Shown here piece after piece: positions 1 to 64,000 of a DNA stretch of 64,000 nt. A program made the translations under genes and the position numbers. The notes under the pieces are model-generated. The model had not been told where the DNA came from. It did no database searches and saw only the letters and a list, made by a program, of their open reading frames with translations. The stretch comes from an uncultured Pseudomonadales bacterium. Lineage in GTDB: Bacteria; Patescibacteriota; Microgenomatia; UBA1400; PJMF01. Every line of letters begins with the position of its first letter. Positions within the stretch are counted from its first letter, which is position 1. The stretch is from NCBI GenBank assembly GCA_964637295.1, contig CAZWWE010000001.1:188312-252311 (forward strand), written 5' to 3'.

Positions 1-3000
1 AATATATTTTTGGTCGACTAATTGACGCTTAGCTTGAACCAATTCTGCTTGCAAGGCTTTTTGCACATCTGGAGAAATGTTTTGTGCTTGCAATTTATTT
101 TGTAGCGAGTCGATTTGTCTACTTAAATCCAAAGCACTGCGATAAGCTTGTCGACTAGCCTTTGGTCTTAAAAGATCTGCTGCTTTCTGCCATAAAGAAC
201 GATTTTGATTAGAAAGATTGTCGGTAATTTTTTCCAAAGAGGCAATTTCCGTATCTAAGGCTGTCAAACGAGTCTGATTGTTTGGATCAACTGCACCATC
301 GTCATTGACGAGAGTTTGTTTTTCTTGTCTCAAGGCAGATAGCTTGCTTAAGCTGCTTTCTAAAATAGCCAAAGATGATAAGTTTTCTTCTGGGCTACTG
401 AACAAGCGAGAAGTTTGCTCGTTCTGAATGAGAGCAGTCATTTGTTCTTGAACCGTTTTTTCATTTGGAGCAAAACTCTCAACAAGAGCTTGTTTTTGAC
501 TGTCTATGGCCAAGAGATCATTTAATTTGCTCAAAGCTTGGTTGGCTTCAACCTGTGTCACCAAAGAGGCATTTAATTTTTGCAGTGATTCAATTTCATT
601 CAAGAGATTTGCTGACGTCTTCAGTTTTTGCACCAACTCTTGCCTTTGATTCTGGAGGCGACTAAGCTCAGTGTCAGATAAAAAAACACCTCTGTTCGTC
701 ACTTCCGCATCGATAGAGTCAATCTGTGCTCGCAGAGTGCCAATCTGCTTGATGTGATAATCAATCTCTGTTGCTTTACTGTTGAAGTAACTAGCTGATT
801 TTTTGTTGTTGGCGCTTGCTTCTTGTGCCAAAGCTCTAATTTCACCAACGATACTTCTCCCACGCGCCGCATATTCAGCTGGATCAACACTGGCGTCAGC
901 CAACTTATTTTGGATTTGCGCCTTCGGATCTAGCTTGACTATCTGCTCTTGCAAAGCTTGGCGTTGCGCAGTGAGTTCTTCCAAATGTCTTTGCTTAAAT
1001 AAATAAGATCTTGCTTTTGAGGCAGCCTTGTCACTTAAACCATTCAAGACAGCCAGTTGCCCATCTACTGCATCAATTTGTTTTTGCAGATCAGCAACTT
1101 GAAGGGCAGTTTTTTCAGCTGCCACAGTGGTTTTGTGAGCTTGATAATTTTTATAACTGCTGCTAATTTGCGCCACATTTTGACCAGCACTCAAAGCCAA
1201 GCCAATCCAGGCATTGACGCAATCTTGTTCAGAAAAAGCACCGCTGCTGCCATAACAGGCCTGCGCCACTTGTCGCACATCAACCGCTGCTCCAGCCGGT
1301 ACGTTCATGGCATCTAAAACAAAATCGATTTTATTGGTCAAAACAGTTGGCCCAAATAAACCAAAGCTATTACCGGCCACTCCAGAAGCAGCCACAAAAG
1401 CCCCTAAAGTACTAAATGCTCCTTCTTTAAAAGCAGCGTCACCAAACTTCTTGCTCGAAGCAAAAGCATTGTAAGCAGCTAAACCAGAATTAACTGTGTT
1501 ATAAGAATTTAAGCCAATGCCTCCTAATTGGCCAGTGCGCGTAAGCAATTGACCAGAATTAGCAAGTAAATTGGCAGTAGTAGCAGTCGTAGCTTTACCC
1601 GCCAAACTCGTCAACAAACCGCCGCCGCTAGTCAAAGCCGCCACCGCAGAGTTGGCCAGCATCAAGTTGCCTTGTTTATTAAGCGTATCAACTTGTAATT
1701 TTAAATCTGCTTCTAATTGCTTAATTTCTTCTGGGGCGGCACCGCTTTCTTGATAAGATTGCAAAATCGCATTTCTTCTCGAATCAATGTCAATTCTTTG
1801 CATTTCTAAAGCCTGAGCCTTCATGCCCGCCCCTTGATAGAGAGAAAAGGCGGAAGAAGCAAGGCCTAGGCCAACTGCTGGAGCGGCGCCAGCCAAAGTC
1901 AACAAAGGTAAAGTAGCAATCGCCACTGAAGGTGCTACTACTTTAGCTAATTTTTCATAATTTAATTCCTTGCTCGAACGTTGCACTTCACTGTCATTAT
2001 TAAAACTTGCGAAATCCTGAAATTTGATTTGATTTTCCGGCGTGGTCGCGATGTATCGATCATATAATTTTTGTGTGATTACATCTTGTTGAGTTACTTG
2101 ATAATCTTCAGTGACTTTTTGAGCTTCTGCCACTGGATCAAGGACTGCTAAATTTAAATTGGCCGATAAATCCGCATTGCGGAGCAATTGATTATTCATG
2201 TTGACGGTCGCTAAATAAGTACCAGCATAAACAGCGGCTTCTTTTACTGATTCAACTGCATTTTGGAAATCTTTGGCAGCATAATAACCAGGCTGAGCTG
2301 CCTGATAGTTATAATCCAGTAGTTTTTGACCCTGCGCATCTTTTGCGTGACTGGCTCCAAGCAAAGCAACGTTAGCAATGCTGGTATCAGCAGGCCCAGT
2401 GTAATTGTAATATTTACTTGTGGCGTAATTAGTAGCGATGTTTTGTGCCACGTCTACGTTAGCTAGTTGCGTACTCAACTGATTGAAGGTTAAGTTGATA
2501 GCCTGACCACTATTTAAACCCAAGTCTGCGATTGTAAATTCTCGATTAAATAAATCATCGTTCATCAAAGCATTGCCATAAGATAAGCCCCAAGTGTAAT
2601 TGGAAATAGCTGAACGATTGGCTGTGGCGTAAGAGAAAGCTTGCGAAGCATTAAAAATTTGACTGGCAGCCACAGCAGTCTGATATTCTTGCATTTTGGC
2701 AGTTTGATTGTCCACGGTCGCATCAAAGCTTTTGCTGACTGCCGAATTTGGTCCAGACAAGGCCAGGGCAAGACCATAGTTACTAGCTTGGGCGGTACCA
2801 AAATTTGCCAAAGCACTATCAAGGAGACTAGCGGTTTTATTTTTCTGACTGCTTTTCAGAATTTGATCTGAATACTGCAAGGCCATGTCGGGAATGTTGA
2901 CCCCTTGTCCCGCGTACATTTTGTCGAGCATTAAAGCCAAAGTGGTGGTTGCTTGCTTTGTATCGTTAAAATTTTCCCTTTGACAATCAGTGATTTGTAA

Positions 3001-4887
3001 ATCTTGGCACAACTTCGTCAATTCTTGACCAGCATCTTGGGAAAAATTGGCAATAGCCTGATCGAGACGTTTAGGAATTTCTACTTTTTGTCGATAAAAT
3101 TCTTCACCATATTGACCATAAATATTTTTCAGCAAAGCCCGCTCGTCACTTAAAATATTGGCCGAAGCAAGATCGGAGGATTGTTTATTTTGTACATAAT
3201 AATTATTTAAATAAGTGACGTCCTTAGTTTGTTCATAAAAAGTTAGGGCCAATTGTGGATTATATTTAGCAATTTCTTTTTGCAACTCAACACTAGTCAT
3301 GCGATAAGCTGGCTGCCTTTTTACATAAAATTGATAAAGTTTCTCTAAATCCGCTTTATCTTCTTTGCCATCACCAAATTGTTGCACCAATTGTTGCTCT
3401 TGGATCACAGTACTTCTCTGTGTTAACAAAGCCTCAGCAGCCTTTTGGGCTTCGGCCGGAGTGGTGTCGGGCATTTGCGCCAAAATTAAAGCAAGTAAGT
3501 CTTTGGCTACCAAGCGCTTGGCATCTTCGGTTTCGATCAGACCCGCATCTATCGCTGCTTTTCTGAGCTTATTGAGATCAGTGCTTGCACCAGAGGCATA
3601 GTCTTGATAAGCCTTATTTAAAGTGGCGATTTTGCTTGCTGCGGCTTGATCAATTTCTGATTGAGTCGCTTTTCGCTCACCTGAGCTTGCTTGGTCTTGC
3701 GTCGCTTGCTGCTGTGCAGTCTGTTTTTGTGCCGCGCTTTGCGCTAAAAATTGTTGACGGTCTTGCTTGAACTTATTGGCATCAATACCAAAAGCTCCCA
3801 AAATTCCATCTAAATTATTATATTTTAAGCTTGGATCATAACCAAAAATTTCTTTGAATTTATTACTCGCCACTTGTTCTAGGTTGGCATTTTCTGCTGC
3901 TCCAATTAAATTGCCATACATTTGAGAAATGGCTGTATTCACAGTAATTTTTGAAGCTGCGGCACTATTCAGCTGGTCTAAAACTTGATAATGAGCGGCT
4001 AAATCGGGATAATCAATAATTCTTTGATTAAAATCAAAAACAGCTTGTTCTTCTTGATTAAGTGCTTCACTTTGTGCCTTAGTCTGCAAAGCTTGATTTT
4101 CAAGCTCTGCTTTTTTTTGCAAAACTTCTGGACTGGTCAAGGCTGTTAATAAAGCTTGTGCTTTGAGTAATTTGGCATTGGCTGCTTGCGCATTGTATAA
4201 ATCACCAACTTTGAAATCTATTCCGTAAGTTGCTTTGTACAGTTTTTCTAAATCGGCAAGCTCACCGTTATTTTGATATTTTTCAACAGCCTGCTGCCAA
4301 TCGTCATATTTGACTTCAATTTTTTTAAGATGTGGATAACAATAATCGCCCTTACTATTATCACAATTACTACTACGATTGGGCATCACCAAGTAACCAT
4401 TGACCACTGAACCGAAGGCATAGCAATTATTGCCAATTCGAAAACTTTTGCCCCCACAGTTTTCGCCTAGTTTTTCTACACTGCCAGTTTGATTTTTGAT
4501 TGTTTCACTACCAAAGCTCAAGCTTTCATAGGTTTTTTTGGTTTCTAAATATGGATAATTATAACGACCAGAATTAACCACAATATAACCACCAGCCAAT
4601 TCATCACCAGGCATATAACAAAAATTATTCATCCAAACACCATTACAGGCACTTTGAGTCTGTGGTCTTTGTCCGGTGTATGAAGTTTGGAGAATTCCCT
4701 TTTTACTAACTGTGCTGGGACTGGGATTTGCAGGGTCGCAATAAGGCTGACCAGGTTGACAACCACTAGCTTGCTGCCGAATGTCTTGCTGGTTTTTCAA
4801 TAATATAAAACCTGTAGCCAATCCTCCTAGCAAAAAAAGCAAAATCAGGGCAGAAATAAAATAGTATTTTTTCTTGTACGACAACAT
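1..4887 (-). CDS. Giant secreted/membrane-anchored coiled-coil surface protein, at least 1629 aa. The N-terminus lies at 4887 and the C-terminus runs past the left edge of the window.
   Basis: I translated the minus strand by eye from the ATG at 4885-4887 and it stays open to position 1 (MLSYKKKYYFISALILLFLLGG...). A stop sits 3 codons upstream of that ATG. The supplied ORF track misses it because the ORF is truncated by the window. It has an N-terminal signal anchor and a Cys-rich module CNGVWMNNFCY. Long Q/A/L-rich coiled-coil stretches follow, with Gly/Ala-rich hydrophobic segments in the middle. Confidence 0.75.
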   Translation of the reverse strand, partial: MLSYKKKYYFISALILLFLLGGLATGFILLKNQQDIRQQASGCQPGQPYCDPANPSPSTVSKKGILQTSYTGQRPQTQSACNGVWMNNFCYMPGDELAGGYIVVNSGRYNYPYLETKKTYESLSFGSETIKNQTGSVEKLGENCGGKSFRIGNNCYAFGSVVNGYLVMPNRSSNCDNSKGDYCYPHLKKIEVKYDDWQQAVEKYQNNGELADLEKLYKATYGIDFKVGDLYNAQAANAKLLKAQALLTALTSPEVLQKKAELENQALQTKAQSEALNQEEQAVFDFNQRIIDYPDLAAHYQVLDQLNSAAASKITVNTAISQMYGNLIGAAENANLEQVASNKFKEIFGYDPSLKYNNLDGILGAFGIDANKFKQDRQQFLAQSAAQKQTAQQQATQDQASSGERKATQSEIDQAAASKIATLNKAYQDYASGASTDLNKLRKAAIDAGLIETEDAKRLVAKDLLALILAQMPDTTPAEAQKAAEALLTQRSTVIQEQQLVQQFGDGKEDKADLEKLYQFYVKRQPAYRMTSVELQKEIAKYNPQLALTFYEQTKDVTYLNNYYVQNKQSSDLASANILSDERALLKNIYGQYGEEFYRQKVEIPKRLDQAIANFSQDAGQELTKLCQDLQITDCQRENFNDTKQATTTLALMLDKMYAGQGVNIPDMALQYSDQILKSSQKNKTASLLDSALANFGTAQASNYGLALALSGPNSAVSKSFDATVDNQTAKMQEYQTAVAASQIFNASQAFSYATANRSAISNYTWGLSYGNALMNDDLFNREFTIADLGLNSGQAINLTFNQLSTQLANVDVAQNIATNYATSKYYNYTGPADTSIANVALLGASHAKDAQGQKLLDYNYQAAQPGYYAAKDFQNAVESVKEAAVYAGTYLATVNMNNQLLRNADLSANLNLAVLDPVAEAQKVTEDYQVTQQDVITQKLYDRYIATTPENQIKFQDFASFNNDSEVQRSSKELNYEKLAKVVAPSVAIATLPLLTLAGAAPAVGLGLASSAFSLYQGAGMKAQALEMQRIDIDSRRNAILQSYQESGAAPEEIKQLEADLKLQVDTLNKQGNLMLANSAVAALTSGGGLLTSLAGKATTATTANLLANSGQLLTRTGQLGGIGLNSYNTVNSGLAAYNAFASSKKFGDAAFKEGAFSTLGAFVAASGVAGNSFGLFGPTVLTNKIDFVLDAMNVPAGAAVDVRQVAQACYGSSGAFSEQDCVNAWIGLALSAGQNVAQISSSYKNYQAHKTTVAAEKTALQVADLQKQIDAVDGQLAVLNGLSDKAASKARSYLFKQRHLEELTAQRQALQEQIVKLDPKAQIQNKLADASVDPAEYAARGRSIVGEIRALAQEASANNKKSASYFNSKATEIDYHIKQIGTLRAQIDSIDAEVTNRGVFLSDTELSRLQNQRQELVQKLKTSANLLNEIESLQKLNASLVTQVEANQALSKLNDLLAIDSQKQALVESFAPNEKTVQEQMTALIQNEQTSRLFSSPEENLSSLAILESSLSKLSALRQEKQTLVNDDGAVDPNNQTRLTALDTEIASLEKITDNLSNQNRSLWQKAADLLRPKASRQAYRSALDLSRQIDSLQNKLQAQNISPDVQKALQAELVQAKRQLVDQKYI

Positions 4888-4907
4888 GCCACTTCAATCA
4901 ATATATT

Positions 4908-6719
4908 CTACAAAGGTTTTTTTGAAGCCATATTTTTGGCCAAAAAATAACTCCATAAGCCCGCCATCATAAAAAAGCTGCCCATTAAAATTAAGCTAAA
5001 AGTCGTGCCCACAGAACCAGCGCTGTATTGACCAGCACTGGTAGAAACAATGCTAGAGCCACTAGTTATCGTTGGCGTTGTTGTTGCGATGGGCATCACT
5101 GATGGAGTTGCAGTCAAAGTTGGAACATAAGGATTGCCAGAACCATAGGGTATACTAGCAGTCGGCACTGGCGTCGTTGTAGGTGAGGTTGTCTGAGCTA
5201 ATTGTCTTGGAGTGGCGCTCGGATCAACCGTAAAACTATAAGTTTTAGTCACTTCTTTACCAGTTACTGGATCAATATAAGTATAAGAGGCAGTGTGCTC
5301 TCCTGGTTCCAAATTTTTACCCAGATTGGCTACATCTAAAACAAGATTGCCGTCGGCGTCTGTTTGCATGGTTTCGTCAATTTGAGTATCGGAATGAATC
5401 ACAATTCTTACCATGGTGTTGGCTGGCAGAGTCGCTTTAATTTGTGGCTGGGTGGTGGTTAATACGGCTGGCGCTGAGGCTTGTTGCTGATCCAAGGTGT
5501 TAAGATCTAGCACTTCTGGCTTAAAAGTACTGCTATCTGCAGATGATAAATCACCCAATAAACCTTGTAGTGCACTATCTTGACCACTGGCACTGGCTTG
5601 GGCACTGGCTGCTGAAGTGGCGTTATTTTGCAAAGCCAATGCGGCTGCAGATGAATCAGATGAATCGCTGGCGGTTATCGTCTCTGCTAATAACTCCTCT
5701 TTGTTCAAATCTTCTAGTTCAGCACTGGCACTAGCATCAGTTGAAGCTAAATCAGCGTTTTGTCCCAAAATTAAATCTGCCACTGGTTGAGCGCTAGCAA
5801 TCGTCGTCTTGACACTACTTAATAAATTTGGCTCAATGCCTTGCACTTTAATTTCTAGCTGACTTTCGTCACTTAATTGAGCATAAGTGCTTTTGTCCAA
5901 ACTGAAAGCATTAGCTAAGGAGATGCCAAAACTGCCTGAAGCTTTAACTAAACTAGATAAAGTACCTAGTTGATCACCATAAACGTAAACAATCGCGCCT
6001 TCTGCCGGCTTACCATCAGCAAGCATCACATTACCATAAACGGTTTGATTGTTGGGTGGCGATTGGCTTTGCTTGGCGATCGTAGTAATTTTGTAAGCTT
6101 GGCCGTCATTATCAAAAGTACTAGAACCAGTGCCTAAGACATAATAATAATCTTTACCTGGCTCTAAACCGCGCACCGTCACGTGGTGCAGACGATAATC
6201 TTTAACTACGCCTGATAGCTGATCACGATCATCGCTGGCTTGCTTATTCAGTGTTTTTGCCTCTTCGCCATATTTGATAAAAGCTACTGTGCTTTCATCT
6301 GTATAAAAAGAAACTGTAAACGATTTGTCAGTCAAATTACTAAGGCGAATATTTTTAGGCGTAGTTTGTGGAGTTGCTCTGGGCGCAAAAACGCCAGTGC
6401 CTTGACCAAATAATAGAACACCAGAAATTAACGCGACAAATAAAATTAACAAGCCAAGAATGGTAGGAATTTGCTTTTTACCCGCCAATTTTGCAGATTT
6501 TTTCAATTTAACTTGGGTCGGATTTTCACTGAAATCTACAGCATCCATTTTGGGTGCCTCGCTAACAGTTGAAGAGGCAATGGGCTGCACAACTTGAGTA
6601 GCTGAGGCAGGCCTTGAGTCAGCATTGAGCGTCGACTTGTCCTCTTGAAGGATTTTTTGATCTAGCTTTAAATCAAGCACTTCTTGGTCAGTAGTAGAAT
6701 GATTAAGTTTTACCTGCAT
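4908..6719 (-). CDS. Surface protein carrying a purple-acid-phosphatase-N-like FN3 domain, a CarboxypepD_reg-like domain and an Ig-like domain. It has both an N-terminal TM and a C-terminal hydrophobic anchor.
   Basis: 603-aa ORF. The motifs RLHHVTVRGLEPGKDYYYVLG (FN3 / PAP-N-like) and YGNVMLADGKPAEGAIVYVYG (carboxypeptidase regulatory-like) are present. A TM lies near residue 90, and the C-terminus (LILMGSFFMMAGLWSYFLAKNMASKKPL) is hydrophobic with a basic tail. The gene ends 21 bp upstream of the giant gene. Confidence 0.6.
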   Translation of the reverse strand: MQVKLNHSTTDQEVLDLKLDQKILQEDKSTLNADSRPASATQVVQPIASSTVSEAPKMDAVDFSENPTQVKLKKSAKLAGKKQIPTILGLLILFVALISGVLLFGQGTGVFAPRATPQTTPKNIRLSNLTDKSFTVSFYTDESTVAFIKYGEEAKTLNKQASDDRDQLSGVVKDYRLHHVTVRGLEPGKDYYYVLGTGSSTFDNDGQAYKITTIAKQSQSPPNNQTVYGNVMLADGKPAEGAIVYVYGDQLGTLSSLVKASGSFGISLANAFSLDKSTYAQLSDESQLEIKVQGIEPNLLSSVKTTIASAQPVADLILGQNADLASTDASASAELEDLNKEELLAETITASDSSDSSAAALALQNNATSAASAQASASGQDSALQGLLGDLSSADSSTFKPEVLDLNTLDQQQASAPAVLTTTQPQIKATLPANTMVRIVIHSDTQIDETMQTDADGNLVLDVANLGKNLEPGEHTASYTYIDPVTGKEVTKTYSFTVDPSATPRQLAQTTSPTTTPVPTASIPYGSGNPYVPTLTATPSVMPIATTTPTITSGSSIVSTSAGQYSAGSVGTTFSLILMGSFFMMAGLWSYFLAKNMASKKPL

Positions 6720-6799
6720 AAAAATAAAAATGGCTCATATTAAATTTACATGATTAGCCAAGCAACAACAAGTATCAGACTAAGCTTTTTTGCATTTTC

Positions 6800-7279
6800 T
6801 TAGGGCATTTCGGACATAGTACTCGTACTACTTGCTTGATTATTGGTTTCATCACCTAATTCTTCAGTTATTGTGTCGCTTGTTACTTCAACCGCTGCCT
6901 CAGCTGTTGCCTCAGGGTTTGTTTCCACACTTGTTGTTTTTTCAGCCTCCTCCATTTCTTCTGGTTTTGTTATGTCAACTAAAATGCTTTCTTTAGTCAT
7001 TTCGTCTTGATCAAAAACAAAAATGGAAAAATCATTTAGTTCTTCTTGCGTAAAAGCTCGCTGTTGACTAATCTCTTCAAAAACTTTTGATTCTAATCTT
7101 GGCACAAAAGACTTAGCCAACTCTCTCAATTCAGGAGAGATGGAGCTAGTCTTACTAGTCGCAAAAATACTGACTAAAATCCATAAAATAATCAAAACCA
7201 AAAACAGCACTCCCAACCACAAGAGTTTTTTATTACGGCGAAGTTTACTTAGTTGACGCTGTAAGTCATTGTTTTTCAT
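6800..7279 (-). CDS. Single-pass membrane protein with an acidic C-terminus, hypothetical. It may be a component of the pilus or surface-assembly operon.
   Basis: 159-aa ORF with a basic N-terminus, one TM (LLWLGVLFLVLIILWILVSIF) and an acidic tail. Its start overlaps the upstream PilO-like gene by 4 nt. Confidence 0.5.
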   Translation of the reverse strand: MKNNDLQRQLSKLRRNKKLLWLGVLFLVLIILWILVSIFATSKTSSISPELRELAKSFVPRLESKVFEEISQQRAFTQEELNDFSIFVFDQDEMTKESILVDITKPEEMEEAEKTTSVETNPEATAEAAVEVTSDTITEELGDETNNQASSTSTMSEMP

Positions 7280-7902
7280 TTTTTTTCAGTTACTTGACTA
7301 TCATAATAAGGCAAATTAATGCGTATGACCGCTCCTAAATCTTTTTGATTGCGATTATTGGCCAAACTGAAATTAATTTGATCCACCAAAATCATTCTTC
7401 TAGAATTCATCAAGTCCTCAATAAATTGTCTAATCTGTAAATAATCACCAATTACACTCACGTTGAAAGTCAATATTTGACGCGTAGCCTGTGAAGCGCT
7501 AGCGGCAACTAATTCTTCTGGAACGGCCGAAATAGTTATCCCTTTAATCACCAGTTGATTATTTCCGGCAATTTTTTCCACAATCTTCAAACCAGTCATT
7601 AAGCTGGCGGTTTTAGGCATGGCCTCATCTAATAAATAAAACTGAGAACTGAATTGCTGGTATTGAGCTTGAGCAGTGTTGAGACTGGCAATTTTTTGCG
7701 CTAGCTGTTCATCTAATGCTCTTTTATCTTCAATTTCTTTGACCAAAAGAGACATGGTTTGCAAAGTCGGCTTAACTGCAAAAACGGCAAAAAAGACTAC
7801 GGCTAAAATAGAAAAAATCAGCTCTAGAGAAACCATTGCCACAGGATTTTTATAAAAATCTAGCAAAGCTTGCTGTAGCTGTTCTTGTTTACTTTTTGCC
7901 AT
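7276..7902 (-). CDS. pilO: PilO-like type IV pilus assembly protein
   Basis: 208 aa with one N-terminal TM followed by coiled-coil and alpha/beta periplasmic regions. It sits immediately downstream of the PilN-like gene with a 14-nt overlap, matching the usual pilN-pilO order. Confidence 0.5.
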   Translation of the reverse strand: MAKSKQEQLQQALLDFYKNPVAMVSLELIFSILAVVFFAVFAVKPTLQTMSLLVKEIEDKRALDEQLAQKIASLNTAQAQYQQFSSQFYLLDEAMPKTASLMTGLKIVEKIAGNNQLVIKGITISAVPEELVAASASQATRQILTFNVSVIGDYLQIRQFIEDLMNSRRMILVDQINFSLANNRNQKDLGAVIRINLPYYDSQVTEKK

Positions 7903-8461
7903 TGAATGCTACTTTCGCTCGCATGTCAAAATTAAAGCCCGGCGCTCTTTCGCCCCGAGATTCAATTTTATTAATACTAACCTCAGTAAAACGAGGATTT
8001 AATTGTAAATTATTGACTAAAACATTGAGAGCCTCCTGTGATAAAGCAGAACCAGTAAAACTAATTGCGTCTGGTTTAATTAACAAAGTTTCAAAAACCA
8101 CTTGATTGGGAATGTTTTCATTTAAAATTGGAAAAATCTCAGCCAAGTTTGCTTCTTGTTTGAATTGTTGATAATCTTCAATTTGTTTTTGCACAAAACG
8201 AAATCTTGTTTCTAAATCAGCATAAGACGCGATGACTCGTTCTTTTTGATTAATCGAAGAATTTAAATCAGTGACCATACGATCTAGGGTAAAGCGCGAA
8301 GCAAAACTCAAAATCACAATTAATTCTGTAAAAATCACAATATAGCGACCAATTGACAAGGCCCACTTCAAAAATCGCCCAAAAGTCGTTTCAAAAAATG
8401 GGTCTTGAGGAACAAGATTGACAGTAATATCCAATTTGCGATTGGCAGGCTTTTTTGGCAT
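7889..8461 (-). CDS. pilN: PilN-like type IV pilus assembly protein
   Basis: 190 aa. The short N-terminal cytoplasmic segment carries ITVNLVP, an INLLP-like PilM-binding motif. One TM (YIVIFTELIVILSFA) and a periplasmic coiled coil follow. Confidence 0.55.
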   Translation of the reverse strand: MPKKPANRKLDITVNLVPQDPFFETTFGRFLKWALSIGRYIVIFTELIVILSFASRFTLDRMVTDLNSSINQKERVIASYADLETRFRFVQKQIEDYQQFKQEANLAEIFPILNENIPNQVVFETLLIKPDAISFTGSALSQEALNVLVNNLQLNPRFTEVSINKIESRGERAPGFNFDMRAKVAFNGKK

Positions 8462-8514
8462 TCTCTATGTCAAGTTTCTCATATATTGAACGCTTTTTGA
8501 AGGCTGAGATCAAT

Positions 8515-10200
8515 CTAGACTTCTTTATTTTCAATTGAACTATCAAGCAAGACTTCTGAAGAATCTTCAATGGCTTCACGCCATTTGCCAAATTTTTGCA
8601 AAATATTGCGAATGTAAAATAATTCCTTAACATCAAATAAAACCGAAAAATAAACATAAACTAAGCTCGCCATGCTGGCAGTGGAAATCGTTAAAGCAAT
8701 CAGGTCAATGGTGCGGGAAGTATCAAACACCACTTCATCTAAAATTTTGAAAGGCAAATAAAGAAAAACTGCCATAAAAAAACTTGCTCCCAGCATTTTG
8801 CTTTGCGACCACCAAAATTCTTTACTATTAAAACAAGCAATTTTTCGATTAAGTAGAATTACAAACAAAATGAGTTCGACAAAGGCAGTGAGTGAGATTG
8901 CTAAAGCTAAACCCAGTACTCCCAAATTGAATTCATAAACTGCTAAATAAGCCGTTAATAAGTAAATCGCTACGGTGGCAATGGTAATCAAAAAAGGCGT
9001 CTTTGTATCTTTGAGAGCATGAAAAGCTCTGACCAAAAGTTGCACCATCGCCTGAGCAGTGATGGAGATCGCAATAATCGCCACTACTTTGCCCGTTAGA
9101 ACGGTGGTTTTCCAAGGAAAATTATAGGTACCAAAAATTAAACGAATAATGGGCACACGCAGAATCAATAACAAAACTGAGGCCGGCATCGCAAAAAATG
9201 CAATTTGGTTCAAAGATTGCAAAAGTAAGCGGTTAAATTTGGCTCGATTTTCCCCGGCTGACTCCTCTGATAAAAAAGACAAAGAAGCTTGAGAAATGGG
9301 CACTCCAAAAAAACGAATTGGTAAAGTCATCAAACGACTAGCTAATTTCAAGACCACAAAACTCAAGTCGCCAATAGTGGTAGCAAAAAATCCCATAGCT
9401 AAATTTTGAAACTCTGTCACTCCGACTGTGAGCAAACGTGGTGGCATCAGAGCAAATAGTTTTTTAACTGATGGAAATTTCAAATTAAAATCAAAGTTAA
9501 AGCGAAAACCCAACTTCCAAACTAAAGGCAATTGCACCAACATGTGTAAAAAAGCACCTAATAAAACTCCTAAACCAGCTGCATAAATGCCAAAATATTT
9601 AGCCAAGAAAATTGTCCCCAACATGATGCCGAGATTATAAAAAATAGGGGCTAAAGCTGGAGCGATAAAACGTTGATAAGCTTGTAAAATGCCAGTTAAA
9701 AAATTGGAGATGGCAAAAAATAATTGTGCAAAGAGCATTAGACGAGTTAATTTGACTGCAATCGCAATTTGCTCCAAAGAAAATTCTTTTCCTGTGCGCA
9801 AGCCGGTGATCGGTTCAGCAAAAATAAAAGCTAAAATCGACAAAATCAAAAAAACCAGCATTACGTAGTTCATGACAATAGCAGTAAAACGGAAAGCTTT
9901 GGCTTCATCTTGTTTTTTTAACTCACTAAAAAGAGGAATAAAGGAAGCCGCCAATGCCCCCATCACAATCAATTGAAAAATCATGTCTGGAATTTGAAAT
10001 GCCACTTGAAAGGCCTCATAGGCTTGTTGCGAAGCATTGCTGCTAAAAAATTGTTTAATCAGCACTCTTTCGCGCCATAGACCAAAAATTGAAGAAAAAA
10101 TATTTGCCAAAGTAATCACTAGAGCCGCAGAAAGAATAGAGTTCTGTTTTCTCTCTAACCATTTACCATTATTATTGAAGATTTTTGCCAAAGAAATCAC
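8515..10200 (-). CDS. murJ: Lipid II flippase MurJ (MviN family)
   Basis: 561-aa polytopic membrane protein with the MurJ/MviN pattern of about 14 TM segments and conserved Arg/Asp-containing loops. Confidence 0.8.
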   Translation of the reverse strand: MISLAKIFNNNGKWLERKQNSILSAALVITLANIFSSIFGLWRERVLIKQFFSSNASQQAYEAFQVAFQIPDMIFQLIVMGALAASFIPLFSELKKQDEAKAFRFTAIVMNYVMLVFLILSILAFIFAEPITGLRTGKEFSLEQIAIAVKLTRLMLFAQLFFAISNFLTGILQAYQRFIAPALAPIFYNLGIMLGTIFLAKYFGIYAAGLGVLLGAFLHMLVQLPLVWKLGFRFNFDFNLKFPSVKKLFALMPPRLLTVGVTEFQNLAMGFFATTIGDLSFVVLKLASRLMTLPIRFFGVPISQASLSFLSEESAGENRAKFNRLLLQSLNQIAFFAMPASVLLLILRVPIIRLIFGTYNFPWKTTVLTGKVVAIIAISITAQAMVQLLVRAFHALKDTKTPFLITIATVAIYLLTAYLAVYEFNLGVLGLALAISLTAFVELILFVILLNRKIACFNSKEFWWSQSKMLGASFFMAVFLYLPFKILDEVVFDTSRTIDLIALTISTASMASLVYVYFSVLFDVKELFYIRNILQKFGKWREAIEDSSEVLLDSSIENKEV

Positions 10201-10267
10201 CTTTCGATTATACCTTGATTTTTTTTGAAAAAGAAAAGCAAAAGCAAACTAAAAATTGGCCTAAAGC

Positions 10268-10296
10268 TTGCTTAAAAGAGGTACCTCTAGTATAAT
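10268..10296 (+). promoter_or_regulatory. Sigma70-type promoter for rpsT (TTGCTT, 17-bp spacer, TATAAT)
   Basis: TTGCTT at 10268-10273 and TATAAT at 10291-10296, separated by 17 bp. The rpsT ATG is at 10306, so the transcript has little or no leader. Confidence 0.55.
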
Positions 10297-10305
10297 CAAA
10301 CGCCT

Positions 10306-10542
10306 ATGCCGATACTCAAAAACGCCAAAAAGGCTCTCCGAGCCAGTAAGAAAAAAACCATTATTAATGGCCAAATTAAAGCTAAATTGAAAACTGCACT
10401 GGATGATATGAAAAAAAATCCTCAAGCAGAAAAACTTAGCTTGGCTTTCAGCGCCTTGGATAAAAGTGTCAAAAAAAATATTTTACAAAAAAATAAAGCT
10501 GCTCGTCTTAAGTCTTCTTTAAGTAAATTGCTTAAAAAATAA
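10306..10542 (+). CDS. rpsT: 30S ribosomal protein S20
   Basis: 78 aa, basic and helical, with the N-terminal motif ...NAKKALRASKKK... that is characteristic of S20. Confidence 0.85.
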   Translation: MPILKNAKKALRASKKKTIINGQIKAKLKTALDDMKKNPQAEKLSLAFSALDKSVKKNILQKNKAARLKSSLSKLLKK

Positions 10543-10609
10543 GTTTCTTCCAAAAACTTAATCAACTAGAGAGCAACAAATAATAGTTGTTAAACACAGT
10601 TGTTTTTTC

Positions 10610-12445
10610 ATGAATTTAGCCTCTAGCGAACCACAAGCTCTCACTTTAATCAGAAATTTTTCGATTATTGCTCATATTGATCATGGCAAAACTACGCTCA
10701 CCGATGCTTTTTTGCGTTTAACTGGTGCAGTTAGCGCCCTTAATTTTCATGAAAGAATGCTTGACAGCAATCCGATCGAACAAGAAAAAGGCGTCACTAT
10801 TAAATTGGCTCCAGTGCGCATGCATTACCGATATCAAAACCAAGATTACATTCTCAATTTAATTGATACACCAGGACATGTTGATTTTGGATATGAAGTT
10901 GATCGTTCACTCGCTGCTTGTGAAGGTGCTCTCTTACTTATTGATGCCACGCAAGGGGTACAAGCGCAAACCCTAGCTAATTATCAAAAAGCTAAAAATT
11001 TAAATTTAAAAATTATTCCTGTCATCAATAAAATCGACTTGCCATCGGCAAACGTTGAACAAAGTATTTTAGAAATTATGGAATTCTTTGATCTTGATGA
11101 AAAAGAAGTGCTCATGGTTTCTGCAAAAACCGGCGTTGGCGTGGAACAAGTTCTGCAGAAAATTATTACAGAAGTGCCACCGCCTGGAAAAAAATTGATT
11201 CAAGAAGAGCAGTTGCCAGAAAATGAGCAGTTAAGAGCTTTAATTATCACTTCTAAATTTGACAACCACCAGGGAGCCATTGCCTACACCAGAGTAGTCA
11301 ATGGTGAAATTCGCAAAAAAGATCTCTATCTCAATTTTAGTAAAACTAAATTTTTACCAGTCGAGATTGGCATTTTTAATCCAGAAAAAGAAAAAAGAGA
11401 GGTTTTGCGAGCTGGTGAAGTAGGTTATTTAGCCACAGGTCTCAAAGATATTTCCCTTTTGAAAGTGGGTGATACGATTACTCGTTTTGAAGAAAAAGAA
11501 ACGATTGCTGTTTTGCCAGGTTACAAAGAACCCACGCCAATGGTTTTCATGGAAATTTATCCAGTAGATAGCGATGATTTTGCCAATCTTAAAGATGCGA
11601 TGGCAAAGTTAACTATGCACGATAGCGCCTTGCAATCTCAACCCACTCATTCAGTGGCCCTGGGCAATGGTTTGCGGGTTGGTTTCTTAGGTATTTTTCA
11701 TGCCGAAATCGTGCGTGAAAGATTGATGCGCGAATTTGATTTAGATCTCATTGCCACTGCGCCTTCAGTCACCTATCAAATCGAAACCACTGCTGGCAAA
11801 ATGGTGGAAATTCACAGTCCTGCAGAAATGCCTGATCCAAGTCGCATTAAAAAAATTCTCGAGCCAATTGCTAATTTGAGTATTTTTTGTGCTGAAGAGT
11901 ACGTTTCAGCAGTGATGAAACTTTGCCACGAAAAAAGAGCAACTTTAATTAACAGTGTGGGCACAGGTAATCGCAATCGCCTAGAATATTTAATTCCCTT
12001 GGCGGAACTGATTACTGATTTTCACGATAAACTCAAATCAGTCACTTCAGGATTTGCTTCAATGGAATATTTACTCAAAGATTTTCGAGAAGTTGATGCC
12101 ATTAAAGTTGAAATATTAGTTAATAAAGAAGCGGTCGAAGCACTCAGTTTCATTACTGTAGCTGATAAAGCAGAACTAAAAGCACGCGCCATTGTTAAAA
12201 AATTGAAAGAAGTAATTCCGCGCCAACTCTTTGAAATTCCAATTCAAGCTAGTATTGGTGCCAAAGTCATTGCTCGAGAAACTATTAAGGCCTGGCGCAA
12301 AGATGTCACAGCCAAATTATATGGTGGCGATCGCACTCGTAGAATGAAGCTGCTGGCCAAACAAGCCAAAGGCAAGAAAAGAATGAAACAAATTGGACAA
12401 GTGCAACTCAATCAAGACGCTTTCCTCGCGGTGTTGGAAAATTAG
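10610..12445 (+). CDS. lepA: Elongation factor 4 (LepA)
   Basis: 611 aa with the G domain motifs AHIDHGKTTL and DTPGHVDF, and a LepA C-terminal domain. Confidence 0.95.
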   Translation: MNLASSEPQALTLIRNFSIIAHIDHGKTTLTDAFLRLTGAVSALNFHERMLDSNPIEQEKGVTIKLAPVRMHYRYQNQDYILNLIDTPGHVDFGYEVDRSLAACEGALLLIDATQGVQAQTLANYQKAKNLNLKIIPVINKIDLPSANVEQSILEIMEFFDLDEKEVLMVSAKTGVGVEQVLQKIITEVPPPGKKLIQEEQLPENEQLRALIITSKFDNHQGAIAYTRVVNGEIRKKDLYLNFSKTKFLPVEIGIFNPEKEKREVLRAGEVGYLATGLKDISLLKVGDTITRFEEKETIAVLPGYKEPTPMVFMEIYPVDSDDFANLKDAMAKLTMHDSALQSQPTHSVALGNGLRVGFLGIFHAEIVRERLMREFDLDLIATAPSVTYQIETTAGKMVEIHSPAEMPDPSRIKKILEPIANLSIFCAEEYVSAVMKLCHEKRATLINSVGTGNRNRLEYLIPLAELITDFHDKLKSVTSGFASMEYLLKDFREVDAIKVEILVNKEAVEALSFITVADKAELKARAIVKKLKEVIPRQLFEIPIQASIGAKVIARETIKAWRKDVTAKLYGGDRTRRMKLLAKQAKGKKRMKQIGQVQLNQDAFLAVLEN

Positions 12446-12446
12446 A

Positions 12447-12476
12447 GCTCAAACCCAAATTGAGCAACTATTTTTA
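12447..12476 (+). terminator. Rho-independent terminator after lepA, between convergent genes
   Basis: Stem GCTCAA / TTGAGC with a 7-nt loop (12447-12465), followed by the T-rich tract AACTATTTTT. Confidence 0.5.
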
Positions 12477-12490
12477 TAAATTGACACTTT

Positions 12491-13282
12491 TTATAAATTA
12501 ACACTTGGTGCAAATTTAAAATAATTTATTTTGGCGTTTTTCTTCAATTCTGCAAACCATTTCTGTTGTTCAGTGGCTAGCTTTTGTTGCTTTAATTGAT
12601 TCTCAATGTCAGCTTTAATATCTTCAAATTTAACATCTTTACCCAACAATTCTTTATTTTCTTCAAAATAAGCAGTCACTTCTTCTGCAGTAACCGTGAT
12701 TTTGTCGGATAACAACATTTCCATGCCTTTACTAAGCGCCAGTTGTTCTTTGACTGCGGCACGAGTTAGGCTCTGAGCCTTGAGCAGGTCGTCTAAATTT
12801 TGACCCTGAGCTGCTAACTGTTCTTCAATTTTTTTCAGTTCGGCATCCATTTCTTCGTCGCTGACTTTAATGCCTTCTTTCTTGAGTTGTTGCTCAACTA
12901 GCATTTGTAGGGTCATATTTTCCAAAGTAGAAGAGGCAGCTTGTTTTTCCAAATTGCGAATCAGGGCAATTCTGGTGATAGGCTTGCCATTGACGCTGGC
13001 CACAATTACTTCGTCTTTGACTAAGTAAACTAAGGCTAAGATTAGTAAAAATATCAAGGCTTTAACCAATGTTTTTGAATCGATTTTTTTGAGTTCAATT
13101 TTGTGATTGCTTACAGATGCCACTGCTGGCTTTGAGGAAGCTTTGACAGGAGTAGTTTTAGCTGCGCTTACTTTAGCAGCAGCTACTTTGGCTGGCACAG
13201 TTTTTGGAGACAAAGGTTTTTTGACACTAACTTTTTGGCTTGCTTTTTTGGCGTTAGTTTTTTGAGTTTTTTTAACTGGCAT
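12491..13282 (-). CDS. SurA-N-domain-like periplasmic chaperone; no PPIase domain is evident
   Basis: The ORF runs 12491..13360. The likely start is the internal Met (MPVKKTQK...) at 13282. It has a Lys/Ala-rich N-terminus, one TM and a SurA_N-like helical domain. Confidence 0.5.
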   Translation of the reverse strand: MPVKKTQKTNAKKASQKVSVKKPLSPKTVPAKVAAAKVSAAKTTPVKASSKPAVASVSNHKIELKKIDSKTLVKALIFLLILALVYLVKDEVIVASVNGKPITRIALIRNLEKQAASSTLENMTLQMLVEQQLKKEGIKVSDEEMDAELKKIEEQLAAQGQNLDDLLKAQSLTRAAVKEQLALSKGMEMLLSDKITVTAEEVTAYFEENKELLGKDVKFEDIKADIENQLKQQKLATEQQKWFAELKKNAKINYFKFAPSVNL

Positions 13283-13420
13283 AATGACGCTTTCTATAGT
13301 CTTGCTAAATCTATTGCTTAAAACCTGATCATAAGATAACAAATTTTTGAGAAAAAACAAAGTGGGAATTCAAGACTAAGAAAATAAAGTTTTCAACTGA
13401 ACAGTGTTATAATAAAGAAA

Positions 13421-14059
13421 ATGCTCAACCAAGCAAGCAAACACCAGCGTCGCAGACTTGAAGATTATTCTGAAGTGATGAAATACGAACGTGCTTCGAA
13501 TAATTTTTTCAAGAGTTTTATTCCTAAGCCCAACAATATTCATCTCAATATTCAAGATAAAGACGAAAAAATCGTTTTGGTCTTGCGACAACACCCGATT
13601 ACTCAGGTGCAAAAAATATTCTGGCTAATTTTGGCTTTAATTTTTATTCCTCAATTACTCAGTTTTGCTGGTTTTATGGCTGTTCTGCCAGGAGAATTTG
13701 CTGACGCTTTTAACTTTTTTTGGATTGTTTTGGCCTTTGGCCTCTTGACTAGATCTTTTTTAAGTTGGTTTTTTAACGTTTACATTGTGACTGATGAAAG
13801 AATTATTGATGTAGATTTTCATTCAGTGATTTATTACAACGTTTCCAGCGCTAAAATTGAAAATATTGAAGATGTCACCACTAAAACCATCGGGCCTTTG
13901 GCAGCAGTTTTTAACTTTGGTAGCATTTTGATCCAAACTGCGGGTGAAAAAAATCAATTTGAATTTGAACACGTTCCTCAGCCAGCCAAAATTACTAAAT
14001 TGCTGAATGAATTAATTTTGGAAGAAGAAAGAGAAAAAATCGAAGGAAGAATTAATTAA
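13421..14059 (+). CDS. Membrane protein with a bacterial PH domain (bPH_2 / YdbT-like)
   Basis: 212 aa with two TM helices followed by a PH-like beta domain (YIVTDERIID...). Confidence 0.5.
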   Translation: MLNQASKHQRRRLEDYSEVMKYERASNNFFKSFIPKPNNIHLNIQDKDEKIVLVLRQHPITQVQKIFWLILALIFIPQLLSFAGFMAVLPGEFADAFNFFWIVLAFGLLTRSFLSWFFNVYIVTDERIIDVDFHSVIYYNVSSAKIENIEDVTTKTIGPLAAVFNFGSILIQTAGEKNQFEFEHVPQPAKITKLLNELILEEEREKIEGRIN

Positions 14060-14065
14060 GGAGAT

Positions 14066-14287
14066 ATGTTAGATATTTTTGATTCACAAATTATTGCCGG
14101 CATTCTCAAATTTTTATTCGTCACTGGAGCTTTATTTTATTTGATTTACACCTTCATCGTTTTTCGCCAGATTTACATCATGAAAAAAACTCTGATCACC
14201 AGTTTTTCTCCTGCAGTTAGCTTACTTGGTTTGATCAATTTATTACTAGCCACAGGAGTTTTTGTGGGTTTTTTGCTTTTCCTATAA
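14066..14287 (+). CDS. Small two-TM membrane protein, hypothetical
   Basis: 73-aa hydrophobic ORF that is tightly coupled to the upstream gene. Confidence 0.4.
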   Translation: MLDIFDSQIIAGILKFLFVTGALFYLIYTFIVFRQIYIMKKTLITSFSPAVSLLGLINLLLATGVFVGFLLFL

Positions 14288-14289
14288 AA

Positions 14290-14787
14290 TTATAATTCGA
14301 TAATGGTAAAAGAGTCTTTTTCCAATTTTGGATAGTTTACTTTTAACCATTGCCAAAATTCTTCTTCTTTATTCTTGGTGAGAAAAACTTCAAAATTATC
14401 ATTTTCGTAGGAAAAATTTATATTAAAATTATTTTGATTAATTGGACATTTGGATTTTAAAAGAGAAAATTCTTTAGCTCTTTCTTCAGTTTCTAACGTT
14501 GAATGATCAGAGATAACAATGGGCATTACTTTTACTTCTTCATTTGTTTCTTCACTTACTTCTTCTTTCGGAGCTTCCTGTACAAAAGTTTCTTGTGCCA
14601 ACTCTGCGGGCTGGCGAATTTCTGTTTGATTGCTTGAATGATTAAGCAAAGCACTCAACAAGGACGACTCGCTTATTTCTTCTTGAACTGATACTTTTTC
14701 TTTAAAAAAATCAGCATTTTTCCAAAAATAATAAGGCAAGATGAAAAAAATTAATAATAGCAATATCTTTCTTAAGTGATTTGGCAT
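14290..14787 (-). CDS. Hypothetical signal-anchored or secreted protein
   Basis: 165 aa with an N-terminal hydrophobic segment. It sits 6 bp downstream of the C39-like peptidase gene. Confidence 0.45.
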   Translation of the reverse strand: MPNHLRKILLLLIFFILPYYFWKNADFFKEKVSVQEEISESSLLSALLNHSSNQTEIRQPAELAQETFVQEAPKEEVSEETNEEVKVMPIVISDHSTLETEERAKEFSLLKSKCPINQNNFNINFSYENDNFEVFLTKNKEEEFWQWLKVNYPKLEKDSFTIIEL

Positions 14788-14793
14788 AAAATT

Positions 14794-15969
14794 TTAATCC
14801 TTCCTAGCCAAAAGCAGCCGCTTTGGACTAATAGCTTCGTCATTGTTTCCAAAGCTGCCAGCATTATCAAAAAAATACTCTTTCAAGGCGCCTCCATTTG
14901 GATCTATGACAGTGATTTTAGCGTTGGCGACATCAATATCTTTCACCACAACCCAATGTCCACCTCCACCAAGATTGCCAAAATTACCATTTAACATAAT
15001 TTGCCAGTTACCTTCTTTTTGATATTTTTTTAAATTGTCGATGAGGTCACTATAATTATTGTTTAAATTGGCCTGTCTTATCTCATCTTCTAGAACACCA
15101 TTGCCATTAACACCTGTTCTCGTTTCATAACCTAATTTTTTCAATGCTTCCGCATTTGCCTTCAAACTAGTACCATTGGCGGTAATTCCGTTGGTATTTC
15201 CGATATCATAAAGTCCTAAAACTTTATCTGGAGAAACACCTGTCAGATTTGCTACTGATGTTACGCCACAGCCAACATTGCCAAATTTAATATTTTCTTC
15301 TATGTATATATTTTTCCAACGATTGTCTAATTGGTTAAAAAAAATATCATTTGCGTATTTAGCCGTAGTGGAAACTATCGGCGTCGGAGAAGCACTTACA
15401 GATTTTTCTGTTTTTTGTACATCAGGTTTTGGAGTTTTTTTTGTAGTTTCTGCCGCCAAATAAGACTCAACTAGTTTAAGCGATTGCAAAGTTGGATATT
15501 TATAATTATTAATAGTATTTGGGGGCACCACGACATGAGTTCCTCCAGGCAAAACTTCCCAGTATAGATAGCAGGTATCATTAAGCCAATTGCCCTGTCC
15601 ATTGCAGCTACTTTTTGTTGTTGGTCTATTAGTAGTTGAAGTTGAAACAGTAGTTGGAGTCGGAGTTAAAGTCGAAGTCGGAATTAGAGTTGGGTTGGTG
15701 GTTGGAGTTGAGGTTGTGGTTGGAATTAGAGTTGGACTAGTAGTAATGGTTGAATAAGGTTCACTTTCAAAAGCTTGCTGTCGATTGTCTTGCGTTTGCT
15801 TACTAAGCAAAAAGCTAACAAAAAGACCGATCGCCAAGAAAAAAACAATAAACACATTAGCTAAATTTTTTATTTTCTTTTTTGGAAAAATAAAAGACGT
15901 CTTTAGATCATCATTAACTAAATAGTGGCGATATTTTTCTGGTAAGAAATCTCTAGGATTATTCATCAT
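14794..15969 (-). CDS. Membrane-anchored extracellular C39-like (papain-fold) cysteine peptidase with a Thr/Pro-rich stalk
   Basis: 391 aa. The N-terminus carries DFLPEKY, then a TM, then the juxtamembrane motif SKQTQDNRQQAF. A T/P-rich linker and the motif CNGQGNWLNDTCY follow. The C-terminal domain carries GNVGCGVTSVANL (C39-type Cys motif) and GGGHWVVV (C39-type His motif). Confidence 0.65.
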   Translation of the reverse strand: MMNNPRDFLPEKYRHYLVNDDLKTSFIFPKKKIKNLANVFIVFFLAIGLFVSFLLSKQTQDNRQQAFESEPYSTITTSPTLIPTTTSTPTTNPTLIPTSTLTPTPTTVSTSTTNRPTTKSSCNGQGNWLNDTCYLYWEVLPGGTHVVVPPNTINNYKYPTLQSLKLVESYLAAETTKKTPKPDVQKTEKSVSASPTPIVSTTAKYANDIFFNQLDNRWKNIYIEENIKFGNVGCGVTSVANLTGVSPDKVLGLYDIGNTNGITANGTSLKANAEALKKLGYETRTGVNGNGVLEDEIRQANLNNNYSDLIDNLKKYQKEGNWQIMLNGNFGNLGGGGHWVVVKDIDVANAKITVIDPNGGALKEYFFDNAGSFGNNDEAISPKRLLLARKD

Positions 15970-16028
15970 AAATCATAAAAAATTGCACAATAAAGTGTAA
16001 CTCATTGCTATTTAGATTGACAAGGAAA

Positions 16029-16077
16029 AAATAAAAATTGCCAAGTCTTGAAAAATCTGCAAAATTGGCATAAAAAA
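16029..16077 (-). terminator. Putative terminator downstream of 5S rRNA
   Basis: On the minus strand, TGCCAA...TTGGCA forms a hairpin and is followed by ATTTTTATTTTTT. Confidence 0.35.
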
Positions 16078-16085
16078 ACGCTTTA

Positions 16086-16202
16086 TTCTGGCCTCGACCT
16101 ATCTTCGCAGGGGGAGAACCCCCAACTATTGTCAGCGCTGAAGCGTTTCAAGACTCTGTTCGGGATGGGAAGAGTTGGGACCACCTCGCTCTAGAGACCA
16201 GA
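16086..16202 (-). rRNA. rrf: 5S ribosomal RNA
   Basis: The minus-strand sequence ...GGTGGTCCCAACTCTTCCCATCCCGAACAGAG...GGGGTTCTCCCCCTGCGAAGATAGG... matches the conserved core of 5S rRNA. Confidence 0.85.
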
Positions 16203-16389
16203 ATAAAACGTTTTTACAAATTTGTGCCATCGTACGGTTTTGCACGAAACACAAATTATGTTAATTAGCGATTGTTCGCTAATAAGTGAAGCTAACTGCT
16301 TTATACCTGAGTATAAAAGTTAGTAGTAAAAGATAAATCTTTCACTACTAACCTACTCAATAAGACTTTTCAAAAAACTGATAGATATT

Positions 16390-19300
<2,911 letters not shown>

Positions 19301-19551
19301 ATTTACAAAATATCGAATTTGTTTACACAAATTCTTGTATCATTGAAATGTTCTCTTACTCAGTCATATTGAGTAACAGTTAGTTTTTAACTTAAATAAA
19401 ATTTAAATCAAAAATTTTCTTCACTTATTAAAGAACAAATTTGACGCATTTGCGCCAAACACTAGCTCTTTGCTAGTTATTAGTCTCTAGAAATTTCTAG
19501 TTTAGAAAAATCCAAAGTCTAATAAGCAGCAAATAGTCTATTTTAATTTGC

Positions 19552-19628
19552 TGGTGGACCCTAAGGGGCTCGAACCCTTGGCCTCCACATTGCAAATGTG
19601 GCGCTCTAGCCAACTGAGCTAAGGGCCC
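19552..19628 (-). tRNA. tRNA-Ala (anticodon UGC), with CCA encoded
   Basis: It folds into a cloverleaf with anticodon loop UUUGCAA and the G3:U70 identity pair. It lies just upstream of the 23S gene, as in a typical rRNA operon spacer. Confidence 0.9.
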
Positions 19629-19635
19629 TTGCTTT

Positions 19636-19798
19636 AGTCTTAGTTAAGTGTGAAGTTTGTTCTTAATTTTGCATATATTTATGACTTTTTGAAGACAGAG
19701 CTTTGCGATAGTAGTTAATCTACTTGAGCAAAACTCTAACGTACAAAAAGGCTTAAATAGATGTGAAAGAAAGATAAACTTCACACTTAACTAAGACT
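19636..19798. repeat. Intergenic palindromic element: a perfect 23-bp terminal inverted repeat flanking 117 bp. It belongs to the same family as the elements at 48599 and 57277.
   Basis: AGTCTTAGTTAAGTGTGAAGTTT (19636-19658) pairs perfectly with AAACTTCACACTTAACTAAGACT (19776-19798). The arm sequence resembles the arms of the 57277 element (GTCTTA.GTTAA....AAGTTT). Confidence 0.6.
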
Positions 19799-20013
19799 CT
19801 AATCTTTTGTTCAATTTAAGGTGCTAAAAACGACAAAAGATCATTAGATAAATTTTGTCTTATTTTTATAGCCTTTTACAAGGCAAATATTGAACGGAGG
19901 GAATCCTCAAACGGATTGTCGCGTATACTCTTGTAAGCTTATCCCGAAAAGCTTTAGAGACAAAGAGGAATTATATAGTTTTTATAGATGATTTCAAGGG
20001 GGAATTTAGAGAA

Positions 20014-22362
20014 TTACAACAACTTCGCTCTTTGATTGATTTCCAATTCCACCAACTCTTTGTCCTTACCATATTTAAGACGAGAAAGTTGTTTGATCAT
20101 TTCAGCTAACTTGGGGTTCATGCGCGCTTCTTGTGCCTTAATATCCTTATAAAGTGACATCGAAAAAGCAGGGACTGGTTCGTTATCAACAATCGTTTTG
20201 ATGTAAGCATGATATTTTTCCACATTGGCCAAATCATTCTCATTAAAAGTTGGCGCAAATTCATGCTGCAAGAAATTAGCATCAGTTACACCCACGCGGA
20301 AAGACACCATCGTACCAACGTTGCCAAAAACAGCGTTTTTGATTTCCTCATCAATTTGACCGATAAACTGGTTGGCCACAATTAAATTGAGACGATATTT
20401 ACGAGCTTCAGACAAAATGGCAGCGAAATCCTCAGTGGCAAAATTTTGAAACTCGTCAACATATAAGAAAAAATCTGGACGTTGATCCATAGGTACATTC
20501 TGACGACTCATGGCGGCAGTTAAAATTTTTGGCACCAAGATCAAGCCTAAAAACTTAGCATCTTCTTCACCCAAAATACCTTTAGACAAATTGCATAAAA
20601 CAATTTTCTTTTCATCCATCGCTTTACGAAAATCAAAAGCACTGGTTGGCTGGCCAATGATATTGCGCATAGTTTTATTGGTCACAAAACGTCCAAACTT
20701 AGACACAATGTAGTCCATCACCTCAGACTTATGGAAATCAGAGGTATTGGCAATCTGATCAGTCCAATAACGCTTGACCATGCCGTCTTTGACCAAAGGC
20801 AAATATTCTTCCACAAACTTCGCATCGGTCAAAATACGCACCATTTCAATAAAAGTACTGCCAGGCTTACACATGATGGTCAACATGGCATTACGAATGG
20901 CGTGCTCAAAACGCGGACCAACAATACCAGTGTGATGGGGATCATAAAGCTTATACATCAAACCAATAATCGAGCTCGCTACAAAATGCATTTGTTCTTC
21001 TGTTTCCGCTTCCATAATATTCATGCCCATGGGTCGCTCTAAATCAGAAGGGTTGAAATAAATCACGTCCTCAGCTCTCTCGGGAGGCATGAGCTGCAGT
21101 ACGTCTTCCACTAAATCACCATGCGGATCAATCACCGCTACTCCATGTCCAGCCTCAATGTCTTGCAAGACCATATCTTTCAAAAATTCAGATTTACCAG
21201 TACCCGTTTTACCAATGATATAAGTGTGACGACGACGATCATTTAGACCCACATAAATATCTCTTTCTTCTCCCCGATAAATCGATTTGCCCATAAATAA
21301 ACCTTCTGTCGGAATTTTATTTGGAGCTGGAGCATTTTTGGCGGTCAAGGTTCGAATATGATGAGTTTCAACAGTTTTATTGGGAAAATGCATGATCGTT
21401 GCCAACTCTTCCGTATTGAGAATGATTGTATTTCTATGAAACATGGGCATGTAACGATAAATAAAATCAACCATAAAAAGGTGTTTAAATAAGAAAAAGG
21501 CAGGCTTTTTAAAGTGATTGTAGGTGGAAGAAAATTGAGAAAAAGCACCCACTATATTATTTAAATTTGACTGAGCCGTAGTAGCGCTGTTTGCTGAAAC
21601 CACCACTCTTATAGAAACTCTAAATCCAGACTTACCCACCTTATTATTGATGGCTTCAATTTCTTTTGGATCGTGAGTGTAATTTGCCTTATCTGGATCA
21701 GCCTCACGTTTTTTTTCTTTTTGATTATGGCTCAAACCTTTGTTTTGCCAGCGATTACCCTCTGGATGCATCAAAATTTGTAAAGTGGCTCCTTCGCCAT
21801 CGCCCATTTTTGACATGGCAGAAGTAATCAGAGACAATCCATCTGTAGGTAAATCTTTGTAAGTTTTAATCGGATAAAAATCAGCTTTATCTAAAACTAC
21901 TGAGGTAAAAGCAACTCGACCTTGCTCATTAAAAATATTTACCTCATCCATTTCGCTGATGGAAGCTGAAGGATAAGCGCCATTAATTTGTTTTTCGACA
22001 AAATCTCGAATTGATTTATGACAGGTTACATAAAAAGCAATGTCTTCTTTCATGCCGACAATTTCAAAACTTAGAGTGTCTTCTGGTTTCAGAAAAGATA
22101 GTAAGCCATCTTTTTTAAGCGAATAAAGACCGGCGAACATTTGCTCGGCAGCATCAATTTTAATTTCATTATTTTTGGGCAATTTTACTAATAAAGTTAC
22201 AAAATTAAGTACGTAGTTTTCACGGCGCTGATTTTTAATTAGAGAAGCAATTAAAAAAATCATCAAAACCAATAAAACTAAGAGGCTAATAAAAACAAAA
22301 GCAGTAATAAAAAAACTATTTAATTGAGCTAATAAGTTTTGAGTTTGCTCATTCATGATCAA
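20014..22362 (-). CDS. Membrane-anchored P-loop NTPase of the VirD4/TraG (T4SS coupling protein) or FtsK-HerA superfamily
   Basis: 782 aa with an N-terminal TM. Walker A is YIIGKTGTGKSEF, followed by VAVIDPHGDL, and Walker B is FFLYVDEFQNF. Confidence 0.5.
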   Translation of the reverse strand: MIMNEQTQNLLAQLNSFFITAFVFISLLVLLVLMIFLIASLIKNQRRENYVLNFVTLLVKLPKNNEIKIDAAEQMFAGLYSLKKDGLLSFLKPEDTLSFEIVGMKEDIAFYVTCHKSIRDFVEKQINGAYPSASISEMDEVNIFNEQGRVAFTSVVLDKADFYPIKTYKDLPTDGLSLITSAMSKMGDGEGATLQILMHPEGNRWQNKGLSHNQKEKKREADPDKANYTHDPKEIEAINNKVGKSGFRVSIRVVVSANSATTAQSNLNNIVGAFSQFSSTYNHFKKPAFFLFKHLFMVDFIYRYMPMFHRNTIILNTEELATIMHFPNKTVETHHIRTLTAKNAPAPNKIPTEGLFMGKSIYRGEERDIYVGLNDRRRHTYIIGKTGTGKSEFLKDMVLQDIEAGHGVAVIDPHGDLVEDVLQLMPPERAEDVIYFNPSDLERPMGMNIMEAETEEQMHFVASSIIGLMYKLYDPHHTGIVGPRFEHAIRNAMLTIMCKPGSTFIEMVRILTDAKFVEEYLPLVKDGMVKRYWTDQIANTSDFHKSEVMDYIVSKFGRFVTNKTMRNIIGQPTSAFDFRKAMDEKKIVLCNLSKGILGEEDAKFLGLILVPKILTAAMSRQNVPMDQRPDFFLYVDEFQNFATEDFAAILSEARKYRLNLIVANQFIGQIDEEIKNAVFGNVGTMVSFRVGVTDANFLQHEFAPTFNENDLANVEKYHAYIKTIVDNEPVPAFSMSLYKDIKAQEARMNPKLAEMIKQLSRLKYGKDKELVELEINQRAKLL

Positions 22363-22972
22363 TTTCTTCTTTATAAACTACGGCTCCGGCAAACATTTTG
22401 GTGATTTTTTGACACCACTCAATCAGCCAGCGCACACTATATTTCGTACTTTTAAACTTTGCTTCTTCTTTGCTTTTGACAGTAATTGGCAACACCACCA
22501 CCGGTTGATTAGAAATAGCCACTGGAGTAACTGCTTCAGCTGCCAATTGATCAAGCGCTTGTTGTTTTTCTTTAATCAAAGCTTGCTCGCGTTGTTCTTG
22601 AGTTTCTTTAGAAATTTCTTGGATTTCTTTGCTTAAATCTGCCAACTCAGGATTAGCAGCAAACTCTCTTGACACAACATCTTGCTCAACTAATTCTGCA
22701 GTGGGCGTTTGTCCCAATAACTCTTTATTTCGACCTGCTCCAACCGAATTTTGCCCAGTTTGATCACTCGCCTCATCCAGTAAACGTTTGGCAAGGCTTT
22801 GCTCAACTAAGCTCTCAAATAAAGCCAAATCTTTTTCATCAGGCAAAGCAGCAGGATCAGGCTTCGTCATCTGCTGCTTAATTAAAACAGGCAAATACTT
22901 CACCAAAGTGGGATATTTTACCTGATTAGAACTAGAAAAAATCCTTTTTAGGGACTGGCTACTTGACACCAT
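22349..22972 (-). CDS. Hypothetical protein
   Basis: 207-aa ORF whose end overlaps the downstream ATPase gene by 14 nt. I found no recognisable motif. Confidence 0.4.
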   Translation of the reverse strand: MVSSSQSLKRIFSSSNQVKYPTLVKYLPVLIKQQMTKPDPAALPDEKDLALFESLVEQSLAKRLLDEASDQTGQNSVGAGRNKELLGQTPTAELVEQDVVSREFAANPELADLSKEIQEISKETQEQREQALIKEKQQALDQLAAEAVTPVAISNQPVVVLPITVKSKEEAKFKSTKYSVRWLIEWCQKITKMFAGAVVYKEEIDHE

Positions 22973-22991
22973 GCTCTATCATAGCGTTTTT

Positions 22992-23498
22992 TTAGTTGAA
23001 CCGAAAGAAGAGTTTTGTTTGTAAATCAAGCTCAGTCAATTTGCCAGGTAAAGTTTCGAGTACTAAATTACTGGGCGAGGGTGAATGATAAATTATTTGT
23101 GGTTCTTGCGCAGTGGCTTGTTTTTGACAAGCTAAAAATTGATTGTCCTTCAGCCAACAAATGTCTAAGTCAAACAACATATCTTTCATCCAAAAACTTT
23201 GTCGCTGTTTATTAGCAAAAACAAACAACATGCCGTCAATGGCTCGTCCAGCTTGATCAAGCATAGACTTACGAGCTGACAAGCCCTGCATTTTGCTAGC
23301 TGGCATTTTTACAACTTCTACTCTAAGTTGTTTTTTGCTTGGTGAAAAAAAATGAGTTTTTAAGTGCAAAGTAATGATTTGATGATCTTTGACCAAAAAG
23401 AGCATTCCACCAGCCTGATAAAAGTAAGACCAACAGAAAACCAAACAAACTAAGCTAATAAACAACATTCCTATTTTAAACTGAGGCGCGAATTTCAT
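22992..23498 (-). CDS. DUF192 (COG1430) family protein
   Basis: 168 aa with an N-terminal TM. The conserved DUF192 segment LDICWLKDN is present. Confidence 0.5.
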   Translation of the reverse strand: MKFAPQFKIGMLFISLVCLVFCWSYFYQAGGMLFLVKDHQIITLHLKTHFFSPSKKQLRVEVVKMPASKMQGLSARKSMLDQAGRAIDGMLFVFANKQRQSFWMKDMLFDLDICWLKDNQFLACQKQATAQEPQIIYHSPSPSNLVLETLPGKLTELDLQTKLFFRFN

Positions 23499-23499
23499 C

Positions 23500-24006
23500 T
23501 TAAAAAATGACGATTAATAATAAAATGAATAAATAAATTGAAGCGCCATAAACTACAAGCTGACTATTTTGTTTTTGAGCTAATTGTGGCAGATGCTGAA
23601 AAAAACGTTGTTGTAAAAGCTCTGGTTGATTTTTAAGCTGCCACATTTCGATTAACAAATAGCAATTAATCGCTAGAATAAAAGCAATTCCCCACAAACT
23701 TCCTGAAGAAGTTAAAACAAATAAACTTAAAAAAGGCAATAATAAAAGAAATAAAAAATTGCGACTAGCTAAGCTTGAAAAGTGCGAGCTATTTTGCAAG
23801 TTTAGATCAATCTTTTCTTCGTAAAATCTATACAAAAATTGTTCATCAGCGTACAGTAAAGTAATCCCACAAAGATAGGCAAAAACAAACATAAAAAGAC
23901 TACTTAAATTTTGCCAAGCTTGAAAAAAAAGAATTAAAAAAAAGAGCAGGCTCAAAGAAGCTAACACTTTAAAAATAATTTGTTTGGTTGAAAATACAGT
24001 TTTCAT
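23500..24006 (-). CDS. Polytopic membrane protein, hypothetical
   Basis: 168 aa with 4-5 hydrophobic helices. Confidence 0.4.
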   Translation of the reverse strand: MKTVFSTKQIIFKVLASLSLLFFLILFFQAWQNLSSLFMFVFAYLCGITLLYADEQFLYRFYEEKIDLNLQNSSHFSSLASRNFLFLLLLPFLSLFVLTSSGSLWGIAFILAINCYLLIEMWQLKNQPELLQQRFFQHLPQLAQKQNSQLVVYGASIYLFILLLIVIF

Positions 24007-25205
24007 TTTTTAATTTTTAAAATCTTTGCTAAAGCCCGATCAACTTGGCGACGGAAATTTTCGGAATCTTCATATTGATTAGTTAAGGCAAGGGTAATTT
24101 CTTCTAAACTTGTCGGGCTTACACCTTTGCCAAAAACCAAAACGTCGTTGCCGGCCAAAATTGCTTCACTGGCTACTTGAGTCAAATTTTTTTCTGGCAA
24201 ATCTTTGCCCTGTGCCTTAGCCGCTTTCATATTAAGATCGTCGGTAAAAAGCAAAACTTGCTGATAAGAATTAGTAAACTCTTGCAAGCATTCTGCGCTC
24301 AAGCTACAAATTTGGCCAGCCAATTTGTTTTCGAGACGCACATGAGCCGTCATGACTCCAATATTAGGAAATTTATTTAACAACTTGCTCCAAATAGCCG
24401 TATCATTTGGTCGCAGCGCAAGTGTAGTAACAGTTTGATGAGGATCCTGGCGAATGGCGCCTATACCCGGAAAATGCTTGATGACCGACATAATCCCATA
24501 CTGGGAAAAGCTCAAAATATAATTACTGGCACTAGCAAAAACTTGTTCAGGATCAGCCGCGGCGCGAGTTTTTAAAACAGCACTCTGAGAAGCCAAATCG
24601 ACGACTGGAGCAAAAACCACATTGATGCCTACAGCTGTCAACTCGCGGGCCGATTGATTAAAAACTGCTTTCTGTTGAGCGCTGGAATAAGTCGTCACGA
24701 TTTTTTGCCAAGGCTCTAATTTGCTGAAGCCTTCGCCATTTAAGCGTTGTACCAAGCCACCTTCGTGATCAACTGCCAACAAGGGCAAATAATCTGTATC
24801 TGTAAAATAACTATACAATCGATCTTTGGCTAAAAGCGCCGTGGCACTAGCGATGTTTTCACCAAAATATAAAACAAAACCTGGTTGATAATCTTCAATG
24901 AAGCGCAACATGCGCGCGCTACTAGAACTATCCTTTTCAAATTCATTTAAATCAAAAGGAACAGCCAATAATTGAGTAATTTTATCTTTTGAACGAAGAG
25001 TTTTTTTCGCCACTTGGGTTGGAGTTGGAGTTAGACTAGGTTGATCAAGAGCGGAAGTGGAATCTGAACTGCTAGAAAAAAATGGTTTTTTAAAATAATT
25101 GTAAGCCGAAAGCGCAGTTAATAATAACAAAATAAAAATCAGTAGTTTGGTAGTCCAATATTTCATGGTTTCGTCAACTCTTTTTTGAGTTGTTGTAATT
25201 TCCAC
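24003..25205 (-). CDS. Glycoside hydrolase family 3 beta-N-acetylhexosaminidase (NagZ-like) with an N-terminal TM
   Basis: 400 aa carrying the GH3 motif LAVDHEGGLVQRL and the KHFPGIG segment. Confidence 0.7.
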   Translation of the reverse strand: MEITTTQKRVDETMKYWTTKLLIFILLLLTALSAYNYFKKPFFSSSSDSTSALDQPSLTPTPTQVAKKTLRSKDKITQLLAVPFDLNEFEKDSSSSARMLRFIEDYQPGFVLYFGENIASATALLAKDRLYSYFTDTDYLPLLAVDHEGGLVQRLNGEGFSKLEPWQKIVTTYSSAQQKAVFNQSARELTAVGINVVFAPVVDLASQSAVLKTRAAADPEQVFASASNYILSFSQYGIMSVIKHFPGIGAIRQDPHQTVTTLALRPNDTAIWSKLLNKFPNIGVMTAHVRLENKLAGQICSLSAECLQEFTNSYQQVLLFTDDLNMKAAKAQGKDLPEKNLTQVASEAILAGNDVLVFGKGVSPTSLEEITLALTNQYEDSENFRRQVDRALAKILKIKK

Positions 25206-25561
25206 ATAAAAAGCTTAGCTTTATTATCTACTTTTGCATCACTCACAAAACTCAAAGCTCTTTCTAATGTGCTACGCGACATTGTTTTCGCTAATTTAAT
25301 ATACAACGAGGTGTGCCGCTTGTCTGCCAAAGTTTCTGCTAAATAACAACCAAAACTCTGAAATTCATGAGCAATGTGCTTATTGGTTTCTAAAGACTGA
25401 TATTTTTCTACATTCAGTAAATCGCTGGCCAAAGTAAAATGATGAGCTGCAGAAGTTTTAGCGGTTGCAGATTGAGTTTTGACAGACTTAGTCTCAGTTT
25501 CAAAAGTAAATAAAGAATCGCCAAATAATGAAACAGGCGCAGCTTTTTTAAGTTTGGACAT
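25163..25561 (-). CDS. Hypothetical protein
   Basis: 132-aa ORF with no recognisable motif. Confidence 0.35.
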   Translation of the reverse strand: MSKLKKAAPVSLFGDSLFTFETETKSVKTQSATAKTSAAHHFTLASDLLNVEKYQSLETNKHIAHEFQSFGCYLAETLADKRHTSLYIKLAKTMSRSTLERALSFVSDAKVDNKAKLFMWKLQQLKKELTKP

Positions 25562-26224
25562 CTAAGCCAAATTATAACCTAAACTCTGGAGAATTTTTTT
25601 GTTCTTGGCAATTATCGCTGGTGGCAAATCGCCAGTTTCTTCAAGTGTAAAAGACAAAGGCCTCTTGGCTAATTTTTGGTAAAACTCTACTTGCGTGGCC
25701 AAAGTTTGACGAGCCAAAGTTAAATCGCTAAAAGCCAACCAATCGGCAGAGATAAGGTATTGTCCCAAATTGTAAGTGGTCTCTCCACCGGCAATGGTAA
25801 AGCAAATTTTGTTCGCAATGTGCACATTGCGAGGACGAACCATGTGCCCCTTAATTTCGTGGGCTAGTTCTAAGGGATCAGCAAAAGGCAAAAGTCCAGC
25901 ATATAGTAAGTCATTTTGATCAGCTAAAACTTGCAAATGCTGTTGCATGCTGGCATTCGCCTCATCAAAATCATTTAAACTAAAAATTTCTTTGACATAA
26001 GCATTTTCTTCATTGGCTGCTAAACGTAAGCGACGATCATCCGCCGGGCATTGTGCAAGCATTTGACGTACTGCCACTAAAATTTGTGGAAAATTAGCCA
26101 TTTTTAGACCAGCACCTAGAAAAGCCAAGCGTTTACCAAAATTAATCTGGACTCCTTCATCGCCACAAGCAATAACCCAAGGCATAGCTGGGGAGATTTG
26201 TTCTTGATTTTTTGAGTCTGACAT
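25562..26224 (-). CDS. Hypothetical protein
   Basis: 220-aa ORF directly abutting the previous ORF. Confidence 0.4.
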   Translation of the reverse strand: MSDSKNQEQISPAMPWVIACGDEGVQINFGKRLAFLGAGLKMANFPQILVAVRQMLAQCPADDRRLRLAANEENAYVKEIFSLNDFDEANASMQQHLQVLADQNDLLYAGLLPFADPLELAHEIKGHMVRPRNVHIANKICFTIAGGETTYNLGQYLISADWLAFSDLTLARQTLATQVEFYQKLAKRPLSFTLEETGDLPPAIIAKNKKILQSLGYNLA

Positions 26225-26278
26225 TAAACTACCTTTTTAATAGAGCAGGAAATACCAAGAGTCAAAATGAAGCAAAAA

Positions 26279-26452
26279 TTAGCTTTGTTCGCGAGCATTA
26301 GTCATGCCCTGTACAACCGCTAAATATTGTTTCATTTCTTGTTCAACTTGTTGCCAATTACCATTAGCTTCACGAATTGCATTGAATAGCAAATCCATGT
26401 CAATTAGTAATTGGTCATCAGTAACAATCATTCTTTGTTTTGCCATGAGCCT
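26279..26452 (-). CDS. Small hypothetical protein, 57 aa
   Basis: ATG..TAA ORF read by eye (MAKQRMIVTDDQLLIDMDLLFNAIREANGNWQQVEQEMKQYLAVVQGMTNAREQS). It falls below the 60-aa cutoff of the supplied track. Confidence 0.25.
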   Translation of the reverse strand, partial: RLMAKQRMIVTDDQLLIDMDLLFNAIREANGNWQQVEQEMKQYLAVVQGMTNAREQS

Positions 26453-26586
26453 ATTATAGCACTTTTAACAAATTTTTCAGGAGGAAAAAGTAGTTTGAAG
26501 CCTGGTATTTTAGAAAATTTCATCTAAAATAAAAGAACTTTAGATCTAAAATTACTAACTATAATTAGCAGCTACAGAGATATTAT

Positions 26587-27252
26587 ATGTTTAAGCAAAG
26601 CAGATTAGTTGATTTCAGTTTAAGCTTGGTCGGCTTAGTGTTACTGCTCCCTATTGCTTTGTTGTCCTATCCATTATTAGTATTTTTGCTTGATAGACCC
26701 ATCATCTTTAAACAAAAGCGTCTTGGTCAAAAAGGCAAAGTTTTTGCTTTATATAAGCTAAGAAGCATGCAGCCAAATGCGGAAAAAATCCAAAAAAAAT
26801 ATTTAGCACAAAACGAAGCTCCTTGGCCAATGTTCAAAATTACCGATGATCCCCGTTTTCTCAAAAAAACTATTAATTTCTTTGGCCAAAAAAAGGCAGA
26901 GCTAGCGATCGGCAAATTTTTATCTAAATCAGGTATTGATGAATTACCCCAACTAATCAACATTTTGCGGGGTGAAATGAGTTTAATCGGCCCCAGACCT
27001 TTGCCTATCAAAGAAGCTAACTTATTAAAAACCATTGACGCTGATTGGTACGAGTGGCGACATCGAGTTAAGCCGGGTGTTTTTTCATTTTGGGCGTTGG
27101 ACAAAAAACATAATCAATCTTTGACTTATTGGAAAAAATTAGAAAAAAAAACGCTCAGGATTAATTCTTTACAAAAAATTAAAATCGTCTGGCAAATTAT
27201 CATGCAACAATTTCAGCTAATTCTTCGGCAAATTAAGTTGAAAAATAACTAA
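26587..27252 (+). CDS. Small phosphoglycosyl transferase (bacterial sugar transferase family, WbaP/WcaJ catalytic-domain type)
   Basis: 221 aa with one N-terminal TM. The motifs KLRSM, DELPQL and MSLIGPRPLP are conserved. Confidence 0.8.
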   Translation: MFKQSRLVDFSLSLVGLVLLLPIALLSYPLLVFLLDRPIIFKQKRLGQKGKVFALYKLRSMQPNAEKIQKKYLAQNEAPWPMFKITDDPRFLKKTINFFGQKKAELAIGKFLSKSGIDELPQLINILRGEMSLIGPRPLPIKEANLLKTIDADWYEWRHRVKPGVFSFWALDKKHNQSLTYWKKLEKKTLRINSLQKIKIVWQIIMQQFQLILRQIKLKNN

Positions 27253-27268
27253 AGTTGAAAAAACAGAT

Positions 27269-28567
27269 ATGGTAAATGTGGAAAGTAAAATTACTGAGGA
27301 AGAGACAAATCATCACCCAAGAGTGTTTATCGAATCTGCAATTAAGCCAAAGCGAACAGCAGAAAACCTCAGTCAACCCTATTCTGATTCTGATTTTGCT
27401 TTTGTTGTACATCGACCAGGAGTTTACAGATTGTTTAAGTGGCTAAAAACACAATTTTTAGCACAAGGAGCAGGGGTTCATTTTATTTGCCCAGCCGTTT
27501 TGCCTTTTCCCATCGAAACAAATGGGATGCAAACAGAAAAAGAAATTGGCAAACTTGACTATTTATTTGTAACAGATCTAACTGATTTTCCTCTAGAAAT
27601 AATTACTTTAGCCAAACAAAATAATCCCCATGTCAAAATTATTTTTATCGAACAAACAGAAAACAGCGCTCTACGATCAGTTCCAACCATGATTAGTCAC
27701 GGAATTAGTCCACGACTCATTTTGACCGTCACTCAAGAAGCGGCGCAAAAAGTGCAAACCCAGCTGCCAACTGATTATTCAGCCTTGGTAAAAGCAATTG
27801 GTAACCCTGAAATTTATGGCTCATCTTTAGACCCTAAAAAAATCAGACGCGAAGTGAGAGAAAAATTAACAATTGAAAACAGCACGAAACTGATCACTTA
27901 TATCGGCCGACCAGATGGAGCTAATTTTGATACGGAAATCATTGATCCAAAAAAACCCAATGATAGCTTAGCTTTGCAATCAGCGTTGCTGGCTTTGATA
28001 GACATTGCCAAACAGCAACCCGAGCAAGTATTTAAATTGATTTATTTGCCTCACCCAGCCGATCCTTTATCAGTAAGTCTCTGGATAAAAATCTTGCAAA
28101 GCTCCAATGGCCATTTGCCAAACAATTTGCAGTTAAGTTATGATCCTCGCCGCAGTGACCACGATTGCAATAATCATGGTCAAAAAAGAGAAAATATTTT
28201 ACAAATTGATACCAATCATTTAGCTTTGGCCAGCGATTTAGTACTCACCATTCGTTCAACGGTTGGACAGACTATGGCTTTGCTTGGGGCCTTGCGTGAC
28301 CCACAAACACCCATTCCTTTGACTCTGCATTTGCTTTTAGATAAATTCATGGAAAATATTGAAACCAGTGCTAAGCCAGATCAACTTTTAATTCTACGTT
28401 TAGGAGCAGCCCCTTTTGCCCAAAATGATAGAGATTTGGGTACGCTAATAAGACGAGCTCTCTTTGATCAAGAATTCATCACAAAATTCCGTCAACAACA
28501 AGCTCAACACTTACCAAATGAATTTTTTCATCAGCAAACAGCAGAAACAATAGGCCACTATTTGTAA
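27269..28567 (+). CDS. Hypothetical protein, possibly a GT-B-like polysaccharide biosynthesis enzyme
   Basis: 432 aa immediately downstream of the phosphoglycosyl transferase. I found no firm motif. Confidence 0.4.
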   Translation: MVNVESKITEEETNHHPRVFIESAIKPKRTAENLSQPYSDSDFAFVVHRPGVYRLFKWLKTQFLAQGAGVHFICPAVLPFPIETNGMQTEKEIGKLDYLFVTDLTDFPLEIITLAKQNNPHVKIIFIEQTENSALRSVPTMISHGISPRLILTVTQEAAQKVQTQLPTDYSALVKAIGNPEIYGSSLDPKKIRREVREKLTIENSTKLITYIGRPDGANFDTEIIDPKKPNDSLALQSALLALIDIAKQQPEQVFKLIYLPHPADPLSVSLWIKILQSSNGHLPNNLQLSYDPRRSDHDCNNHGQKRENILQIDTNHLALASDLVLTIRSTVGQTMALLGALRDPQTPIPLTLHLLLDKFMENIETSAKPDQLLILRLGAAPFAQNDRDLGTLIRRALFDQEFITKFRQQQAQHLPNEFFHQQTAETIGHYL

Positions 28568-29670
28568 GCAATTGGCGTTGAGGTGTCGACAATGGACAAA
28601 CTCATGCGACGCTGTTCTGGAACGACATTTTCTACGTTAACAGTGACTTTCTCGCCCACTTTAAGATCCAGGCCTTCTAGCTTGGAAGCATGGATTAGCG
28701 CATCAACCCCTTTTTCAACATTGATGAAAGCACCAAAAGCTTCGACTCTAGTAACTTCGCCCGTAAAGGTCGTGCCTACTCCATAGCGTTCTTCAATGCT
28801 TTCCCAAGGATCAGCTTCCAATTGTTTAATCGAAAGATTGAGTTTGTTGGTTTTTTCATCAATTCCTAAAACCTTAACTTTGATGCGATCGCCAACTTTG
28901 TGATAATCCTTAGGATGATTAACTTTTTCCCAAGAAATTTCTGAGATGTGAATTAAACCTTCCACATAACCAATGCTATCTTTATCTTCTGCATCTTTAA
29001 CCGGCACTTCTACGGTAACAAATAAACCAAAGTGCATCACTCCAGAAACTACTCCATCATAAATTTCTCCTTCTTTAACACTAGAAATGGCCAAGTCTTT
29101 TTGGGCCAATTCTTTGGCTTCGCTGACATGTCTTTCTGAGAAAATTAAGCGATTTTTTTCACGATCCACTTCAATGGCTTTAACTGGAAAAGTCACTCCT
29201 TTGAGGTTTTGAATTTTACCCATGTATTTGCGACTAAATTGACTAGATGGCACAAAAGCACGCACACCATTAACCAAAACAATTAAACCGCCGCGATTCA
29301 TTTCAATACCTTTGGCTTCTAACTCTTGATCCTTCTCCATAGCTTCTTCAAAATATTCCCATTTGGCATCTGAGGCAGCTCCTTTGAGAGACAAGGTCAC
29401 TTGACCTTTGTCGTTATCGGTGGAAATAACAATGGCCTTAACTTCATCGCCTTTTTTGAGTTCTTTGACAAAATCAACTGCAAATTCAAATTCTTTATCA
29501 GCCACGATGCCTTCAGTTTTGGCACCTAAATCAATAATCAAACTTTTTTTAGTTTTTTCAACAATCACTCCAGAAACCGTGGCGCCTTTTTTGGGAATTA
29601 CCATTTTATCTGCGTTAGCAGCTAAAAGCTCCTCCATGGTTTGTAATTTTTTGACCGCTTTGTCAGTCAT
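28558..29670 (-). CDS. rpsA: 30S ribosomal protein S1
   Basis: The ORF runs 28558..29748. The likely start is MTDKAVKKL at 29670. It has four S1 domains, including GQVTLSLKG and GFGAFINVEKG. Confidence 0.85.
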   Translation of the reverse strand: MTDKAVKKLQTMEELLAANADKMVIPKKGATVSGVIVEKTKKSLIIDLGAKTEGIVADKEFEFAVDFVKELKKGDEVKAIVISTDNDKGQVTLSLKGAASDAKWEYFEEAMEKDQELEAKGIEMNRGGLIVLVNGVRAFVPSSQFSRKYMGKIQNLKGVTFPVKAIEVDREKNRLIFSERHVSEAKELAQKDLAISSVKEGEIYDGVVSGVMHFGLFVTVEVPVKDAEDKDSIGYVEGLIHISEISWEKVNHPKDYHKVGDRIKVKVLGIDEKTNKLNLSIKQLEADPWESIEERYGVGTTFTGEVTRVEAFGAFINVEKGVDALIHASKLEGLDLKVGEKVTVNVENVVPEQRRMSLSIVDTSTPIAYK

Positions 29671-29912
29671 AGTAAAAATATTTCCTTTCCTTTTGGATTG
29701 GGAGATTGTATCATAAAGATTAGAGCTTTGCACTTTAATTTTAGTCACGTTCCACTAAAAATTTAGCTATTTTTAGTAAAGACTCTTTTTTTTCACTCAA
29801 TTGAGAAAGCTGTCTCAAAGCTTCATCTTGAATTAAATAATTAAGCAGCTTTCTCAAATGAACTAAAATCAAAGTACAAAGCTGAAAAATTATTAGTTGC
29901 ACTAAAAAAAAT

Positions 29913-31208
29913 ATGCTTAATACACCAAAAGTTGCTGATATCAAAGAAAAAACCGTTTTGGTCAGAGTTGATTTCAATGTTCCTCTGAAAAAAATTGAAC
30001 AAAATGGCCAAGAAAAATACGTGGTCGCTGATGATCAGCGGATTAGAAACGCTTTGGAAACGATTCTTTTCCTCAAAGAACATGATGCCAAAATCATTTT
30101 GATTTCTCATTTGGGTCGACCGGATGGTAAAGTCGTCAAAAAATATAGTCTTGCGCCGATTGCTACTTATCTTAGACAAAATCTGGGCTTGGAAAATCAA
30201 TTTGTGACCGATTGCCTTGGTGAGAAAGTCGCTGCAAAAGCTGGCAAATTGAAAAAAGGAGAAATTTTACTATTAGAAAATTTACGTTTCCATGGAGAAG
30301 AAGAAGCCAATGATCAAGCTTTTGCCAAAAAAATTGTCAAAGACACTCAAGCAGAAGTTTTTATCAATGAAGCTTTTTCTGCTGCTCATCGCGCCCATGC
30401 CTCCGTAGTTGGTTTAGCAGAACTTTTGCCAAAGTTTGCCGGCTTTGACTTGGCTGCAGAAGTTAATATTCTCACTAAAATTCTGGAAAAAGCTCCTCGA
30501 CCGTTCGTGGTCGTTTTAGGTGGCGCCAAAATTGATGATAAAGTTAGTGCCGTAGAAAATTTGACTAAACTAGCAGATTTGGTGTTAGTTGGTGGTGGCT
30601 TAGCCAATGCTTTTCTCAAAGCGAGCGACATTGAGGTACATAAATCTTTCATGGGAAAAAATGCTGAAGCAAACGTCAAAATTGCCAAAAAAATTTTAAA
30701 TAAACATCAAAGTGAAAGAAGCATGGTTGACGTAACAACCACTGGAAAGGGTTTGCCCTTGCCCAAAGTGGTCATGCCCGTCGACGTTTTAGCAGCAAAA
30801 AATGCTGACATTAGCGATGAAAAAAATGTTGTGCGACTGGAATTGCTGAAAAATGTCAAAGATAGTTCAAATGATTTAGATCTTCAATACTTAGATATTG
30901 GTAAAGAAACCATCGCTCTATACAAATATCTTTTATCCAAAGCCAAAACCATTTTCTTTAATGGCCCGCTGGGGGTTTTTGAAAATCCTCTTTTTGCTAA
31001 AGGCAGCCGAGAAATTGCGAAAAATATTGCGAAAAATACGACTGATTATGGGGCTGTAACCATTTGCGGTGGCGGCGAAACCAATGCCGTCATTAATGCT
31101 TGTGGACTACGAGATCGTTTTACACATGTTTCCACAGCAGGCGGCGCTGCTTTGGAATTTTTGGGTGGAGAAAAGCTGCCAGGAATTGAAATTCTCAAAA
31201 AAGCTTAG
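29913..31208 (+). CDS. pgk: Phosphoglycerate kinase
   Basis: 431 aa carrying VRVDFNVPL, the Gly-rich loop GGAKIDDK and GGGA motifs. Confidence 0.95.
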   Translation: MLNTPKVADIKEKTVLVRVDFNVPLKKIEQNGQEKYVVADDQRIRNALETILFLKEHDAKIILISHLGRPDGKVVKKYSLAPIATYLRQNLGLENQFVTDCLGEKVAAKAGKLKKGEILLLENLRFHGEEEANDQAFAKKIVKDTQAEVFINEAFSAAHRAHASVVGLAELLPKFAGFDLAAEVNILTKILEKAPRPFVVVLGGAKIDDKVSAVENLTKLADLVLVGGGLANAFLKASDIEVHKSFMGKNAEANVKIAKKILNKHQSERSMVDVTTTGKGLPLPKVVMPVDVLAAKNADISDEKNVVRLELLKNVKDSSNDLDLQYLDIGKETIALYKYLLSKAKTIFFNGPLGVFENPLFAKGSREIAKNIAKNTTDYGAVTICGGGETNAVINACGLRDRFTHVSTAGGAALEFLGGEKLPGIEILKKA

Positions 31209-31255
31209 CGGCTCACGTATTTCCAGTTGGCAAACCTTATGCGACTCAATGTGAC

Positions 31256-33490
31256 TCAATTTTCTGCTTGAATTTTTTCTATCTTTGGCAAAAAGTCATA
31301 CCAAGTTGATAATTGCTGAAAATGCTCATAAATTACTAATAATTTTGCTTTTTGCATTTTGCTACTACTAAGATCAAATAAATCTTGCCATAAAAACCAA
31401 GAGAAGTTTTTTTCATGAACAAAAATGGCTTCTGCTAAATCAATAAACTCATCTAAACGGTTTTGCTCAAAAAGTTTAAGCAAAACTCGCTGATAAAGAG
31501 CCATGTAATCATAAAAATAAATACCCATCTCCGCTGGAACGAGATCTGGCCAAGTTTTTAAAAATTGAGTACTTTTTGCCAAATCTGGCTCTAATAAAAA
31601 ACTAGCTTGCAAATCGCTCATGATGTAAGGATTGAGCCACAAAGCAACTTGGTAATAATTAACCGCCAAGTGTAATTCATTGCTCACATAAGCTTGATTG
31701 GCTAAATTAAAAATTTGTTCGGCCAATTTTTTTTGTTGCCAATAATCAAAAAAACGCGTCTGATTAAGAAAATTATTCTCTTTGACAAGAGCTACTAATT
31801 TTTCTACCAAAGGCAAGGCCTCACTGGCTTGGTATTTTTCTAAATTTAAATAGCTTAAAAAACCCACTGGATCTAAATTGGCATATTGCAAAGTGATCAT
31901 TTTTTGATGATTTAAATCTAAATTTTCTACAAACAAAAATTTATAAATAAATTCTGCATCAGATGAATAATATGGATATAAAGTCTTAAAATCTTCTAAA
32001 AGCAAGCGGCGTTCACGTAATAAAGTGCGAATTGATTGATCTGCATAAGGTAAATGGCGAATGACCACTGCTTGCTGATTTTGCTTAATTAAAACTGCAG
32101 CGGCCAAATTATAAAGTAAAAGACAAATACTTAAAGCAAAAATTAAAAAGTAATAAATTTTAATGATTGGCCAAGTTGAGCTTTTGATTTCTTTGTTAGT
32201 AACCTGATTGGCCCCCATAATGATGGCTAAAAAAATTAAACTAAGACTAAAAATAGTAAAAAAATGCCAATCAAAATCAAATAGTGCATTTAGCAAAGAA
32301 AAAAATGCTCCTAACCAAAGAAATTTATAGAGAGGCCTTTGGTTTTGTTTGGCAAGCTGAAAAGTGCGATAAAAAATCATGAAAATCAAAATAATAAACA
32401 AAGCACCGACCAAAATACCTGTCTCTGCTAAATTATGCAAAAAAATGTTGTGTGCATAAGAAGTCAGGGCTTGACGCTGGTCAATAATGATGGGCCTACC
32501 AGCTGATTGAAAACCTTGCAAACCCACGCCAAAAAGCGGATGCTGCCTGAAAATTAACCAGGCTTTACGCCAATAAGCCAGGCGATCATTATCCCGCAAA
32601 GGCTGACAAACTTCCTTTTTAGCAATCACCAAAGGGCAAAAGTTGCTTGATTGATTTGCAAGAGGAATTGATAAAACTGAAAAAACAATCATGGAAGCTA
32701 ACACAAGAAATAGCAAACCTTTAAAAATTTGTTTCAAAAAAGCATGCTCCGTAAAGTGATAGAAACAATGGCGTTGTTTAAAGAAAATAATTAAAAATTG
32801 CAAAAAAGCCAAAAACAAAACTAAGCGCGCTAAGCTCAGCATTATGAGTAAATAAGATGAAAACAATAAAATAATCGTCAAAAATTTAATTTGCTGATCT
32901 GTGCTAATTCGCTTCTCTAGCTGAGGTAAAAATAATTGCCACCAAAAAATCGGTAACACTAATAACAAATAAGCAGCGTAATGATTGTGGCCATAGGTTC
33001 GCAAAAACAAATTCATTTTGGGAAACAAATCTGCGGGCGGTGGATAAAAAGTAAATCCTAAAACAATTAAATTTAAAACCAAAGTTAGAATAGATAGTTG
33101 ATAAAAAAAATATCTTTTTTGTAAAAAATGATTAGGAATGAGACTAAAAAAAACAAACAAAGCAAAAGCAAGCAAATAAAACAGCATTTTTTCCAGTGAT
33201 AAAGACAGATGAGAAGAAAAAAAGACATTTAGCACAAGTAAAATTGACCATAACCAAAGCAAAAAAAACACCACTCTATTTTGCTTGTTCATAGGATTGC
33301 TGACAGCAAAATAATTATTCAGCTTGAAAACTAAACTAAATAGCAATAAAAAACTTGCCCAAAGAGCAAATAAATAAAATTTGAGTTCACTTTCAATGAA
33401 AAAAAAAGACAACAAAAACAAAAAAAAGAAAGTAAAATGAAAAAATAGCTGCCACAGGCGCATGCGTTGACTAAGCTGATAAGTTATCAT
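31256..33490 (-). CDS. O-antigen-ligase-family (Wzy_C) membrane protein with a long C-terminal TPR-like soluble extension
   Basis: 744 aa with about 12 TM helices. The Wzy_C motif YAHNIFLHNLAETGILVG is present. The C-terminal roughly 300 aa are helical-repeat-like. Confidence 0.6.
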   Translation of the reverse strand: MITYQLSQRMRLWQLFFHFTFFFLFLLSFFFIESELKFYLFALWASFLLLFSLVFKLNNYFAVSNPMNKQNRVVFFLLWLWSILLVLNVFFSSHLSLSLEKMLFYLLAFALFVFFSLIPNHFLQKRYFFYQLSILTLVLNLIVLGFTFYPPPADLFPKMNLFLRTYGHNHYAAYLLLVLPIFWWQLFLPQLEKRISTDQQIKFLTIILLFSSYLLIMLSLARLVLFLAFLQFLIIFFKQRHCFYHFTEHAFLKQIFKGLLFLVLASMIVFSVLSIPLANQSSNFCPLVIAKKEVCQPLRDNDRLAYWRKAWLIFRQHPLFGVGLQGFQSAGRPIIIDQRQALTSYAHNIFLHNLAETGILVGALFIILIFMIFYRTFQLAKQNQRPLYKFLWLGAFFSLLNALFDFDWHFFTIFSLSLIFLAIIMGANQVTNKEIKSSTWPIIKIYYFLIFALSICLLLYNLAAAVLIKQNQQAVVIRHLPYADQSIRTLLRERRLLLEDFKTLYPYYSSDAEFIYKFLFVENLDLNHQKMITLQYANLDPVGFLSYLNLEKYQASEALPLVEKLVALVKENNFLNQTRFFDYWQQKKLAEQIFNLANQAYVSNELHLAVNYYQVALWLNPYIMSDLQASFLLEPDLAKSTQFLKTWPDLVPAEMGIYFYDYMALYQRVLLKLFEQNRLDEFIDLAEAIFVHEKNFSWFLWQDLFDLSSSKMQKAKLLVIYEHFQQLSTWYDFLPKIEKIQAEN

Positions 33491-33502
33491 AAGCTAGGAT
33501 CA

Positions 33503-34630
33503 ATGATTTTAGTCAATCGAGTTAAAACTCCACTCAAAGCTAAAAAATATATATTAGATTGTCTTCATTCTACTTGGATTTCCGGTCAAGGCAAATACGT
33601 AGATTTATTTGAAGAAAAATTTGCAAAATATGTCGGTAAAAAATATGCTGTTGCCACTAATTCTGGAACCAGCGCTCTGCACTTAGCTCTTATGGCTTTA
33701 AATATTGGCGAAGGCGATGAGGTGATTTTGCCTGCTCTAACCATCGGTGCTTGTTATTTTGCCATTTGGCAAACTGGAGCTAAAGCGGTGCCGGTTGATG
33801 TCGATCCTAAAACCTACAATATCGATCCCGACTTAATTGAAAAAGCAATTACTAATAAAACCAAAGCAATCATGCTTGTCCATCTTTATGGCCAAGCATG
33901 CGACATGGATAGAATATTAAAAATAGCCAAAAAAAACCGTTTACTGATTATTGAAGATGCGGCAGAAGCTCACGGAGCAACTTACAAAGGAAAAAAGCTT
34001 GGCTCTTTTGGAGATCTCGCCTGCTTTAGCTTTTATGCTAATAAATTAATTACAACTGGCGAAGGAGGCGCAGTTCTGACCAATAATGAACGACTTGTTC
34101 AAAAAATGCGAGATTTGAAAAACCTCAATTTCGTTAAAAATAAGCGCTTTATTCACCAAGGCATTGGCTACAAATATGAAATGAGTAATCTAGAAGCCGC
34201 TTTGGGCCTAGCTTCTTTAGAAGAAGCTGATAAATCTCTCCACTTCAAACACAGAATGGCCAACTTTTACAATCAAGAACTGGCTGATATTCCTGGAATT
34301 GTTATTCCGCACCAAGATCAACAAGCAATTTCAAGTTACTGGATGTATGCCATTTTAATTAAAAAAGATAAGTTTGGCTTAAACAAAGATCAACTAAGGC
34401 AAATTCTGGATCAAGATTTTAACATTCAAACTAGAGAGTTTTTTTATCCTCCACAATTAGCCTTCAAGAAAATGGGGCTTTATCAGGGAAAAAAATTCCC
34501 TGTAGCTTCAAGATTAAATCAAGAAGGTCTTTATTTACCTTCTGGACTGGGCAATACTATGAAAGAATTCAAACAAGTCGTAACTGCTATCAAAAAGATT
34601 CATGAGCATGCTAGAAGAAAAATATCTTAA
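33503..34630 (+). CDS. DegT/DnrJ/EryC1/StrS-family PLP-dependent sugar aminotransferase
   Basis: The ORF starts at 33467. The likely start is MILVNRV at 33503. It carries the NSGTSALHLAL motif and an AHG/K-containing PLP region. Confidence 0.8.
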   Translation: MILVNRVKTPLKAKKYILDCLHSTWISGQGKYVDLFEEKFAKYVGKKYAVATNSGTSALHLALMALNIGEGDEVILPALTIGACYFAIWQTGAKAVPVDVDPKTYNIDPDLIEKAITNKTKAIMLVHLYGQACDMDRILKIAKKNRLLIIEDAAEAHGATYKGKKLGSFGDLACFSFYANKLITTGEGGAVLTNNERLVQKMRDLKNLNFVKNKRFIHQGIGYKYEMSNLEAALGLASLEEADKSLHFKHRMANFYNQELADIPGIVIPHQDQQAISSYWMYAILIKKDKFGLNKDQLRQILDQDFNIQTREFFYPPQLAFKKMGLYQGKKFPVASRLNQEGLYLPSGLGNTMKEFKQVVTAIKKIHEHARRKIS

Positions 34631-35021
34631 AAGAATTTTTTATCGAAAAAAAGAAATTGCCTTTATTATCAGGGCTAATCACCCAATAGAATCAGTTGCT
34701 TTTTTTTCACCAAATGAAGATTTTCTGCAAGTGGGTTATCATAAAAAACAAAACGGAACTAAATTAAAGGCGCATTATCACCAATTCAAAGGTCATCAAA
34801 TAAATAGCCTACAAGAAGTGCTTTATATCGTCAAAGGAAAAGTTAGGGTCGACTTTTTCACCAAAAAAGGTAAAAAAATCCAATCGGAAACTCTAGAAAA
34901 AGGCGACATTCTTTTTCAAAGAGATCTTGGCCATGGCTTTGAGCTTTTGGAAGATGCTGAAATTTTTGAGGTCAAACAAGGACCTTTTTTTGGCCAAGAA
35001 CACAAGCGATTTTACGATTGA
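34602..35021 (+). CDS. Cupin-domain protein (WxcM-like)
   Basis: 139 aa with the H/H/E/H motifs of a cupin beta-barrel. It overlaps the end of the aminotransferase gene. Confidence 0.5.
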   Translation: MSMLEEKYLKRIFYRKKEIAFIIRANHPIESVAFFSPNEDFLQVGYHKKQNGTKLKAHYHQFKGHQINSLQEVLYIVKGKVRVDFFTKKGKKIQSETLEKGDILFQRDLGHGFELLEDAEIFEVKQGPFFGQEHKRFYD

Positions 35022-35722
35022 AATCTTAATTGCAAAGCAACTTTCAAATAACTAAAACACATCTGTAATAATTTTGACTTACTTGTTCCATATTGTCTTT
35101 TGCGATAAAAAACAGGCAATTCACCCATTTTAAAATTCAGCTTTTTAGCCCAATAGACCAAGCGCAAATGATACTCTCCATAACCTATAAATATTTCATC
35201 AAGCGGCATTTTTCGCAAAACACTCGATTTGATCGCATAATAACCACTAGCATTGTCAGTCGATGGAAAAGCAAAAAATATTCTTAAAAATTGATTGAAA
35301 AGTTTAGTCAAAAAAAATCTCCACTGATCTTCCATACCTCCACCTTTAATAAATCTTGAAGCTATCACTAGATTTAGTTTTTGATTTTTTAGTTTATTGA
35401 CCAGCTGCTTAATAATTTTCGGGTCGTGATTAAAATCAGCATCCATGCCAACAATAACTTGTCCCCTTGCTTGTTTTAGACCAAACAGAATTGAGCGCGA
35501 CAATCCCCTGGGTGGAAGGTTTTGTAAAAACTTAACTCGCTTGTTTGCAGCGCTTTTTTTCTTCATCAGTTCAATCGTGCCATCAACACTCTTGTCATCG
35601 ACAACAATAATCTCAAAATTTGTAGTTACAAGTTCTTTGCTTAAAACATCAACCAGACGACCAATATTTTGTTTTTCATTGTAGGTAGGAATGATTATGC
35701 TAGTTAATATGGAATTTGACAC
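35012..35722 (-). CDS. GT2 glycosyltransferase (dolichol/polyprenol-phosphate sugar synthase-like)
   Basis: IIIPTYNEKQNI, the VVDDKS (DxD) motif and VIVGMDAD are present. Confidence 0.8.
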   Translation of the reverse strand: MSNSILTSIIIPTYNEKQNIGRLVDVLSKELVTTNFEIIVVDDKSVDGTIELMKKKSAANKRVKFLQNLPPRGLSRSILFGLKQARGQVIVGMDADFNHDPKIIKQLVNKLKNQKLNLVIASRFIKGGGMEDQWRFFLTKLFNQFLRIFFAFPSTDNASGYYAIKSSVLRKMPLDEIFIGYGEYHLRLVYWAKKLNFKMGELPVFYRKRQYGTSKSKLLQMCFSYLKVALQLRFQS

Positions 35723-35726
35723 AATG

Positions 35727-36455
35727 TTATTTTCTTTTAGCTAAAATTATCACACTGGATCCAATTGGTAAATTAATGTTTTTCTCTATAAGAAACAGGT
35801 CTATCTTAGCGAGAAATAATAATAAAGAATTCAACACTGGATTGATTTTGCCAACAGTTTTTATTTTTTTGGGCTTAAATGTCTTCAAAAACATTCTTTG
35901 TAATACAAAAAGAGGAAAAGTGGCAAAATAAAGATAGGTAGAACGGATAATTTTAAAGTCATGAATTGCTAATAAATTCTCCAGCTCCTTTTTTCTAAAT
36001 CTTTTCTTCGCCATCATTTGCTCATCGTGCACACTCCAAAAAAAAGGTAAGGCACAGTCAGTGATTAAGAGATACCCATTTTTCTTTAATAAACGACTCG
36101 CTTCTCTTAAAACTGCTTTTTCATCAACTTTCTTATGATATAAAACATCAAAAACAGTAATTAAATCAAAATTTTTTTCATTCACTGGAATTTTGTTGAT
36201 TGAAGATTGGATAACTTGCAGTTTTCTTTGTTTGCAAAAATCAACAGCCCTGCTGTTCTGTTCCACTCCAGTTACCTTGCTCCACTGCTCTAAAAATTGA
36301 GTCATGCCTCCAGTGCCACAGCCGAGATCTAAAATCTTATTTTCTTTACTCAACTTAATTTTTTTTAAAAAAATTGCAATAAACAATCTTTTGGCAACAA
36401 ACCACCAATGAGCGGTTTCGGCTTGAAACATAGATTGATATTGAGATTGTTGCAT
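35727..36455 (-). CDS. Class I SAM-dependent methyltransferase
   Basis: ILDLGCGTGG motif I. Confidence 0.8.
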   Translation of the reverse strand: MQQSQYQSMFQAETAHWWFVAKRLFIAIFLKKIKLSKENKILDLGCGTGGMTQFLEQWSKVTGVEQNSRAVDFCKQRKLQVIQSSINKIPVNEKNFDLITVFDVLYHKKVDEKAVLREASRLLKKNGYLLITDCALPFFWSVHDEQMMAKKRFRKKELENLLAIHDFKIIRSTYLYFATFPLFVLQRMFLKTFKPKKIKTVGKINPVLNSLLLFLAKIDLFLIEKNINLPIGSSVIILAKRK

Positions 36456-36457
36456 TT

Positions 36458-38101
36458 TTAGAAATCGTTCTGTTTTTTTAGCAGATAAATTTTTATTTCT
36501 GAAATATCATCATGGGTATTTAAGCTGCTTGATTTGATTACAAAAAATTGATAATCAATTTTAAGTTTAAATTTATCCCCAAAAGAATACATGCTTTGCA
36601 AAAACCTGCTTATACATTCCTCATCATATTCTCTGCATATTAGAAAATAATATTTTGCATCCAAATAATTTAGTTGACCTCCGTAGTTTAAAGTGTGCTG
36701 ATAATTGTCAACAAGCAAATTTGCCTCATAAAATACTTTATTAACAAAATGGTCAATTCTTTCTGCCATCCACTTTCTATACCACAGATAATTACCGGGA
36801 TCAGTTAAATAATTTTCATTTTGATAAGCGATATCATTAAAAATGTAAACTTTGTCTATAGAAATAAGATTCTGTTTGATTTCATTTACTATCGAGTTGG
36901 CTATTTTTTCATAAACAAATGATGAGTCAACATTTTTTATTGAACAAAAATTTGAACTATCTTTAAGATTGATTATCAAAAAAAATATAAAAAAGGTGAG
37001 CATGATTATGTAAGAAAAAAATTTTAAAATTGAAGGCTTAAGATTAATAACCGTAGATAAATTTATTGCTAATAAAATAAAAAATAAAATACTCAAAACA
37101 TCTATTCTTTGAAGAGAATAAAAACTTTGACTTTTTAAAAAAATAAGGATAATAAAAATCCAAAAAAATACTAGTGGCGTGGTGAATATTTTGACATAAT
37201 CATTTTGAATATTTCTATTAAATGAATTGCTTGCTATTAAAAAAAGAACAAATATTAAAAAAATAAACTCAATAATTTTTGACTCTGTTGTAAAAAATAA
37301 TGACAAAAAAAGTTGAAAGTTTGTATAAAAATGAGTCGCCAAATCTAAAGAAGATGATTTATTTAATTCGACAACAGTAAAAAATGTTTTGAAAGATTGA
37401 AAATGATTGTTAATTTCAAAAATAATTTGAGGCAAATAAATAATTATGAAAAAACAAAATAAAGAAAAAAAAGTATAAAAAATATTGATTAAAAAATTCT
37501 TTTGGTTTCTATTAAAAAAAATAAATGATCCATAAGCAATTGTTGGTAAAAAGATAATTGGAGATGGATAAATTGATAAAGAAAAGAAAAAAAACCAATG
37601 GCTTAAAAACAAATAAAGAATTGCCTTTTTTTTTAAAGCTAAAACTAAAAAGAAAAGAGAAACTGTTAAAAATAAAAATAGTGGATGTGGGTGCCAAATG
37701 GTTCTGCTAACAACGATCGAATACTTCCAAACACTAAACATCACAAAAAATAAAACTGCAATTCTTTTATCATTAGTTATTAAATAAATAAGTAGAGCTA
37801 AAAAAAATATCGTTAACAACCCAAAAATTGCAAAACCTAAAGAAATAATCCCGATTTGACCATTTCCTAGAAAATAAAGCAAAGAGATTAAATAAAGATA
37901 AGTAGGTGGAATAAATAATCCGGGTTGGCTTAGCGCTGGACCAATCAATGGCATTCTTTTTGTTAAATTGATTAATCTTGCAGCTTCTAATTCGTAGCCA
38001 GAGTCTGGTTCTAAATAAGAAAATTTTAAATCAAATAATCTAAAATATGATGCAATACAAACCAAGATCACGCTTAAGAAAAATATAAATGCTTTTTTCA
38101 T
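36458..38101 (-). CDS. GT-C-fold membrane glycosyltransferase (ArnT/PMT-like, GT39/GT83-like)
   Basis: 547 aa, polytopic and extremely F/I/L-rich. The N-terminal region has a DxD-like loop after TM1 and a C-terminal soluble domain. Confidence 0.5.
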   Translation of the reverse strand: MKKAFIFFLSVILVCIASYFRLFDLKFSYLEPDSGYELEAARLINLTKRMPLIGPALSQPGLFIPPTYLYLISLLYFLGNGQIGIISLGFAIFGLLTIFFLALLIYLITNDKRIAVLFFVMFSVWKYSIVVSRTIWHPHPLFLFLTVSLFFLVLALKKKAILYLFLSHWFFFFSLSIYPSPIIFLPTIAYGSFIFFNRNQKNFLINIFYTFFSLFCFFIIIYLPQIIFEINNHFQSFKTFFTVVELNKSSSLDLATHFYTNFQLFLSLFFTTESKIIEFIFLIFVLFLIASNSFNRNIQNDYVKIFTTPLVFFWIFIILIFLKSQSFYSLQRIDVLSILFFILLAINLSTVINLKPSILKFFSYIIMLTFFIFFLIINLKDSSNFCSIKNVDSSFVYEKIANSIVNEIKQNLISIDKVYIFNDIAYQNENYLTDPGNYLWYRKWMAERIDHFVNKVFYEANLLVDNYQHTLNYGGQLNYLDAKYYFLICREYDEECISRFLQSMYSFGDKFKLKIDYQFFVIKSSSLNTHDDISEIKIYLLKKQNDF

Positions 38102-39537
38102 TTATTTTTATTTAATAAATAAAGATTTTGATTGTCATGACTAGATTTGAGAAAAGCGTCATATCCCATTTCCTGAATTTGGAATAAATCTTGATAAACT
38201 ACTTTTCTGTCAACTGAAAACTGATCTAACAAATAAATATTATCACACTCATAATTACTTTCGTTTCTTAAAAAAGAATCTGTGTCAAGTATTTTTACAA
38301 CACTTCCTAGAAAATATTTTGCTTGCAAGTAATTCCAGCTTGGAATAGTAAACAAACAGCTATTGCTTGGAAAACTAAATTCATAAAAAAATGAAATAGG
38401 GTGCTTCGTATAATTAAAAACTGAGTAGATTTTTTTTGTGTCTAACAACATAAAATACAAAGGAAATTGTGAAATTTGAATGACAATAAAAAGGGAAAAA
38501 ACTAAATTAGAAAATTTATTTTTTTCTGTAAAAAAAAGAGTAATTATTATATAAAATGGTATTAAGATTGGAAAAGAAGTTCTGGGATAAAACAATCTAT
38601 TTCCGGTTATCTTTGACAGGATAACAAAAAATATCAAAGATAGTGTCGTGGAAAACAAAAGAGATTTGGTAAGACTTTGGTTTTTACTGCAGAACATTGA
38701 ATGACACATAATAAAAAATAAAACTATAAAAAATGGAATTATGAATGAATTATATGTTTTTTCTGGCGTATAAACCATTAACATACCAAAATAATTAGCA
38801 AATAATTCAAAAAAATTAAAAATATTTACATCTGGAGCCCACTGGTTGCCTATTATTGTTATTGCGACATTTTTAAAAAATGTTGGTAAAAACCAACAAA
38901 TGCCAAAAAAGAATATCAAAAAAAATTGCATAAATATTTTGAGACTAGAAAAATTTTTTTTGTATAATAAATAAGTTAATGGCCAAATTGGAATCAACCA
39001 AACTGAACTATAACTAGTAAAAAACAATAAAATAGCGAACAAAGACAAAAATAAAACATTCGCAAATTTTATTTTTAAATTATTTTTAAGAATAAAGAAC
39101 CAGTAAAATGAATAAATGATTGAAAAAGAAATGGTCAATCCAAACATTCTGTGTTGAAAGCTTAAATGAACGATAGAAATATTGCTAAACAAAAGAAGAA
39201 AAAAAGCAATTAGAAAAGAATAATTTTCTTTTCTGTAAAATAGATATATGCAAATTATCGTAATGAATAACAGCATTACCTGAATTAACCTATAGTAAAA
39301 AATTCCATTGTTAATGCCTAAGAATGCTGTTGGGGCTTCCATAATAAGATACCAAATCATTGGATGAGCTGGATCTGGACATTGGAGCAATTCTTTTAGA
39401 GAAAAACTTTGATTAAAATCAATAGCCAAAATTTCATCTTCCAAAGCATCATATTGTAAATGAGCAAAATACCTTGGCACAAAGAATAGTAATGATAAAA
39501 TCATTAATATTAAAGTTTCTCGCCAATTCTTTTTCAT
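38098..39537 (-). CDS. Polytopic membrane protein, possibly a second GT-C-like transferase
   Basis: 479 aa with at least 10 TM helices. It is coupled to the upstream GT-C gene with a 4-nt overlap. Confidence 0.4.
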   Translation of the reverse strand: MKKNWRETLILMILSLLFFVPRYFAHLQYDALEDEILAIDFNQSFSLKELLQCPDPAHPMIWYLIMEAPTAFLGINNGIFYYRLIQVMLLFITIICIYLFYRKENYSFLIAFFLLLFSNISIVHLSFQHRMFGLTISFSIIYSFYWFFILKNNLKIKFANVLFLSLFAILLFFTSYSSVWLIPIWPLTYLLYKKNFSSLKIFMQFFLIFFFGICWFLPTFFKNVAITIIGNQWAPDVNIFNFFELFANYFGMLMVYTPEKTYNSFIIPFFIVLFFIMCHSMFCSKNQSLTKSLLFSTTLSLIFFVILSKITGNRLFYPRTSFPILIPFYIIITLFFTEKNKFSNLVFSLFIVIQISQFPLYFMLLDTKKIYSVFNYTKHPISFFYEFSFPSNSCLFTIPSWNYLQAKYFLGSVVKILDTDSFLRNESNYECDNIYLLDQFSVDRKVVYQDLFQIQEMGYDAFLKSSHDNQNLYLLNKNK

Positions 39538-40619
39538 TTTTGATCCAACAAATTTTTACTTATCTCATCAATTTTCATTTTCCAAGTATTTGCATTGGCT
39601 ATTTTTTTTTGAAAAAGTTGTTGTTCAATAGTCAAAGGACGATTTAAAAAAGCATTAATTGCTTTTGAAAATTCTGCAGCAGTTTTTGCAATGCTAATAA
39701 ATTCAGGGAACTTTTTCAGTTCTTCGATTTCTGTGCTTATCACAGGCTTACCAGCGTAAAAATATTCAAATGTTTTCATTGGATAGCAGTAACGATTGAA
39801 TAAATATCTATCATTGTAAGGAATAATACAAACATCAAATTGTTCGATGATGTCAAACATTTCCTGGCGTGGCTGTTTATCAATATGAAAAAAATTTTTA
39901 TGAAAAAACAGTTGATTAATTTTTGTTTCTTCCCCTTCGAAAGAAACGTTTGATTCATGATGCTTGGGACCAACAAAAATAAAATTCCACTGTTGATTAT
40001 TAGCTATTAATTCCAAAAGCAGATCGAAATCTAGCCTCTGGCTCATTTGTCCAACAAAACCAATTACTGGCCTAACTTTTGGCAAATTAAGAGCCGATTT
40101 TTTTCTATCTAAAGTAAAACTAGCCAAATCAAATCCTTGTGGTACGACTCTGATTTCAGTTTTAGCATCTTTTTGATAAAGCTTTTTTAATGTCTTAGAA
40201 ATAGAAAAAACATAATCTGCTTTACTAAGTAAATATTTTTTTTGCATTTGTAAAAGCTTATGTTCTACCAAAATTGGCGAGTCATGATAATCAACTACAT
40301 CAAAAATTGCTTGCCACCACGGTAATTTAAATTTGATTGCTGTAACAAGCTGAGGGAAAAACATCCAGAAATAATATTTTCTTCCTTTTTTAAAAAATTT
40401 GATTGTTAAATAAAACTGCAAGTATAAGAAGTAAATTGCTTTATTTAATTGGTCAATTATTTTATATCTACTAAAAGGAATTAAATTAATCGGATTATAG
40501 TAATTAATTACAAAAACATCGTTATTTTTTGCTAAACAATTTTTTGTTTGCCACAAAAAATCACAAACCTGCTCCTCACTAGAAATATTTGGGATAATAA
40601 TGACTGCGTTTTTTAACAT
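39534..40619 (-). CDS. GT-B glycosyltransferase (GT4-like)
   Basis: The C-terminal motif FDVCIIPYND...CYPMKTFEYFYAGKPVISTEIEEL is present. It is a paralogue of the 46730 gene. Confidence 0.6.
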   Translation of the reverse strand: MLKNAVIIIPNISSEEQVCDFLWQTKNCLAKNNDVFVINYYNPINLIPFSRYKIIDQLNKAIYFLYLQFYLTIKFFKKGRKYYFWMFFPQLVTAIKFKLPWWQAIFDVVDYHDSPILVEHKLLQMQKKYLLSKADYVFSISKTLKKLYQKDAKTEIRVVPQGFDLASFTLDRKKSALNLPKVRPVIGFVGQMSQRLDFDLLLELIANNQQWNFIFVGPKHHESNVSFEGEETKINQLFFHKNFFHIDKQPRQEMFDIIEQFDVCIIPYNDRYLFNRYCYPMKTFEYFYAGKPVISTEIEELKKFPEFISIAKTAAEFSKAINAFLNRPLTIEQQLFQKKIANANTWKMKIDEISKNLLDQK

Positions 40620-40645
40620 TTCCTAGTTTATAATAACCCATAATA

Positions 40646-41542
40646 ATGAGGGCTAACATCACCATTGCAATTGTAACAAAAAATAGAATTAAAGAGCTAG
40701 CAAGATGCTTAGATAGCCTTTTGATTCAAAGCCAAAAATCACAGAAAATTATCGTTATTGACAATGATCACGATCATACAGCTAAACAAGTGATTGTTAA
40801 AAATAAGTATCAACAGCTGCCAATTGTTTACTATACTGTTGATGGAAGCGTGCCAAAGTGTAGAAATTTTGCCATTGTAAAGTGTAAAAGTAAATATCTT
40901 GCTTTCACCGATGATGATTGCCTACTAGATCAAAATTGGATTAAAAATGGCATTAATAAAATTAGAAATGGTGACTATGATTTTGTAGTTGGGCAAACCA
41001 AGCTTTATAATCCAGAAAATCTTTTTGCTTTAGCTCAACATACTAGAGATGAATATTGGAAAAAGCAGAATTCTCCCATGTTTGATACAAAAAATGTAAT
41101 TTTAAATTTAGCAACGATTAAGAAACACCAATTGATGTTTGATGAAAAATGTCAAAAATCAGTATACGATAGCGCCGATTTCGACTTTGATTTTGTGGTA
41201 AAAAAATACAAACTCAAAGGTAGTTTTTGTAAAAAAATGATAGTTTACCATAAAGAAACAAAGCAATTTATAAGGTTCATTAGAAGAGCATACTATCGAG
41301 GCTACTTAGGCAAATATTTGGACAGAAAATGGCAACTTGAAGATCAATTAGTTGACTTGAGCACTAGGAACTTTATAATCTGGTTGCTCAAGTTGATTAA
41401 AAACTATTTTTATGATTATAAAAGATATGCTCAAAAAATGAGCCAAGCACCAGTGTGTAATAAAATTTTAGCAAATTTAATCATTAAAATATTTGAGTTC
41501 TGTTACGTCTCAGGTTATGTGGCAAATAAAAAAACTTTTTAA
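40646..41542 (+). CDS. GT2 glycosyltransferase
   Basis: ITIAIVTKNRIKEL, the FTDDDC (DxD) motif. Confidence 0.75.
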   Translation: MRANITIAIVTKNRIKELARCLDSLLIQSQKSQKIIVIDNDHDHTAKQVIVKNKYQQLPIVYYTVDGSVPKCRNFAIVKCKSKYLAFTDDDCLLDQNWIKNGINKIRNGDYDFVVGQTKLYNPENLFALAQHTRDEYWKKQNSPMFDTKNVILNLATIKKHQLMFDEKCQKSVYDSADFDFDFVVKKYKLKGSFCKKMIVYHKETKQFIRFIRRAYYRGYLGKYLDRKWQLEDQLVDLSTRNFIIWLLKLIKNYFYDYKRYAQKMSQAPVCNKILANLIIKIFEFCYVSGYVANKKTF

Positions 41543-43028
41543 ATCTCAGCAAATCGTTGATTCAGGAGCAATTTTAGCACTACTAGTTTTTTTGAGTCTG
41601 TCTTTATTAGTACAAAACGTAAAAATTTTTTATGTTTTAGCTTTTAGCTTTTTTGCTTTCTTAACCTTAACTTTTTCTTTTCCAAAAGCTTTCATCTATT
41701 CAACCATTCCTTTCAGCTTCGTAAGCTTAGCTCAAGTTCACCCAATTCTCGTTGTACCTACAAAAGCTATCGTCACAAACCAATATTGGGAAGGCAGACA
41801 TATTGTTTTTAGTTTTGCGCCATATTTTTTTATCTCTTTAATTGCACTGATATCAATAGCAAGTTGGAAAAAAAAGCTCAAAAGTAGAAATCAATTAACT
41901 AATATCGAAAAGCTTGTCATTATTTCCTTTGCTTGTGGTATTTTGTCTGGAATTTATGGCAGTTTAATAAGTACTCTGAGTGTTTTTAGTGTGTTTTCTC
42001 AGTTTTTAGGAGTTTTGTGGGCTTGGTATTTAAGCAAAAGTTTAAAAGTTGCCAACCAATTACAAAAACAAAGCATTTGGCTCACTTTATTTACAATTAT
42101 TGCCATCATCATTAGCTTTGAATCGCTAATTGTTTTTAAACAAACAATTTCTAAATCACCAGCTGGTTTGGCAATTGAGAAGACCGGTTTTGCTCCTGCG
42201 TTCGGAGCTGGAGCTGATGAAAACATCGGCGAATTTAGGCCATTTGGTTTACAGGCTCACCCAAATGGTTTGGCAAACAAACAGCTAATTCTTGGGTTTT
42301 CTGCTTGGTTGATTTTCTTGCAATTAAAATTTAAAAAATCGTCTAAAATTGCACAACACGCGCAAAACGCTTTGACCTTTATTTTAAGCTTAATGCTGAT
42401 TAACATCATTTTATCTCTGAGCCGCGCAGTTTACTTAGGATTATTTGTTGGCAGTTTGTTCATTTTTTTAAGACAGCGTAAAGAATCGTTTAGATTTATT
42501 CAGAAATTAAAAAAAACATTCAATCATTGGCCAACTAGATATAAATTTTTATTTCTATTATTTGCTTACATTTTAATCTTCAAGCTTGGAACAAGAATGA
42601 TCAATAGTATTTATTCTTTTTCTGAATTTGGCGGTGTTAACACTAGATTAGAACAATACAAAGAAGCAATAGAGGTATTCAAAAAAAGTCCAATTTTTGG
42701 CATCGGTGATGAAATGTTTATTCCTACTTCCTATCAATTATTTCCCAGTGGAGTGATGACTTATTTTCCAGAAAACGTTCACAATGGTTTTTTACTTTTT
42801 ACAATTGAACGAGGTCTGTTGGGTTTAATTGTTTATCTGATTTTTATAATTTTAACTGTTATCAAAATAAGTCAAAGTAAAATTAAGAAAATTAATAAAA
42901 GTATAGTATACTCAGGCTTGATTGCAATTTTTTCAGTAATGATCTTTCATCCAGAAAAAAATTTTTTTAATATTTTTCTGCTCTTAGCGCTAGTAATAAC
43001 CGACCTTAACTATGAAAAAAATCTATAA
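41493..43028 (+). CDS. Wzy_C-family O-antigen polymerase/ligase-like membrane protein
   Basis: 511 aa with about 11 TM helices. The motif HNGFLLFTIERGLLG is present. Confidence 0.6.
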   Translation: MSSVTSQVMWQIKKLFKSQQIVDSGAILALLVFLSLSLLVQNVKIFYVLAFSFFAFLTLTFSFPKAFIYSTIPFSFVSLAQVHPILVVPTKAIVTNQYWEGRHIVFSFAPYFFISLIALISIASWKKKLKSRNQLTNIEKLVIISFACGILSGIYGSLISTLSVFSVFSQFLGVLWAWYLSKSLKVANQLQKQSIWLTLFTIIAIIISFESLIVFKQTISKSPAGLAIEKTGFAPAFGAGADENIGEFRPFGLQAHPNGLANKQLILGFSAWLIFLQLKFKKSSKIAQHAQNALTFILSLMLINIILSLSRAVYLGLFVGSLFIFLRQRKESFRFIQKLKKTFNHWPTRYKFLFLLFAYILIFKLGTRMINSIYSFSEFGGVNTRLEQYKEAIEVFKKSPIFGIGDEMFIPTSYQLFPSGVMTYFPENVHNGFLLFTIERGLLGLIVYLIFIILTVIKISQSKIKKINKSIVYSGLIAIFSVMIFHPEKNFFNIFLLLALVITDLNYEKNL

Positions 43029-43857
43029 ATTTCAAACCATTGATATTTTAAGCTTGTTCGCGATTTTCTTTTTTACTGCCATTATTTACTTTTTCTTCAG
43101 CAGAAAAACAGAATATTTAAATATCACACTAAGACTTTTTAATCAAGATTCTCCAGAATATAGTCTTGACAGCAACCAGACCAAAGCTTGGTATGTTGAG
43201 CAAGTAAAAAAGGGCAAGGCTCAAAAAAACCTATTTGGCGAAACTCTAATAGAGATTGCGGATGTTTATAGTTACCCAAATGGTCATGTCTATAATGACG
43301 TCTATGTCACCCTCAAAATCAAAGCTGTCCAAAATAAAACAACTAAGCAGTATGTTTATGAAGGCAGTCCACTTTTAATTCATGATGTGAAATCTTTTAA
43401 AGTTCAAGATCTGCTAATTAATGGAGAAATTATTGATCTTAACAATCAACCAAGAGAAACTAAAAAATTCAAAGTTGTCTTTGAACTAAATGAAATGAGA
43501 ATAAATTATGATTTTGTTAATAATAGTCAAGCTATGGTGAAGGGTGTAAATAATTACATCGCTGATTTGATGAAGCAAGATCTGGCTATTAAGGATAGCA
43601 GCGGTAATGAATTGGTAAAGATAAACAAGGTCGAAAAAAAACCAGGTCTTAGACTCTTAGCAACGGAAAAGGGTCTAATCAAACTAACAGATCCAGATAG
43701 AACTCAAGTCATTTTATACACTGATTTAATTGCTGAAAAAATTAATAATCACTACTATTATCGCAAAGAAGAACCTTTAATGGTAGATGAAGTTATTTAT
43801 TTAACTTTTGAACAGATCACTGTCTCTGGAACAATCATTTCTATAGAATCATATTAA
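43012..43857 (+). CDS. Hypothetical membrane-anchored protein
   Basis: 281 aa with one N-terminal TM. Confidence 0.4.
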   Translation: MKKIYKFQTIDILSLFAIFFFTAIIYFFFSRKTEYLNITLRLFNQDSPEYSLDSNQTKAWYVEQVKKGKAQKNLFGETLIEIADVYSYPNGHVYNDVYVTLKIKAVQNKTTKQYVYEGSPLLIHDVKSFKVQDLLINGEIIDLNNQPRETKKFKVVFELNEMRINYDFVNNSQAMVKGVNNYIADLMKQDLAIKDSSGNELVKINKVEKKPGLRLLATEKGLIKLTDPDRTQVILYTDLIAEKINNHYYYRKEEPLMVDEVIYLTFEQITVSGTIISIESY

Positions 43858-43870
43858 TTTTGATTAATTT

Positions 43871-44752
43871 ATGAATAAGCTGCCGAAGATTTCCATCGTC
43901 ACTCCATCCTACAATCAGGGCAAATTCCTCAAACAAACCATTGACTCCATTCTTTCACAAGATTATGCCAATTTTGAATACGTGGTCATCGATGGCGGTT
44001 CAAGCGATAACAGTCTAGAGATCATTAAGAAATATCAAAAAAAACTCAAGTATTTTGAGAGCAAAAAAGATCGCGGTCAGTCTCATGCTATTAACAAAGG
44101 TTTCGCCAAAACAGATGGCGAAATCATGGCCTGGCTCAACAGCGATGACATCTATCGTCCAGGAACTTTGAAATTGGTAGCAAGCATTTTTGCACAATTT
44201 CCTGAAATAAATTGGTTGACTTGTCTGCCTTCCACCATCAATGAAGATGGCTACCAAATTTATTTAGCCAAACCCCCACTTTACCTTAGATATTTTTTGC
44301 AAAAAGGCTGGTATGTGAGAAAACTATTTGGTTTTGTAATGCAGGAAGGCACTTTTTGGCGACGCTCTTTATGGGAAAAGACTGGTGGAAAAGTCGATGA
44401 ACAATCACACTTCGCCATGGACGTAAAACTTTGGCAAAGCTTTGCTAAATTTTCTCCTTTGCATTACGTAGAGGCTTCACTAGCTTCCTACCGATTAAAT
44501 CCAAACAGAAAAAGCAATGACGACCATAAAAAATGCTATCAAGAGATGAGCTTACGAATGCCTAGCTTATTAAGTGTTTTGATTAAAGTAATTTGGCGAC
44601 AAATAGAAAAAATTGCCCACGCAAGTAAATTATTTCCAAGTATTTATTTTGATCAAAAAAGCCTAGTTTGGAAATTTCACAAAAATCTATTTGAGGTAAA
44701 AACCTTCCAATTGCTTAGCGATACTAAGCCAAGAAAGACGCTTGGCAAGTAA
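43871..44752 (+). CDS. GT2 glycosyltransferase
   Basis: ISIVTPSYNQGKFL, the VVIDGGSSD motif. Confidence 0.8.
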   Translation: MNKLPKISIVTPSYNQGKFLKQTIDSILSQDYANFEYVVIDGGSSDNSLEIIKKYQKKLKYFESKKDRGQSHAINKGFAKTDGEIMAWLNSDDIYRPGTLKLVASIFAQFPEINWLTCLPSTINEDGYQIYLAKPPLYLRYFLQKGWYVRKLFGFVMQEGTFWRRSLWEKTGGKVDEQSHFAMDVKLWQSFAKFSPLHYVEASLASYRLNPNRKSNDDHKKCYQEMSLRMPSLLSVLIKVIWRQIEKIAHASKLFPSIYFDQKSLVWKFHKNLFEVKTFQLLSDTKPRKTLGK

Positions 44753-45856
44753 TCTGGCATTTCGACTAAGTTGCTTTATTTTTTGTGGCTGATCAAGCAG
44801 CTCGGCAATGGCTTTAGCAAAAAGTTTTGGATTTTCTGAGGCCAAAATGCCAACTTTTTCTCTCTCAAGAATTTTTTTGACTTCCCCGGTTGGATTAGCG
44901 ATCACTGGACGTCCAGCCGCCAAATAATCACCTAGTTTATTGGGGAATTTACCCAAATTAATTTCTTTATTAGCAAAAGGCAACAACATCAGATCTCCTG
45001 CAGCTAAGTAATAACCCAACAAATCTCTAGACACAACTCCAGGACGCAATACTTTTTTCTGCAAAGCTTGATTTCTAAAAGTCAATTCTTCTTCAAAAAT
45101 TTTGATAGCTGGCCCAAGCAACATTAGCTTGATGTCTTTGCGAAGTTTATTAAGTTCAACAAAAGTCTGTGCCAAAAGTTTTTCGTCATAAGTGCCCACG
45201 TATAAATAAACTAGAATTTTATCTGCAAGAGATAAATTGATTTTCCTGCGAGCAATCTCCTGAGAAATTGGCTCGATTTGACTGACATCCGCTCCGACTC
45301 CTAGAAAAAAAATGTTTTGTTTTTTTCCTCTAATTAGCCGTGCTTTCCTTACTAAATCATCGCTGATGGGCGTAACAGCAAAAGGCAATTTGATCATTAG
45401 CTTTTCCATGTAATGATCAACGTTTGTGGTGATGAATCTCATCGGCCCGTACCTGAGGTCTGCAATGCCTCCTTTGCCCCATAAATCAGCCCAATCTAAA
45501 AACCATTTAGTTTTTCTGCAAAAAAAAGTTTTAATTAAAGCTGGTAAAGTGGCGGCTGGACGATGGTTAAAACTGTGAATCACATCACACTTTGAAAACA
45601 AAACCACCAAACTACGGAATAACAAATCAAAAGGATCATAACCACCCTTACGAATGCGTTTTGGCAAAAAACCAATCGACTCAATTACTAAAACCCCATT
45701 CTCGATAGATTTTTTTGGTAAAAGTGCAAAGTTTTTAGCACTGGTCCACAAAGTTACTTGGTGCCCCAATTTTACCAAGCCTCCAGCCAAGGATAAGGCT
45801 CTTAGATAGCTGCCACCAATTTCTTTGGCTTCGTAGGTGGAAAAAATAATTTTCAT
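44687..45856 (-). CDS. GT4 (GT-B) glycosyltransferase
   Basis: 389 aa with a Glycos_transf_1-like C-terminal half. Its 3' end overlaps the convergent GT2 gene by 66 bp. Confidence 0.65.
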   Translation of the reverse strand: MKIIFSTYEAKEIGGSYLRALSLAGGLVKLGHQVTLWTSAKNFALLPKKSIENGVLVIESIGFLPKRIRKGGYDPFDLLFRSLVVLFSKCDVIHSFNHRPAATLPALIKTFFCRKTKWFLDWADLWGKGGIADLRYGPMRFITTNVDHYMEKLMIKLPFAVTPISDDLVRKARLIRGKKQNIFFLGVGADVSQIEPISQEIARRKINLSLADKILVYLYVGTYDEKLLAQTFVELNKLRKDIKLMLLGPAIKIFEEELTFRNQALQKKVLRPGVVSRDLLGYYLAAGDLMLLPFANKEINLGKFPNKLGDYLAAGRPVIANPTGEVKKILEREKVGILASENPKLFAKAIAELLDQPQKIKQLSRNARLLAKRLSWLSIAKQLEGFYLK

Positions 45857-46602
45857 GAGTTCTTTTTTTTAATTCTTTCAAGCAAAAGTGAAAATAAATA
45901 TTTTGGAATTGTGATCAAATACCTACGCCACAGTCTTTTTGGCTCAGTGACTAAACGAAAAAACCACTCCAAACCATTTTTTTGCATCCATTTGGGAGCT
46001 TGTTTTTGTTGTTTAGTTAAAAAGTCAAAGGCTGCCCCCACACAATAGACATCAACTTTTTTATAATTAGCCTTAAACCAATTGGCAAGTTTGATCTGCT
46101 TAGGGGAACCTATGCCAATCCAGACTATGCCTGGTCCAGAAAACTCAATTTTTTCTAAATAATTAAATTCTTGCTTCTGATTTAAACCTTTCGGTAAAAA
46201 AGCAAACTTAGCTGGCAGCGTTGGATATTGATTGGCAATAAAAGTGGACATTTTCAGCATCGTAACTTTGTCTGGAGCTAAAAATAAATTCTTTTGAGAA
46301 AATTTGCTTTTAGCATTTTTGTCTAAAATTGCCAAAATTAACTCTGGACCATAAACGCGATCGATTGTTCTGTGAGTTTTAGAACGCAAAAAATAAGTCA
46401 AAAACATGCTGTCACAAGTACACAAATCGACTTTATGATAGTACAACCACGATTGTTTTTCTTTGCTTAAGGCCAACTCATGCAAAGTCGTGGGAAAAAT
46501 AATGCGAGAAGAACTTTTCTTCATCGAATAAGCAAAAATCTGCTCAACAACTTTTTCAAATTTGCCAATTAAAAATGGCATTCTGTCTAAATAAATTAAC
46601 AT
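45853..46602 (-). CDS. WecG/TagA/CpsF-family glycosyltransferase (GT26)
   Basis: IVWIGIGSPKQIKLANWF is present, which is the GSPKQE-type motif. Confidence 0.7.
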   Translation of the reverse strand: MLIYLDRMPFLIGKFEKVVEQIFAYSMKKSSSRIIFPTTLHELALSKEKQSWLYYHKVDLCTCDSMFLTYFLRSKTHRTIDRVYGPELILAILDKNAKSKFSQKNLFLAPDKVTMLKMSTFIANQYPTLPAKFAFLPKGLNQKQEFNYLEKIEFSGPGIVWIGIGSPKQIKLANWFKANYKKVDVYCVGAAFDFLTKQQKQAPKWMQKNGLEWFFRLVTEPKRLWRRYLITIPKYLFSLLLERIKKKNS

Positions 46603-46729
46603 AATCTAAAACATCTGGTATTATGTCACCACTGAGCAAATAGAGAAATAATAAAAAGTGAAAGCAAGACTTTCAAAAAAATTTTGATGCAGTGCATAAA
46701 ATCTTTAATGAACATAAATTTTTTACTAA

Positions 46730-47737
46730 ATGAAAAAAATAATTATATTACCAACTGCTTGGCAAGAACAAACCACCGATTTTCAAAAGCAAACTAAAAA
46801 ATATTTGTCTGATAAAAATATTGTTTTTGGAATTAATTTAAACAATAAACACGCAAATATAAAAATATTTTTTTTATTTTTAATCTTAAAAACAATCAAA
46901 ATTATTAATAAAAAAGAAATAATATTGTGGATAAATCAATTTCAAACATATGCGTTTTTTTATAGAAAAAAACACATTTTTAACAAAATTATTTATGATT
47001 GTGTTGATTATCCAAAAAACGAATTAGCAGGCAAAAATCTTACAGAAAAAATGTTAATAAAAAATTGTCACTACATGTTTGTTAATTCAAAAACATTAAA
47101 AAATGAATATTTGAAACTTAGAAAGAAAATAATTATAGTTCCGCAAGGTTTTAGAGATGATGTATTTAAATCATCAATAACAAAAAAAGAAAAACAAGAA
47201 AGAAAGAAAATAGGTTATATCGGGGGAATAAATTTCAGATTAAACTATGACTTGTTAGACAAAATAATTAAAAAAAAACAAGAGTACGATTTTGTATTTT
47301 GGGGGCCAATTACTGACTATGAACCGAACCAACTAAATAAAATAGAAAAATTATTAAAAAATAAAAATGTTATTTATGGATATTCTGAAGACAAGAATGA
47401 AATTCCAAACATAATTAATAGCTTTGATTTATGTATCATACCTTATGACGTTTCTAAGAAATTTAATCAATTCTGTTATCCAATGAAGGTGATGGAATAC
47501 TTTTATATGCAAAAAAAAATAGTTTCTGCTCCAATAGAAGAATTAAAAAAATACAAAAAATATATTACCATAGCAAACAATTATGAAGAATGGATTTCTA
47601 GTATAGACAAATCACTTATAGATACAATTGACAAAAAAGAAAAAATAGAGATGAGAAAAATAGCTATAAATAATTCTTGGGAGAAAAAAATAAAGAAAAT
47701 GGAAAAATTGATTGATAATGAGTTAAATTTTAAATAA
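46730..47737 (+). CDS. GT4-like glycosyltransferase, markedly more AT-rich than its neighbours
   Basis: The C-terminal motif FDLCIIPYDVSKKFNQFCYPMKVMEYFYMQKKIVSAPIEEL is a paralogue of the one in the 39534 gene. The coding sequence is dominated by A/T runs. Confidence 0.55.
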   Translation: MKKIIILPTAWQEQTTDFQKQTKKYLSDKNIVFGINLNNKHANIKIFFLFLILKTIKIINKKEIILWINQFQTYAFFYRKKHIFNKIIYDCVDYPKNELAGKNLTEKMLIKNCHYMFVNSKTLKNEYLKLRKKIIIVPQGFRDDVFKSSITKKEKQERKKIGYIGGINFRLNYDLLDKIIKKKQEYDFVFWGPITDYEPNQLNKIEKLLKNKNVIYGYSEDKNEIPNIINSFDLCIIPYDVSKKFNQFCYPMKVMEYFYMQKKIVSAPIEELKKYKKYITIANNYEEWISSIDKSLIDTIDKKEKIEMRKIAINNSWEKKIKKMEKLIDNELNFK

Positions 47738-47859
47738 AAATATATTATTAATTGCAGATTGTCTTGAAAGAGAGGCGCCTAGCTAGAATAAACAATTTTT
47801 TTATTGAACAAATGGATTACAAGTCTAAAATAATAATAAAAAAATAAAATCTAAAATAA

Positions 47860-48573
47860 TTAAATGCATAAAAAAAGAAAATTTTTTTGACAATTTTTAA
47901 TTAAGTAATCTTTCCATTGACTAACCACTATGACAGTGGTTTCGTTCTTTAGCGTTTTCTGAATGATTTTTTCTGACTTTTTCCTAAACTCTTCATCCCC
48001 CATATTCATCACCTCATCCAACAATAAAATGTCTGGTTCTGCATGTATCGCCACACTGAATCCCAACCTCAGTTTCATACCACTTGAATAAGTATAAAGT
48101 GGCGCAGTGATAAAATCACCAATACCAGCAAAGTCTACAATTTGGGCGAATTTAGCCTCAATTTCTTCTTTAGACATACCAATTACCAAGCCATTAAGAA
48201 AAATATTTTCCTGACCAGTTAAATCTGGATGAAAACCAGCTTCCAAGTCAATTAATGAAATAATTCTTCCTTTGGTCTTCACTTTTCCTTCAGTTGGAGC
48301 AGAGATACCGGCAATAATTTTTAACAAAGTGGTCTTACCTGCACCATTAGGCCCGTAAAATCCCACTTTTTCACCCCTTCGAATTTGTAAGTTTACATTT
48401 TTTAACGCCCAATATTCTTCTCTCGGTTGGAAACGTAATTTTCTACCAACATCCTCAGCGAAAGTTGGCTTTTCGTGATGAACGATGTATTTTTTACCCA
48501 CTCCTTGCAAATCAATCACCACCTCACCAGGATTTTTGCTTTTGTGTAGAATTTCTTCTTTTAAAATTGTCAT
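47860..48573 (-). CDS. wzt: ABC transporter ATP-binding protein (Wzt/TagH-type polysaccharide exporter)
   Basis: Walker A is GFYGPNGAGKTTLLK. The signature SSGMKLRLGF and the Walker B motif LLLDEV are present. Confidence 0.85.
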   Translation of the reverse strand: MTILKEEILHKSKNPGEVVIDLQGVGKKYIVHHEKPTFAEDVGRKLRFQPREEYWALKNVNLQIRRGEKVGFYGPNGAGKTTLLKIIAGISAPTEGKVKTKGRIISLIDLEAGFHPDLTGQENIFLNGLVIGMSKEEIEAKFAQIVDFAGIGDFITAPLYTYSSGMKLRLGFSVAIHAEPDILLLDEVMNMGDEEFRKKSEKIIQKTLKNETTVIVVSQWKDYLIKNCQKNFLFLCI

Positions 48574-48598
48574 ATTTTCATTTAATTAACTCATCTAA

Positions 48599-48759
48599 AC
48601 CTCGTACTCAAATATGAAATCATTGAAGTCGCTGACTGAGCAATAAAGAATCTTACTTTGTTTTTTAACAGCGACTTCACTGAGCGAGACAAAGGCTGGT
48701 TTGTCATTAAGCAAAAATTTTAGTCGAGCGTGTTTCATATTTGAGTACGAGGTTTATAA
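48599..48759. repeat. Intergenic palindromic element between wzm and wzt: a perfect 24-bp terminal inverted repeat flanking 113 bp
   Basis: TAAACCTCGTACTCAAATATGAAA (48599-48622) pairs perfectly with TTTCATATTTGAGTACGAGGTTTA (48736-48759). A nested 11-bp inverted repeat is TGAAGTCGCTG / CAGCGACTTCA. The interior motifs GCTGACTG, AGCAATAA and ACAGCGACT are shared with the element at 57277. Confidence 0.7.
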
Positions 48760-49560
48760 CCAATCATCAAAATTTTTATTTTCCTTACTAAAAACTCTCC
48801 ACCCCAAATAAAACACAAGCGCCACAATCACCAAGCTCACCGGAGCAAGTTCAAGCAAACTAATCGGCAATCCCATCAAAGCATAATGAAACAGCTCAAC
48901 AATAAAAGTCATCGGGTTTAAATAAAACAAAGGTCGCAACATTTCTGGCAAAAGATTCAAAGCATAAATCACCGGCGTGGCATAAAACCACAACATCACC
49001 GCCAATTGCACCATGAAATTCACATCGCGAAAACGCACGTTGAGCGAAGCGGTTAATAAAGACAAACCAACCGTAAAAACCAGCAATAACAACAAAGCTG
49101 GTAATAGCCATAACATGCGTCCCAAATAGGCCGCCAGCGCCAAAACACCATAGCCTTCCAAAAACAACTTATCTGCCACTAAGGCCGCCACCAACAATAA
49201 TAAAGCCACCAAAAAATGAAACAGGTTGGACAAAATGATTGATAAAATGATCGCCTCGCGAGGAAACTTAGCTTTTTTAATCAAATTGCGTTCGTAAAAA
49301 AAAGCAGGCGTGGTTTTGGTCAAACTTTGCGCAAAAAAATTCCAAGGCAAAAGACCAGCAAACAAAAACAAAAAATAATTATCAACGTGCACCGGCACAA
49401 AAAACTGAAAAACAAAGCCCATCACTAACATTTGTGATAAGGGGTTGATCACGATCCACAGAAAACCCAACACGGCATGTTTATAACGCGCCTTAATTTC
49501 CTTTTGGGTCATCACCCACAAAAAATCGAGCCAATAACGAGCCTGATGAGATACAACCAT
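48754..49560 (-). CDS. wzm: ABC-2 type transporter permease (Wzm/TagG-type)
   Basis: The ORF runs to 49671. The likely start is an internal Met near 49560 (MVVSHQARYW...KEIKARYK). It has six TM helices. Confidence 0.75.
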   Translation of the reverse strand: MVVSHQARYWLDFLWVMTQKEIKARYKHAVLGFLWIVINPLSQMLVMGFVFQFFVPVHVDNYFLFLFAGLLPWNFFAQSLTKTTPAFFYERNLIKKAKFPREAIILSIILSNLFHFLVALLLLVAALVADKLFLEGYGVLALAAYLGRMLWLLPALLLLLVFTVGLSLLTASLNVRFRDVNFMVQLAVMLWFYATPVIYALNLLPEMLRPLFYLNPMTFIVELFHYALMGLPISLLELAPVSLVIVALVFYLGWRVFSKENKNFDDWL

Positions 49561-49639
49561 ATCAGTCTCATACAATAGCACAAGAAGATCCTCTTGCAAA
49601 GCGAAATAAAAATGAGTTATTCTTAATTGACGTCTATAC

Positions 49640-50092
49640 ATGTATAAACCCAAAGATTTTTTGCCAGCCAAATATGGATCTAAAGCTACTACTAAGCCTA
49701 TGGTCTCTTCCCCTTGGAATGATTTAGCTAAAACTCCTAAAATTCCAGATTACGAGAGACCAGCTGAGATGAGTCCTGATCATAAACTCACTGAGCTAAA
49801 GGCCATCGATCAACAAAATCAACAAACAAAAACAACTCCAAGTGCTGAAGCTGTGACTTCCAAAGCTTCATTGGGTAAAAAGCCCACGCTGATAAATCAG
49901 AAACTCGCCGGCTTACTAATGGTTTTCTTTTTAGTCATTGGAGTTTTTGCTAGCTACATGTTGAGCAAACAGAATCAAGATCTGAGACAAAAAGCATATG
50001 TGCCCGACGAACCAAGCGATCCTTATCCTGAAGGAGAAATTTGTACTAACCCAGATGGATGCGTAATTGGGTGGGAAATTGTTGAAAAATAA
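49640..50092 (+). CDS. Short membrane protein consisting essentially of the conserved N-terminal anchor module
   Basis: 150 aa: MYKPKDFLPAKY..., a TM (LMVFFLVIGVFASYML), the motif SKQNQDLRQKAY, then CTNPDGCVIGW. It is homologous to the N-terminus of the C39-like peptidase (14794..15969). Confidence 0.45.
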   Translation: MYKPKDFLPAKYGSKATTKPMVSSPWNDLAKTPKIPDYERPAEMSPDHKLTELKAIDQQNQQTKTTPSAEAVTSKASLGKKPTLINQKLAGLLMVFFLVIGVFASYMLSKQNQDLRQKAYVPDEPSDPYPEGEICTNPDGCVIGWEIVEK

Positions 50093-50106
50093 AATATTTA
50101 AAACAA

Positions 50107-52326
50107 ATGCAATTGAAACAAAAATTAAAAAAAACCAATCTTTTTTTCTTCTTTATTTTTAGCTTAATCCTAGCTTTTGTTTTTACTGAAAATAAAATTA
50201 ATCAAATTCAAGCCGAAGGTTTGGTTGAAAAATATCAATGTATTCAAGTTGCGGTTAAATATGGAGAATCCATAAAAAACAGCAAAGCTCAATTTTCCAG
50301 TGAACCTGATTGTAAAAAACAACTGGTTTATATTTTAAACAACCCGGGTGGACAAAGCCCTGGCGTCTGCGGCTCAACTGCCACTTGTACTAACAACAAC
50401 TGGCAAGCTTGTGGCACCGGTTTTGAATGTTTATATAGTTGTTATACGAACGATGGAAAGCAATGTCGTCTCGTACGGAGTAGCGGAACAGGAGGTGGCG
50501 GCAATGGCTCTTGCGACAATAGCAGTGCTACGGCAGCGGTTTGTCGAGGACTAAATGAGGGAGTAAAACTTTATCAATGTAATTGGCAAGGTAGCGGCAA
50601 AAGCTTACAGTGTCAAAGAACTTTTGGAACTCAATGTGCTGCTGTGGAAATTAACGATCTAGCCTGCAATGGAACCATTCCCATTGAAACTAATCCGCCG
50701 CCCAATGGCACTTGTGTTAATACTGGCAGGCCATTTACTGGTCAATGTGTAAAATTCACCTGTAATCAATGTGATCAAAACGGTCGTTGCGGTGAAGAAG
50801 CAATGAGCAATCGAGAATTTGGACCCTGCGATCAGCTTAATTCTCAAGCTAATGAATGTTATCAAATTGATGCGGTAGATGATCAAAAAAATTATTGCAT
50901 ACTTCCAAATTGGACAGAAATCGTACACTGTCCATCTTCTTGTATGCAAAACCCTGTTCCAGTTAATCCAAGTTCAGAGCCTTCCGACAATCCTTCACCT
51001 ACTCAAAAACTTGCTTGTGGTCAGTACGGCTGTACTAGAAATGCCGACTGCGATAATGGCTTGACTTGTCAAACCGTAGAAGTAGATGGTCGTAATCGAA
51101 AAATCTGTGCCAAAGGTGAAAATCAGCTTTTCTGCGCTGCTGCGCCATCGGTTAAAAATTGTTGTGAAAGTCAACCCATGCCTGTTTGTGCCAGTATTGA
51201 AATGCTCAATGCCAATAACGAAGTCATGCAAGGCAATGACGATGAAGCTTTAAAATTAAATGACAAAGTGCGCTTCCGCTGTTCAGCCAGCGGCAATCAA
51301 GATATAGAGTTTGATTATCAATTTAGAATTTGGGACGCTGTAACGGCTACTTGGACCGATATTACTGATTTGACCGATACTGTCGCCAAGAATATTTCTG
51401 CTCTCTACACTATTAAAAATTTCGGCAAGCATATCGCTCAGGGTCGCATTTGTTGGGGTAATAGTTGTCAGCCCTGGGAAAGTCCTGAAACCACTCCCAC
51501 TCAAGCCTGCCAAGATGATGAAGATTGTCCAAGTGGTTCCACTTGTTATCAACCACCAATGCCGGCTTGTCCTTCAGGCACTTCTTGCCCTCAGGTCATG
51601 CCTGCTAAATATTGCAAAGAAGAAACCGACAACAATACCACTGCTCGCTGCCAAAGCAACGCTGACTGTCAAAATGGTTACACCTGCTCCAGCACGCCAG
51701 CAGGCGGCTGCCCATTAGTGACGGTCAATGGCGTCAAAGTGCCTTCTAATTGTGCTTCTGCTCCAATTTGCCGCCAAGCCGAAGGCATTAGTTGCACCAA
51801 CACCACAGATTGTTTTATGGGCTACAGTTGTCAAAATAGACAATGCAAGAGACAAGCTGGTGCTTGTCAAAGCGACGCTGATTGTCAGAATGGTTACACT
51901 TGCTATCAACCCACCACTGCAGAAATTGCTAATTGTTCTGGAGCAAACTGCGCCCAAGTTGCTTCTTATTGCAAAGAAAAAACCGTCAGTTGTCAAAGCG
52001 ACGCTGATTGCAAAGAAGGCTATCTCTGCTCAGCGGAAGTTAGCGGTAGTAGCGGCAACGCTTCTTATACTTCAATTTCAACTAATAAAATTTGTCAAAA
52101 AATCGAAGGTATGACTTGCCAAAACTCAAGTGCTTGCGGCACTGGTTATGCTTGTTACAGCGGTCATTGCACACAAACCATTAAAACTTGTCAAAATAAC
52201 GATGAATGCGGTACGGGCTATGCTTGTTGCACCTCTTCTATGCCAGCCTGTCCTCCTGGAGTCTCTTGCCCTCAGGTTATGCCCGCTAAAAATTGCGTGC
52301 TTAGTAAATATTGTGTAAACAGATAA
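50107..52326 (+). CDS. Secreted cysteine-rich repeat protein
   Basis: 739 aa with a cleavable-type signal peptide and more than 90 Cys. The repeated motifs are CQSDADCQNGYTCY (3 copies) and MPACPSGTSCPQVMPAKYC (2 copies). Confidence 0.65.
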   Translation: MQLKQKLKKTNLFFFFIFSLILAFVFTENKINQIQAEGLVEKYQCIQVAVKYGESIKNSKAQFSSEPDCKKQLVYILNNPGGQSPGVCGSTATCTNNNWQACGTGFECLYSCYTNDGKQCRLVRSSGTGGGGNGSCDNSSATAAVCRGLNEGVKLYQCNWQGSGKSLQCQRTFGTQCAAVEINDLACNGTIPIETNPPPNGTCVNTGRPFTGQCVKFTCNQCDQNGRCGEEAMSNREFGPCDQLNSQANECYQIDAVDDQKNYCILPNWTEIVHCPSSCMQNPVPVNPSSEPSDNPSPTQKLACGQYGCTRNADCDNGLTCQTVEVDGRNRKICAKGENQLFCAAAPSVKNCCESQPMPVCASIEMLNANNEVMQGNDDEALKLNDKVRFRCSASGNQDIEFDYQFRIWDAVTATWTDITDLTDTVAKNISALYTIKNFGKHIAQGRICWGNSCQPWESPETTPTQACQDDEDCPSGSTCYQPPMPACPSGTSCPQVMPAKYCKEETDNNTTARCQSNADCQNGYTCSSTPAGGCPLVTVNGVKVPSNCASAPICRQAEGISCTNTTDCFMGYSCQNRQCKRQAGACQSDADCQNGYTCYQPTTAEIANCSGANCAQVASYCKEKTVSCQSDADCKEGYLCSAEVSGSSGNASYTSISTNKICQKIEGMTCQNSSACGTGYACYSGHCTQTIKTCQNNDECGTGYACCTSSMPACPPGVSCPQVMPAKNCVLSKYCVNR

Positions 52327-52332
52327 AAAATA

Positions 52333-53352
52333 ATGAACATTGATCATCAAACCAAACCAGCTGTTTATTTAAAATCCAAGCAAGGACAAGGTTCTCTGCT
52401 CAAAAAAAATAATTTCAAAGTCATCGCTGCGATTTTAGGCATTTTAATTTTCTTAGGTGGAAGCATTAGCGTCTTTTTGATCAGTCAAAAACAAGACACT
52501 GCTCCAGTCGCTCCCAATGCCCCCCAATCTCAACCAGCTGCTTACATTGAAAAAACTCAAACTTGTACCCTAGAATTTGAAGTCAAAGCACCCGAGGAAG
52601 TTGAAAAACTCGCCTGTGGTGAAAAAGCTTGTACTAGCGATGCAGATTGTGCAGATAATTTGATTTGCGTCACTACTGAAGATGAGGATAGTGCAGGCAA
52701 TCCAGTCAAATACTGTGCTAAACAAGACTACAAAGAAGCTTGTCAAGACGATCCAAGTCAAGAAAGCTGTTGTGAGGAGCCAGAAGAAGTTGAAAAACTC
52801 GCCTGTGGTGAAAAAGCTTGTACTAGCGATGCAGATTGTGCAGATAATTTGATTTGCGTCACTACTGAAGATGAGGATAGTGCAGGCAATCCAGTCAAAT
52901 ACTGTGCTAAACAAGACTACAAAGAAGCTTGTCAAGACGATCCAAGTCAAGAAAGCTGTTGTGAGGAGCCAGAAGACAAACCCACTGACGAGCCGACTGA
53001 TGAACCCACCAAAAAACCCACTGACGAGCCGACTGATGAACCCACCAAAAAACCAACTAGTACGGTCACTCCAGATGACAAAAAAAATCAAAGAATTGTC
53101 ACTACGGCTGATTGTAATGAGAGTTGCCAAGCCAATGCTGACTGCAGCAACCTTAGCCACATTTGTTACAACGGGCAATGTCGTCTCGATGTCAATCCAA
53201 CCGATGCTCAGTGCAAACTACCCAATGGTGAAACTGTCATCGTTCGACCAGTCGAAGTGCCAACTCAAAGTGGCCCTGCTAATTGGCTCAACTATGTTAA
53301 AGCCGGCTTAGGCACTTTGGGTCTAGGCGCTTTATTGCTCCTACTTCTCTAA
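52333..53352 (+). CDS. Cys-rich surface protein with an N-terminal signal anchor, a tandem-duplicated 63-aa Cys module, PTDEPT repeats and a C-terminal hydrophobic tail
   Basis: 339 aa. The juxtamembrane ISQKQD follows the TM. The motif CTSDADCADNLICV resembles the motif in the 50107 protein. The C-terminus is GLGTLGLGALLLLLL. Confidence 0.65.
   Translation: MNIDHQTKPAVYLKSKQGQGSLLKKNNFKVIAAILGILIFLGGSISVFLISQKQDTAPVAPNAPQSQPAAYIEKTQTCTLEFEVKAPEEVEKLACGEKACTSDADCADNLICVTTEDEDSAGNPVKYCAKQDYKEACQDDPSQESCCEEPEEVEKLACGEKACTSDADCADNLICVTTEDEDSAGNPVKYCAKQDYKEACQDDPSQESCCEEPEDKPTDEPTDEPTKKPTDEPTDEPTKKPTSTVTPDDKKNQRIVTTADCNESCQANADCSNLSHICYNGQCRLDVNPTDAQCKLPNGETVIVRPVEVPTQSGPANWLNYVKAGLGTLGLGALLLLLL
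52594..52976 (+). repeat. Perfect tandem duplication of a 189-bp (63-codon) unit, 2 copies, inside the 52333 CDS
   Basis: The sequence 52597-52785 is repeated exactly at 52786-52974, with a period of 189 bp that is in frame. Confidence 0.9.
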
Positions 53353-53403
53353 AATCTAGAAGTCTAGTAGAATTTACCTCTGATCGATCTTAGGTAAAAT
53401 GTC

Positions 53404-53477
53404 GCGTGTGTAGCTCAATTGGTTAGAGCTCCAAGCTTATACCTTGGCGGTTCTAGGTTCGAGTCCTAGCACACGCA
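53404..53477 (+). tRNA. tRNA-Ile with a genomic UAU anticodon
   Basis: It folds into a cloverleaf with acceptor GCGTGTG / CACACGC, D arm GCTC..GAGC, anticodon stem CCAAG / CTTGG, loop CTTATAC (giving anticodon TAT) and T arm CTAGG-TTCGAGT-CCTAG. Confidence 0.8.
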
Positions 53478-53511
53478 CTTAAATAACCCATTTTTCTGCT
53501 AAAATGGAAGC

Positions 53512-53928
53512 ATGTTACGCAAGCTAATAATTATTGTTGTAGCTTTTCTGCTTCTTTTTGGTGTTTATAAATTTGCTAAAGCCAAAAATCTCTTGCCTAG
53601 TTATATTTTCTCCAAAATCGAAGAAGCTATTCCAGATAAGATTAGTTTACCATGGAATAAAGAGCAAGAAATTCAATTAGATGGAATCAAAGTAGAACAA
53701 AAAGATTTAGAAAAATTAGGTAAAGATGGCTTAGCTCAAGTACAGATTTTGGCAGAAAAAGCCAAAGAAGCCGGCACTGTCGCTCAAGATTTTGTTGAAG
53801 ACGTGGTTCAAGTCGATGAAAACTCTGATAAAAACATCTCTGAAAAAGCCTTTGAGTATGGCCGCTACATTTATTGTCAGGAAGTGGTTAAACAATACGA
53901 AGCAAATAACTCAAAGCAAACATTTTAA
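53512..53928 (+). CDS. Hypothetical secreted protein
   Basis: 138 aa with an N-terminal signal peptide (LIIIVVAFLLLFGVYKFAKA). Confidence 0.4.
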   Translation: MLRKLIIIVVAFLLLFGVYKFAKAKNLLPSYIFSKIEEAIPDKISLPWNKEQEIQLDGIKVEQKDLEKLGKDGLAQVQILAEKAKEAGTVAQDFVEDVVQVDENSDKNISEKAFEYGRYIYCQEVVKQYEANNSKQTF

Positions 53929-53947
53929 TCAATAAAACTTAAGCCAA

Positions 53948-54946
53948 CTAAAACAAATGATTATCCAAGAATTTAGGTTTTGCACCCACTCCTGAAGAAA
54001 TAATTTTTTTGACCGATTTTATTTTTTGCAAAACTGAAGCGACCTCTTTTTCGTATTTTGGCAAAGTTAAAACGTGGACATTAAAACCAGTGTTAATCGT
54101 AAAATATACAGGTAAACCAGATTTTCTTAATTGACGAACGGCTTGCATCACTTCAATAGTTCCAGGATAAAAAAGTAAAATATTTGGTTTACTAGTCAAT
54201 AAAATGCTGTGAAACTCCAAAGCTTCAGCTTCAGCTAGCTCTCCCAAAGTAATAAAGTCTTTATTTAAAATCGCTTTTTTAACAGCTGAAAGTTTTGCTC
54301 TAATATTTTTCTGACGAGCTTCAAAAAACAAACTACTTTCTGCTAAATCATGACCCTCAGTTGAACTAAGGCTTTTTTTGTCTTCAGAAACAATAGTCAC
54401 TAAATCTTTGATTGAAAAAGTAGCTGCTGGAGCAAAACTTTGCGAATAAGATTTTTCCGAAGTTGCGCCATCTAACCACTCAACAAAGCCACCGCAAACA
54501 CAACGGCAAGCCGTACCAGAACCTTGACGCGCTAAAATTGAAAGTTCTTTTTCAGATAAATTCAAACCAATTGCTTGACAAGCAGCCAAAGTTAAAGCAG
54601 CAAAACCAGAGCCAGAACTAGAAAGTCCAGTGCTTTTAGGAAAATTGTTTTCTGAAACCACCTTGGCAAAAATGTCTGTTTTTATTAAATTTTGACTTTT
54701 AGCCAAATCTCTAATTCTATCCAAATGTTTAACGACGCGAGAAGCCTCACCTTCTTCCACTTCGCCGCCAATAATCACTTCGTCTCTACTTAAATTTGAT
54801 AAAAATTCTACCGTAGTTGTGCTGTGTAATGAATCCAAAATCATTGAAATGCTGCCATTGGCTGGCAAGCGCAAAACCTTGTCTTTCTTACCCCAATATT
54901 TAACCAAAGCCACGTCACTACTCGCTTGAACGGTTATTTTTTGCAT
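53948..54946 (-). CDS. mvaD: Diphosphomevalonate decarboxylase family enzyme (GHMP superfamily)
   Basis: The N-terminal motif SDVALVKYWGKKD and the serine-rich loop TGLSSSGSGFAAL are present. Confidence 0.8.
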   Translation of the reverse strand: MQKITVQASSDVALVKYWGKKDKVLRLPANGSISMILDSLHSTTTVEFLSNLSRDEVIIGGEVEEGEASRVVKHLDRIRDLAKSQNLIKTDIFAKVVSENNFPKSTGLSSSGSGFAALTLAACQAIGLNLSEKELSILARQGSGTACRCVCGGFVEWLDGATSEKSYSQSFAPAATFSIKDLVTIVSEDKKSLSSTEGHDLAESSLFFEARQKNIRAKLSAVKKAILNKDFITLGELAEAEALEFHSILLTSKPNILLFYPGTIEVMQAVRQLRKSGLPVYFTINTGFNVHVLTLPKYEKEVASVLQKIKSVKKIISSGVGAKPKFLDNHLF

Positions 54947-54968
54947 AAAATTTCCTTTTTATTTTTAG

Positions 54969-55061
54969 TGAGACTCGAACAGCAATTTCAAGACATTTGA
55001 TGACGCGAAAAGATGTATCTAATCGAGTCATCTCTGGCTTGAAATTAGTGTTCGAGTCGTA
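54969..55061. repeat. Imperfect nested palindrome overlapping the 3' end of the GHMP kinase gene; likely a terminator or processing hairpin
   Basis: GACTCGAACAGCAATTTCAAG pairs with CTTGAAATTAGTGTTCGAGTC (2 mismatches). An inner inverted repeat TGATGAC / GTCATC is also present. Confidence 0.45.
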
Positions 55062-56037
55062 CACCCTCTGCATTCATTTCTACTTCAATAATTTTACCCC
55101 CAACTTTTTCAATTTCTCGGGCGATAGCTATTTTGCTAGCCTCATCTGATAAGGCCAGCATACAATCTCCACCTCCGGCTCCAGAAAGTTTGGCGCCCAT
55201 GGCACCAGCACTTTTGCTGGCAGCAATTAAATTTTCCAGTTCAATACTACTCACTTGCAGTCTGCGCAATAAAGTTTGATTTTCATCCATTAACAAACCC
55301 AAGTGTGGCCAATCTTGCTGTTGCAAAGTTTTCTTGGCCTGTTCTACTACAAGAGTAATGTCGCTAAAAATTTTATTTACTGTCGTCTTGTTTTCACTAT
55401 GTAAATTTTGCACCATGCGTACTAAGGTGGCTGTATCAGCCTTTACACCGGTATAACCAACCATAAAAGGCAAATTTTGTACATTGATTGGCTCAACAGT
55501 TTTATTTTGGGCAAATTTACCCTGAGGCGTAATGTAATAAAGCGTGCCACCCCAAATAGCAGCCGCAATATCAAAACCTGAGGCCACTCCTTGAATTTCT
55601 AAAACGGTAGCGTAACAAAGATCAAAAAGTTGATCATTGGTCATCGGCACTTCGTAAAATTCACTCAAAGCCTTAGCAAAGGCCACCGTGCTGGCACTAC
55701 TCGAGCCAAGACCATAAGAGCTTTTAAACTCATTTTTACTATAAACATGAATGCTCTGTTTTTGCGGATATTTTTGAAGAAAAAGTTTATAACAAGTTTC
55801 AATGAAACTTACTTCTTTGGGTAAATTTTCATTAGCAAGATCAGTGATTTTTTTTGAATAAGCTCGCAAACCCAAGTCTGGAGCATCTAAAACAAAGATT
55901 TGTTCGCCATTTTCTTCCACTGTAATTGATAGGCGGCGATCAACAGCAGTCACAATGCAAGGATGACCAAAAACCACGCTGTGTTCACCAAAAAGCATTA
56001 ATTTACCAGGTGCCGAAGTCTTAACTGTTTTTTTCAT
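55045..56037 (-). CDS. mvk: GHMP kinase, mevalonate kinase-like
   Basis: The N-terminal motif TSAPGKLMLFGEHSVVFG and the Gly-rich ATP loop GLGSSSAS are present. Confidence 0.7.
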   Translation of the reverse strand: MKKTVKTSAPGKLMLFGEHSVVFGHPCIVTAVDRRLSITVEENGEQIFVLDAPDLGLRAYSKKITDLANENLPKEVSFIETCYKLFLQKYPQKQSIHVYSKNEFKSSYGLGSSSASTVAFAKALSEFYEVPMTNDQLFDLCYATVLEIQGVASGFDIAAAIWGGTLYYITPQGKFAQNKTVEPINVQNLPFMVGYTGVKADTATLVRMVQNLHSENKTTVNKIFSDITLVVEQAKKTLQQQDWPHLGLLMDENQTLLRRLQVSSIELENLIAASKSAGAMGAKLSGAGGGDCMLALSDEASKIAIAREIEKVGGKIIEVEMNAEGVRLEH

Positions 56038-56899
56038 AAATCATTCCCAATTGAGTTTGAAAAAAATCAAAACCCATTGCTTGTAAAGTTTTTGCGAATT
56101 CTTGAGAGTTTTTGTGCCAGGCTAAAATATAACCAGAACCAGTTTCAATTCCGCCAGCACCAGTGATTTTACAAAAAGCGCCTTTGCTTCTTAAGTGTTG
56201 AATAATTCTCTGAGCTTTTTGACCCACCACGCCAATTTGCTCCAATAAAATCTGATTTGCATTTAATAGCTCTGGATTAAAAACTCCAGCTTGCAAATCA
56301 ACAAGCATTTTTTGACTTAAATCACCAATTTTTTGCAAAGTTGTCCGATTACTTGCTTCATTAGCAACTTTGCGCACCATTTCACCAGTGCTTTCACTAG
56401 CTTCTCCAGAATTTATTAAGAAAAAAGATTGATCAATCAATGTTTTATTTAATATTGGCTCAATTTTTGCTTGCTTAAAAGCAAGCAATCCTCCATAAAC
56501 TACAATGCTCGGATCCGCTCCGCTTGAACGACCATGAATAAAATTTTCTGCCTCTAAAACTAAATTGTAGAGTCGATCGGCATTTAAAGAATAATTATGA
56601 AATTTAAATAATTCGCTAAAAACAGCCGCCGCCAAAGCAGCTGATGAACCAAGACCAGACTTTTCTGGTAAATTTGATACAATTTCGATGGCCACTGACA
56701 TCTTGGGCAATTGAGCGTGTTTGTAAAAAATCTCCAAAATGTGTTGTAAATAAGGATCTTGCTTTTGTTCTTGGCTTAAAACTCCCTCCTTAATGGCACA
56801 AGTAATTCCTAAATTTAAACTCGCCAAAATAGCAGTGTGCCCATAAACCACACTGTGTTCGCCAGTTAAAATAACTTTTCCTCTATAAAAACTAGACAT
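56021..56899 (-). CDS. Second GHMP kinase, a mevalonate/phosphomevalonate kinase-family enzyme
   Basis: GKVILTGEHSVVYG and the GLGSSAALAAA loop are present. It overlaps the downstream kinase gene by 17 nt. Confidence 0.65.
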   Translation of the reverse strand: MSSFYRGKVILTGEHSVVYGHTAILASLNLGITCAIKEGVLSQEQKQDPYLQHILEIFYKHAQLPKMSVAIEIVSNLPEKSGLGSSAALAAAVFSELFKFHNYSLNADRLYNLVLEAENFIHGRSSGADPSIVVYGGLLAFKQAKIEPILNKTLIDQSFFLINSGEASESTGEMVRKVANEASNRTTLQKIGDLSQKMLVDLQAGVFNPELLNANQILLEQIGVVGQKAQRIIQHLRSKGAFCKITGAGGIETGSGYILAWHKNSQEFAKTLQAMGFDFFQTQLGMIYEKNS

Positions 56900-56916
56900 A
56901 ATTCCTTTTTCAATAT

Positions 56917-56969
56917 GAGAGAAAACTTAGTCCTTTAATCTAAGCTGTCTTATGTTAAAGGACTAAGTT
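56917..56969. repeat. Short hairpin made of the same arm sequences as the 57277 element, with the interior collapsed to an 8-nt loop
   Basis: GAGAGAAAACTTAGTCCTTTAATCTAAG pairs with CTGTCTTATGTTAAAGGACTAAGTTCTCTC. The arms are almost identical to the TIRs of the 57277-57447 element. Confidence 0.65.
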
Positions 56970-57280
56970 CTCTCTGCCTTTAGCCCGTAACAAATAATTT
57001 CTTGCGACGCTTCTTTTTTGATTTTTCTCAGCACTATTTCGACTTCATCACCAATTTTGAATTTCTGATGCGCCACTCCCATTAAAGAAATTTTTTCTTT
57101 GCCTAAATCAACTAATAAATAAGCATAAGGCAATAACTCAGTTTGATCAGAAGCAGAAACTTCCATCATTGTGACAGATAAAACTTTGCCTTTTTGACCT
57201 AAATATTTGGACCAGTTTTTATTGGAGCGCCAGTATTCTGTAATTTGCATAAAATTTTTCCATTTAACCAAATAAATCAA
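56963..57280 (-). CDS. DUF35-family OB-fold protein (thiolase/HMG-CoA synthase scaffold-like); the N-terminal zinc ribbon is absent
   Basis: 105-aa ORF with a TTG start at 57280; the first ATG is at 57250. The OB-fold signature LPYAYLLVDLGKEKISLMGV...IGDEVEIVL is present. It lies between the thiolase gene and the kinase genes. Confidence 0.55.
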   Translation of the reverse strand: MIYLVKWKNFMQITEYWRSNKNWSKYLGQKGKVLSVTMMEVSASDQTELLPYAYLLVDLGKEKISLMGVAHQKFKIGDEVEIVLRKIKKEASQEIICYGLKAERT

Positions 57281-57447
57281 AACTTAGTCCTTTAATATAA
57301 GACCATTTGCAGGAGCTGACTGCTAAACATCAATAAGCAATAATGTTTATAGACAGCGACTGCAATGAGTGTAGAAGAAGATTGTTAACTTAAATAAGCT
57401 AATAATTTTCATCTAACGTGTCTTATGTTAAAGGACTAAGTTTTGAT
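57277..57447. repeat. Intergenic palindromic element between the thiolase and DUF35 genes: a 28-bp terminal inverted repeat with 1 mismatch flanking 116 bp
   Basis: ATCAAAACTTAGTCCTTTAATATAAGAC (57277-57304) pairs with GTCTTATGTTAAAGGACTAAGTTTTGAT (57420-57447). The interior shares GCTGACTG, AAGCAATAA and ACAGCGACTGCAATGAG with the 48599 element. Confidence 0.7.
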
Positions 57448-58551
57448 TCCCAAGATATTAACTATTGCCGTCGCGCCACTGCCGCCAACATTATGGGCAA
57501 GCGCCTTGTCAAATTGACCAGCTTCAATTGATGATGCCAAAAAAGCCACCTGTTTTACACCAGTGGCTCCCACTGGATGCCCACAAGCCTTGAGCCCACC
57601 AGAAGGGTTGACTACTACTAAACCATCATAAGTGGCTTGACCTTCAGCAATAGCCTTAGCAGCCTGACCTTTGCTAAAAAAGCCAAGATCTTCAGTGGCT
57701 AGAATTTCAGCAATACTAAAACAATCATGTACTTCAATGGCTTGAATATCTTTTTGACTCAAACCAGCCTGATTAAAGGCTTGCTTAGCTGCTTTTTGTG
57801 TGGCTACTAATTTTCCTAAGTCTTGGCGGTCTTGCAGTGCCAATGTATCTTGGGCATGACCAAAACCTAAAATTTGCGTTTTACGATTGGATTTTTTACT
57901 ACTTAGAATCACCGCTGCTACTCCATCACTAATTGGCGAACAATCTAAAAGTCTAAGCGGCGAAGCAACTATCGCAGAATTAGCAACATCTTCGAGAGTA
58001 AATTTTTTATGAAATTGAGCCTGGGGATTACTAAAAGCATGCAGGTGATTTTTAACCACCACGCTAGATAATTGCTCTCGAGTCGTTCCATAGTGATGCA
58101 TGTGATAATCGGCTAAAACTGCATAAAGCGCTGGAAAAGTCGAACCGTATTCCTTTTCTCTACTAGCCGCTGTCGCCAAAATAGCGCTAGCTTGACTACC
58201 AGAAACATCAGTCATTTTTTCTACTCCCAAAACCAAAACTGTCTTGTATAAACCGCTGAGTAAAGCTTGTTGCGCTGCCACTACTGCCAAGCCACCAGAG
58301 GCACAAGCCCCTTCGACGCGCATCGCCGGCGGAAAATGAGCAAATTGTTCACTGACTAAAGCCCCCAAATGTCTTTGTTCATTAAAACTGCCACTGGCCT
58401 TGTTAGCGACAAAAATTGCTTCAATTTCTGAAGGATTGATTTGTGCATCAGCCAAAACACCGCTCACACCTTCTTTAATCAAATCGGTTAAACTTTTTTC
58501 CCAAAGTTCCCCAAATTTACCGATGTAGTTACCAATTATTTTAATGTTCAT
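57436..58551 (-). CDS. Archaeal-type acetoacetyl-CoA thiolase (thiolase-like / SCP-x family)
   Basis: 371 aa with the catalytic Cys in EGACASGG and the C-terminal motif GHPVGATGV. Confidence 0.75.
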   Translation of the reverse strand: MNIKIIGNYIGKFGELWEKSLTDLIKEGVSGVLADAQINPSEIEAIFVANKASGSFNEQRHLGALVSEQFAHFPPAMRVEGACASGGLAVVAAQQALLSGLYKTVLVLGVEKMTDVSGSQASAILATAASREKEYGSTFPALYAVLADYHMHHYGTTREQLSSVVVKNHLHAFSNPQAQFHKKFTLEDVANSAIVASPLRLLDCSPISDGVAAVILSSKKSNRKTQILGFGHAQDTLALQDRQDLGKLVATQKAAKQAFNQAGLSQKDIQAIEVHDCFSIAEILATEDLGFFSKGQAAKAIAEGQATYDGLVVVNPSGGLKACGHPVGATGVKQVAFLASSIEAGQFDKALAHNVGGSGATAIVNILGIKT

Positions 58552-59626
58552 GCTGACTCCTCATTTTTTGATAATTGGCAAGATCAATCGTCTGCAAAAC
58601 AGCAATTTGCTCTGCAAGCATTTTGCGAAATTTTTTTCTTTGGGCAACTAGATAGCTAGTCGTTTCAAACAAAAAGGCATCGGCTCCAGCTCCAGAGCCA
58701 TAAGAACAAATTAAAATTTTACTTTTAGCGGGAGCAATATCTAAAACTGCACACAAAGCTAAAAGCGAAGCCGCCGCATAAGTGTTGCCAATTTCCTTCA
58801 CAATCAAAGATGGCGCCAATTGCTCTTTAGTAAAACCCAATTGTTTAGCGACCTGCTCTGGAAACTTGGCATTGGGGGTATGAAAAACACAAAAATCTAT
58901 CTCTGCTGGCTGTAAATTAACTTCCTCTAACAAAGCTTTGGTTGCCATGGTTACATGCTTAAAATAGGCAGGTTCACCAGTAAATCTACCAAAGTGTTGC
59001 GGATAAGCTTCTTTGGGTTTACGCCAAAAATCTGGAGTGTCGGTTGCCACTGATTTAGTGGCCAGCAATTCAGCTAATAGTTGATTGCCATTTACTTCGC
59101 TACCAAGAATGAAGGCGGCGGCGCCCGCCGCCGCCGTATATTCCAAAGCGTCGCCGGGGCGAGCTTGAGCTGTATCAGCACCAATCGCCATCGCACTTTT
59201 TGACATGCCTGCTTGCACATAAGCAGCAGCGATTTGCAGCGACTGTGAACCTGCTTTGCAAGCAAATTGTAAATCTGCCATACTCAAAAAATCACTCAAA
59301 CCCAAAGCGGTTTTGGCTACTGTTCCAGAAGGTTTCACGGCATAAGGATGACTTTCGCTACCAATAAAAAGCGTGCCAATATCATTGACTATTCCCCCAT
59401 TAGCTAAAAACCGATCAAGAGCAATTTTGCCTGCACTAGTTGCCAAAGTAATCGTGTCTTCATCAACACTTGGCACAGTTTTAGAGATTACGCCAAGTGA
59501 TTTTGCTAAATCATTATTTTTACCCTGACTTTCTGCAATCGTGCTGGTCAAAACTTTTTGTTTTGGCAAAGCTGCCCCGTAAGCAACAATCCCCACTCGA
59601 TTTTTGTTTATTTTAGAGTTTTTCAT
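58541..59626 (-). CDS. mvaS: Hydroxymethylglutaryl-CoA synthase, short archaeal-type
   Basis: 361 aa with a thiolase-fold condensing-enzyme pattern. The active-site Cys lies in FACKAGSQSL. It is coupled to the thiolase gene with an 11-nt overlap. Confidence 0.7.
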   Translation of the reverse strand: MKNSKINKNRVGIVAYGAALPKQKVLTSTIAESQGKNNDLAKSLGVISKTVPSVDEDTITLATSAGKIALDRFLANGGIVNDIGTLFIGSESHPYAVKPSGTVAKTALGLSDFLSMADLQFACKAGSQSLQIAAAYVQAGMSKSAMAIGADTAQARPGDALEYTAAAGAAAFILGSEVNGNQLLAELLATKSVATDTPDFWRKPKEAYPQHFGRFTGEPAYFKHVTMATKALLEEVNLQPAEIDFCVFHTPNAKFPEQVAKQLGFTKEQLAPSLIVKEIGNTYAAASLLALCAVLDIAPAKSKILICSYGSGAGADAFLFETTSYLVAQRKKFRKMLAEQIAVLQTIDLANYQKMRSQHEH

Positions 59627-59630
59627 GTAA

Positions 59631-60803
59631 TTATCTTGCTAAACGCTGATGAGCGCTGGCTAAACTATGGTTACTAAGGGCTGCTAAGCCAGAAATTTCG
59701 GCCGCCAATACACCCGCTGCGAGAATTGTGACTAGTTGCGATGCGCTAAGATCTTTTTGATCTTTTGTAATGAGATTTCGTAATTCTTTTTGCGCAGGCA
59801 AGTTTGTTCCTCCACCAACACTACCCAGTGGCAAATCTGGGAGATTGACGGCAACATACAAACCTTTTTCTTCATTTTCTACAATCGTAGTTCCTTGACT
59901 GGCTTCTACGATATGAGCCAAATCTTGGCCAGTGGCCATATAAAAAGCTGCCGCTACATTGGCAAACTGCATATTGGCTGAATTAGAACCCGCTATTTGA
60001 GAACCAAGCACATTCTTGGCTTGATGAGTTCTTAAAAAATCCCTAGCATTTGTTTTTAAAACATTTTGCAAAATCTCTTCATTTAAAAAAATCTCTGCTT
60101 GGGCACTATAGCCTCTACCTAATAATTGATTGATGAATGATACTTTTTTATCTGTGCAAACATTACTAGACAAAGCCAGCATTTCTATGCCCTTATATTG
60201 ACTGAGAAACTCTTCCCAAAGTTTCTGCAGGGCGATGGTCACCATATTCATACCCATCGCTTCATCAGTTAAAAAACTAAAACGTACATAAACATTGCGG
60301 CCTCTGACCAAACTCATTAGTTTAATAAATTTAAGATGCGAGCTGGTTTTTTCGGTAATTTGACGAATTTTGGCACTGGTTTTGACTTCTTCCAAATATT
60401 GGGCAAAGGCAAAAGCTTCATTGCCACTTCTAAAAGCAAAAACTGGAGCTCGAGTTATTCCAAAATTGGTCACTCTGACTTGTGCTCCGCCAGCTTGATT
60501 AATGACTTTCAGACCTCTATTGACGCTGGCCACAAGTGCTCCTTCGCTGGTCGCCAAAGGCACAAAGTATTCGGCTGTTTTTTGTTGCTCAATAATTTTG
60601 ACTGGCCCAGCCAAGCCAACCGGCAACGCCACTGCACCCACCATGTTTTCGCAATTTTTTTGATTAGCTTGGGATAATTCAGGATTAACTGCAAAAAGAT
60701 GAGTAAAAACACCTTTTTTCCATTCTTTTTGCAATTGTTCTTGACGCTTTTTAATCATTTCCAGATCAGAAAGCTCTTTTTGATTTTTGACAAAAAACGA
60801 CAT
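59631..60803 (-). CDS. mvaA: HMG-CoA reductase, soluble catalytic domain only
   Basis: 390 aa carrying ENMVGAVALPVGLAGPVKI and the DAMGMNMV motif. Confidence 0.8.
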   Translation of the reverse strand: MSFFVKNQKELSDLEMIKKRQEQLQKEWKKGVFTHLFAVNPELSQANQKNCENMVGAVALPVGLAGPVKIIEQQKTAEYFVPLATSEGALVASVNRGLKVINQAGGAQVRVTNFGITRAPVFAFRSGNEAFAFAQYLEEVKTSAKIRQITEKTSSHLKFIKLMSLVRGRNVYVRFSFLTDEAMGMNMVTIALQKLWEEFLSQYKGIEMLALSSNVCTDKKVSFINQLLGRGYSAQAEIFLNEEILQNVLKTNARDFLRTHQAKNVLGSQIAGSNSANMQFANVAAAFYMATGQDLAHIVEASQGTTIVENEEKGLYVAVNLPDLPLGSVGGGTNLPAQKELRNLITKDQKDLSASQLVTILAAGVLAAEISGLAALSNHSLASAHQRLAR

Positions 60804-60866
60804 TACTCTTTAATAGTCGCAAAATTACTTAGAAATCATGCAAAAAAGACTAAGAACGAGCGTGAA

Positions 60867-61424
60867 TTAGTTAAAAAAAAGAGCAGTGCTTACTTCATTG
60901 ATTGCTTGTTGAAGAAGGACTTGTTCGTTTTGATTCATTTTCATTAACACGTAATTACTGGGTTCTATATTGCGATTTCCACCTCGACCATCAACGCCCA
61001 AACGCAGGTGCCAAAAATTTTTGTGCCCCAAGTGTTTGTAGATCGAATTTAAACCATTGTGAACTTTGGGGCCTTTAGCTTTTTGTAACTTATATTGTCC
61101 CAAGTCCAAATCAAGGTCATCGTGAGCAACAATTAGATGATTGCCTTCGTCTTCTTCAAGAAAATCACTGTAAAAATAACTGAAAAAATGATGTAAAACC
61201 ATGCCTGAGTTATTCATAAAAGCCAGTGGTTTGATCAGGCAAAGATCTTCGGCTACACCGTTTTGTAGAATTTCTGCTTTCACATAAGCCAATTCAAATT
61301 TTTTCTCAAATTGTAATTTTAAGGAAAGTTTTTGTGCTAAAGCATCAATAAAAATAAAGCCAGCATTGTGCCGCGTATTTTCATATTCTTTGCCTGGATT
61401 TCCCAAACCAACAATGACTTTCAT
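60867..61424 (-). CDS. pth: Peptidyl-tRNA hydrolase
   Basis: The ORF runs to 61475. The likely start is MKVIVGLGNPG at 61424. The GLGNPGKEYENTRHNAGF motif is present. Confidence 0.9.
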   Translation of the reverse strand: MKVIVGLGNPGKEYENTRHNAGFIFIDALAQKLSLKLQFEKKFELAYVKAEILQNGVAEDLCLIKPLAFMNNSGMVLHHFFSYFYSDFLEEDEGNHLIVAHDDLDLDLGQYKLQKAKGPKVHNGLNSIYKHLGHKNFWHLRLGVDGRGGNRNIEPSNYVLMKMNQNEQVLLQQAINEVSTALFFN

Positions 61425-61464
61425 AATTTCACTTAAGTTAAGGAAAGTATATAATAACCAGATT

Positions 61465-62577
61465 ATGAAAACCATCGGGATCTTTACTAGTGGTTACGGA
61501 CACGAAAGCATTGCTGACGCCATTGCTGAAAAAATTGCACTGCAAACAGAGAAAAAATATCGGGTAAAAAAATATTTCCGTCCGGAAATTCTAGGCTTTG
61601 CCTATAATTCTGTTTATAAATTTATTCCCGAATCTATGGGACCACCTTTTCACCTCAGTTCAAAGGTTTTACAAAAAGATAAAAGCATTCGTCAATTTTT
61701 AGAAAATTTATTTGTTGTTAACACTGAAAAATTGATTCGTAATTTTGTGAAAAAAAACAAAATTGATCTTTGTATCAGCACTTATTTTGGTTGCAATCCT
61801 GTCTTAGAAAAACTGCAAGCAGAAAACATTCCTTTGATTAATGTCATCACCGATCCTCGCACCGCCCACTCTTTAATTGTCACCGATAAGGCAAAGCTGC
61901 AATTAGTCTTTGATCAACATATTTTAAATAACTATCAAACAAAAAACATGATTTGTTCTGGCTGGTTTGTCAGAAAAAAATTTGAAGAAGATTATGATCA
62001 GGCTCAAATTAGAAAAAAGCTCAAGCTCAGCGATGAGCTAACTTTTTTATTGGTTTCTGGTTCGCAAGGTTCCAATACTATTTTGAAAATTTTACCAAGC
62101 ATTATTAATTGTGAGCGCGCCGTTAACTTCGTGGTAGCCTGTGGAAAAAACAAGTTTTTATACAATAACATCTTGGGTATTAAAAAAAGCTTGAGCAAAC
62201 TTAGCTCATCTAAAGCTAAAATTATTCCTCTTGCCTACACTAAAGATTTACATTTGTACATGCAAGCTGCCGACATGGTCATTGGTAAAGCTGGACCAAA
62301 TACTCTTTTTGAAAGTATTGCTTGCGAGACTGCTTTTTTTGCCATTACCCACATTCATGGCCAAGAAGATGGCAATCTCGATATCATTCGAGATTATCAA
62401 ATCGGCATCGTAGAAGAAAACGTCAAAAAAGCTAATCAAGAATTAGAAAAATTAATTCAACACCCAGAAAAAATTAAGGCTTTTACGCCTGCTATTAAAA
62501 AGTTAAAAAAATACAATCAAAACGCCATTAATGTTTTGCTAAAACAAATGGATTTGCTTCTAAAAACCAAAACTTAA
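61465..62577 (+). CDS. GT28-family glycosyltransferase (MGDG synthase / UgtP-like glycolipid synthase)
   Basis: The ORF starts at a TTG at 61366. The likely start is MKTIGIFTSGYGHESIADAI at 61465. A GT-B C-terminal half is present. Confidence 0.5.
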   Translation: MKTIGIFTSGYGHESIADAIAEKIALQTEKKYRVKKYFRPEILGFAYNSVYKFIPESMGPPFHLSSKVLQKDKSIRQFLENLFVVNTEKLIRNFVKKNKIDLCISTYFGCNPVLEKLQAENIPLINVITDPRTAHSLIVTDKAKLQLVFDQHILNNYQTKNMICSGWFVRKKFEEDYDQAQIRKKLKLSDELTFLLVSGSQGSNTILKILPSIINCERAVNFVVACGKNKFLYNNILGIKKSLSKLSSSKAKIIPLAYTKDLHLYMQAADMVIGKAGPNTLFESIACETAFFAITHIHGQEDGNLDIIRDYQIGIVEENVKKANQELEKLIQHPEKIKAFTPAIKKLKKYNQNAINVLLKQMDLLLKTKT

Positions 62578-62585
62578 CAAAAGAA

Positions 62586-64000
62586 TTAAGTGGCAATGTG
62601 AATTGAGGACAACTCTTCCACAGTTGTTGTTTCTTCGAAGCTCTTGTCGTATCGAATTTTTACCAATCGAGGAAAACGCAAGGCTACACCAGCAGTGTGA
62701 ATTGGTGATTTACTAATTTCATCAGCCGCAATTTCTAAAACAATTTTTGGCATCAACCAAAAATCTGGGCTCAAATTTTTATCAACATCATAAATCACTG
62801 GTTTTTGATTATTAACACTCAAATTTTGGTCAGCAATTTGTTTAATTTCGCGAAATTGAGCATCAGTTAAACCGGTACCAATTTTTGACAAACTTTTTAC
62901 CACCAATTCACCAGCCTGATTTTTGGCTAGCACACCCACCAATAATGCTCCAATGCCAAAAGCTTGTCTTTTACCTTTGCCCACATAATAACCCAACATC
63001 AAACAATCAATGGTATCAGATAGCTTGCCCTGACTGCCTTCTTCTTCTTTAATTTTGACCCAACGCCAAGATTTACGACCAGAAACATAGCCGGAATTTT
63101 TTTGCTTCATCACTGCCCCTTCCAAACCCAGCTGTAATTGCTGTTCATGGAAAGCTTTGAGTTTTTGTGGATCGTTGATTAATAAATAACTAGTTTTTTT
63201 AATCAATGCCGAATCTTGCAAGATGGTTGCTAATTTAGCTTTGCGATTAATTAAGTTTTCGTCAATTAAAACCTGACTGTCAAGCAAAAGTAAATCGAAA
63301 GCGTAAAAACAAATTGGCACTTCTTTGGCTTTCATTCCAATGTCATGTTTGCGTTTGCGCTGAATTGTTTCTTGAAAAGCCAAAAATTTGCCAGTTTGTT
63401 GATCAACTCCAATGGCTTCAGTGTCCAAAATACAATTTTTAACTTTCAGTGTTTTGACCACTGCTGCCAATTCGGGAAACATGTGCGTTACATCTTCCAA
63501 GTTTCTGGTAAAAGCTTTATATGGCAAGCCATTATCTGTAAACTTGTCTTTATTAACGTGAATTTGTACTCTCAAACCATCGTATTTGGGCTCAGCGACC
63601 ACCTCGCCCATTTTTTCAATAATTTCTTGAGCGCTATTTAAGCGCTGGCAAAGAACAGGCAAAACTGGAATGCCAACTTCTACTTGATAATGCTTGAGTA
63701 ATTCTGCGCTGCTTAGCTCGCGATATTCAATCAGATAAGCCGTCGCTAATTTGCCCAAATCAGCTTTTTTATAAAAAGCTTTTTCCAAATTGGCACTATC
63801 ATTTTTAGCATTAGTTTTGACAAAAGATAAAGCATCTATCAAGGTCATGGTTGAAAAACCCAATCTCATTTTGGACAAAATGATGCGGCTCACATATTTG
63901 GCAGACAAAGGATCTAGTTTCTCTAAAAGCGCAGCCAATAAAATCATTTTTTTATCTTGAGAACCAAGCCCTGATGTTTTAGCTAATTCACTTAGCGCAG
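62586..64000 (-). CDS. ATP-dependent DNA ligase; the N-terminus runs past the right edge of the window
   Basis: The motif I segment is EPKYDGLRVQIH, which contains the catalytic KxDG. LEGAVMKQ and RWVKIK are also present. The reading frame stays open upstream of the Met at 63947 to position 64000 (..ALSELAKTSGLGSQDKK-MILLAALL..). Confidence 0.8.
   Translation of the reverse strand, partial: ALSELAKTSGLGSQDKKMILLAALLEKLDPLSAKYVSRIILSKMRLGFSTMTLIDALSFVKTNAKNDSANLEKAFYKKADLGKLATAYLIEYRELSSAELLKHYQVEVGIPVLPVLCQRLNSAQEIIEKMGEVVAEPKYDGLRVQIHVNKDKFTDNGLPYKAFTRNLEDVTHMFPELAAVVKTLKVKNCILDTEAIGVDQQTGKFLAFQETIQRKRKHDIGMKAKEVPICFYAFDLLLLDSQVLIDENLINRKAKLATILQDSALIKKTSYLLINDPQKLKAFHEQQLQLGLEGAVMKQKNSGYVSGRKSWRWVKIKEEEGSQGKLSDTIDCLMLGYYVGKGKRQAFGIGALLVGVLAKNQAGELVVKSLSKIGTGLTDAQFREIKQIADQNLSVNNQKPVIYDVDKNLSPDFWLMPKIVLEIAADEISKSPIHTAGVALRFPRLVKIRYDKSFEETTTVEELSSIHIAT

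Follow-up and report, generated by a model that had tools for sequence, protein, structure and literature searches.

The head of a giant, possibly self-exporting envelope protein in Microgenomates bacteria

We asked what is encoded at the left edge of the window, the stretch of 64,000 nucleotides analysed here, where the minus strand stays free of stops for 1,629 codons, from an ATG at positions 4885-4887 to base 1. This open frame and a stop three codons upstream of the ATG had been claimed in a preliminary description of the same DNA, and both are found: an in-frame TGA precedes the start (tga agt ggc ATG). The stop of the upstream gene lies 20 nt before this ATG, from which the N-terminus of the ORF aligns residue for residue with all the relatives described below. 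At a stop frequency near 5%, an open frame of this length would arise by chance with a probability of roughly e^-90, which excludes chance. A pseudogene is ruled out as well: over its 4.9 kb the ORF shows no interruption and good conservation.

Searches of the ORF against Pfam, NCBIfam, PHROGs and the PDB sequences returned only noise; in PHROGs, only two families of unknown function appeared, at E values of 0.07-0.09. An intracellular SMC-like protein without a signal anchor, which the preliminary description had raised as a contrary possibility, was rejected, since none of the Pfam, NCBIfam and PDB searches matched an SMC family and the ORF does have a signal anchor. We also rejected a VirB6-like protein of a type IV secretion system: there was no match, and the later segments of the ORF are only weakly hydrophobic.

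Relatives were obtained by an exhaustive HMMER search with a trimmed profile, which gave 20 of them and no more. The full-length ones all come from Microgenomates/"Pacebacteria" (Patescibacteria) metagenomes; the family is one of freshwater members of this group, which are ultra-small Patescibacteria. A profile search of genome contigs found 9 MAGs with the better alignment and none with the first alignment. In a k-mer-indexed protein search a protein of 1,956 aa (P0001) was the single match, even with a five-sequence profile. P0001 is cut by frameshifts, and the ORFs that follow in other frames in L001 match, by eye, the continuation of P0002, an intact relative of 4,562 aa; judging from these sequences, P0001 is not a shorter natural form. 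Contig-end cuts or long-read frameshifts can hide such genes from the k-mer-indexed protein search employed.

The full-length relatives measure 4,092-7,842 aa. The preliminary description, which had put the protein at "at least 1629 aa", was thus right about the open frame and far too low about the size. If the relatives are a guide, the ORF makes up about a quarter of its gene, with the rest beyond the window edge, and the window copy is probably some 4,500-6,500 aa long. The preliminary description had also placed the gene last in an operon; the window ends inside it, and in the contigs of the relatives further genes come after it. The ORF is colinear over all its 1,629 aa with P0003, P0007, P0009, P0002, L009, L010 and L013, at 33-46% identity. 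All relatives have the part that lies inside the window, and they have no other region in common: they correspond from aa 1 to about aa 1,650, beyond which they split into one of two central modules (A or B) and differing tails. That the ORF belongs to this family, as the conserved head at the N-terminus of a giant envelope protein specific to the lineage, is well supported.

The head begins with a short Lys-rich N-terminus and a signal anchor, TM1 (aa 1-33, positions 4789..4887, on the minus strand like all other parts of the ORF), present in every relative. Its hydrophobic segment, aa 12-33, follows the K-rich stretch and reaches a Kyte-Doolittle (KD) peak of 2.45. The N-terminal sequence, MLSYKKKYYFISALILLFLLGG...QDIRQQAS, ends in a post-anchor motif (aa 34-41, 4765..4788) with the invariant columns Q34, D35, R37, Q38, Q39 and A40; the family form of the motif, QDxRQQAS, is invariant in the relatives. 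Two Cys modules of the disulfide type come next. Cys module 1 (aa 79-118, 4534..4653) is a small beta-hairpin module with C81...C90 and the sequence CNGVWMNNFCYMPGDELAGG...YNYPYLE; it has a mean identity of 75% over 13 relatives, and AlphaFold2 places its strands at pLDDT 74-87. The CNGVWMNNFCYMPGDELAGG module lies at aa 81-100, after the signal anchor, as the preliminary description has it. Cys module 2 (aa 141-192, 4312..4467) is a diverged duplicate of module 1 with 63% mean identity, and its cysteines (C144/C155, C175/C183) are invariant.

From aa 193 to aa 960 (2008..4311) there follows an all-alpha ectodomain of many short helices, drawn from the conservation profile and an AlphaFold2 model. 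This region of about 750 aa is rich in aromatics and holds a conserved Cys pair (627/635) and a likewise conserved NIATNYA...YTGPADT block. The model covers aa 60-1259, was built from an 18-sequence alignment, and consists of small beta modules at aa 60-190 and then many helices of 10-40 residues, with pLDDT 70-90 to about aa 870. We were not able to find any internal repeats in the 1,629-aa ORF. The "about 1500 aa" of coiled coil seen earlier are not borne out by this model of beta modules and packed short helices, nor is a fibrous adhesin or coiled-coil fibre; no adhesin homology was found either. A crude heptad score did not tell the regions apart and was left unused. Compared with the PDB by Foldseek, the head model gave a best E value of 0.03 and only generic alpha-solenoid and ABC-transporter matches.

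Next comes a second strongly hydrophobic segment (aa 978-1030, 1798..1956; EKVVAP...LP...G...G, KD 1.87), to which the invariant SAFSLYQGAGMKAQAL belongs and which is followed by the invariant SSAFSLYQGAGMKAQAL. In nearly all relatives, no further stretch of the head besides TM1 and this one reaches KD >= 1.6. The flanking charges, counted from the sequence, look near-neutral on both sides. The Gly/Ala-rich hydrophobic stretches of the preliminary description were found at aa 985-1017 (KD 1.87), 1074-1096 and 1157-1180 (KD 1.29). The latter two fall into a region of Gly/Ala/Ser/Asn-rich amphipathic helices (aa 1069-1245, 1153..1683; KD 1.29 only, 46-67% identity, AlphaFold2 pLDDT < 50) with the motifs LNKQGNxMLAxSAVAxLTS, GxxGGxGL, AASGVxGN and DxxxD..VDxxQV..C1211...C1223..AWIGLALS. 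These helices are probably membrane-associated. The family is conserved most strongly in its Gly/Ala-rich segments, in keeping with the membrane role suggested for them earlier.

Display of the N-terminal region on the outside of the cell is very probable, because it comes after a signal anchor and has five conserved Cys pairs ahead of the second hydrophobic segment. A topology with two transmembrane segments would put the Cys pair 1211/1223 in the cytoplasm. The last part of the ORF (aa 1246-1629, 1..1152, no stop before base 1) is Cys-free, rich in Q, L, E, K and A, and poorly conserved; its colinearity with relatives, at 25-45% identity, extends up to aa 1571 in P0003 and up to aa 1688 in L009. 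By its composition, the stretch from about aa 1250 to 1629 looks like the start of a segmented helical stalk, the only such part of the ORF.

After the stalk, the full-length relatives carry one of two alternative P-loop NTPase modules. Module A lies at about aa 1,800-2,600 of the giant. When an AlphaFold2 model of it (P0003, aa 1775-2591; pLDDT 73, pTM 0.64) was compared with the PDB by Foldseek, the top nine matches were all SecA (E 1e-10 to 4e-6, probability 1.0), whereas SF2 helicases other than SecA scored 3e-5 or worse. According to this model, the module of P0003 has the SecA fold with two RecA-like domains. The conserved type A motifs (TTAGGKTF, YxDELQI, AVTGAMADG, GRGGATGDSI, AQAGARIDR) also follow the SecA order of GKT P-loop, DE-x, TG-x-x, GRG-T-D and a Q-x-G-R-x-x-R-like motif. 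The identity to SecA is only 11-12%, and the aligned columns exceed the SecA chain lengths. SecA itself is soluble, free-standing and about 850-900 aa long, whereas type A is embedded in a giant membrane protein and seen in the relatives, not in the window sequence. Neither P0002 and P0005 nor the two central modules gave a match to the SecA families of Pfam (SecA_DEAD, PPXD, SecA_SW), and a profile search of the central modules against the PDB returned no SecA.

Type B has P-loop motifs of its own (GALPGMGKT, HADEVD), and hhalign did not relate it significantly to type A (probability 1%). In Pfam, module B gave a sub-threshold GT10 match in five of six members and nothing else; we found no Pfam or PDB support for it. 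Type B is found in L009, L010 and L013, three proteins that are among the nearest to the window copy. Most full-length relatives have a built-in SecA-like motor. The evidence for a SecA-like fold is that of type A in the relatives, and the window copy ends at aa 1,629; its own motor and tail would be those expected from relatives at 33-51% identity.

The tails are a mosaic of FHA, PPP/PP2C-type phosphatase, Fic, HD and GT10-like modules, and in several relatives additional membrane segments are followed by peptidoglycan hydrolases (SLT, VanY, CHAP-like). For example, we find FHA and an HD-like C-terminus (motif by eye) in P0002, two FHA and Fic in P0005, FHA, Metallophos and VanY in P0003, GT10 and Metallophos in P0018, Metallophos in L009, a sub-threshold PP2C match in P0012, and a membrane segment followed by a CHAP-like C-terminus (motif by eye) in P0009. 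P0007 has two FHA and SLT; its membrane segment at 4996-5027 is K/R-rich on the upstream side and continues into a Pro-rich linker, with SLT at 5899-5970. After the head, P0003, P0007, P0009 and L017 have 1-4 more strong hydrophobic segments, while 5 of the 11 longest relatives have none. The post-head region is about ten times poorer in cysteine: the tails have 1-9 Cys, compared with the 40-80 expected at 1.22%, the rate of the other ORFs in the window, and conserved paired Cys are restricted to the head.

We read the ORF as the front of a giant, possibly self-exporting envelope protein with a motor and a tail as in its relatives, and assign this reading a probability of about 0.6. In the mechanism that we infer, the first two hydrophobic segments would anchor the head, which would stay outside the cell as a fixed, contact-making end. 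It is placed outside because TM1 and the segment at about aa 980-1010 are almost the only strong ones there and because paired Cys are confined to the head. A built-in SecA-like motor on the cytoplasmic side would use ATP to thread the distal Cys-free parts of its own chain, or partner proteins, across the membrane, and wall-cutting and effector modules would thereby be deployed either at the envelope or where a host cell is touched. Since nearly half of the longest relatives have no strong membrane segment after the head, self-export of the tail would not be a general requirement.

Self-export has been proposed for giant proteins that combine many membrane segments with divergent SecA domains, and those studied in Omnitrophota, 'Archaeovorin' and Dockerin-type proteins among them, reach from >10,000 to 30,000 aa (West-Roberts et al., bioRxiv 10.1101/2023.11.21.568195); giant actinobacterial toxins also carry a SecA-like ATPase (Kaur et al., eLife 2021, PMC8195603), and for actinobacterial giants, too, self-export through the embedded domain has been suggested. 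By description, these proteins share with ours the very long ORF, membrane segments, an internal ATPase (SecA-like, in our family, by the predicted fold of type A), a Ser/Thr phosphatase, wall-degrading modules and a fast-evolving mosaic build; the Omnitrophota giants are similar also in the ultra-small bacterium that harbours them and in the role proposed for the SecA-like domain, export of the giant itself. On the other hand, ours are 4.5-7.8 kaa long instead of >10 kaa, come from a different phylum (Microgenomates), have few membrane segments where the former have "numerous" ones, lack a Pfam SecA_DEAD match, and have a unique head of Cys modules and all-alpha ectodomain, without Pfam or PDB relatives. 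The Omnitrophota SecA domains are reported to be without scaffold and wing (bioRxiv 10.1101/2023.11.21.568195), whereas in the type A model the second RecA-like domain is still followed by a helix of 45 residues, at the position of the SecA scaffold helix. By this analogy, our best reading is a giant of the SecA-bearing kind, as in Omnitrophota; its occurrence in Microgenomates and its unique head would be new. The theme of a giant protein with a private SecA would then extend from Omnitrophota and Actinobacteria to Microgenomates.

In the window, the giant is preceded on the minus strand by a PilN-like gene (7889-8461; PF05137, E 1e-11), a PilO-like gene (7276-7902; PF04350, E 3e-7), a gene for a small bitopic membrane protein (6800-7279) and a gene for a protein of 603 aa that has a membrane anchor at either end and, in Pfam, fn3/Pur_ac_phosph_N and a Big_13 Ig-like domain (4908..6719). 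An NCBIfam GspM match also falls into the PilN/PilO-like upstream block (6800..8461). The five genes are co-oriented and tightly spaced, and their order is kept in seven of eight contexts; the PilN-like, PilO-like and Ig-domain neighbours reported earlier are confirmed. The fn3/Big_13 gene lies directly upstream of the giant in L001, L002, L003, L004, L005, L006 and L008. In wider terms, the window neighbours of the giant include MurJ, PilN, PilO, LepA and rRNA genes, and in the syntenic relatives the giant sits between S20-MurJ upstream and SIMPL-GH18-PBP1a downstream. This flanking synteny may only reflect the close kinship of the genomes.

The preliminary description had likened the architecture to tape-measure or fibrous adhesin proteins and, from these neighbours, proposed a candidate tip, fibre or host-contact component of a surface appendage, which would here be a type-IV-pilus-related one built by PilN/PilO. 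The display at the surface, which the anchor and the Cys pairs make probable, stands, and a helical, Gly-rich texture and the conserved gene order would suit such an appendage. A pilus tip or fibre is nevertheless highly improbable: the N-terminus has no prepilin leader (G/[FM]TLxE), no PilY1, minor-pilin or tape-measure HMM was matched, the predicted ectodomain is no rod, and the ATPase, FHA and phosphatases of the relatives are foreign to fibres. Furthermore, the giant of P0012 (L007) has no PilN/PilO upstream, we did not find PilB, PilC or PilM among the window ORFs scanned, and the adjacency to PilN/PilO is part of the wider housekeeping block. Phage tape measures do share with the giant their great length, a mainly helical build, Gly/Ala-rich segments of moderate hydrophobicity and, in some cases, C-terminal SLT-type hydrolases. 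They were also first when the head was compared with viral models (BFVD) by Foldseek (E 6e-3, probability 0.28, TM 0.07, rmsd 41 A), a score that is not significant and is generic for any long helical protein. Tape measures have no signal anchor, no ectodomain rich in Cys and no ATPase, and the giant has no tail-gene neighbourhood and no PHROG, Pfam, NCBIfam or PDB match, so that a tape measure is not supported.

Alternatively, the giant could be a receptor or scaffold in which a sensing ectodomain with two transmembrane segments is joined to a permanently cytoplasmic tail that organises envelope growth or signalling, export being limited to an occasional C-terminal hydrolase domain. As part of the same reading, phospho-signals would be sensed through the FHA and Ser/Thr-phosphatase modules, with the ATPase acting to remodel partners. 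A possible lead is that in actinobacteria MurJ/MviN is under the control of FHA proteins (FhaA-MviN), and the giant lies between MurJ and SIMPL-GH18-PBP1a in all syntenic relatives, although this may stem from genome relatedness alone. The head has just two strong hydrophobic segments, and FHA, Metallophos and PP2C modules recur. We regard this reading as possible but unlikely, as it leaves unexplained a roughly ten-fold Cys exclusion over thousands of residues, the SecA fold of a motor instead of a kinase or helicase, and mosaic, recombining tails with Fic and HD.

The strong Cys exclusion, the conserved N-terminus with variable mosaic C-terminal modules, and the peptidoglycan hydrolases could also point to an injected effector polyprotein. 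The chain after the head would then be cargo of the polymorphic toxin/effector kind, delivered on contact; the Gly/Ala helices would insert into the host membrane in the manner of phage tape measures or of the translocation domains of toxins, and Fic, phosphatase, HD and ATPase would act inside the host. In L003, L004 and L007, mutually dissimilar small ORFs follow the giant directly on the same strand, at the place that immunity genes would take, and are putative immunity genes at most; the tape measures at the head of the viral fold list, without significance, may be counted here as well. We consider this reading very unlikely, since the gene is single-copy and chromosomal, in a conserved housekeeping synteny and not within a mobile or toxin-immunity cassette, since Rhs, LXG, PT-HINT, RTX and similar delivery domains are absent among the Pfam matches, and since a cargo that can reach some 6,500 aa, with an ATP-dependent motor and FHA in it, has no known route across two envelopes.

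A polyvalent protein of a mobile element is ruled out by the same chromosomal housekeeping context, conserved across species. Polyvalent proteins and polymorphic toxins do combine disparate enzymatic domains in one chain (SF2-type ATPase, peptidoglycan hydrolases, HExxH motifs) and have variable distal parts (Iyer et al. 2017, PMC5512222). Polyvalent proteins reside on mobile elements and are delivered with DNA, and the word 'transmembrane' is absent from the main text (PMC5512222), whereas the giant gene is chromosomal and its product membrane-anchored.

A host-dependent lifestyle is assumed for Patescibacteria; to our knowledge, host contact and exploitation by members other than Saccharibacteria are largely unknown. 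The giant, whose single, conserved gene takes up perhaps 1-2% of a roughly 1-Mb genome, unites a unique surface head with a motor of SecA type, enzymes that cut the cell wall, and modules for signalling or effector roles, and is a strong candidate for the host interface. A more far-reaching form of the self-export reading is quite unlikely in all its parts: a cis-acting translocation device of an episymbiont, in which a contact head, a channel-like bundle of Gly/Ala helices and a SecA-type motor would push Cys-free modules (peptidoglycan hydrolases, Fic, phosphatases, HD) out, into or onto the host, with the PilN/PilO-like and fn3 partners as an envelope-spanning frame. The size of 4.5-7.8 kaa is tractable for sub-domain expression, and the family offers cryo-ET, metaproteomics and assays of ATPase activity or translocation a well-defined target.

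The QDxRQQAS-type motif occurs in two further proteins of the window, encoded at 14794-15969 (minus strand) and 49640-50092 (plus strand). The former is a 391-aa paralog of the giant (BLASTP E 2e-11) with a signal anchor, the motif in the form QDNRQQA and one Cys module, and belongs to the family P0027-P0031.

The open frame that the preliminary description had read on the minus strand from an ATG at 4885-4887 was confirmed by translation: the strand from 4905 to 1 gives YID*SG-MLSYKKKYYF..., and there is no stop in the 1,629 codons down to base 1, where the frame runs off the window. The ATG lies 20 nt past the stop of the upstream gene (minus strand ...ttg TAG aatatattgat TGA agt ggc ATG). 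Since a TGA stands three codons before it in frame (TGA agt ggc ATG), it is the earliest possible start, and in the alignment the equivalent methionine is the start in all relatives.

A k-mer-indexed protein search returned a single relative, P0001 (1,956 aa, 33% identity, colinear). An exhaustive HMMER search with a profile of aa 141-1255 against 1.84 billion representatives found only 20 proteins, and those matches that are not fragments are 4,092-7,842 aa long. Given these full lengths, the window ORF would represent about a quarter of its gene, and the true product would be a giant protein. We put the probability that the ORF is the head, that is the N-terminal part, of a giant protein family at about 0.9. 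Literature searches gave no description of such a giant family in Patescibacteria. The closest relative, at 51% identity, lies on a JGI contig (L002) that breaks off at aa 845. Scanning the species representatives of GTDB added nine loci in MAGs labelled Candidatus Pacebacteria, Candidatus Microgenomatus, Parcubacteria group or uncultured lake bins; at most of them the frame is still open 1,600-4,570 codons past the start, at the end of the fetched locus.

Two loci carry interrupted copies. P0001 was rejected as a shorter form of the protein: ORFs in other frames after it match, by eye, the uninterrupted P0002 (4,562 aa). In its contig, L001 (ENA ERZ21831090 contig_6, 15780-19400), the orthologous giant is split by frame changes into at least five called genes, the first change being at an A-run near 15805 where the intact P0002 reads straight through; either the assembly is in error or the gene has recently become a pseudogene. 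In the GTDB representative MAG locus L015 (3407-4915) the ORF of the giant ends at 502 codons while the tblastn similarity goes on; this copy has a frameshift or is a pseudogene.

Similarity among all relatives extends from aa 1 to ~1,650, past which they diverge. What the window contains is precisely this universal head. Besides conserved Cys pairs (81/90, 144/155, 175/183, 627/635 and 1211/1223), the head carries two hydrophobic segments, of which the first is a signal anchor. The preliminary description had located the anchor, the Cys module and the Gly/Ala-rich hydrophobic stretches correctly; the Kyte-Doolittle peaks are 2.45 (aa 5-34), 1.87 (978-1017) and 1.29 (1074-1096 and 1157-1180). 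Conservation, expressed as mean identity to the window sequence over 12-13 relatives, is highest in Cys module 1 (75%), followed by the LNKQGNxMLAxSAV helix (67%), Cys module 2 (63%), the NIATNYA...YTGPADT and DxxxD...VDxxQV..C..C..AWIGLALS blocks (61% each) and the second hydrophobic segment with SSAFSLYQGAGMKAQAL (57%); the helical stretches between the conserved blocks reach 23-47%. On the other hand, the coiled coil of about 1500 aa in the preliminary description is not what the AlphaFold2 model predicts (aa 60-1259, 18-sequence alignment, mean pLDDT 63.5). There, aa 60-190 form short beta modules, the chain up to ~aa 870 is all-alpha with many helices of 10-40 residues (pLDDT 70-90), and past ~aa 870 helices are predicted at low confidence. 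From composition and alignment to the relatives, a segmented helical stalk is suggested only for aa ~1250-1629. No internal repeats were found in the window ORF, and a Foldseek search of the head model against PDB gave no significant match (best E 0.03, generic helical proteins). Within positions 1-6000 the GC content of the giant (0.41-0.43) exceeds that of its neighbours (0.33-0.38, rRNA genes excepted), which is probably due to its Ala/Gln/Gly-rich composition and not to a foreign origin.

The giant had earlier been compared to a tape-measure protein or a fibrous adhesin and taken as a candidate component of a surface appendage. In the BFVD library of viral models, tape-measure proteins do come top for the head, with E 6e-3, probability 0.28 and TM 0.07, and a PHROGs search with the window ORF gave no match. 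Since the viral fold scores are insignificant and the PHROGs search is empty, the likeness is one of texture, that is of long helices and Gly-rich hydrophobic stretches; a match to tape-measure profiles and a tail-gene neighbourhood, two defining features of such proteins, were looked for and not found. The argument for a pilus fibre came from the neighbouring genes. Upstream on the same (minus) strand there are genes for MurJ (8515-10200), a PilN-like protein (7889-8461), a PilO/GspM-like protein (7276-7902), a small bitopic protein (6800-7279) and, at 4908-6719, a 603-aa protein that is anchored at both ends and has fn3 and Ig-like domains, with no terminator-like sites between these genes beyond chance expectation. 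Four related loci (L001, L003, L004 and L008) have the gene order S20-MurJ-PilN-PilO-small-fn3-GIANT-...-SIMPL-GH18-PBP1a, and L002 and L005/L006, which are cut by contig ends, keep it in the part covered. At L007, which encodes P0012, SufBD takes the place of the usual upstream genes, and a conserved 181-aa ORF and SIMPL are kept downstream. The link to PilN/PilO is therefore frequent, not obligatory, and within a narrow lineage it is inseparable from conservation of gene order. Altogether, we regard a pilus fibre or tape measure as very improbable. Membership in the pilin/PilY1, SMC and mobile-element polyvalent protein families, the second of which had been named beforehand as a finding that would speak against a surface protein, was rejected as well, as the defining features were looked for and not found.

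Directly past the giant there are small same-strand ORFs that are mutually dissimilar (L003 26929-27546, L004 31631-32224, L007 23965-24369), followed in all contexts by a conserved opposite-strand ORF (167-184 aa) and the SIMPL gene. The position of the small ORFs would suit immunity-type genes matching variable tails.

Beyond the head, the full-length relatives have a poorly conserved stalk and then one of two alternative central modules of ~900 aa each. Type A (P0002-P0005, P0007, P0009-P0011 and L014) has the invariant motifs TTAGGKTF, YxDELQI, GQSY, AVTGAMADG, GRGGATGDSI and AQAGARIDR. Sequence searches of type A against PDB gave no match. With an AlphaFold2 model (P0003 aa 1775-2591, 8 sequences; pLDDT 73.3, pTM 0.64), the best nine Foldseek matches in PDB were all SecA (E 1e-10 to 4e-6, probability 1.0), in alignments with more columns than the SecA chain has residues; RIG-I, MDA5, RapA and Hef helicases followed at E 3e-5 or worse. 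A module with this predicted SecA fold is present in most full-length relatives. Type B (L009, L010, L013, L017, P0008, P0012 and P0018) has the motifs GALPGMGKT, HADEVDWTF, SLYTGTPET, GAHVGVDT and SQGINRVR, whose order matches that of type A, and from this order we read it as a putative member of the same motor class; hhalign of the two types gave a probability of 1%, the search of type B against PDB gave no support for a shared class, and the one against Pfam only a sub-threshold GT10 match. The head of P0003 is nearest to those of L013, L009 and L010, all type B carriers, yet P0003 is of type A. This disagreement between head similarity and module combination implies a mosaic giant gene, with recombination between lineages within the gene.

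The tails are mosaic, too, and include wall hydrolases after extra membrane segments. We find FHA and an HD-like C-terminus (motifs read by eye) in P0002, two FHA and Fic in P0005, FHA, Metallophos and VanY in P0003, two FHA and SLT in P0007, GT10 and Metallophos in P0018, Metallophos at L009, PP2C below Pfam's cut-off in P0012 and a CHAP-like C-terminus (motif read by eye) in P0009. Some relatives have extra strong membrane segments far downstream. For example, the segment 4996-5027 of P0007 has a K/R-rich flank upstream and a Pro-rich linker downstream, followed by the SLT domain, and in P0009 a membrane segment lies ahead of the CHAP-like end. Such an arrangement would be expected if the middle of the chain were cytoplasmic and the far end outside again. 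Beyond the head, only 1-9 Cys are found in the 3,260-6,540 residues of the relatives, where 40-80 would be expected from the 1.22% Cys in the other 48 ORFs of the window. The pairing of cysteines within the head and their exclusion from the remainder are each a signature of exported bacterial proteins, though an extended structural protein could give such a pattern, too.

The reading that we favour, if tentatively, is that the giant exports itself. The head would sit outside the cell, held by its two hydrophobic segments, with the SecA-like motor at the cytoplasmic face; this motor would thread parts of the chain from its distal, Cys-free region, or else partner proteins, through the membrane, and hydrolases and effector-like modules would thus be brought to the envelope or to the site where the cell touches a host. 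A receptor or scaffold whose tail stays permanently in the cytoplasm, linked to wall synthesis, seems unlikely to us, and an effector polyprotein that is delivered whole quite unlikely. For the window organism we infer motor and tail from the relatives. Self-export has been proposed before, by Kaur et al. (PMC8195603) for giant toxins of actinobacteria that contain a SecA-like ATPase, and for giant proteins of Omnitrophota with divergent SecA domains (West-Roberts et al., bioRxiv 10.1101/2023.11.21.568195). As far as can be inferred, the giant may work in the manner of these SecA-bearing envelope proteins from Omnitrophota and Actinobacteria, whereas the present family belongs to another phylum, differs in size (4.5-7.8 kaa), has only few membrane segments and a motor too diverged for Pfam, and its head has no detectable relatives beyond its own lineage.

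The leader of the giant recurs in the window. A BLASTP match (E 2e-11) connects the giant with a 391-aa paralog (14794-15969, minus strand), which has the signal anchor, one Cys module and the motif QDNRQQA. A profile search with the leader-Cys module matched giant fragments and the family of ~390-aa paralogs and nothing else; the module is lineage-specific. The C-terminal half of the paralog has a papain/C39-like Cys...His pattern (GCGVTS ... GGGGHWVVV) and no Pfam match; related MAGs carry orthologues of the paralog (P0027-P0031), and in L001 its position is syntenic. A third protein with the same leader (hydrophobic anchor and QDLRQKA) is encoded at 49640-50092 (plus strand), followed by a Cys-rich ORF of 739 aa without a Pfam match (50107-52326, plus strand). 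The conserved motif QDxRQ[QK]A after the anchor may serve in sorting or processing, as a signal specific to this lineage.

With LepA, a SurA-like protein, a VirD4-like ATPase, mevalonate-pathway genes and an ATP-dependent ligase, the gene set of the window is one that typically occurs on a small chromosome of Patescibacteria and not on a phage or plasmid. The ATPase (782 aa, 20014-22362, minus strand) resembles VirD4/TrwB-type coupling proteins (TrwB_AAD_bind, DUF87/HerA, TraG-D_C) and is probably part of a Patescibacteria type IV secretion system. Three neighbouring genes at 57436-60803 (minus strand) match the thiolase, ACP_syn_III/HMG-CoA-synthase-like and HMG-CoA reductase families; these matches suggest that this small bacterial genome encodes an upper mevalonate pathway. 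The 23S rRNA (2,929 nt, full model match, no large insertion) and 5S rRNA lie at 16086-19628 (minus strand) with a tRNA-Ala upstream, and 16S rRNA is absent throughout the 64-kb window; the rRNA operon is unlinked. A tRNA-Ile with the anticodon TAT (UAU) is found at 53404-53478 (plus strand); it is an uncommon means of reading AUA in bacteria, which usually employ a lysidine-modified CAU tRNA. Finally, two AT-rich islands (36000-42000 and 46000-48000; GC 0.26-0.30 versus ~0.36-0.42 elsewhere) encode PMT_2 and Wzy_C (O-antigen-ligase-like) membrane proteins and are probably a variable surface-glycan locus.

Follow-up and report, generated by a model that had tools for sequence, protein, structure and literature searches.

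A PilN/PilO pair is encoded in the window (the whole 64-kb stretch of DNA that was analysed) in an operon with membrane-anchored surface proteins, and this arrangement is standard throughout the class Microgenomatia, not an oddity of one genome. On the minus strand, murJ is followed by pilN, pilO, a gene for a 159-aa single-pass protein (sTM), a gene for a doubly anchored FN3/Ig protein (FN3), and the start of a giant gene. A sequence-only reading had proposed this layout, and the order, strand, and positions of the five genes and of the giant's start are all confirmed:

10306..10542, plus strand: rpsT (ribosomal protein S20; PF01649)
8515..10200, minus strand: murJ, lipid II flippase, 561 aa (PF03023 and TIGR01695)
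7889..8461, minus strand: pilN-like gene, 190 aa (PF05137, AlphaFold model, Foldseek)
8393..8428, minus strand: PilN residues 12-23, ITVNLVPQDPFF, with the INLLP-type motif
7276..7902, minus strand: pilO-like gene, 208 aa (PF04350, profile match to solved PilO)
6800..7279, minus strand: sTM gene, 159 aa, single-pass, no known family
4908..6719, minus strand: FN3/Ig surface protein gene, 603 aa, one TM helix at either end
1..4887, minus strand: 5' part of the giant gene, 1,629 codons, leaving the window
4765..4875, minus strand: the giant's N-terminal anchor, residues 5-41 (a glycine-rich TM helix, preceded by basic residues and followed by KNQQDIRQQAS)
14794..15969, minus strand: second anchor-class gene, 391 aa (TM plus SKQTQDNRQQA)

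The pilN and pilO genes overlap by 14 nt (7889-7902) and pilO and sTM by 4 nt (7276-7279), and the three genes are translationally coupled. Both overlaps had been read correctly, but the gap between the FN3 stop and the giant start is 20 nt (4888-4907), not 21 bp. The murJ-pilN and sTM-FN3 spacers in the window measure 53 nt and 80 nt.

It is murJ, and not pilM, that precedes pilN in the window. The earlier observation that pilM, pilP, pilQ, and pilin genes are missing between the operon genes extends to the whole 64-kb window, which contains no pilM, pilP, pilQ, pilB/C/T, or pilin. Motif and signal searches of 181 loci revealed no pilM, pilB/T, pilC, or pilin within 10 kb of the module.

PilN and PilO belong to their assigned families

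Both proteins passed the Pfam profile checks, as expected from their initial assignment: PilN matches PF05137 (E=1.3e-11, 44.8 bits versus a cut-off of 22.8) and PilO matches PF04350 (E=3.3e-7, 31 bits versus a cut-off of 22). The PilN family comprises 894 clusters at E<=1e-3, and PF05137 is carried by 120 of 120 PilN homologues among the matches listed; PF04350 is matched by 29 of 32 PilO orthologues. A PilO profile aligns over the full length with Myxococcus xanthus PilO (3jc8, E=6.8e-11) and also recovers PDB PilO 2rjz (E=4.6e-5). PilO additionally gives weak T2SSM_b and GspM matches, and three of the 32 orthologues match DivIC weakly, far under its cut-off.

From its N-terminus, PilN comprises a short peptide in the cytoplasm, a TM helix in which FT(E/Q) is conserved, and a coiled coil, and it ends in a ferredoxin-like domain. 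The AlphaFold model (pLDDT 75) shows a helix spanning residues 26-115 and a beta-beta-alpha-beta-beta domain, and for the model Foldseek returned PulL/GspL, Thermus thermophilus PilN (4bhq), PilO, and EpsL with probability 1.0 and a TM-score on target of 0.5-0.77. The top matches of the C-terminal domain are PulL, XcpY, and EpsL. The TM/juxtamembrane segment, which carries the polar residue of FT(E/Q), is unusually conserved, more so than the periplasmic domain.

PilN carries an INLLP-type motif, ITVNLVP (residues 12-18), as had been noticed from the sequence; in the systems that have been studied, this motif binds PilM. Residues N15, L16, P18, D20, P21, and F22 are invariant among 20 orthologues (50-81% identity), and the canonical INLLP form is retained in PilN relatives at 27-35% identity. 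Because this PilM-binding-type motif is invariant, PilM is likely encoded elsewhere in the genome.

The operon core is conserved across Microgenomates

The order pilN-pilO-sTM-FN3 is conserved in ~160 loci from two large Microgenomates clades, and because of this strong conservation in relatives the operon core is not a chance juxtaposition. Two arrangements were found. Arrangement A (Pacebacteria-type; rpsT< murJ> pilN> pilO> sTM> FN3>) occurs in all 80 GTDB species loci with contigs reaching that far, and arrangement B (Woesebacteria-type; murJ< rpsT> pilN> pilO> sTM> FN3>) in virtually all of the 80 metagenome loci and also in L097, L099, and L101. An inversion of two genes, rpsT and murJ, explains the difference. 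One further locus, L098, has pilN-pilO-sTM with no FN3 gene after it and lacks murJ. Median gaps are 2 nt for pilN-pilO, -1 nt for pilO-sTM, 54 nt for murJ-pilN, and 120 nt for sTM-FN3.

The murJ gene (PF03023, 238 bits; TIGR01695, 268.4 bits versus an equivalog cut-off of 235.55) adjoins the module in ~160 loci, co-directional with pilN in the Pacebacteria-type clade only and divergent in arrangement B. Similarly, rpsT is a fixed synteny partner: in the window it diverges from the module, and in arrangement B it lies immediately upstream in the same direction. The murJ linkage thus looks like synteny rather than machine membership. The sequence-only reading had counted both murJ and the giant as operon members and had suggested gene-order co-occurrence in relatives as a check: the four-gene core held up in both clades, but the orientation of murJ did not, and the body of the giant is conserved in only ~10 of 80 species, all close relatives.

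The third and fourth genes encode bitopic envelope proteins

The small acidic single-pass protein predicted after PilO is indeed 159 aa long with one TM helix, which bears an invariant W33 and is followed by a conserved ~50-aa segment and an acidic, disordered, variable tail. The Pfam search assigned it to no family. The gene follows pilO in nearly all loci and overlaps it in most species. As a candidate PilP, sTM was rejected: it has a TM anchor and a disordered tail and lacks a lipobox and a C-terminal beta-sandwich (HR) domain.

The 603-aa protein matches Pur_ac_phosph_N, an FN3-like domain, at 45.7 bits, and fn3 and Big_13 weakly. In its AlphaFold model, residues 85-105 and 570-598 form TM helices and three beta-sandwich domains lie at 120-320 and 400-505; Foldseek matched the model to generic FN3/Ig chains only. 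The FN3 domains and two TM anchors of the earlier description were retained, but this copy gave no CarboxypepD_reg match, although PF13620 is recorded for some of its orthologues. The orthologues are found together with PilN in the same genomes. A PilQ secretin identity was rejected, given that only Pur_ac_phosph_N, fn3, and Big_13 were found and no secretin/N0 domains.

The C-termini of these proteins vary. In relatives, LPDAG or VPDSG precedes a TM helix and a basic tail, and the clade B proteins score 13.9 bits against TIGR01167, just under its cut-off of 15.9. The protein in the window has no LPXTG-type motif and no match in the NCBIfam search; it carries a degenerate QYSAGSVGTT followed by a helix and then by KNMASKKPL as its tail. 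FN3 and the genes after it all encode bitopic surface proteins.

A shared N-terminal anchor marks proteins encoded after the module

The giant gene, expected downstream of FN3, starts at 4887 and comprises 7,060 codons on a public contig with the same genes. Its homologues follow the FN3 gene in close relatives only (L013, L019-L024, and L028). The anchor is more widespread: in other species the same anchor is found on non-orthologous proteins encoded after the module, and the giant's anchor scores 62 bits against an HMM made from 34 anchors of its class. Proteins with this anchor (TM plus QDIRQQA) make up a class that is often found after the module. In the window, the 391-aa protein is a second example, which was recovered by an anchor motif scan and aligns with the giant across the anchor and first domain (BLASTP, E=1e-11); both share a cysteine-containing N-terminal domain, and the 391-aa protein has no Pfam family.

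We ran an anchor HMM made from giant/gene5 anchors only against 8,466 ORFs. It matches 37 of 52 B-type FN3 N-termini at E<=1e-3 and none of the MurJ, PilN, or PilO TM helices. In the Woesebacteria-type clade, a glycine-rich TM anchor is thus common to FN3 and the proteins that follow it, and the genes downstream of FN3 begin 0-20 nt after it. A-type FN3 anchors are generally weak against this HMM (9 of 74 at E<=0.1), including the window's own copy (12.4 bits). An anchor-class gene follows FN3 in ~13 of 57 informative Pacebacteria-type loci.

We also considered the giant and the other anchor-class proteins as type IV pilins and rejected this, as the anchors have no conserved Gly-1 or Glu5. Neither the window nor any of the loci contains the pilin pattern G-[FM]-T-L-I-E. 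The only pilin likeness of the anchors is a hydrophobic helix followed by Q-x-x-R-x-x-A.

A proposed pilus PilNO pair with lineage-specific envelope partners

Our preferred reading, held tentatively, is that the operon encodes PilN and PilO as the alignment proteins of the lineage's type IV pilus, apart from pilM, pilB, pilC, and the pilins, and that lineage-specific envelope partners dock to this pair. The Microgenomatia-wide operon pilN-pilO-sTM-FN3, to which many species add genes for other anchored surface proteins, would specify a membrane platform of PilN, PilO, and sTM as a third subunit. A PilM encoded elsewhere would clamp the PilN peptide and link PilNO to PilC and PilB. The FN3/Ig and anchor-class proteins (here the giant) may dock to the platform through their TM anchors and make up the part of that machine that spans the wall or is exposed at the surface; their genes occupy the place that pilP, pilQ, and minor pilins have in classical loci. 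murJ would adjoin by conserved synteny and lie outside the machine. Type IV pili are a general feature of CPR genomes (PMC6744442, PMC12206443), and the families PilM/N/O/B/C/T occur widely among CPR bacteria (PMC6744442). For the complete Microgenomates genome Ch65, a single type IV pilus locus has been described; it has PilM, with PilN/PilO not listed (PMC7143001), which fits a split but ordinary pilus machine.

Some observations count against this reading, among them the lack of pilM, pilB/T, pilC, and pilin genes in the window and within 10 kb in the 181 loci. The anchor-class part is not universal, given the ~13 of 57 Pacebacteria-type loci, and the weak A-type FN3 anchors, with 12.4 bits for the window's copy, also speak against it. 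The surface proteins show no pilin-type signal, and their LPXTG-like C-termini in relatives point to handling by sortase and not by a pilus machine.

A possible alternative, to which we give a minor share of our confidence, is an ordinary pilus locus that has been split, with distant pilM, pilB, and pilC, in which sTM, FN3, and the giant are unrelated sortase-type or surface proteins that are simply co-transcribed in a compact genome with few rearrangements. The neighbourhood (DUF5657, p212, lepA, rpsT, murJ) is frozen in synteny without an obvious functional link, so conserved order alone is weak evidence here; yet the four-gene order is kept across two deep clades despite the inverted rpsT-murJ pair. 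Unrelated neighbours would fit the larger sTM-FN3 spacer and the missing FN3 in L098, whereas the pilO/sTM overlap in most species and the packing of FN3, gene5, and gene6 0-20 nt apart in clade B argue against them. The generic Foldseek matches of the FN3 model and the LPXTG-like C-termini of relatives' FN3 and gene6, with sortase near ubiquitous in Microgenomates (PMC6744442), also suit this alternative, but the TM anchors are homologous rather than generic.

We consider it less likely that PilN-PilO-sTM has been recruited as a pilus-independent scaffold that assembles or anchors a surface layer of FN3/Ig and anchor-class proteins, including the giant, as the sequence-only reading proposed. 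The module is never beside any pilus gene in the 181 loci and always beside envelope genes (murJ, and often PBP, LCP, PMT, Wzy, or Bac_transf), the TM segment of PilN is better conserved than its periplasmic domain, and the putative clients share a TM anchor. PilM/N/O homologues in a non-pilus machine have a precedent in the Helicobacter flagellar cage (PMC10823254). However, a PilM-like partner is implied by the invariance of the PilM-binding-type motif, type IV pili are general in CPR genomes, the module would supply the only PilNO of the Ch65 machine, and no filament or layer is tied to the module proteins.

Very improbable is a cell-wall growth module in which the PilN/PilO-like pair would act with MurJ, as FtsB/FtsL-like bitopic coiled-coil scaffolds that couple lipid II export to wall-attached proteins: murJ is adjacent in ~160 loci, lipid II is the route of attachment for sortase substrates, and three PilO orthologues have DivIC matches, but in clade B murJ is encoded on the other strand, the L098 locus lacks it, both proteins pass the PilN/PilO thresholds and have the PilN/GspL fold, and the DivIC scores are far too low.

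Comparison with known systems

Among the closest known systems is the PilM-PilN-PilO(-PilP-PilQ) alignment subcomplex of type IVa pili (Pseudomonas aeruginosa, M. xanthus, and T. thermophilus), whose loci have the same adjacent, overlapping genes for PilN (PF05137) and PilO (PF04350), the same bitopic PilN with an INLLP-type N-terminal peptide, coiled coil, and ferredoxin-like C-terminal domain, and likewise a small and a large envelope gene after pilO (there pilP and pilQ, here sTM and FN3). Unlike in those loci, pilN has no pilM beside it and the nearest 10 kb are free of pilus genes, sTM has neither the lipobox nor the beta-sandwich domain of PilP, an FN3/Ig chain with two TM anchors stands in place of the PilQ secretin, and PilN has its unusually conserved TM segment with FT(E/Q).

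In monoderms and in Saccharibacteria TM7x, type IV pilus loci (PMC12206443, PMC6916266) also include PilN and PilO without an outer membrane or secretin. There, however, pilM-pilN-pilO are contiguous amid genes for the ATPase, platform, and pilins (pilB/pilC/pilD/pilins), whereas here pilN-pilO sit beside rpsT/murJ with surface-protein genes. GspL/GspM of type II secretion share the C-terminal domain fold and the weak T2SSM_b and GspM matches of PilO, but a fused cytoplasmic GspL domain, T2SS genes, and an outer membrane are absent here. The PilM/N/O cage of the Helicobacter/Campylobacter flagellar motor (PMC10823254, PMC11870540) is a precedent for a non-pilus machine encoded away from pilus genes; in it, PilM is kept with PilN and PilO and the partner is the flagellum, which Microgenomates lack.

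Gram-positive sortase-anchored LPXTG proteins resemble the surface proteins in their FN3/Ig-chain ectodomains and in the C-termini of relatives' FN3 and gene6, which end in LP(D/E)AG or VPDSG and a hydrophobic helix, with a basic tail in FN3 only. They differ in that the LPXTG model score is below threshold (13.9 versus 15.9 bits), the window protein has only QYSAGSVGTT, and the N-terminus here looks like a conserved uncleaved anchor instead of a plain signal peptide. These ultra-small CPR/Microgenomates bacteria have, as a class, their PilNO in a conserved operon away from other pilus genes, together with membrane-anchored surface proteins, one of them here a giant of 7,060 residues.

Locus layout and identity of PilN and PilO

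Six consecutive minus-strand genes in the window, murJ, pilN, pilO, sTM, FN3, and a gene for a giant protein, make up the row described in the sequence-only reading, and both our gene calls and the family assignments confirmed it.

Genes of the locus in the window
10306-10542, divergently upstream of the six-gene row, along with lepA: rpsT
8515-10200, minus: murJ, 561 aa
7889-8461, minus: PilN-like gene, 190 aa
7276-7902, minus: PilO-like gene, 208 aa
6800-7279, minus: sTM, single-pass protein, 159 aa
4908-6719, minus: FN3, FN3/Ig surface protein, 603 aa
from 4887, running off the window start, minus: giant gene, 7,060 residues on a public contig with identical genes

The junctions are 53 nt between murJ and pilN, a 14-nt overlap between pilN and pilO, a 4-nt overlap between pilO and sTM, 80 nt between sTM and FN3, and 20 nt between FN3 and the giant gene. 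A scan for promoters and terminators returned signal no better than in shuffled sequence. The closest named relatives place the organism among Pacebacteria-type CPR/Patescibacteria (Microgenomates).

MurJ scores above both the Pfam cut-off and the NCBIfam equivalog cut-off. The earlier PilN and PilO assignments held in HMM searches: PilN matches PF05137 with a score double the gathering threshold (E=1.3e-11), and PilO matches PF04350, as do 29 of 32 orthologues. The PilO profile aligns over its full length with M. xanthus PilO (E=6.8e-11). The PilN profile found a weak PilN match alone among PDB sequences (E=0.43), so a fold search was needed to settle the PilN fold. The AlphaFold model (pLDDT 75) comprises a disordered N-terminal peptide, one long transmembrane (TM) and coiled-coil helix, and a beta-beta-alpha-beta-beta domain, whose best structural matches in Foldseek are the periplasmic domains of PulL/GspL, Thermus PilN, PilO, and EpsL. 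Comparison of the PilN and PilO profiles with hhalign gave no significant match. With 894 clusters recovered at E<=1e-3 by an exhaustive HMMER search, PilN of this type forms a large family.

PilN residues 12-23 read ITVNLVPQDPFF, with six positions invariant in orthologues down to 50% identity, and the N-terminal motif is the canonical INLLP in relatives of ~30% identity. Residues 38-67, which form the TM and juxtamembrane stretch (GRYIVIFTE...SRFxLDRxxTDLN), are better conserved than the periplasmic domain. Within this stretch, FT(E/Q) places a polar or acidic residue inside the membrane helix, which is to our knowledge unusual for PilN and suggests an intramembrane partner.

Conservation of the operon

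We sampled the genomic contexts of exact or close PilN homologues, 80 GTDB species representatives, and 80 metagenome loci of more distant PilN relatives together with five long contigs, and annotated the loci with phmmer and HMMs made from the window's proteins. In this sample (records L017-L096 and the hit names), the Patescibacteria module often sits in public records labelled "uncultured Pseudomonadales", "TM6", "Lentimicrobiaceae", "Limisphaerales", "Vitreimonas", or "Bathyarchaeia", names that are probably erroneous.

The window's own Pacebacteria-type clade has the order DUF5657< p212< (SurA>) lepA< rpsT< / murJ> pilN> pilO> sTM> FN3>, which is kept in every locus with a contig long enough. 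The second, Woesebacteria-type clade has murJ< / rpsT> pilN> pilO> sTM> FN3> in essentially all loci, and inverting the two-gene segment rpsT-murJ converts one order into the other. Because the same four genes follow in both clades across this inversion, the conserved unit is pilN-pilO-sTM-FN3. Median gaps are 2 nt for pilN-pilO, -1 nt for pilO-sTM, 54 nt for murJ-pilN, and 120 nt for sTM-FN3.

The gene order of the earlier reading thus stands for these four genes in both clades but not for its two ends. MurJ is a fixed neighbour that is co-directional in the window's clade only, and being divergent in the Woesebacteria-type clade, it was rejected as a conserved co-transcribed partner. Homologues of the giant body come after FN3 in about ten close species only; elsewhere, this place is taken by a PBP/GH18 pair in convergent orientation, by a sugar transferase, or by other large ORFs that are non-orthologous. 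The giant was therefore rejected as a conserved operon member, since its recurrence is limited to its anchor class (proteins with the same type of N-terminal TM anchor).

One 811-kb metagenome contig (L098, 10001-14371) departs from this layout: pilN-pilO-sTM is succeeded by seven small PF18895 (T4SS_pilin) paralogues in place of an FN3 gene, a further two are found upstream, and the locus lacks murJ.

Pilus genes

Searches with P. aeruginosa PilM in phmmer, a Walker-A pattern for PilB/T, and a pattern for prepilins drew no hits in 181 loci or in the 64-kb window. No pilM, pilB/T, pilC, or pilin was found within 10 kb of the module in any of these loci or elsewhere in the window, in line with the earlier claim of no pilM, pilP, pilQ, or pilin among the genes of the operon. 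Indirect evidence suggests that pilM and the other pilus genes are encoded elsewhere in the genome, because the PilM-binding-type peptide of PilN is under strong purifying selection, because the PilM/N/O/B/C/T families are reported to be widespread in CPR bacteria (PMC6744442, PMC12206443), and because the single pilus locus of Ch65, a complete Microgenomates genome, is described with PilA, minor pilins, PilD, PilB, PilT, PilC, and PilM, a list in which PilN and PilO do not figure (PMC7143001).

Envelope proteins and a shared anchor

sTM matched no known family and was rejected as PilP since the PilP domain is absent. The FN3 protein carries an FN3-like Pur_ac_phosph_N domain; its model has a TM helix at each end and three confident beta-sandwich domains with disordered linkers between them, for which Foldseek returned generic FN3/Ig chains and nothing more specific. 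Neither the FN3 protein nor the giant had meaningful matches among PDB sequences, and with neither a secretin nor an N0 domain found, a secretin substitute by homology was rejected. At the C-terminus of Woesebacteria-type FN3 proteins, LPDAG or VPDSG precedes a TM helix and a basic tail, an arrangement scoring just below the LPXTG model cut-off; in the window's protein, the aligned position carries the degenerate QYSAGSVGTT. Sortase is reported to be near ubiquitous in Microgenomates (PMC6744442).

The N-terminus of the giant has basic residues, a glycine-rich TM helix, and then Q-(D/E)-x-R-(Q/E)-x-A, a signature that reads KKKYYFISALILLFLLGGLATGFILLKNQQDIRQQAS in the window and recurs in other proteins. 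In other Pacebacteria-type loci it marks the large, non-orthologous proteins encoded after FN3, and at window 14794-15969 it occurs, with the giant's first domain, on a 391-aa protein. In Woesebacteria-type loci, it is carried by the product of the gene starting 0-20 nt past FN3 (gene5, 400-560 aa), which in loci L097-L181 combines a cytoplasmic tail rich in Pro with an ectodomain rich in cysteine. Tightly packed with gene5 is the usual further gene of this clade (gene6, 130-210 aa), encoding a TM helix, then RLYQLRQQAVAPTAPE and a linker rich in Pro and Thr, and at the C-terminus LP(D/E)AG followed by a hydrophobic helix, an ending that resembles a sortase signal.

An HMM trained on 34 giant and gene5 anchors alone and searched against 8,466 ORFs picked up 37 of 52 Woesebacteria-type FN3 N-termini at E<=1e-3 and matched no MurJ, PilN, or PilO helices among these ORFs. 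Pacebacteria-type FN3 anchors match weakly (12.4 bits for the window's FN3). Anchor-class proteins have neither Gly-1 nor Glu5 and were rejected as canonical type IV pilins. Elsewhere in the window (49640-52326, plus), a 150-aa ORF with the signature (TM and SKQNQDLRQKA) ends in a stop, and a 739-aa ORF without a family begins 15 nt further on in a different frame; the two may represent one anchor-class gene that has been split or frameshifted.

Other features of the window

16086-19628, minus: tRNA-Ala(TGC), full-length 23S rRNA (16384-19312), and 5S rRNA (16086-16202), grouped
20014-22362, minus: 782-aa VirD4/TrwB-like coupling ATPase (TrwB_AAD_bind, TraG-D_C)
26587-49671: large surface-polysaccharide cluster with Bac_transf, two Wzy_C, DegT aminotransferase, several GT2/GT4/WecG transferases, methyltransferase, and ABC-2 exporter
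53404-53478, plus: tRNA-Ile, anticodon TAT
53948-60803, minus: mevalonate-pathway block with diphosphomevalonate decarboxylase, two GHMP kinases, thiolase, HMG-CoA synthase-like protein, and HMG-CoA reductase

No 16S gene occurs anywhere in the window, so the rRNA genes appear unlinked. Most bacteria decode AUA with a modified CAU tRNA instead of one with a TAT anticodon. No other type IV secretion genes were recognised beside the coupling ATPase. The stretches at 36-42 kb and 46-48 kb have a G+C content of 26-30%, compared with ~38% elsewhere, and this drop in the polysaccharide cluster suggests an island that is variable or acquired.

Interpretation

The best-supported reading, which we hold tentatively, is that the module is the class's normal encoding of the pilus alignment pair, co-operonic with lineage-specific envelope proteins. 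A distant PilM would clamp PilN-PilO and a third small subunit, the envelope proteins would occupy the positions held by pilP, pilQ, and minor pilins in classical loci, and these proteins would probably dock via the shared TM anchor.

Rather unlikely by comparison, the genes downstream of PilNO would be unrelated passengers. Ranking below this is the original proposal of a pilus-independent platform serving a surface structure, for which there is a precedent in Helicobacter, where PilM/N/O homologues build the flagellar cage (PMC10823254). In its class-wide form, which we likewise doubt, PilN-PilO-sTM would be a membrane platform across Microgenomatia, derived from type IV pili but independent of pilus assembly, that docks or delivers bitopic surface proteins via the glycine-rich TM anchor; its clients would include the FN3/Ig protein, the Pro/Thr-rich LPDAG proteins, and cysteine-rich proteins reaching 7,060 residues in this organism. 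Coupling of the PilN-PilO pair to MurJ in wall growth is highly improbable, as murJ is divergent in the Woesebacteria-type clade.

CPR/Patescibacteria live attached to other cells, a lifestyle attributed to their pili and surface proteins. Little is established on how a pilus machine spans an envelope that has neither outer membrane nor secretin. The class-wide operon joins PilN and PilO to fixed uncharacterised envelope proteins, plus giant surface proteins in some lineages, and this linkage singles out specific proteins that may be the missing components for wall spanning or host contact, with the shared anchor as a testable handle. PilN and PilO themselves are already known, and some NCBI/JGI records of relatives are already named PilN. 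In the literature searched, we found no description of a class-wide pilN-pilO-sTM-FN3 operon detached from pilM, of fixed rpsT/murJ synteny with a two-gene inversion, or of an anchor common to the FN3 protein, the gene5 class, and the giant. If a pilus-independent platform proved real, bacteria lacking an outer membrane would possess a surface-display or assembly system of a new kind, and the pair would then represent a second reuse of the alignment complex for another surface machine, after the epsilonproteobacterial flagellar cage.

Follow-up and report, generated by a model that had tools for sequence, protein, structure and literature searches.

Palindromic elements with a conserved core and copy-specific arms, variably inserted at gene junctions of Patescibacteria

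Among described small repeats, the prokaryotic MITE QMITE2 of Coxiella burnetii has terminal inverted repeats (TIRs) of 23–29 bp around a core of 113–145 bp; it lies mostly in 3' UTRs, just downstream of open reading frames (ORFs), and its transcript is one very stable stem-loop (PMC10969869). The Correia (CREE/NEMIS) elements of Neisseria, about 100–155 bp long, combine an inverted repeat with a conserved core, lie near genes, and are co-transcribed; the Correia hairpin is a substrate of RNase III and can alter the expression of its neighbours, and its presence varies between strains (PMC2649163). ERIC (IRU) of enterobacteria, an imperfect palindrome of about 127 bp, occupies transcribed intergenic regions in low to moderate copy number, with old copies retained at orthologous sites, other sites variably occupied, and known effects on mRNA decay (PMC10969869). 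Rickettsia palindromic elements (RPEs), finally, are read in frame (PMC10969869).

The family described here, represented by the copy winD at the junction of a wzm-like and a wzt-like gene in a 64-kb stretch of DNA (the window, meaning the whole of that stretch), has nearly the same dimensions as QMITE2, with inverted arms of 24–30 bp around a core of about 113–117 nt. The likeness is one of dimensions and description. QMITE2 has 7–9 bp direct repeats and family-wide TIRs and belongs to a phylum unrelated to Patescibacteria, whereas here no consistent duplication is seen and the arms are copy-specific. With Correia elements the family shares its size, the inverted repeat with a conserved core, gene-adjacent insertion, and variable presence. 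Correia elements, however, duplicate a TA target and have sequence-conserved TIRs, IHF sites, and hundreds of near-identical copies, as opposed to the hypervariable arms, low copy number, and missing target-site duplication of the present family. ERIC follows one consensus over its whole length, arms included, whereas here the junction core alone is shared and the stems appear rebuilt at each site. REP/REPIN sequences are palindromes of 20–40 nt, or doublets of these, with a highly repeated shared sequence and a RAYT transposase; here, copies measure 161–178 bp, about 113 nt of which is core, their arms are copy-specific, they are few, and Pfam finds no Y1 transposase in the window. As far as sampled, the family is confined to a clade of Patescibacteria (CPR, Pacebacteria-like), and it is apparently undescribed: a full-text literature search yielded no account of such interspersed repeats in CPR bacteria, and a 2024 review of prokaryotic MITEs makes no mention of them.

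The sense strand of the element is taken to be the gene (minus) strand (Table 1). An initial annotation had reported a palindrome of roughly 160 bp, with perfect 24-bp arms, inserted precisely between wzm and wzt. The palindrome (161 bp; covariance-model score 142.7 bits, E about 1e-38) and its arms, 113 nt apart, are as described, except that the whole lies 3 nt to the left of the 48599–48759 given at the time. The junction and the gene types also stand (by Pfam, an ABC-2 membrane protein and a polysaccharide-export type ABC ATPase), but the insertion is not cleanly intergenic: the wzm stop codon is inside an arm, so winD overlaps the end of the gene. The mechanically called ORF start of the wzm-like gene is probably too far upstream. 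A nested 11-bp inverted repeat noted in the same annotation is real and in fact longer, being the stem of inner hairpin P3 (48620–48634 / 48669–48683; 15 nt, 93% complementarity). The two RNA folds scored are strongly stable (z = -8.6 for winD, and z = -12.1). A promoter and terminator scan found no promoter- or terminator-like signal at winD, and there is no T-tract. Logan contig ends near winD were considered as repeat-induced assembly breaks and rejected as such; these contigs include the whole element and break inside wzm. Samples containing this organism include SRR36368358 and SRR36368347.

Table 1. Features of winD, its flanking genes, and the other family members in the window (positions in the window)
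Feature	Position	Strand	Details
Diverged full-length copy winE	29718..29888	+	Divergent spacer between ribosomal protein S1 gene and pgk; covariance model 92 and 120 bits
Downstream gene, ABC transporter ATPase (wzt/tagH-like)	47860..48573	-	Pfam PF00005; names of homologues
Tail, 3' arm to wzt start codon (ATG 48573-48571)	48574..48595	-	22 nt; missing from empty sites
47-codon ORF across winD	48595..48738	-	In frame with wzm, after wzm TAA
Element copy winD (palindromic, full-length, wzm–wzt junction)	48596..48756	-	Inverted repeat, covariance-model match, and fold
P1 3' arm of winD (gene strand)	48596..48619	-	24 nt, 100% complementary to 48733-48756
P3 inner hairpin of winD	48620..48683	-	Stem GAAGTCGCTG / CAGCGACTTC, loop about 34 nt
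Junction block J23 of winD, 3' part (conserved)	48678..48689	-	Gene strand TCTCGCTCAGTG
P2 inner hairpin of winD	48688..48705	-	GACAAACCAGCCTTTGTC; from RNA fold; length and sequence vary among copies
Conserved junction block J12 of winD	48718..48732	-	Gene strand CACGCTCGACTAAAA
P1 5' arm of winD (gene strand)	48733..48756	-	First 3 bases (48756-48754) are the wzm stop TAA
Upstream gene, ABC-2 type membrane protein (wzm-like)	48754..49671	-	Pfam PF01061
Arms-only remnant E3, DUF35–mevalonate-kinase junction	56918..56975	-	Arms 96% like winA arms
Element copy winA, thiolase–DUF35 junction	57275..57448	-	29-nt arms 57275-57303 / 57420-57448; 158 bits

That winD belongs to a family with a conserved interior had been proposed from a second element, put at 57277–57447 and here delimited slightly more widely as winA. 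The two copies align over their full length in the same orientation (blastn, 65% identity, E = 2e-11), so the blocks they share reflect homology and not chance. A search of the window for the arm consensus returns 6 matches against 0.11 expected. Covariance models (R1, R2), applied to about 0.5 Mb comprising the window and related Patescibacteria contigs, find nine full-length copies at five gene junctions and an arms-only remnant; three of the full copies and the remnant are in the window, copies other than winD score E-values of 1e-24 to 1e-46, and the iteration to R2 yields none beyond those found. The palindromic repeat family is therefore real, with a Y-shaped architecture common to all copies: the arms (P1) enclose a core of two inner hairpins and three conserved junction blocks, at a GC content of 29–36%. 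A chance palindrome, or an ordinary intrinsic terminator, has practically no probability left. Hairpins are indeed common in AT-rich sequence such as this, but both ideas are refuted by the arm-pattern counts, the winD–winA alignment, the covariance-model matches, and the covariation set out below; fold z-scores of -8.6 to -12 speak against chance as well, and the lack of a T-tract or terminator-like site against a terminator.

A two-arm pattern scan of genome and metagenome contigs found only one true relative, L014; its remaining matches are unrelated palindromes, including a Chloroflexia repeat with GAAACGT motifs. No family match was found in phages or plasmids (blastn) or in IMG/VR (conserved-core pattern). 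Within the window, a 163-bp palindrome at 19636–19798 was rejected as a family member, having neither a blastn nor a covariance-model match. A further palindrome, at the PMK–MDD junction (54972–55058), has a loop that resembles the junction blocks by eye, yet the junction-block HMM gives no match at E <= 10, and its membership in the family is unproven. An Rfam scan of the window at gathering thresholds reports rRNA and tRNA only; what permissive scans add, namely hairpin-like miRNA precursors, ctRNA, and Hovlinc, scores far below threshold throughout. The idea of a 6S-like or other known structured RNA thus finds no Rfam match, and nothing here resembles 6S RNA. Inspection of the junctions by eye, on both strands, revealed no hammerhead core motifs (CUGANGA/GAAA).

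The copies have a consistent relation to their neighbours. Those within operons always hold the upstream stop codon inside the 5' arm (in winA, the thiolase stop TAG at 57436–57438), and a short A/T-rich tail beyond the arms carries the ribosome-binding region of the next gene, whose start codon follows at 17–32 nt, or 63 nt in one case; winE ends 27 nt upstream of the pgk ATG. The downstream genes at the five sites (wzt, DUF35, MK, pgk, pth) are unrelated. At four of the five the core is sense relative to the downstream gene; the full-length copy in L030 is antisense to its operon.

Related genomes also provide empty versions of the same junctions. The wzm–wzt junction carries the element in the window, L031, L033, and L035 and lacks it in L039 (TTATAAGAATG), L041, and L044 (CTATGA, with gene overlap). 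The L044 contig starts 36 nt before wzt and still shows the empty site with its ATGA overlap. The thiolase–DUF35 junction, occupied in the window and in L014/L037 (where the orthologue of winA is 91% identical to it), is empty, with an ATGA overlap or 2–30 nt between the genes, in six further relatives (L026-28, L029, L030, L031, L033, and L035). At the DUF35–MK junction, L030 has a full-length copy and the window the arms-only remnant, and the genes overlap or are tightly spaced in L014, L026, and L029; GT28<>pth is occupied in L029 only. Because these junctions overlap or measure only a few bases in related genomes, the element was inserted at them and is variably present. Occupancy is incongruent with the host tree (three mevalonate-pathway proteins). 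Between winA and its L037 counterpart (L037A), moreover, the element is 91% identical and both flanks 75–76%, a pattern that neither simple vertical descent nor flank recombination explains and that counts against the MITE-type reading given next.

With orthologous junctions empty in related genomes, a MITE-like mobile family fits best of the three candidates that had been put forward (structured RNA, mobile element family, and tiny-protein gene). We regard it as moderately probable that winD belongs to a family of MITE-type palindromic insertions, non-autonomous and low in copy number, in which arm pairing is kept at the DNA level. As in MITEs, the elements are small, AT-rich, and without a transposase gene of their own, several copies occur per genome, and orthologous sites differ in presence and absence; family-wide TIRs are not found, the arms being copy-specific. 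With terminal repeats that diverge so far from copy to copy, the data are difficult to square with a transposase that recognises its TIRs by sequence. It also counts against the MITE-type reading that copies are old and low in number, with no burst of near-identical copies. The element would have been spread in trans by an enzyme; a Pfam-A scan of 50 window ORFs detected no transposase or recombinase domain, and the precomputed gene annotation of the related loci lists none either, nor is an autonomous partner seen at any locus. No consistent target-site duplication is seen across copies, although age is expected to blur such duplications (PMC10969869). The TA dinucleotides flanking winD, once read as a possible duplication, cannot be taken as one: the TA at winD, like the AT at winA, is palindromic and indistinguishable from the arms, a further TA occurs on one side only, and the pattern is not general. 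ATGA stands on both sides of the wzm–wzt insert, but it is also the native wzt start.

The observation that the arms differ between copies and yet stay paired has been amply borne out. Pairwise arm identity between copies is 0.38–0.49, which is about saturation, and still 24 of the 26 P1 pairs show double changes, with 93.9% of cells paired against about 40% in slid controls; values this high occur in none of 500 shuffles. P3 behaves similarly (8 of 10 family pairs changed on both sides, 93% of cells paired), P2 is weakly supported as a family helix (68% of cells paired, few double changes), and over all helices 36 of 44 pairs covary; these counts and the strand counts below come from nine sequences. 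The junction blocks, by comparison, have mean pairwise identities of 0.71–0.74 (J12) and 0.70–0.73 (J23). They are still 70–80% identical among the wzm–wzt orthologues, in which arms and loops have reached saturation; this indicates purifying selection acting in place, and selfish DNA would not be expected to show as much. This conserved core suggests that something still binds to it, be it a mobilising enzyme or a host factor.

Conserved junction nucleotides within covarying helices are the classic signature of structured RNA, and compensatory change had initially been taken as selection on the stem. The strand signal does not bear out such selection on an RNA. Counted across every helix, the gene strand has 19 G·U pairs and the opposite strand 18; P1 is nearly all Watson–Crick (212 cells), and its few G·U pairs lean the wrong way for an RNA read from the gene strand (3, as against 9 on the opposite strand). 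In seven of nine copies the unconstrained minimum-free-energy fold is better on the antisense strand, consensus-structure energies and G·U counts are balanced between strands, and no strand is consistently preferred. The alignment of winA with L037A does contain three one-sided stem changes, each of which produces a G·U pair on the gene strand; this speaks slightly for RNA.

The stems, furthermore, contain host sequence. The wzm stop codon and its arm partner covary (TAA...TTA in the window, TGA...TCA in L031 and L033); the L030 arm starts in native DUF35 codons (E-K-I), of which the far arm is an inverted copy; and the PMK–MDD palindrome does the same for 14–18 nt of coding sequence in two species, each tracking its own codons. 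Host stop or last codons together with their inverted copy in the far arm call for templated DNA copying. Given the lack of G·U strand bias, the near-pure Watson–Crick stem, and the host codons in it, we attribute the covariation mainly to DNA-level arm homogenisation: most likely, the paired arm changes arise mainly from DNA copying between arms and not from RNA-level selection. Template switching between the arms of inverted repeats is known to homogenise and expand the arms and to invert the spacer (PMC8604942; PMC13100816; PMC7202029). It counts against the arm-copying account that the documentation for such switching is weaker at spacers of 113 nt than at short ones (PMC8604942). Quasipalindrome correction of this kind would explain arm homogenisation, outward arm growth, and spacer inversion; it is, however, a mutational process and not an element family, is documented mainly for short spacers and not for one of about 113 nt, and leaves the spread to new sites and the conserved core unexplained.

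Under the MITE-type reading, it would thus be DNA-level processes that keep the arms complementary and lengthen them into the adjoining host sequence, likely template switching within the molecule or gene conversion from arm to arm. One arm would act as template, the choice being set by purifying selection on the coding arm, and the outcome would look like compensatory evolution although no selection acts on an RNA. Such copying, or recombination between arms, may flip the core, which would explain the single copy inverted relative to its operon.

A second reading, possible though unlikely in our judgement, is that the family is a cis-acting structured RNA module of operon mRNAs, arrived by transposition or not, in which P1 and the three-way junction act on the transcript. 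It might serve as a processing site for RNase III or another nuclease that separates cistrons, as a stabilising hairpin, or as a stop-to-start device that preserves translational coupling, and Correia and ERIC elements offer precedents for effects through RNase III and RNase E (PMC2649163; PMC10969869). Besides the covariation signature, the conservation of the core in place at wzm–wzt, its sense orientation at four of five sites, the consistent placement between an enclosed stop codon and a nearby start codon, and the winA/L037A changes argue for it. The missing overall strand bias and the contrary lean of P1 argue against it, as do the antisense copy in L030, the unrelated downstream genes, the absence of promoter- or terminator-like signals at winD, and the lack of an Rfam relative; and a perfect stem of 24–30 bp with inverted host codons needs DNA templating in any case.

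The indifference of the fold to strand might instead recall a folded single-stranded DNA substrate of recombination or transposition, recognised by structure, with the junction and P3 as the protein-binding part. Integron attC sites and IS200/IS605-type ends are the analogues: arm sequence is free, pairing is strict, folding is equally good on both strands, conservation is internal and not terminal, and, as attC sites do, the copies abut stop codons. Many arms also start with ...AAAC and end with GTTT..., which is faintly attC-like. Yet attC sites carry R''/R' core sites (RYYYAAC ... GTTRRRY) at their outer ends, a consensus that the family does not match: most copies end in RAAAAC...GTTTTY, with purines before AAC, and others differ. 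An attC site is, moreover, a single bulged hairpin found in cassette arrays with an integron integrase, whereas the family is Y-shaped with a conserved interior; its copies lie among core operon genes and not in cassette arrays, and the Pfam-A scan detects neither an integrase nor a HUH transposase in 50 ORFs of the window. IS200/IS605 ends, for their part, lack long terminal inverted repeats. We consider this explanation very improbable.

A further proposal places the heritable unit in the structure itself. Only the three-way-junction core of about 110 nt would be inherited, the closing stem would be rebuilt at each site from host sequence, always enclosing the upstream stop, and the core would be selected through a dedicated protein that binds the folded transcript or single-stranded DNA. 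We think such a structure-defined mobile module doubtful. If it exists, the module would amount to a portable device for re-wiring the translational coupling or mRNA processing of adjacent genes in minimal CPR genomes.

The remaining candidate was a tiny-protein gene embedded in the hairpin between wzm and wzt. The 47-codon ORF on which it rested exists with the translation given, although it runs from 48738 to 48595 and not from 48743 to 48600. All four wzm–wzt copies keep one gene-strand frame free of stops through the whole element, as arm-mirrored shuffles do in only 6–9% of cases each; in L031, L033, and L035 the ORF, in the same frame, opens at its ATGA overlap with wzm, and the L035 ORF closes in another ATGA overlap, with wzt. 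A gene of 47–83 codons could be read from this, yet the window ORF is in a different frame relative to the conserved core, the peptides (83 codons or fewer) have no residues in common beyond those dictated by the conserved nucleotide blocks, an ORF of this kind is missing from both strands of all five copies at other sites, and the start and stop codons can be explained as relics of the original wzm/wzt ATGA overlap. A conserved small protein is rejected on frame and sequence, and we give the hypothesis next to no credence. The 47-codon ORF probably reflects translatability and not a conserved peptide, and the pattern fits selection for ribosome transit: the open frame at wzm–wzt looks like a requirement for the passage of ribosomes, whatever the peptide.

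Small repeats tolerated inside or between translated regions have parallels in RPEs and in the mycobacterial MIRUs. The small ORFs of MIRUs reportedly overlap the flanking start and stop codons and thereby preserve translational coupling, a likeness to the ATGA-bounded ORF across the L035 wzm–wzt copy. RPEs lie inside genes, however, MIRUs are tandem direct repeats and not palindromes, and neither has arms copied from host codons. On the MITE-type reading, insertion at wzm–wzt would have broken the ancestral ATGA stop/start overlap. Here winD would necessarily be co-transcribed, with the expression of wzt now dependent on the new tail and, in the relatives, presumably also on the open frame, along which ribosomes could travel from the former start codon across the hairpin. 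The conserved core and the open frame in all four wzm–wzt copies make a host-level role possible.

These results bear on RNA discovery by covariation, in that DNA-level homogenisation of inverted repeats can yield the textbook signature. With 36 of 44 pairs covarying, no strand signal, and host stop and coding bases in the stem, R-scape-type tests alone would over-call the family as RNA. For the tiny, densely packed genomes of CPR bacteria, the family adds an undescribed type of interspersed repeat, and its conserved core could mark a DNA- or RNA-binding activity. The wzm–wzt junction offers a natural experiment in which operons with ATGA overlaps tolerate a 160-bp hairpin by way of new ribosome-binding tails and an open relay frame.

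Between the genes for the ABC-2 membrane protein (wzm) and the ABC ATPase (wzt), the inverted arms, the nested inverted repeat and the sequence shared with a second element between thiolase and DUF35 genes are all present as the initial annotation had described them, with small corrections to the coordinates (see table). The first three bases of the arm are the wzm stop codon TAA (48756-48754), and the element therefore overlaps the end of wzm. The 47-codon open reading frame (ORF) also exists, at a shifted position, and continues in frame with wzm past its stop. The arm consensus occurs six times in the window (0.11 expected). Both elements adopt a Y-shaped fold on the gene strand, with a long closing stem and two inner hairpins (z-scores of -8.6 for the wzm/wzt and -12.1 for the thiolase/DUF35 element).

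Coordinates of the element, its relatives and other features (in the window unless a relative's contig is named)
Feature	Coordinates	Strand	Description
wzt	47860..48573	-	ABC ATPase, polysaccharide/teichoic-acid export type; flanks element downstream
wzm	48754..49671	-	ABC-2 membrane protein; flanks element upstream
Element, site D (wzm/wzt)	48596-48756	-	
Arms of site D element	48596-48619 / 48733-48756		24 nt, 100% complementary, 113 nt apart
Nested inverted repeat	48620-48634 / 48669-48683		15 nt, 93% complementary
47-codon ORF	48738..48595		
Element, site A (thiolase/DUF35)	57275-57448		65% identity to site D element over full length, same orientation, E = 2e-11; arms 29 nt
Remnant, site B (DUF35/mevalonate kinase)	56918-56975		arms-only hairpin; 27-nt arms, 4-nt loop
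Element, site E (S1<>pgk)	29718-29888		
PMK/MDD palindrome	54972-55058		24-nt arms, 39-nt loop
PMK/MDD palindrome, L029	13234-13331		arms follow L029's own codons
Thiolase/DUF35 spacer, L039	2727-2787		61 nt
Unrelated near-perfect palindrome	19636-19798		163 bp; perfect arms 23 nt; 78% self-complementary over whole length; fold z = -11.8
tRNA-Ile	53404-53478		anticodon TAT, dedicated AUA reader
Low-G+C segment	36000-44000		G+C 26-31% vs 35-44% elsewhere
HMG-CoA reductase/pth junction	60803-60867		pth directly after HMG-CoA reductase gene

Scans of two collections with a two-arm pattern yielded one true relative only, L014 (contigs of relatives carry L numbers). Further copies came from contigs encoding graded thiolase and Wzt homologues, searched by blastn and with two covariance models of the family (R1 and R2). 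Nine full-length copies at five junctions, plus remnants, are now known in about 0.5 Mb, and their junction blocks are 0.70-0.80 identical, which bears out the proposed family with a shared interior. Site D is occupied in the window, L031, L033 and L035 and empty in L039 (TTATAAGAATG), L041 and L044 (ATGA overlap). Site A is occupied in the window and L014/L037, and empty, with an ATGA overlap or a few bases, in L026-28, L029, L030, L031, L033 and L035. Site B holds a full-length copy in L030 and is empty, with overlapping genes, in L014, L026 and L029; site C (GT28<>pth) is occupied in L029 and empty in L026, L030 and L037; and site E was sampled in the window alone. Because the empty orthologous junctions are overlapping or tight, the junctions were originally tight and the element is an insertion of variable presence.

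Occupancy of sites A and D is discordant with a tree of three mevalonate-pathway proteins, which places L026 and L039 nearest to the window. At site D, occupancy roughly tracks Wzt similarity, suggesting that recombination moves a wzm-element-wzt cassette, a common occurrence at surface-polysaccharide loci. The low-G+C segment belongs to a glycosyltransferase/O-antigen-ligase cluster; it may represent an island of surface-polysaccharide genes exchanged horizontally. In L039, a close relative lacking the element, the site A spacer has a weak antisense match (E = 0.15) to J12, one of the conserved junction blocks, and may be a deletion remnant. In the window, the arms of the site B remnant share 96% identity with those of the site A element, 310 bp from it. 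The remnant agrees in its outer bases and its downstream tail with the full-length copy that L030 carries at this junction, suggesting an internal deletion together with conversion of the arms from the neighbouring copy.

From an alignment and RNAalifold we defined three helices and three junction blocks. P1, the pairing of the arms, comprises 24-30 bp; P2 is a variable, weakly supported hairpin (68% of cells paired); and P3, of roughly 10 bp, commonly reads GAAGTCGCTG/CAGCGACTTC and carries an extension in the loop. The blocks read, in order on the gene strand, ...GAC-ACGCTCGACTAAAA, CAATCTTYTTYT-CGCTCAnTG and CAATGG-TC.... Their identity between copies contrasts with 0.30-0.49 for arms and loops, likewise within the four wzm/wzt copies, a pattern opposite to that of a normal MITE. 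A tail, 17-32 nt long in all copies but one (63 nt), lies between the 3' arm and the next start codon and is missing at empty sites; several tails have a GGTTAAAT...AAAGGAAATT-like sequence in common.

The initial annotation had read compensatory change in the arms as selection on the stem. The covariation itself is clear among nine sequences: both sides have changed in 36 of 44 pairs (24 of 26 in P1), 90.8% of cells are paired, a share that falls to 36-44% on sliding the partners by 1-3 columns, and none of 500 shuffles attains the observed values. Selection at the RNA level is another matter, since the absence of a strand signal, host sequence in the stem and an inverted core in L030 argue against it. 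Over all helices together, the gene strand has 19 G·U pairs and the opposite strand 18; in P1, 212 cells are Watson-Crick and G·U occurs in 3 (gene strand) or 9 (opposite strand), with one-sided (G·U-type) changes rare and transversion-type double changes common. At wzm/wzt the native stop is the arm's first triplet and the partner tracks it (TAA...TTA in the window, TGA...TCA in L031 and L033). In L030, the arm at DUF35/mevalonate kinase starts in native codons E-K-I (cf. L029), which the far arm repeats in inverted form; the core of this full-length copy is inverted relative to the operon, with the tail on the downstream side as in all others. Host sequence in a stem is seen most clearly in the palindrome at the phosphomevalonate kinase/diphosphomevalonate decarboxylase (PMK/MDD) junction of the window and L029, where the last four to five native PMK codons and the stop make up the gene-side arm, the far arm is an inverted copy, and the arms match each species' own synonymous codons (CTC vs TTG for Leu). 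This junction measures 3-18 nt in the seven other relatives examined. The palindrome's loop resembles the junction blocks by eye, an HMM of those blocks found no match in it, and its membership of the family is unproven.

Complementarity of 10-18 nt to pre-existing coding sequence is beyond the reach of point mutation and thus requires templated copying. Template switching between inverted-repeat arms homogenises and lengthens arms and inverts the spacer (PMC8604942; PMC13100816; PMC7202029), and would account for the lack of strand signal, the host sequence in the stem and the inverted L030 core. Selection on the coding arm would sift its outcomes, and we propose that this arm would thus always serve as template. 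Homogenisation at the DNA level best explains the 'compensatory evolution' of the arms, and a MITE-type palindromic insertion with arms so homogenised is the overall picture that we favour, with moderate confidence.

No Rfam family matches the element, leaving the suggested structured RNA without a counterpart there; phage, plasmid and IMG/VR collections likewise gave no match. Identity as an attC site, a REP/REPIN or a known ribozyme was rejected. In architecture the element most resembles QMITE2, a Coxiella MITE whose 23-29-bp TIRs enclose a core of 113-145 bp and which is found mostly in 3' UTRs (PMC10969869); in behaviour it comes nearest to Correia and ERIC elements, palindromes that are co-transcribed, have conserved cores, vary in occupancy and affect mRNA processing (PMC2649163; PMC10969869). 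The family lacks the family-wide TIR sequence of MITEs. Its copies show no common target-site duplication, the TA at the ends of the wzm/wzt copy being indistinguishable from the arms, and as to an autonomous partner, a scan of 50 window ORFs revealed no transposase domain. We rate the element among bacterial MITEs/palindromic intergenic repeats, from which it is set apart by stems that differ from copy to copy and take in the stop codon of the upstream gene, by conservation of the three-way-junction core and by a putative compensation for broken translational coupling.

The pattern scan also matched by chance a different ~160-bp palindromic repeat family in Chloroflexia/Chloroflexota metagenome-assembled genomes (MAGs) (L010-L012, L015-L017; four loci from one MAG), whose arms carry tandem GAAACGT motifs. 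A nearly identical GC-rich ~150-bp palindrome (AAACGTGGTTCTGTAAATTGC...) is shared by L013, from a 'Candidatus Acidoferrum' MAG, and L022, a JGI metagenome contig.

The closest homologues of the thiolase and Wzt-like ATPase are unnamed metagenomic proteins; those that carry names come from Patescibacteria, Pacebacteria and Woesebacteria. We regard the host as a Microgenomates-type member of the CPR. L014/L037 (CAZIBP010000001.1), titled 'uncultured Pseudomonadales bacterium', is syntenic with the window at ~75% nucleotide identity; where homologues of its thiolase have a name, they come from Patescibacteria, and its label is probably wrong. The window contains a complete mevalonate operon, a dedicated AUA-reading tRNA-Ile and a 23S-5S pair preceded by tRNA-Ala; it has no 16S gene, so the rRNA genes appear unlinked. 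On the minus strand, the unrelated palindrome immediately precedes tRNA-Ala(TGC), which 23S and 5S follow. Unlike the window, L026, L029, L030 and L037 have polyprenyl synthase and MFS transporter genes between the HMG-CoA reductase gene and pth.

Selfish DNA alone leaves unexplained the conservation of the junction core, the identity of the site A copies and the open frames. The core is conserved in place among copies with saturated arms. The window and L037 copies at site A are 91% identical, loops and tail included, although identity in each flanking gene is 75-76% and the element is absent there from nearer relatives; all three one-sided stem changes between them give G·U on the gene strand. 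One stop-free gene-strand frame crosses the whole element in all four wzm/wzt copies, as against 6-9% of arm-mirrored shuffles and none of five copies at other sites. The ancestral ATGA overlap supplies the ORF's start codon in L031, L033 and L035, and in L035 the ORF finishes in a further ATGA overlap, with wzt; the window copy uses a different frame, in phase with wzm. We read these frames as possible selection for ribosome passage (a relay of translational coupling) rather than for a peptide. These observations leave room for a host-level role, most plausibly on mRNA, a rival reading that we consider rather unlikely. Our literature search found no description of such repeats in CPR, and the element belongs to a genuine, apparently undescribed repeat family; were its core a functional RNA or a protein-binding module, the finding would gain importance.
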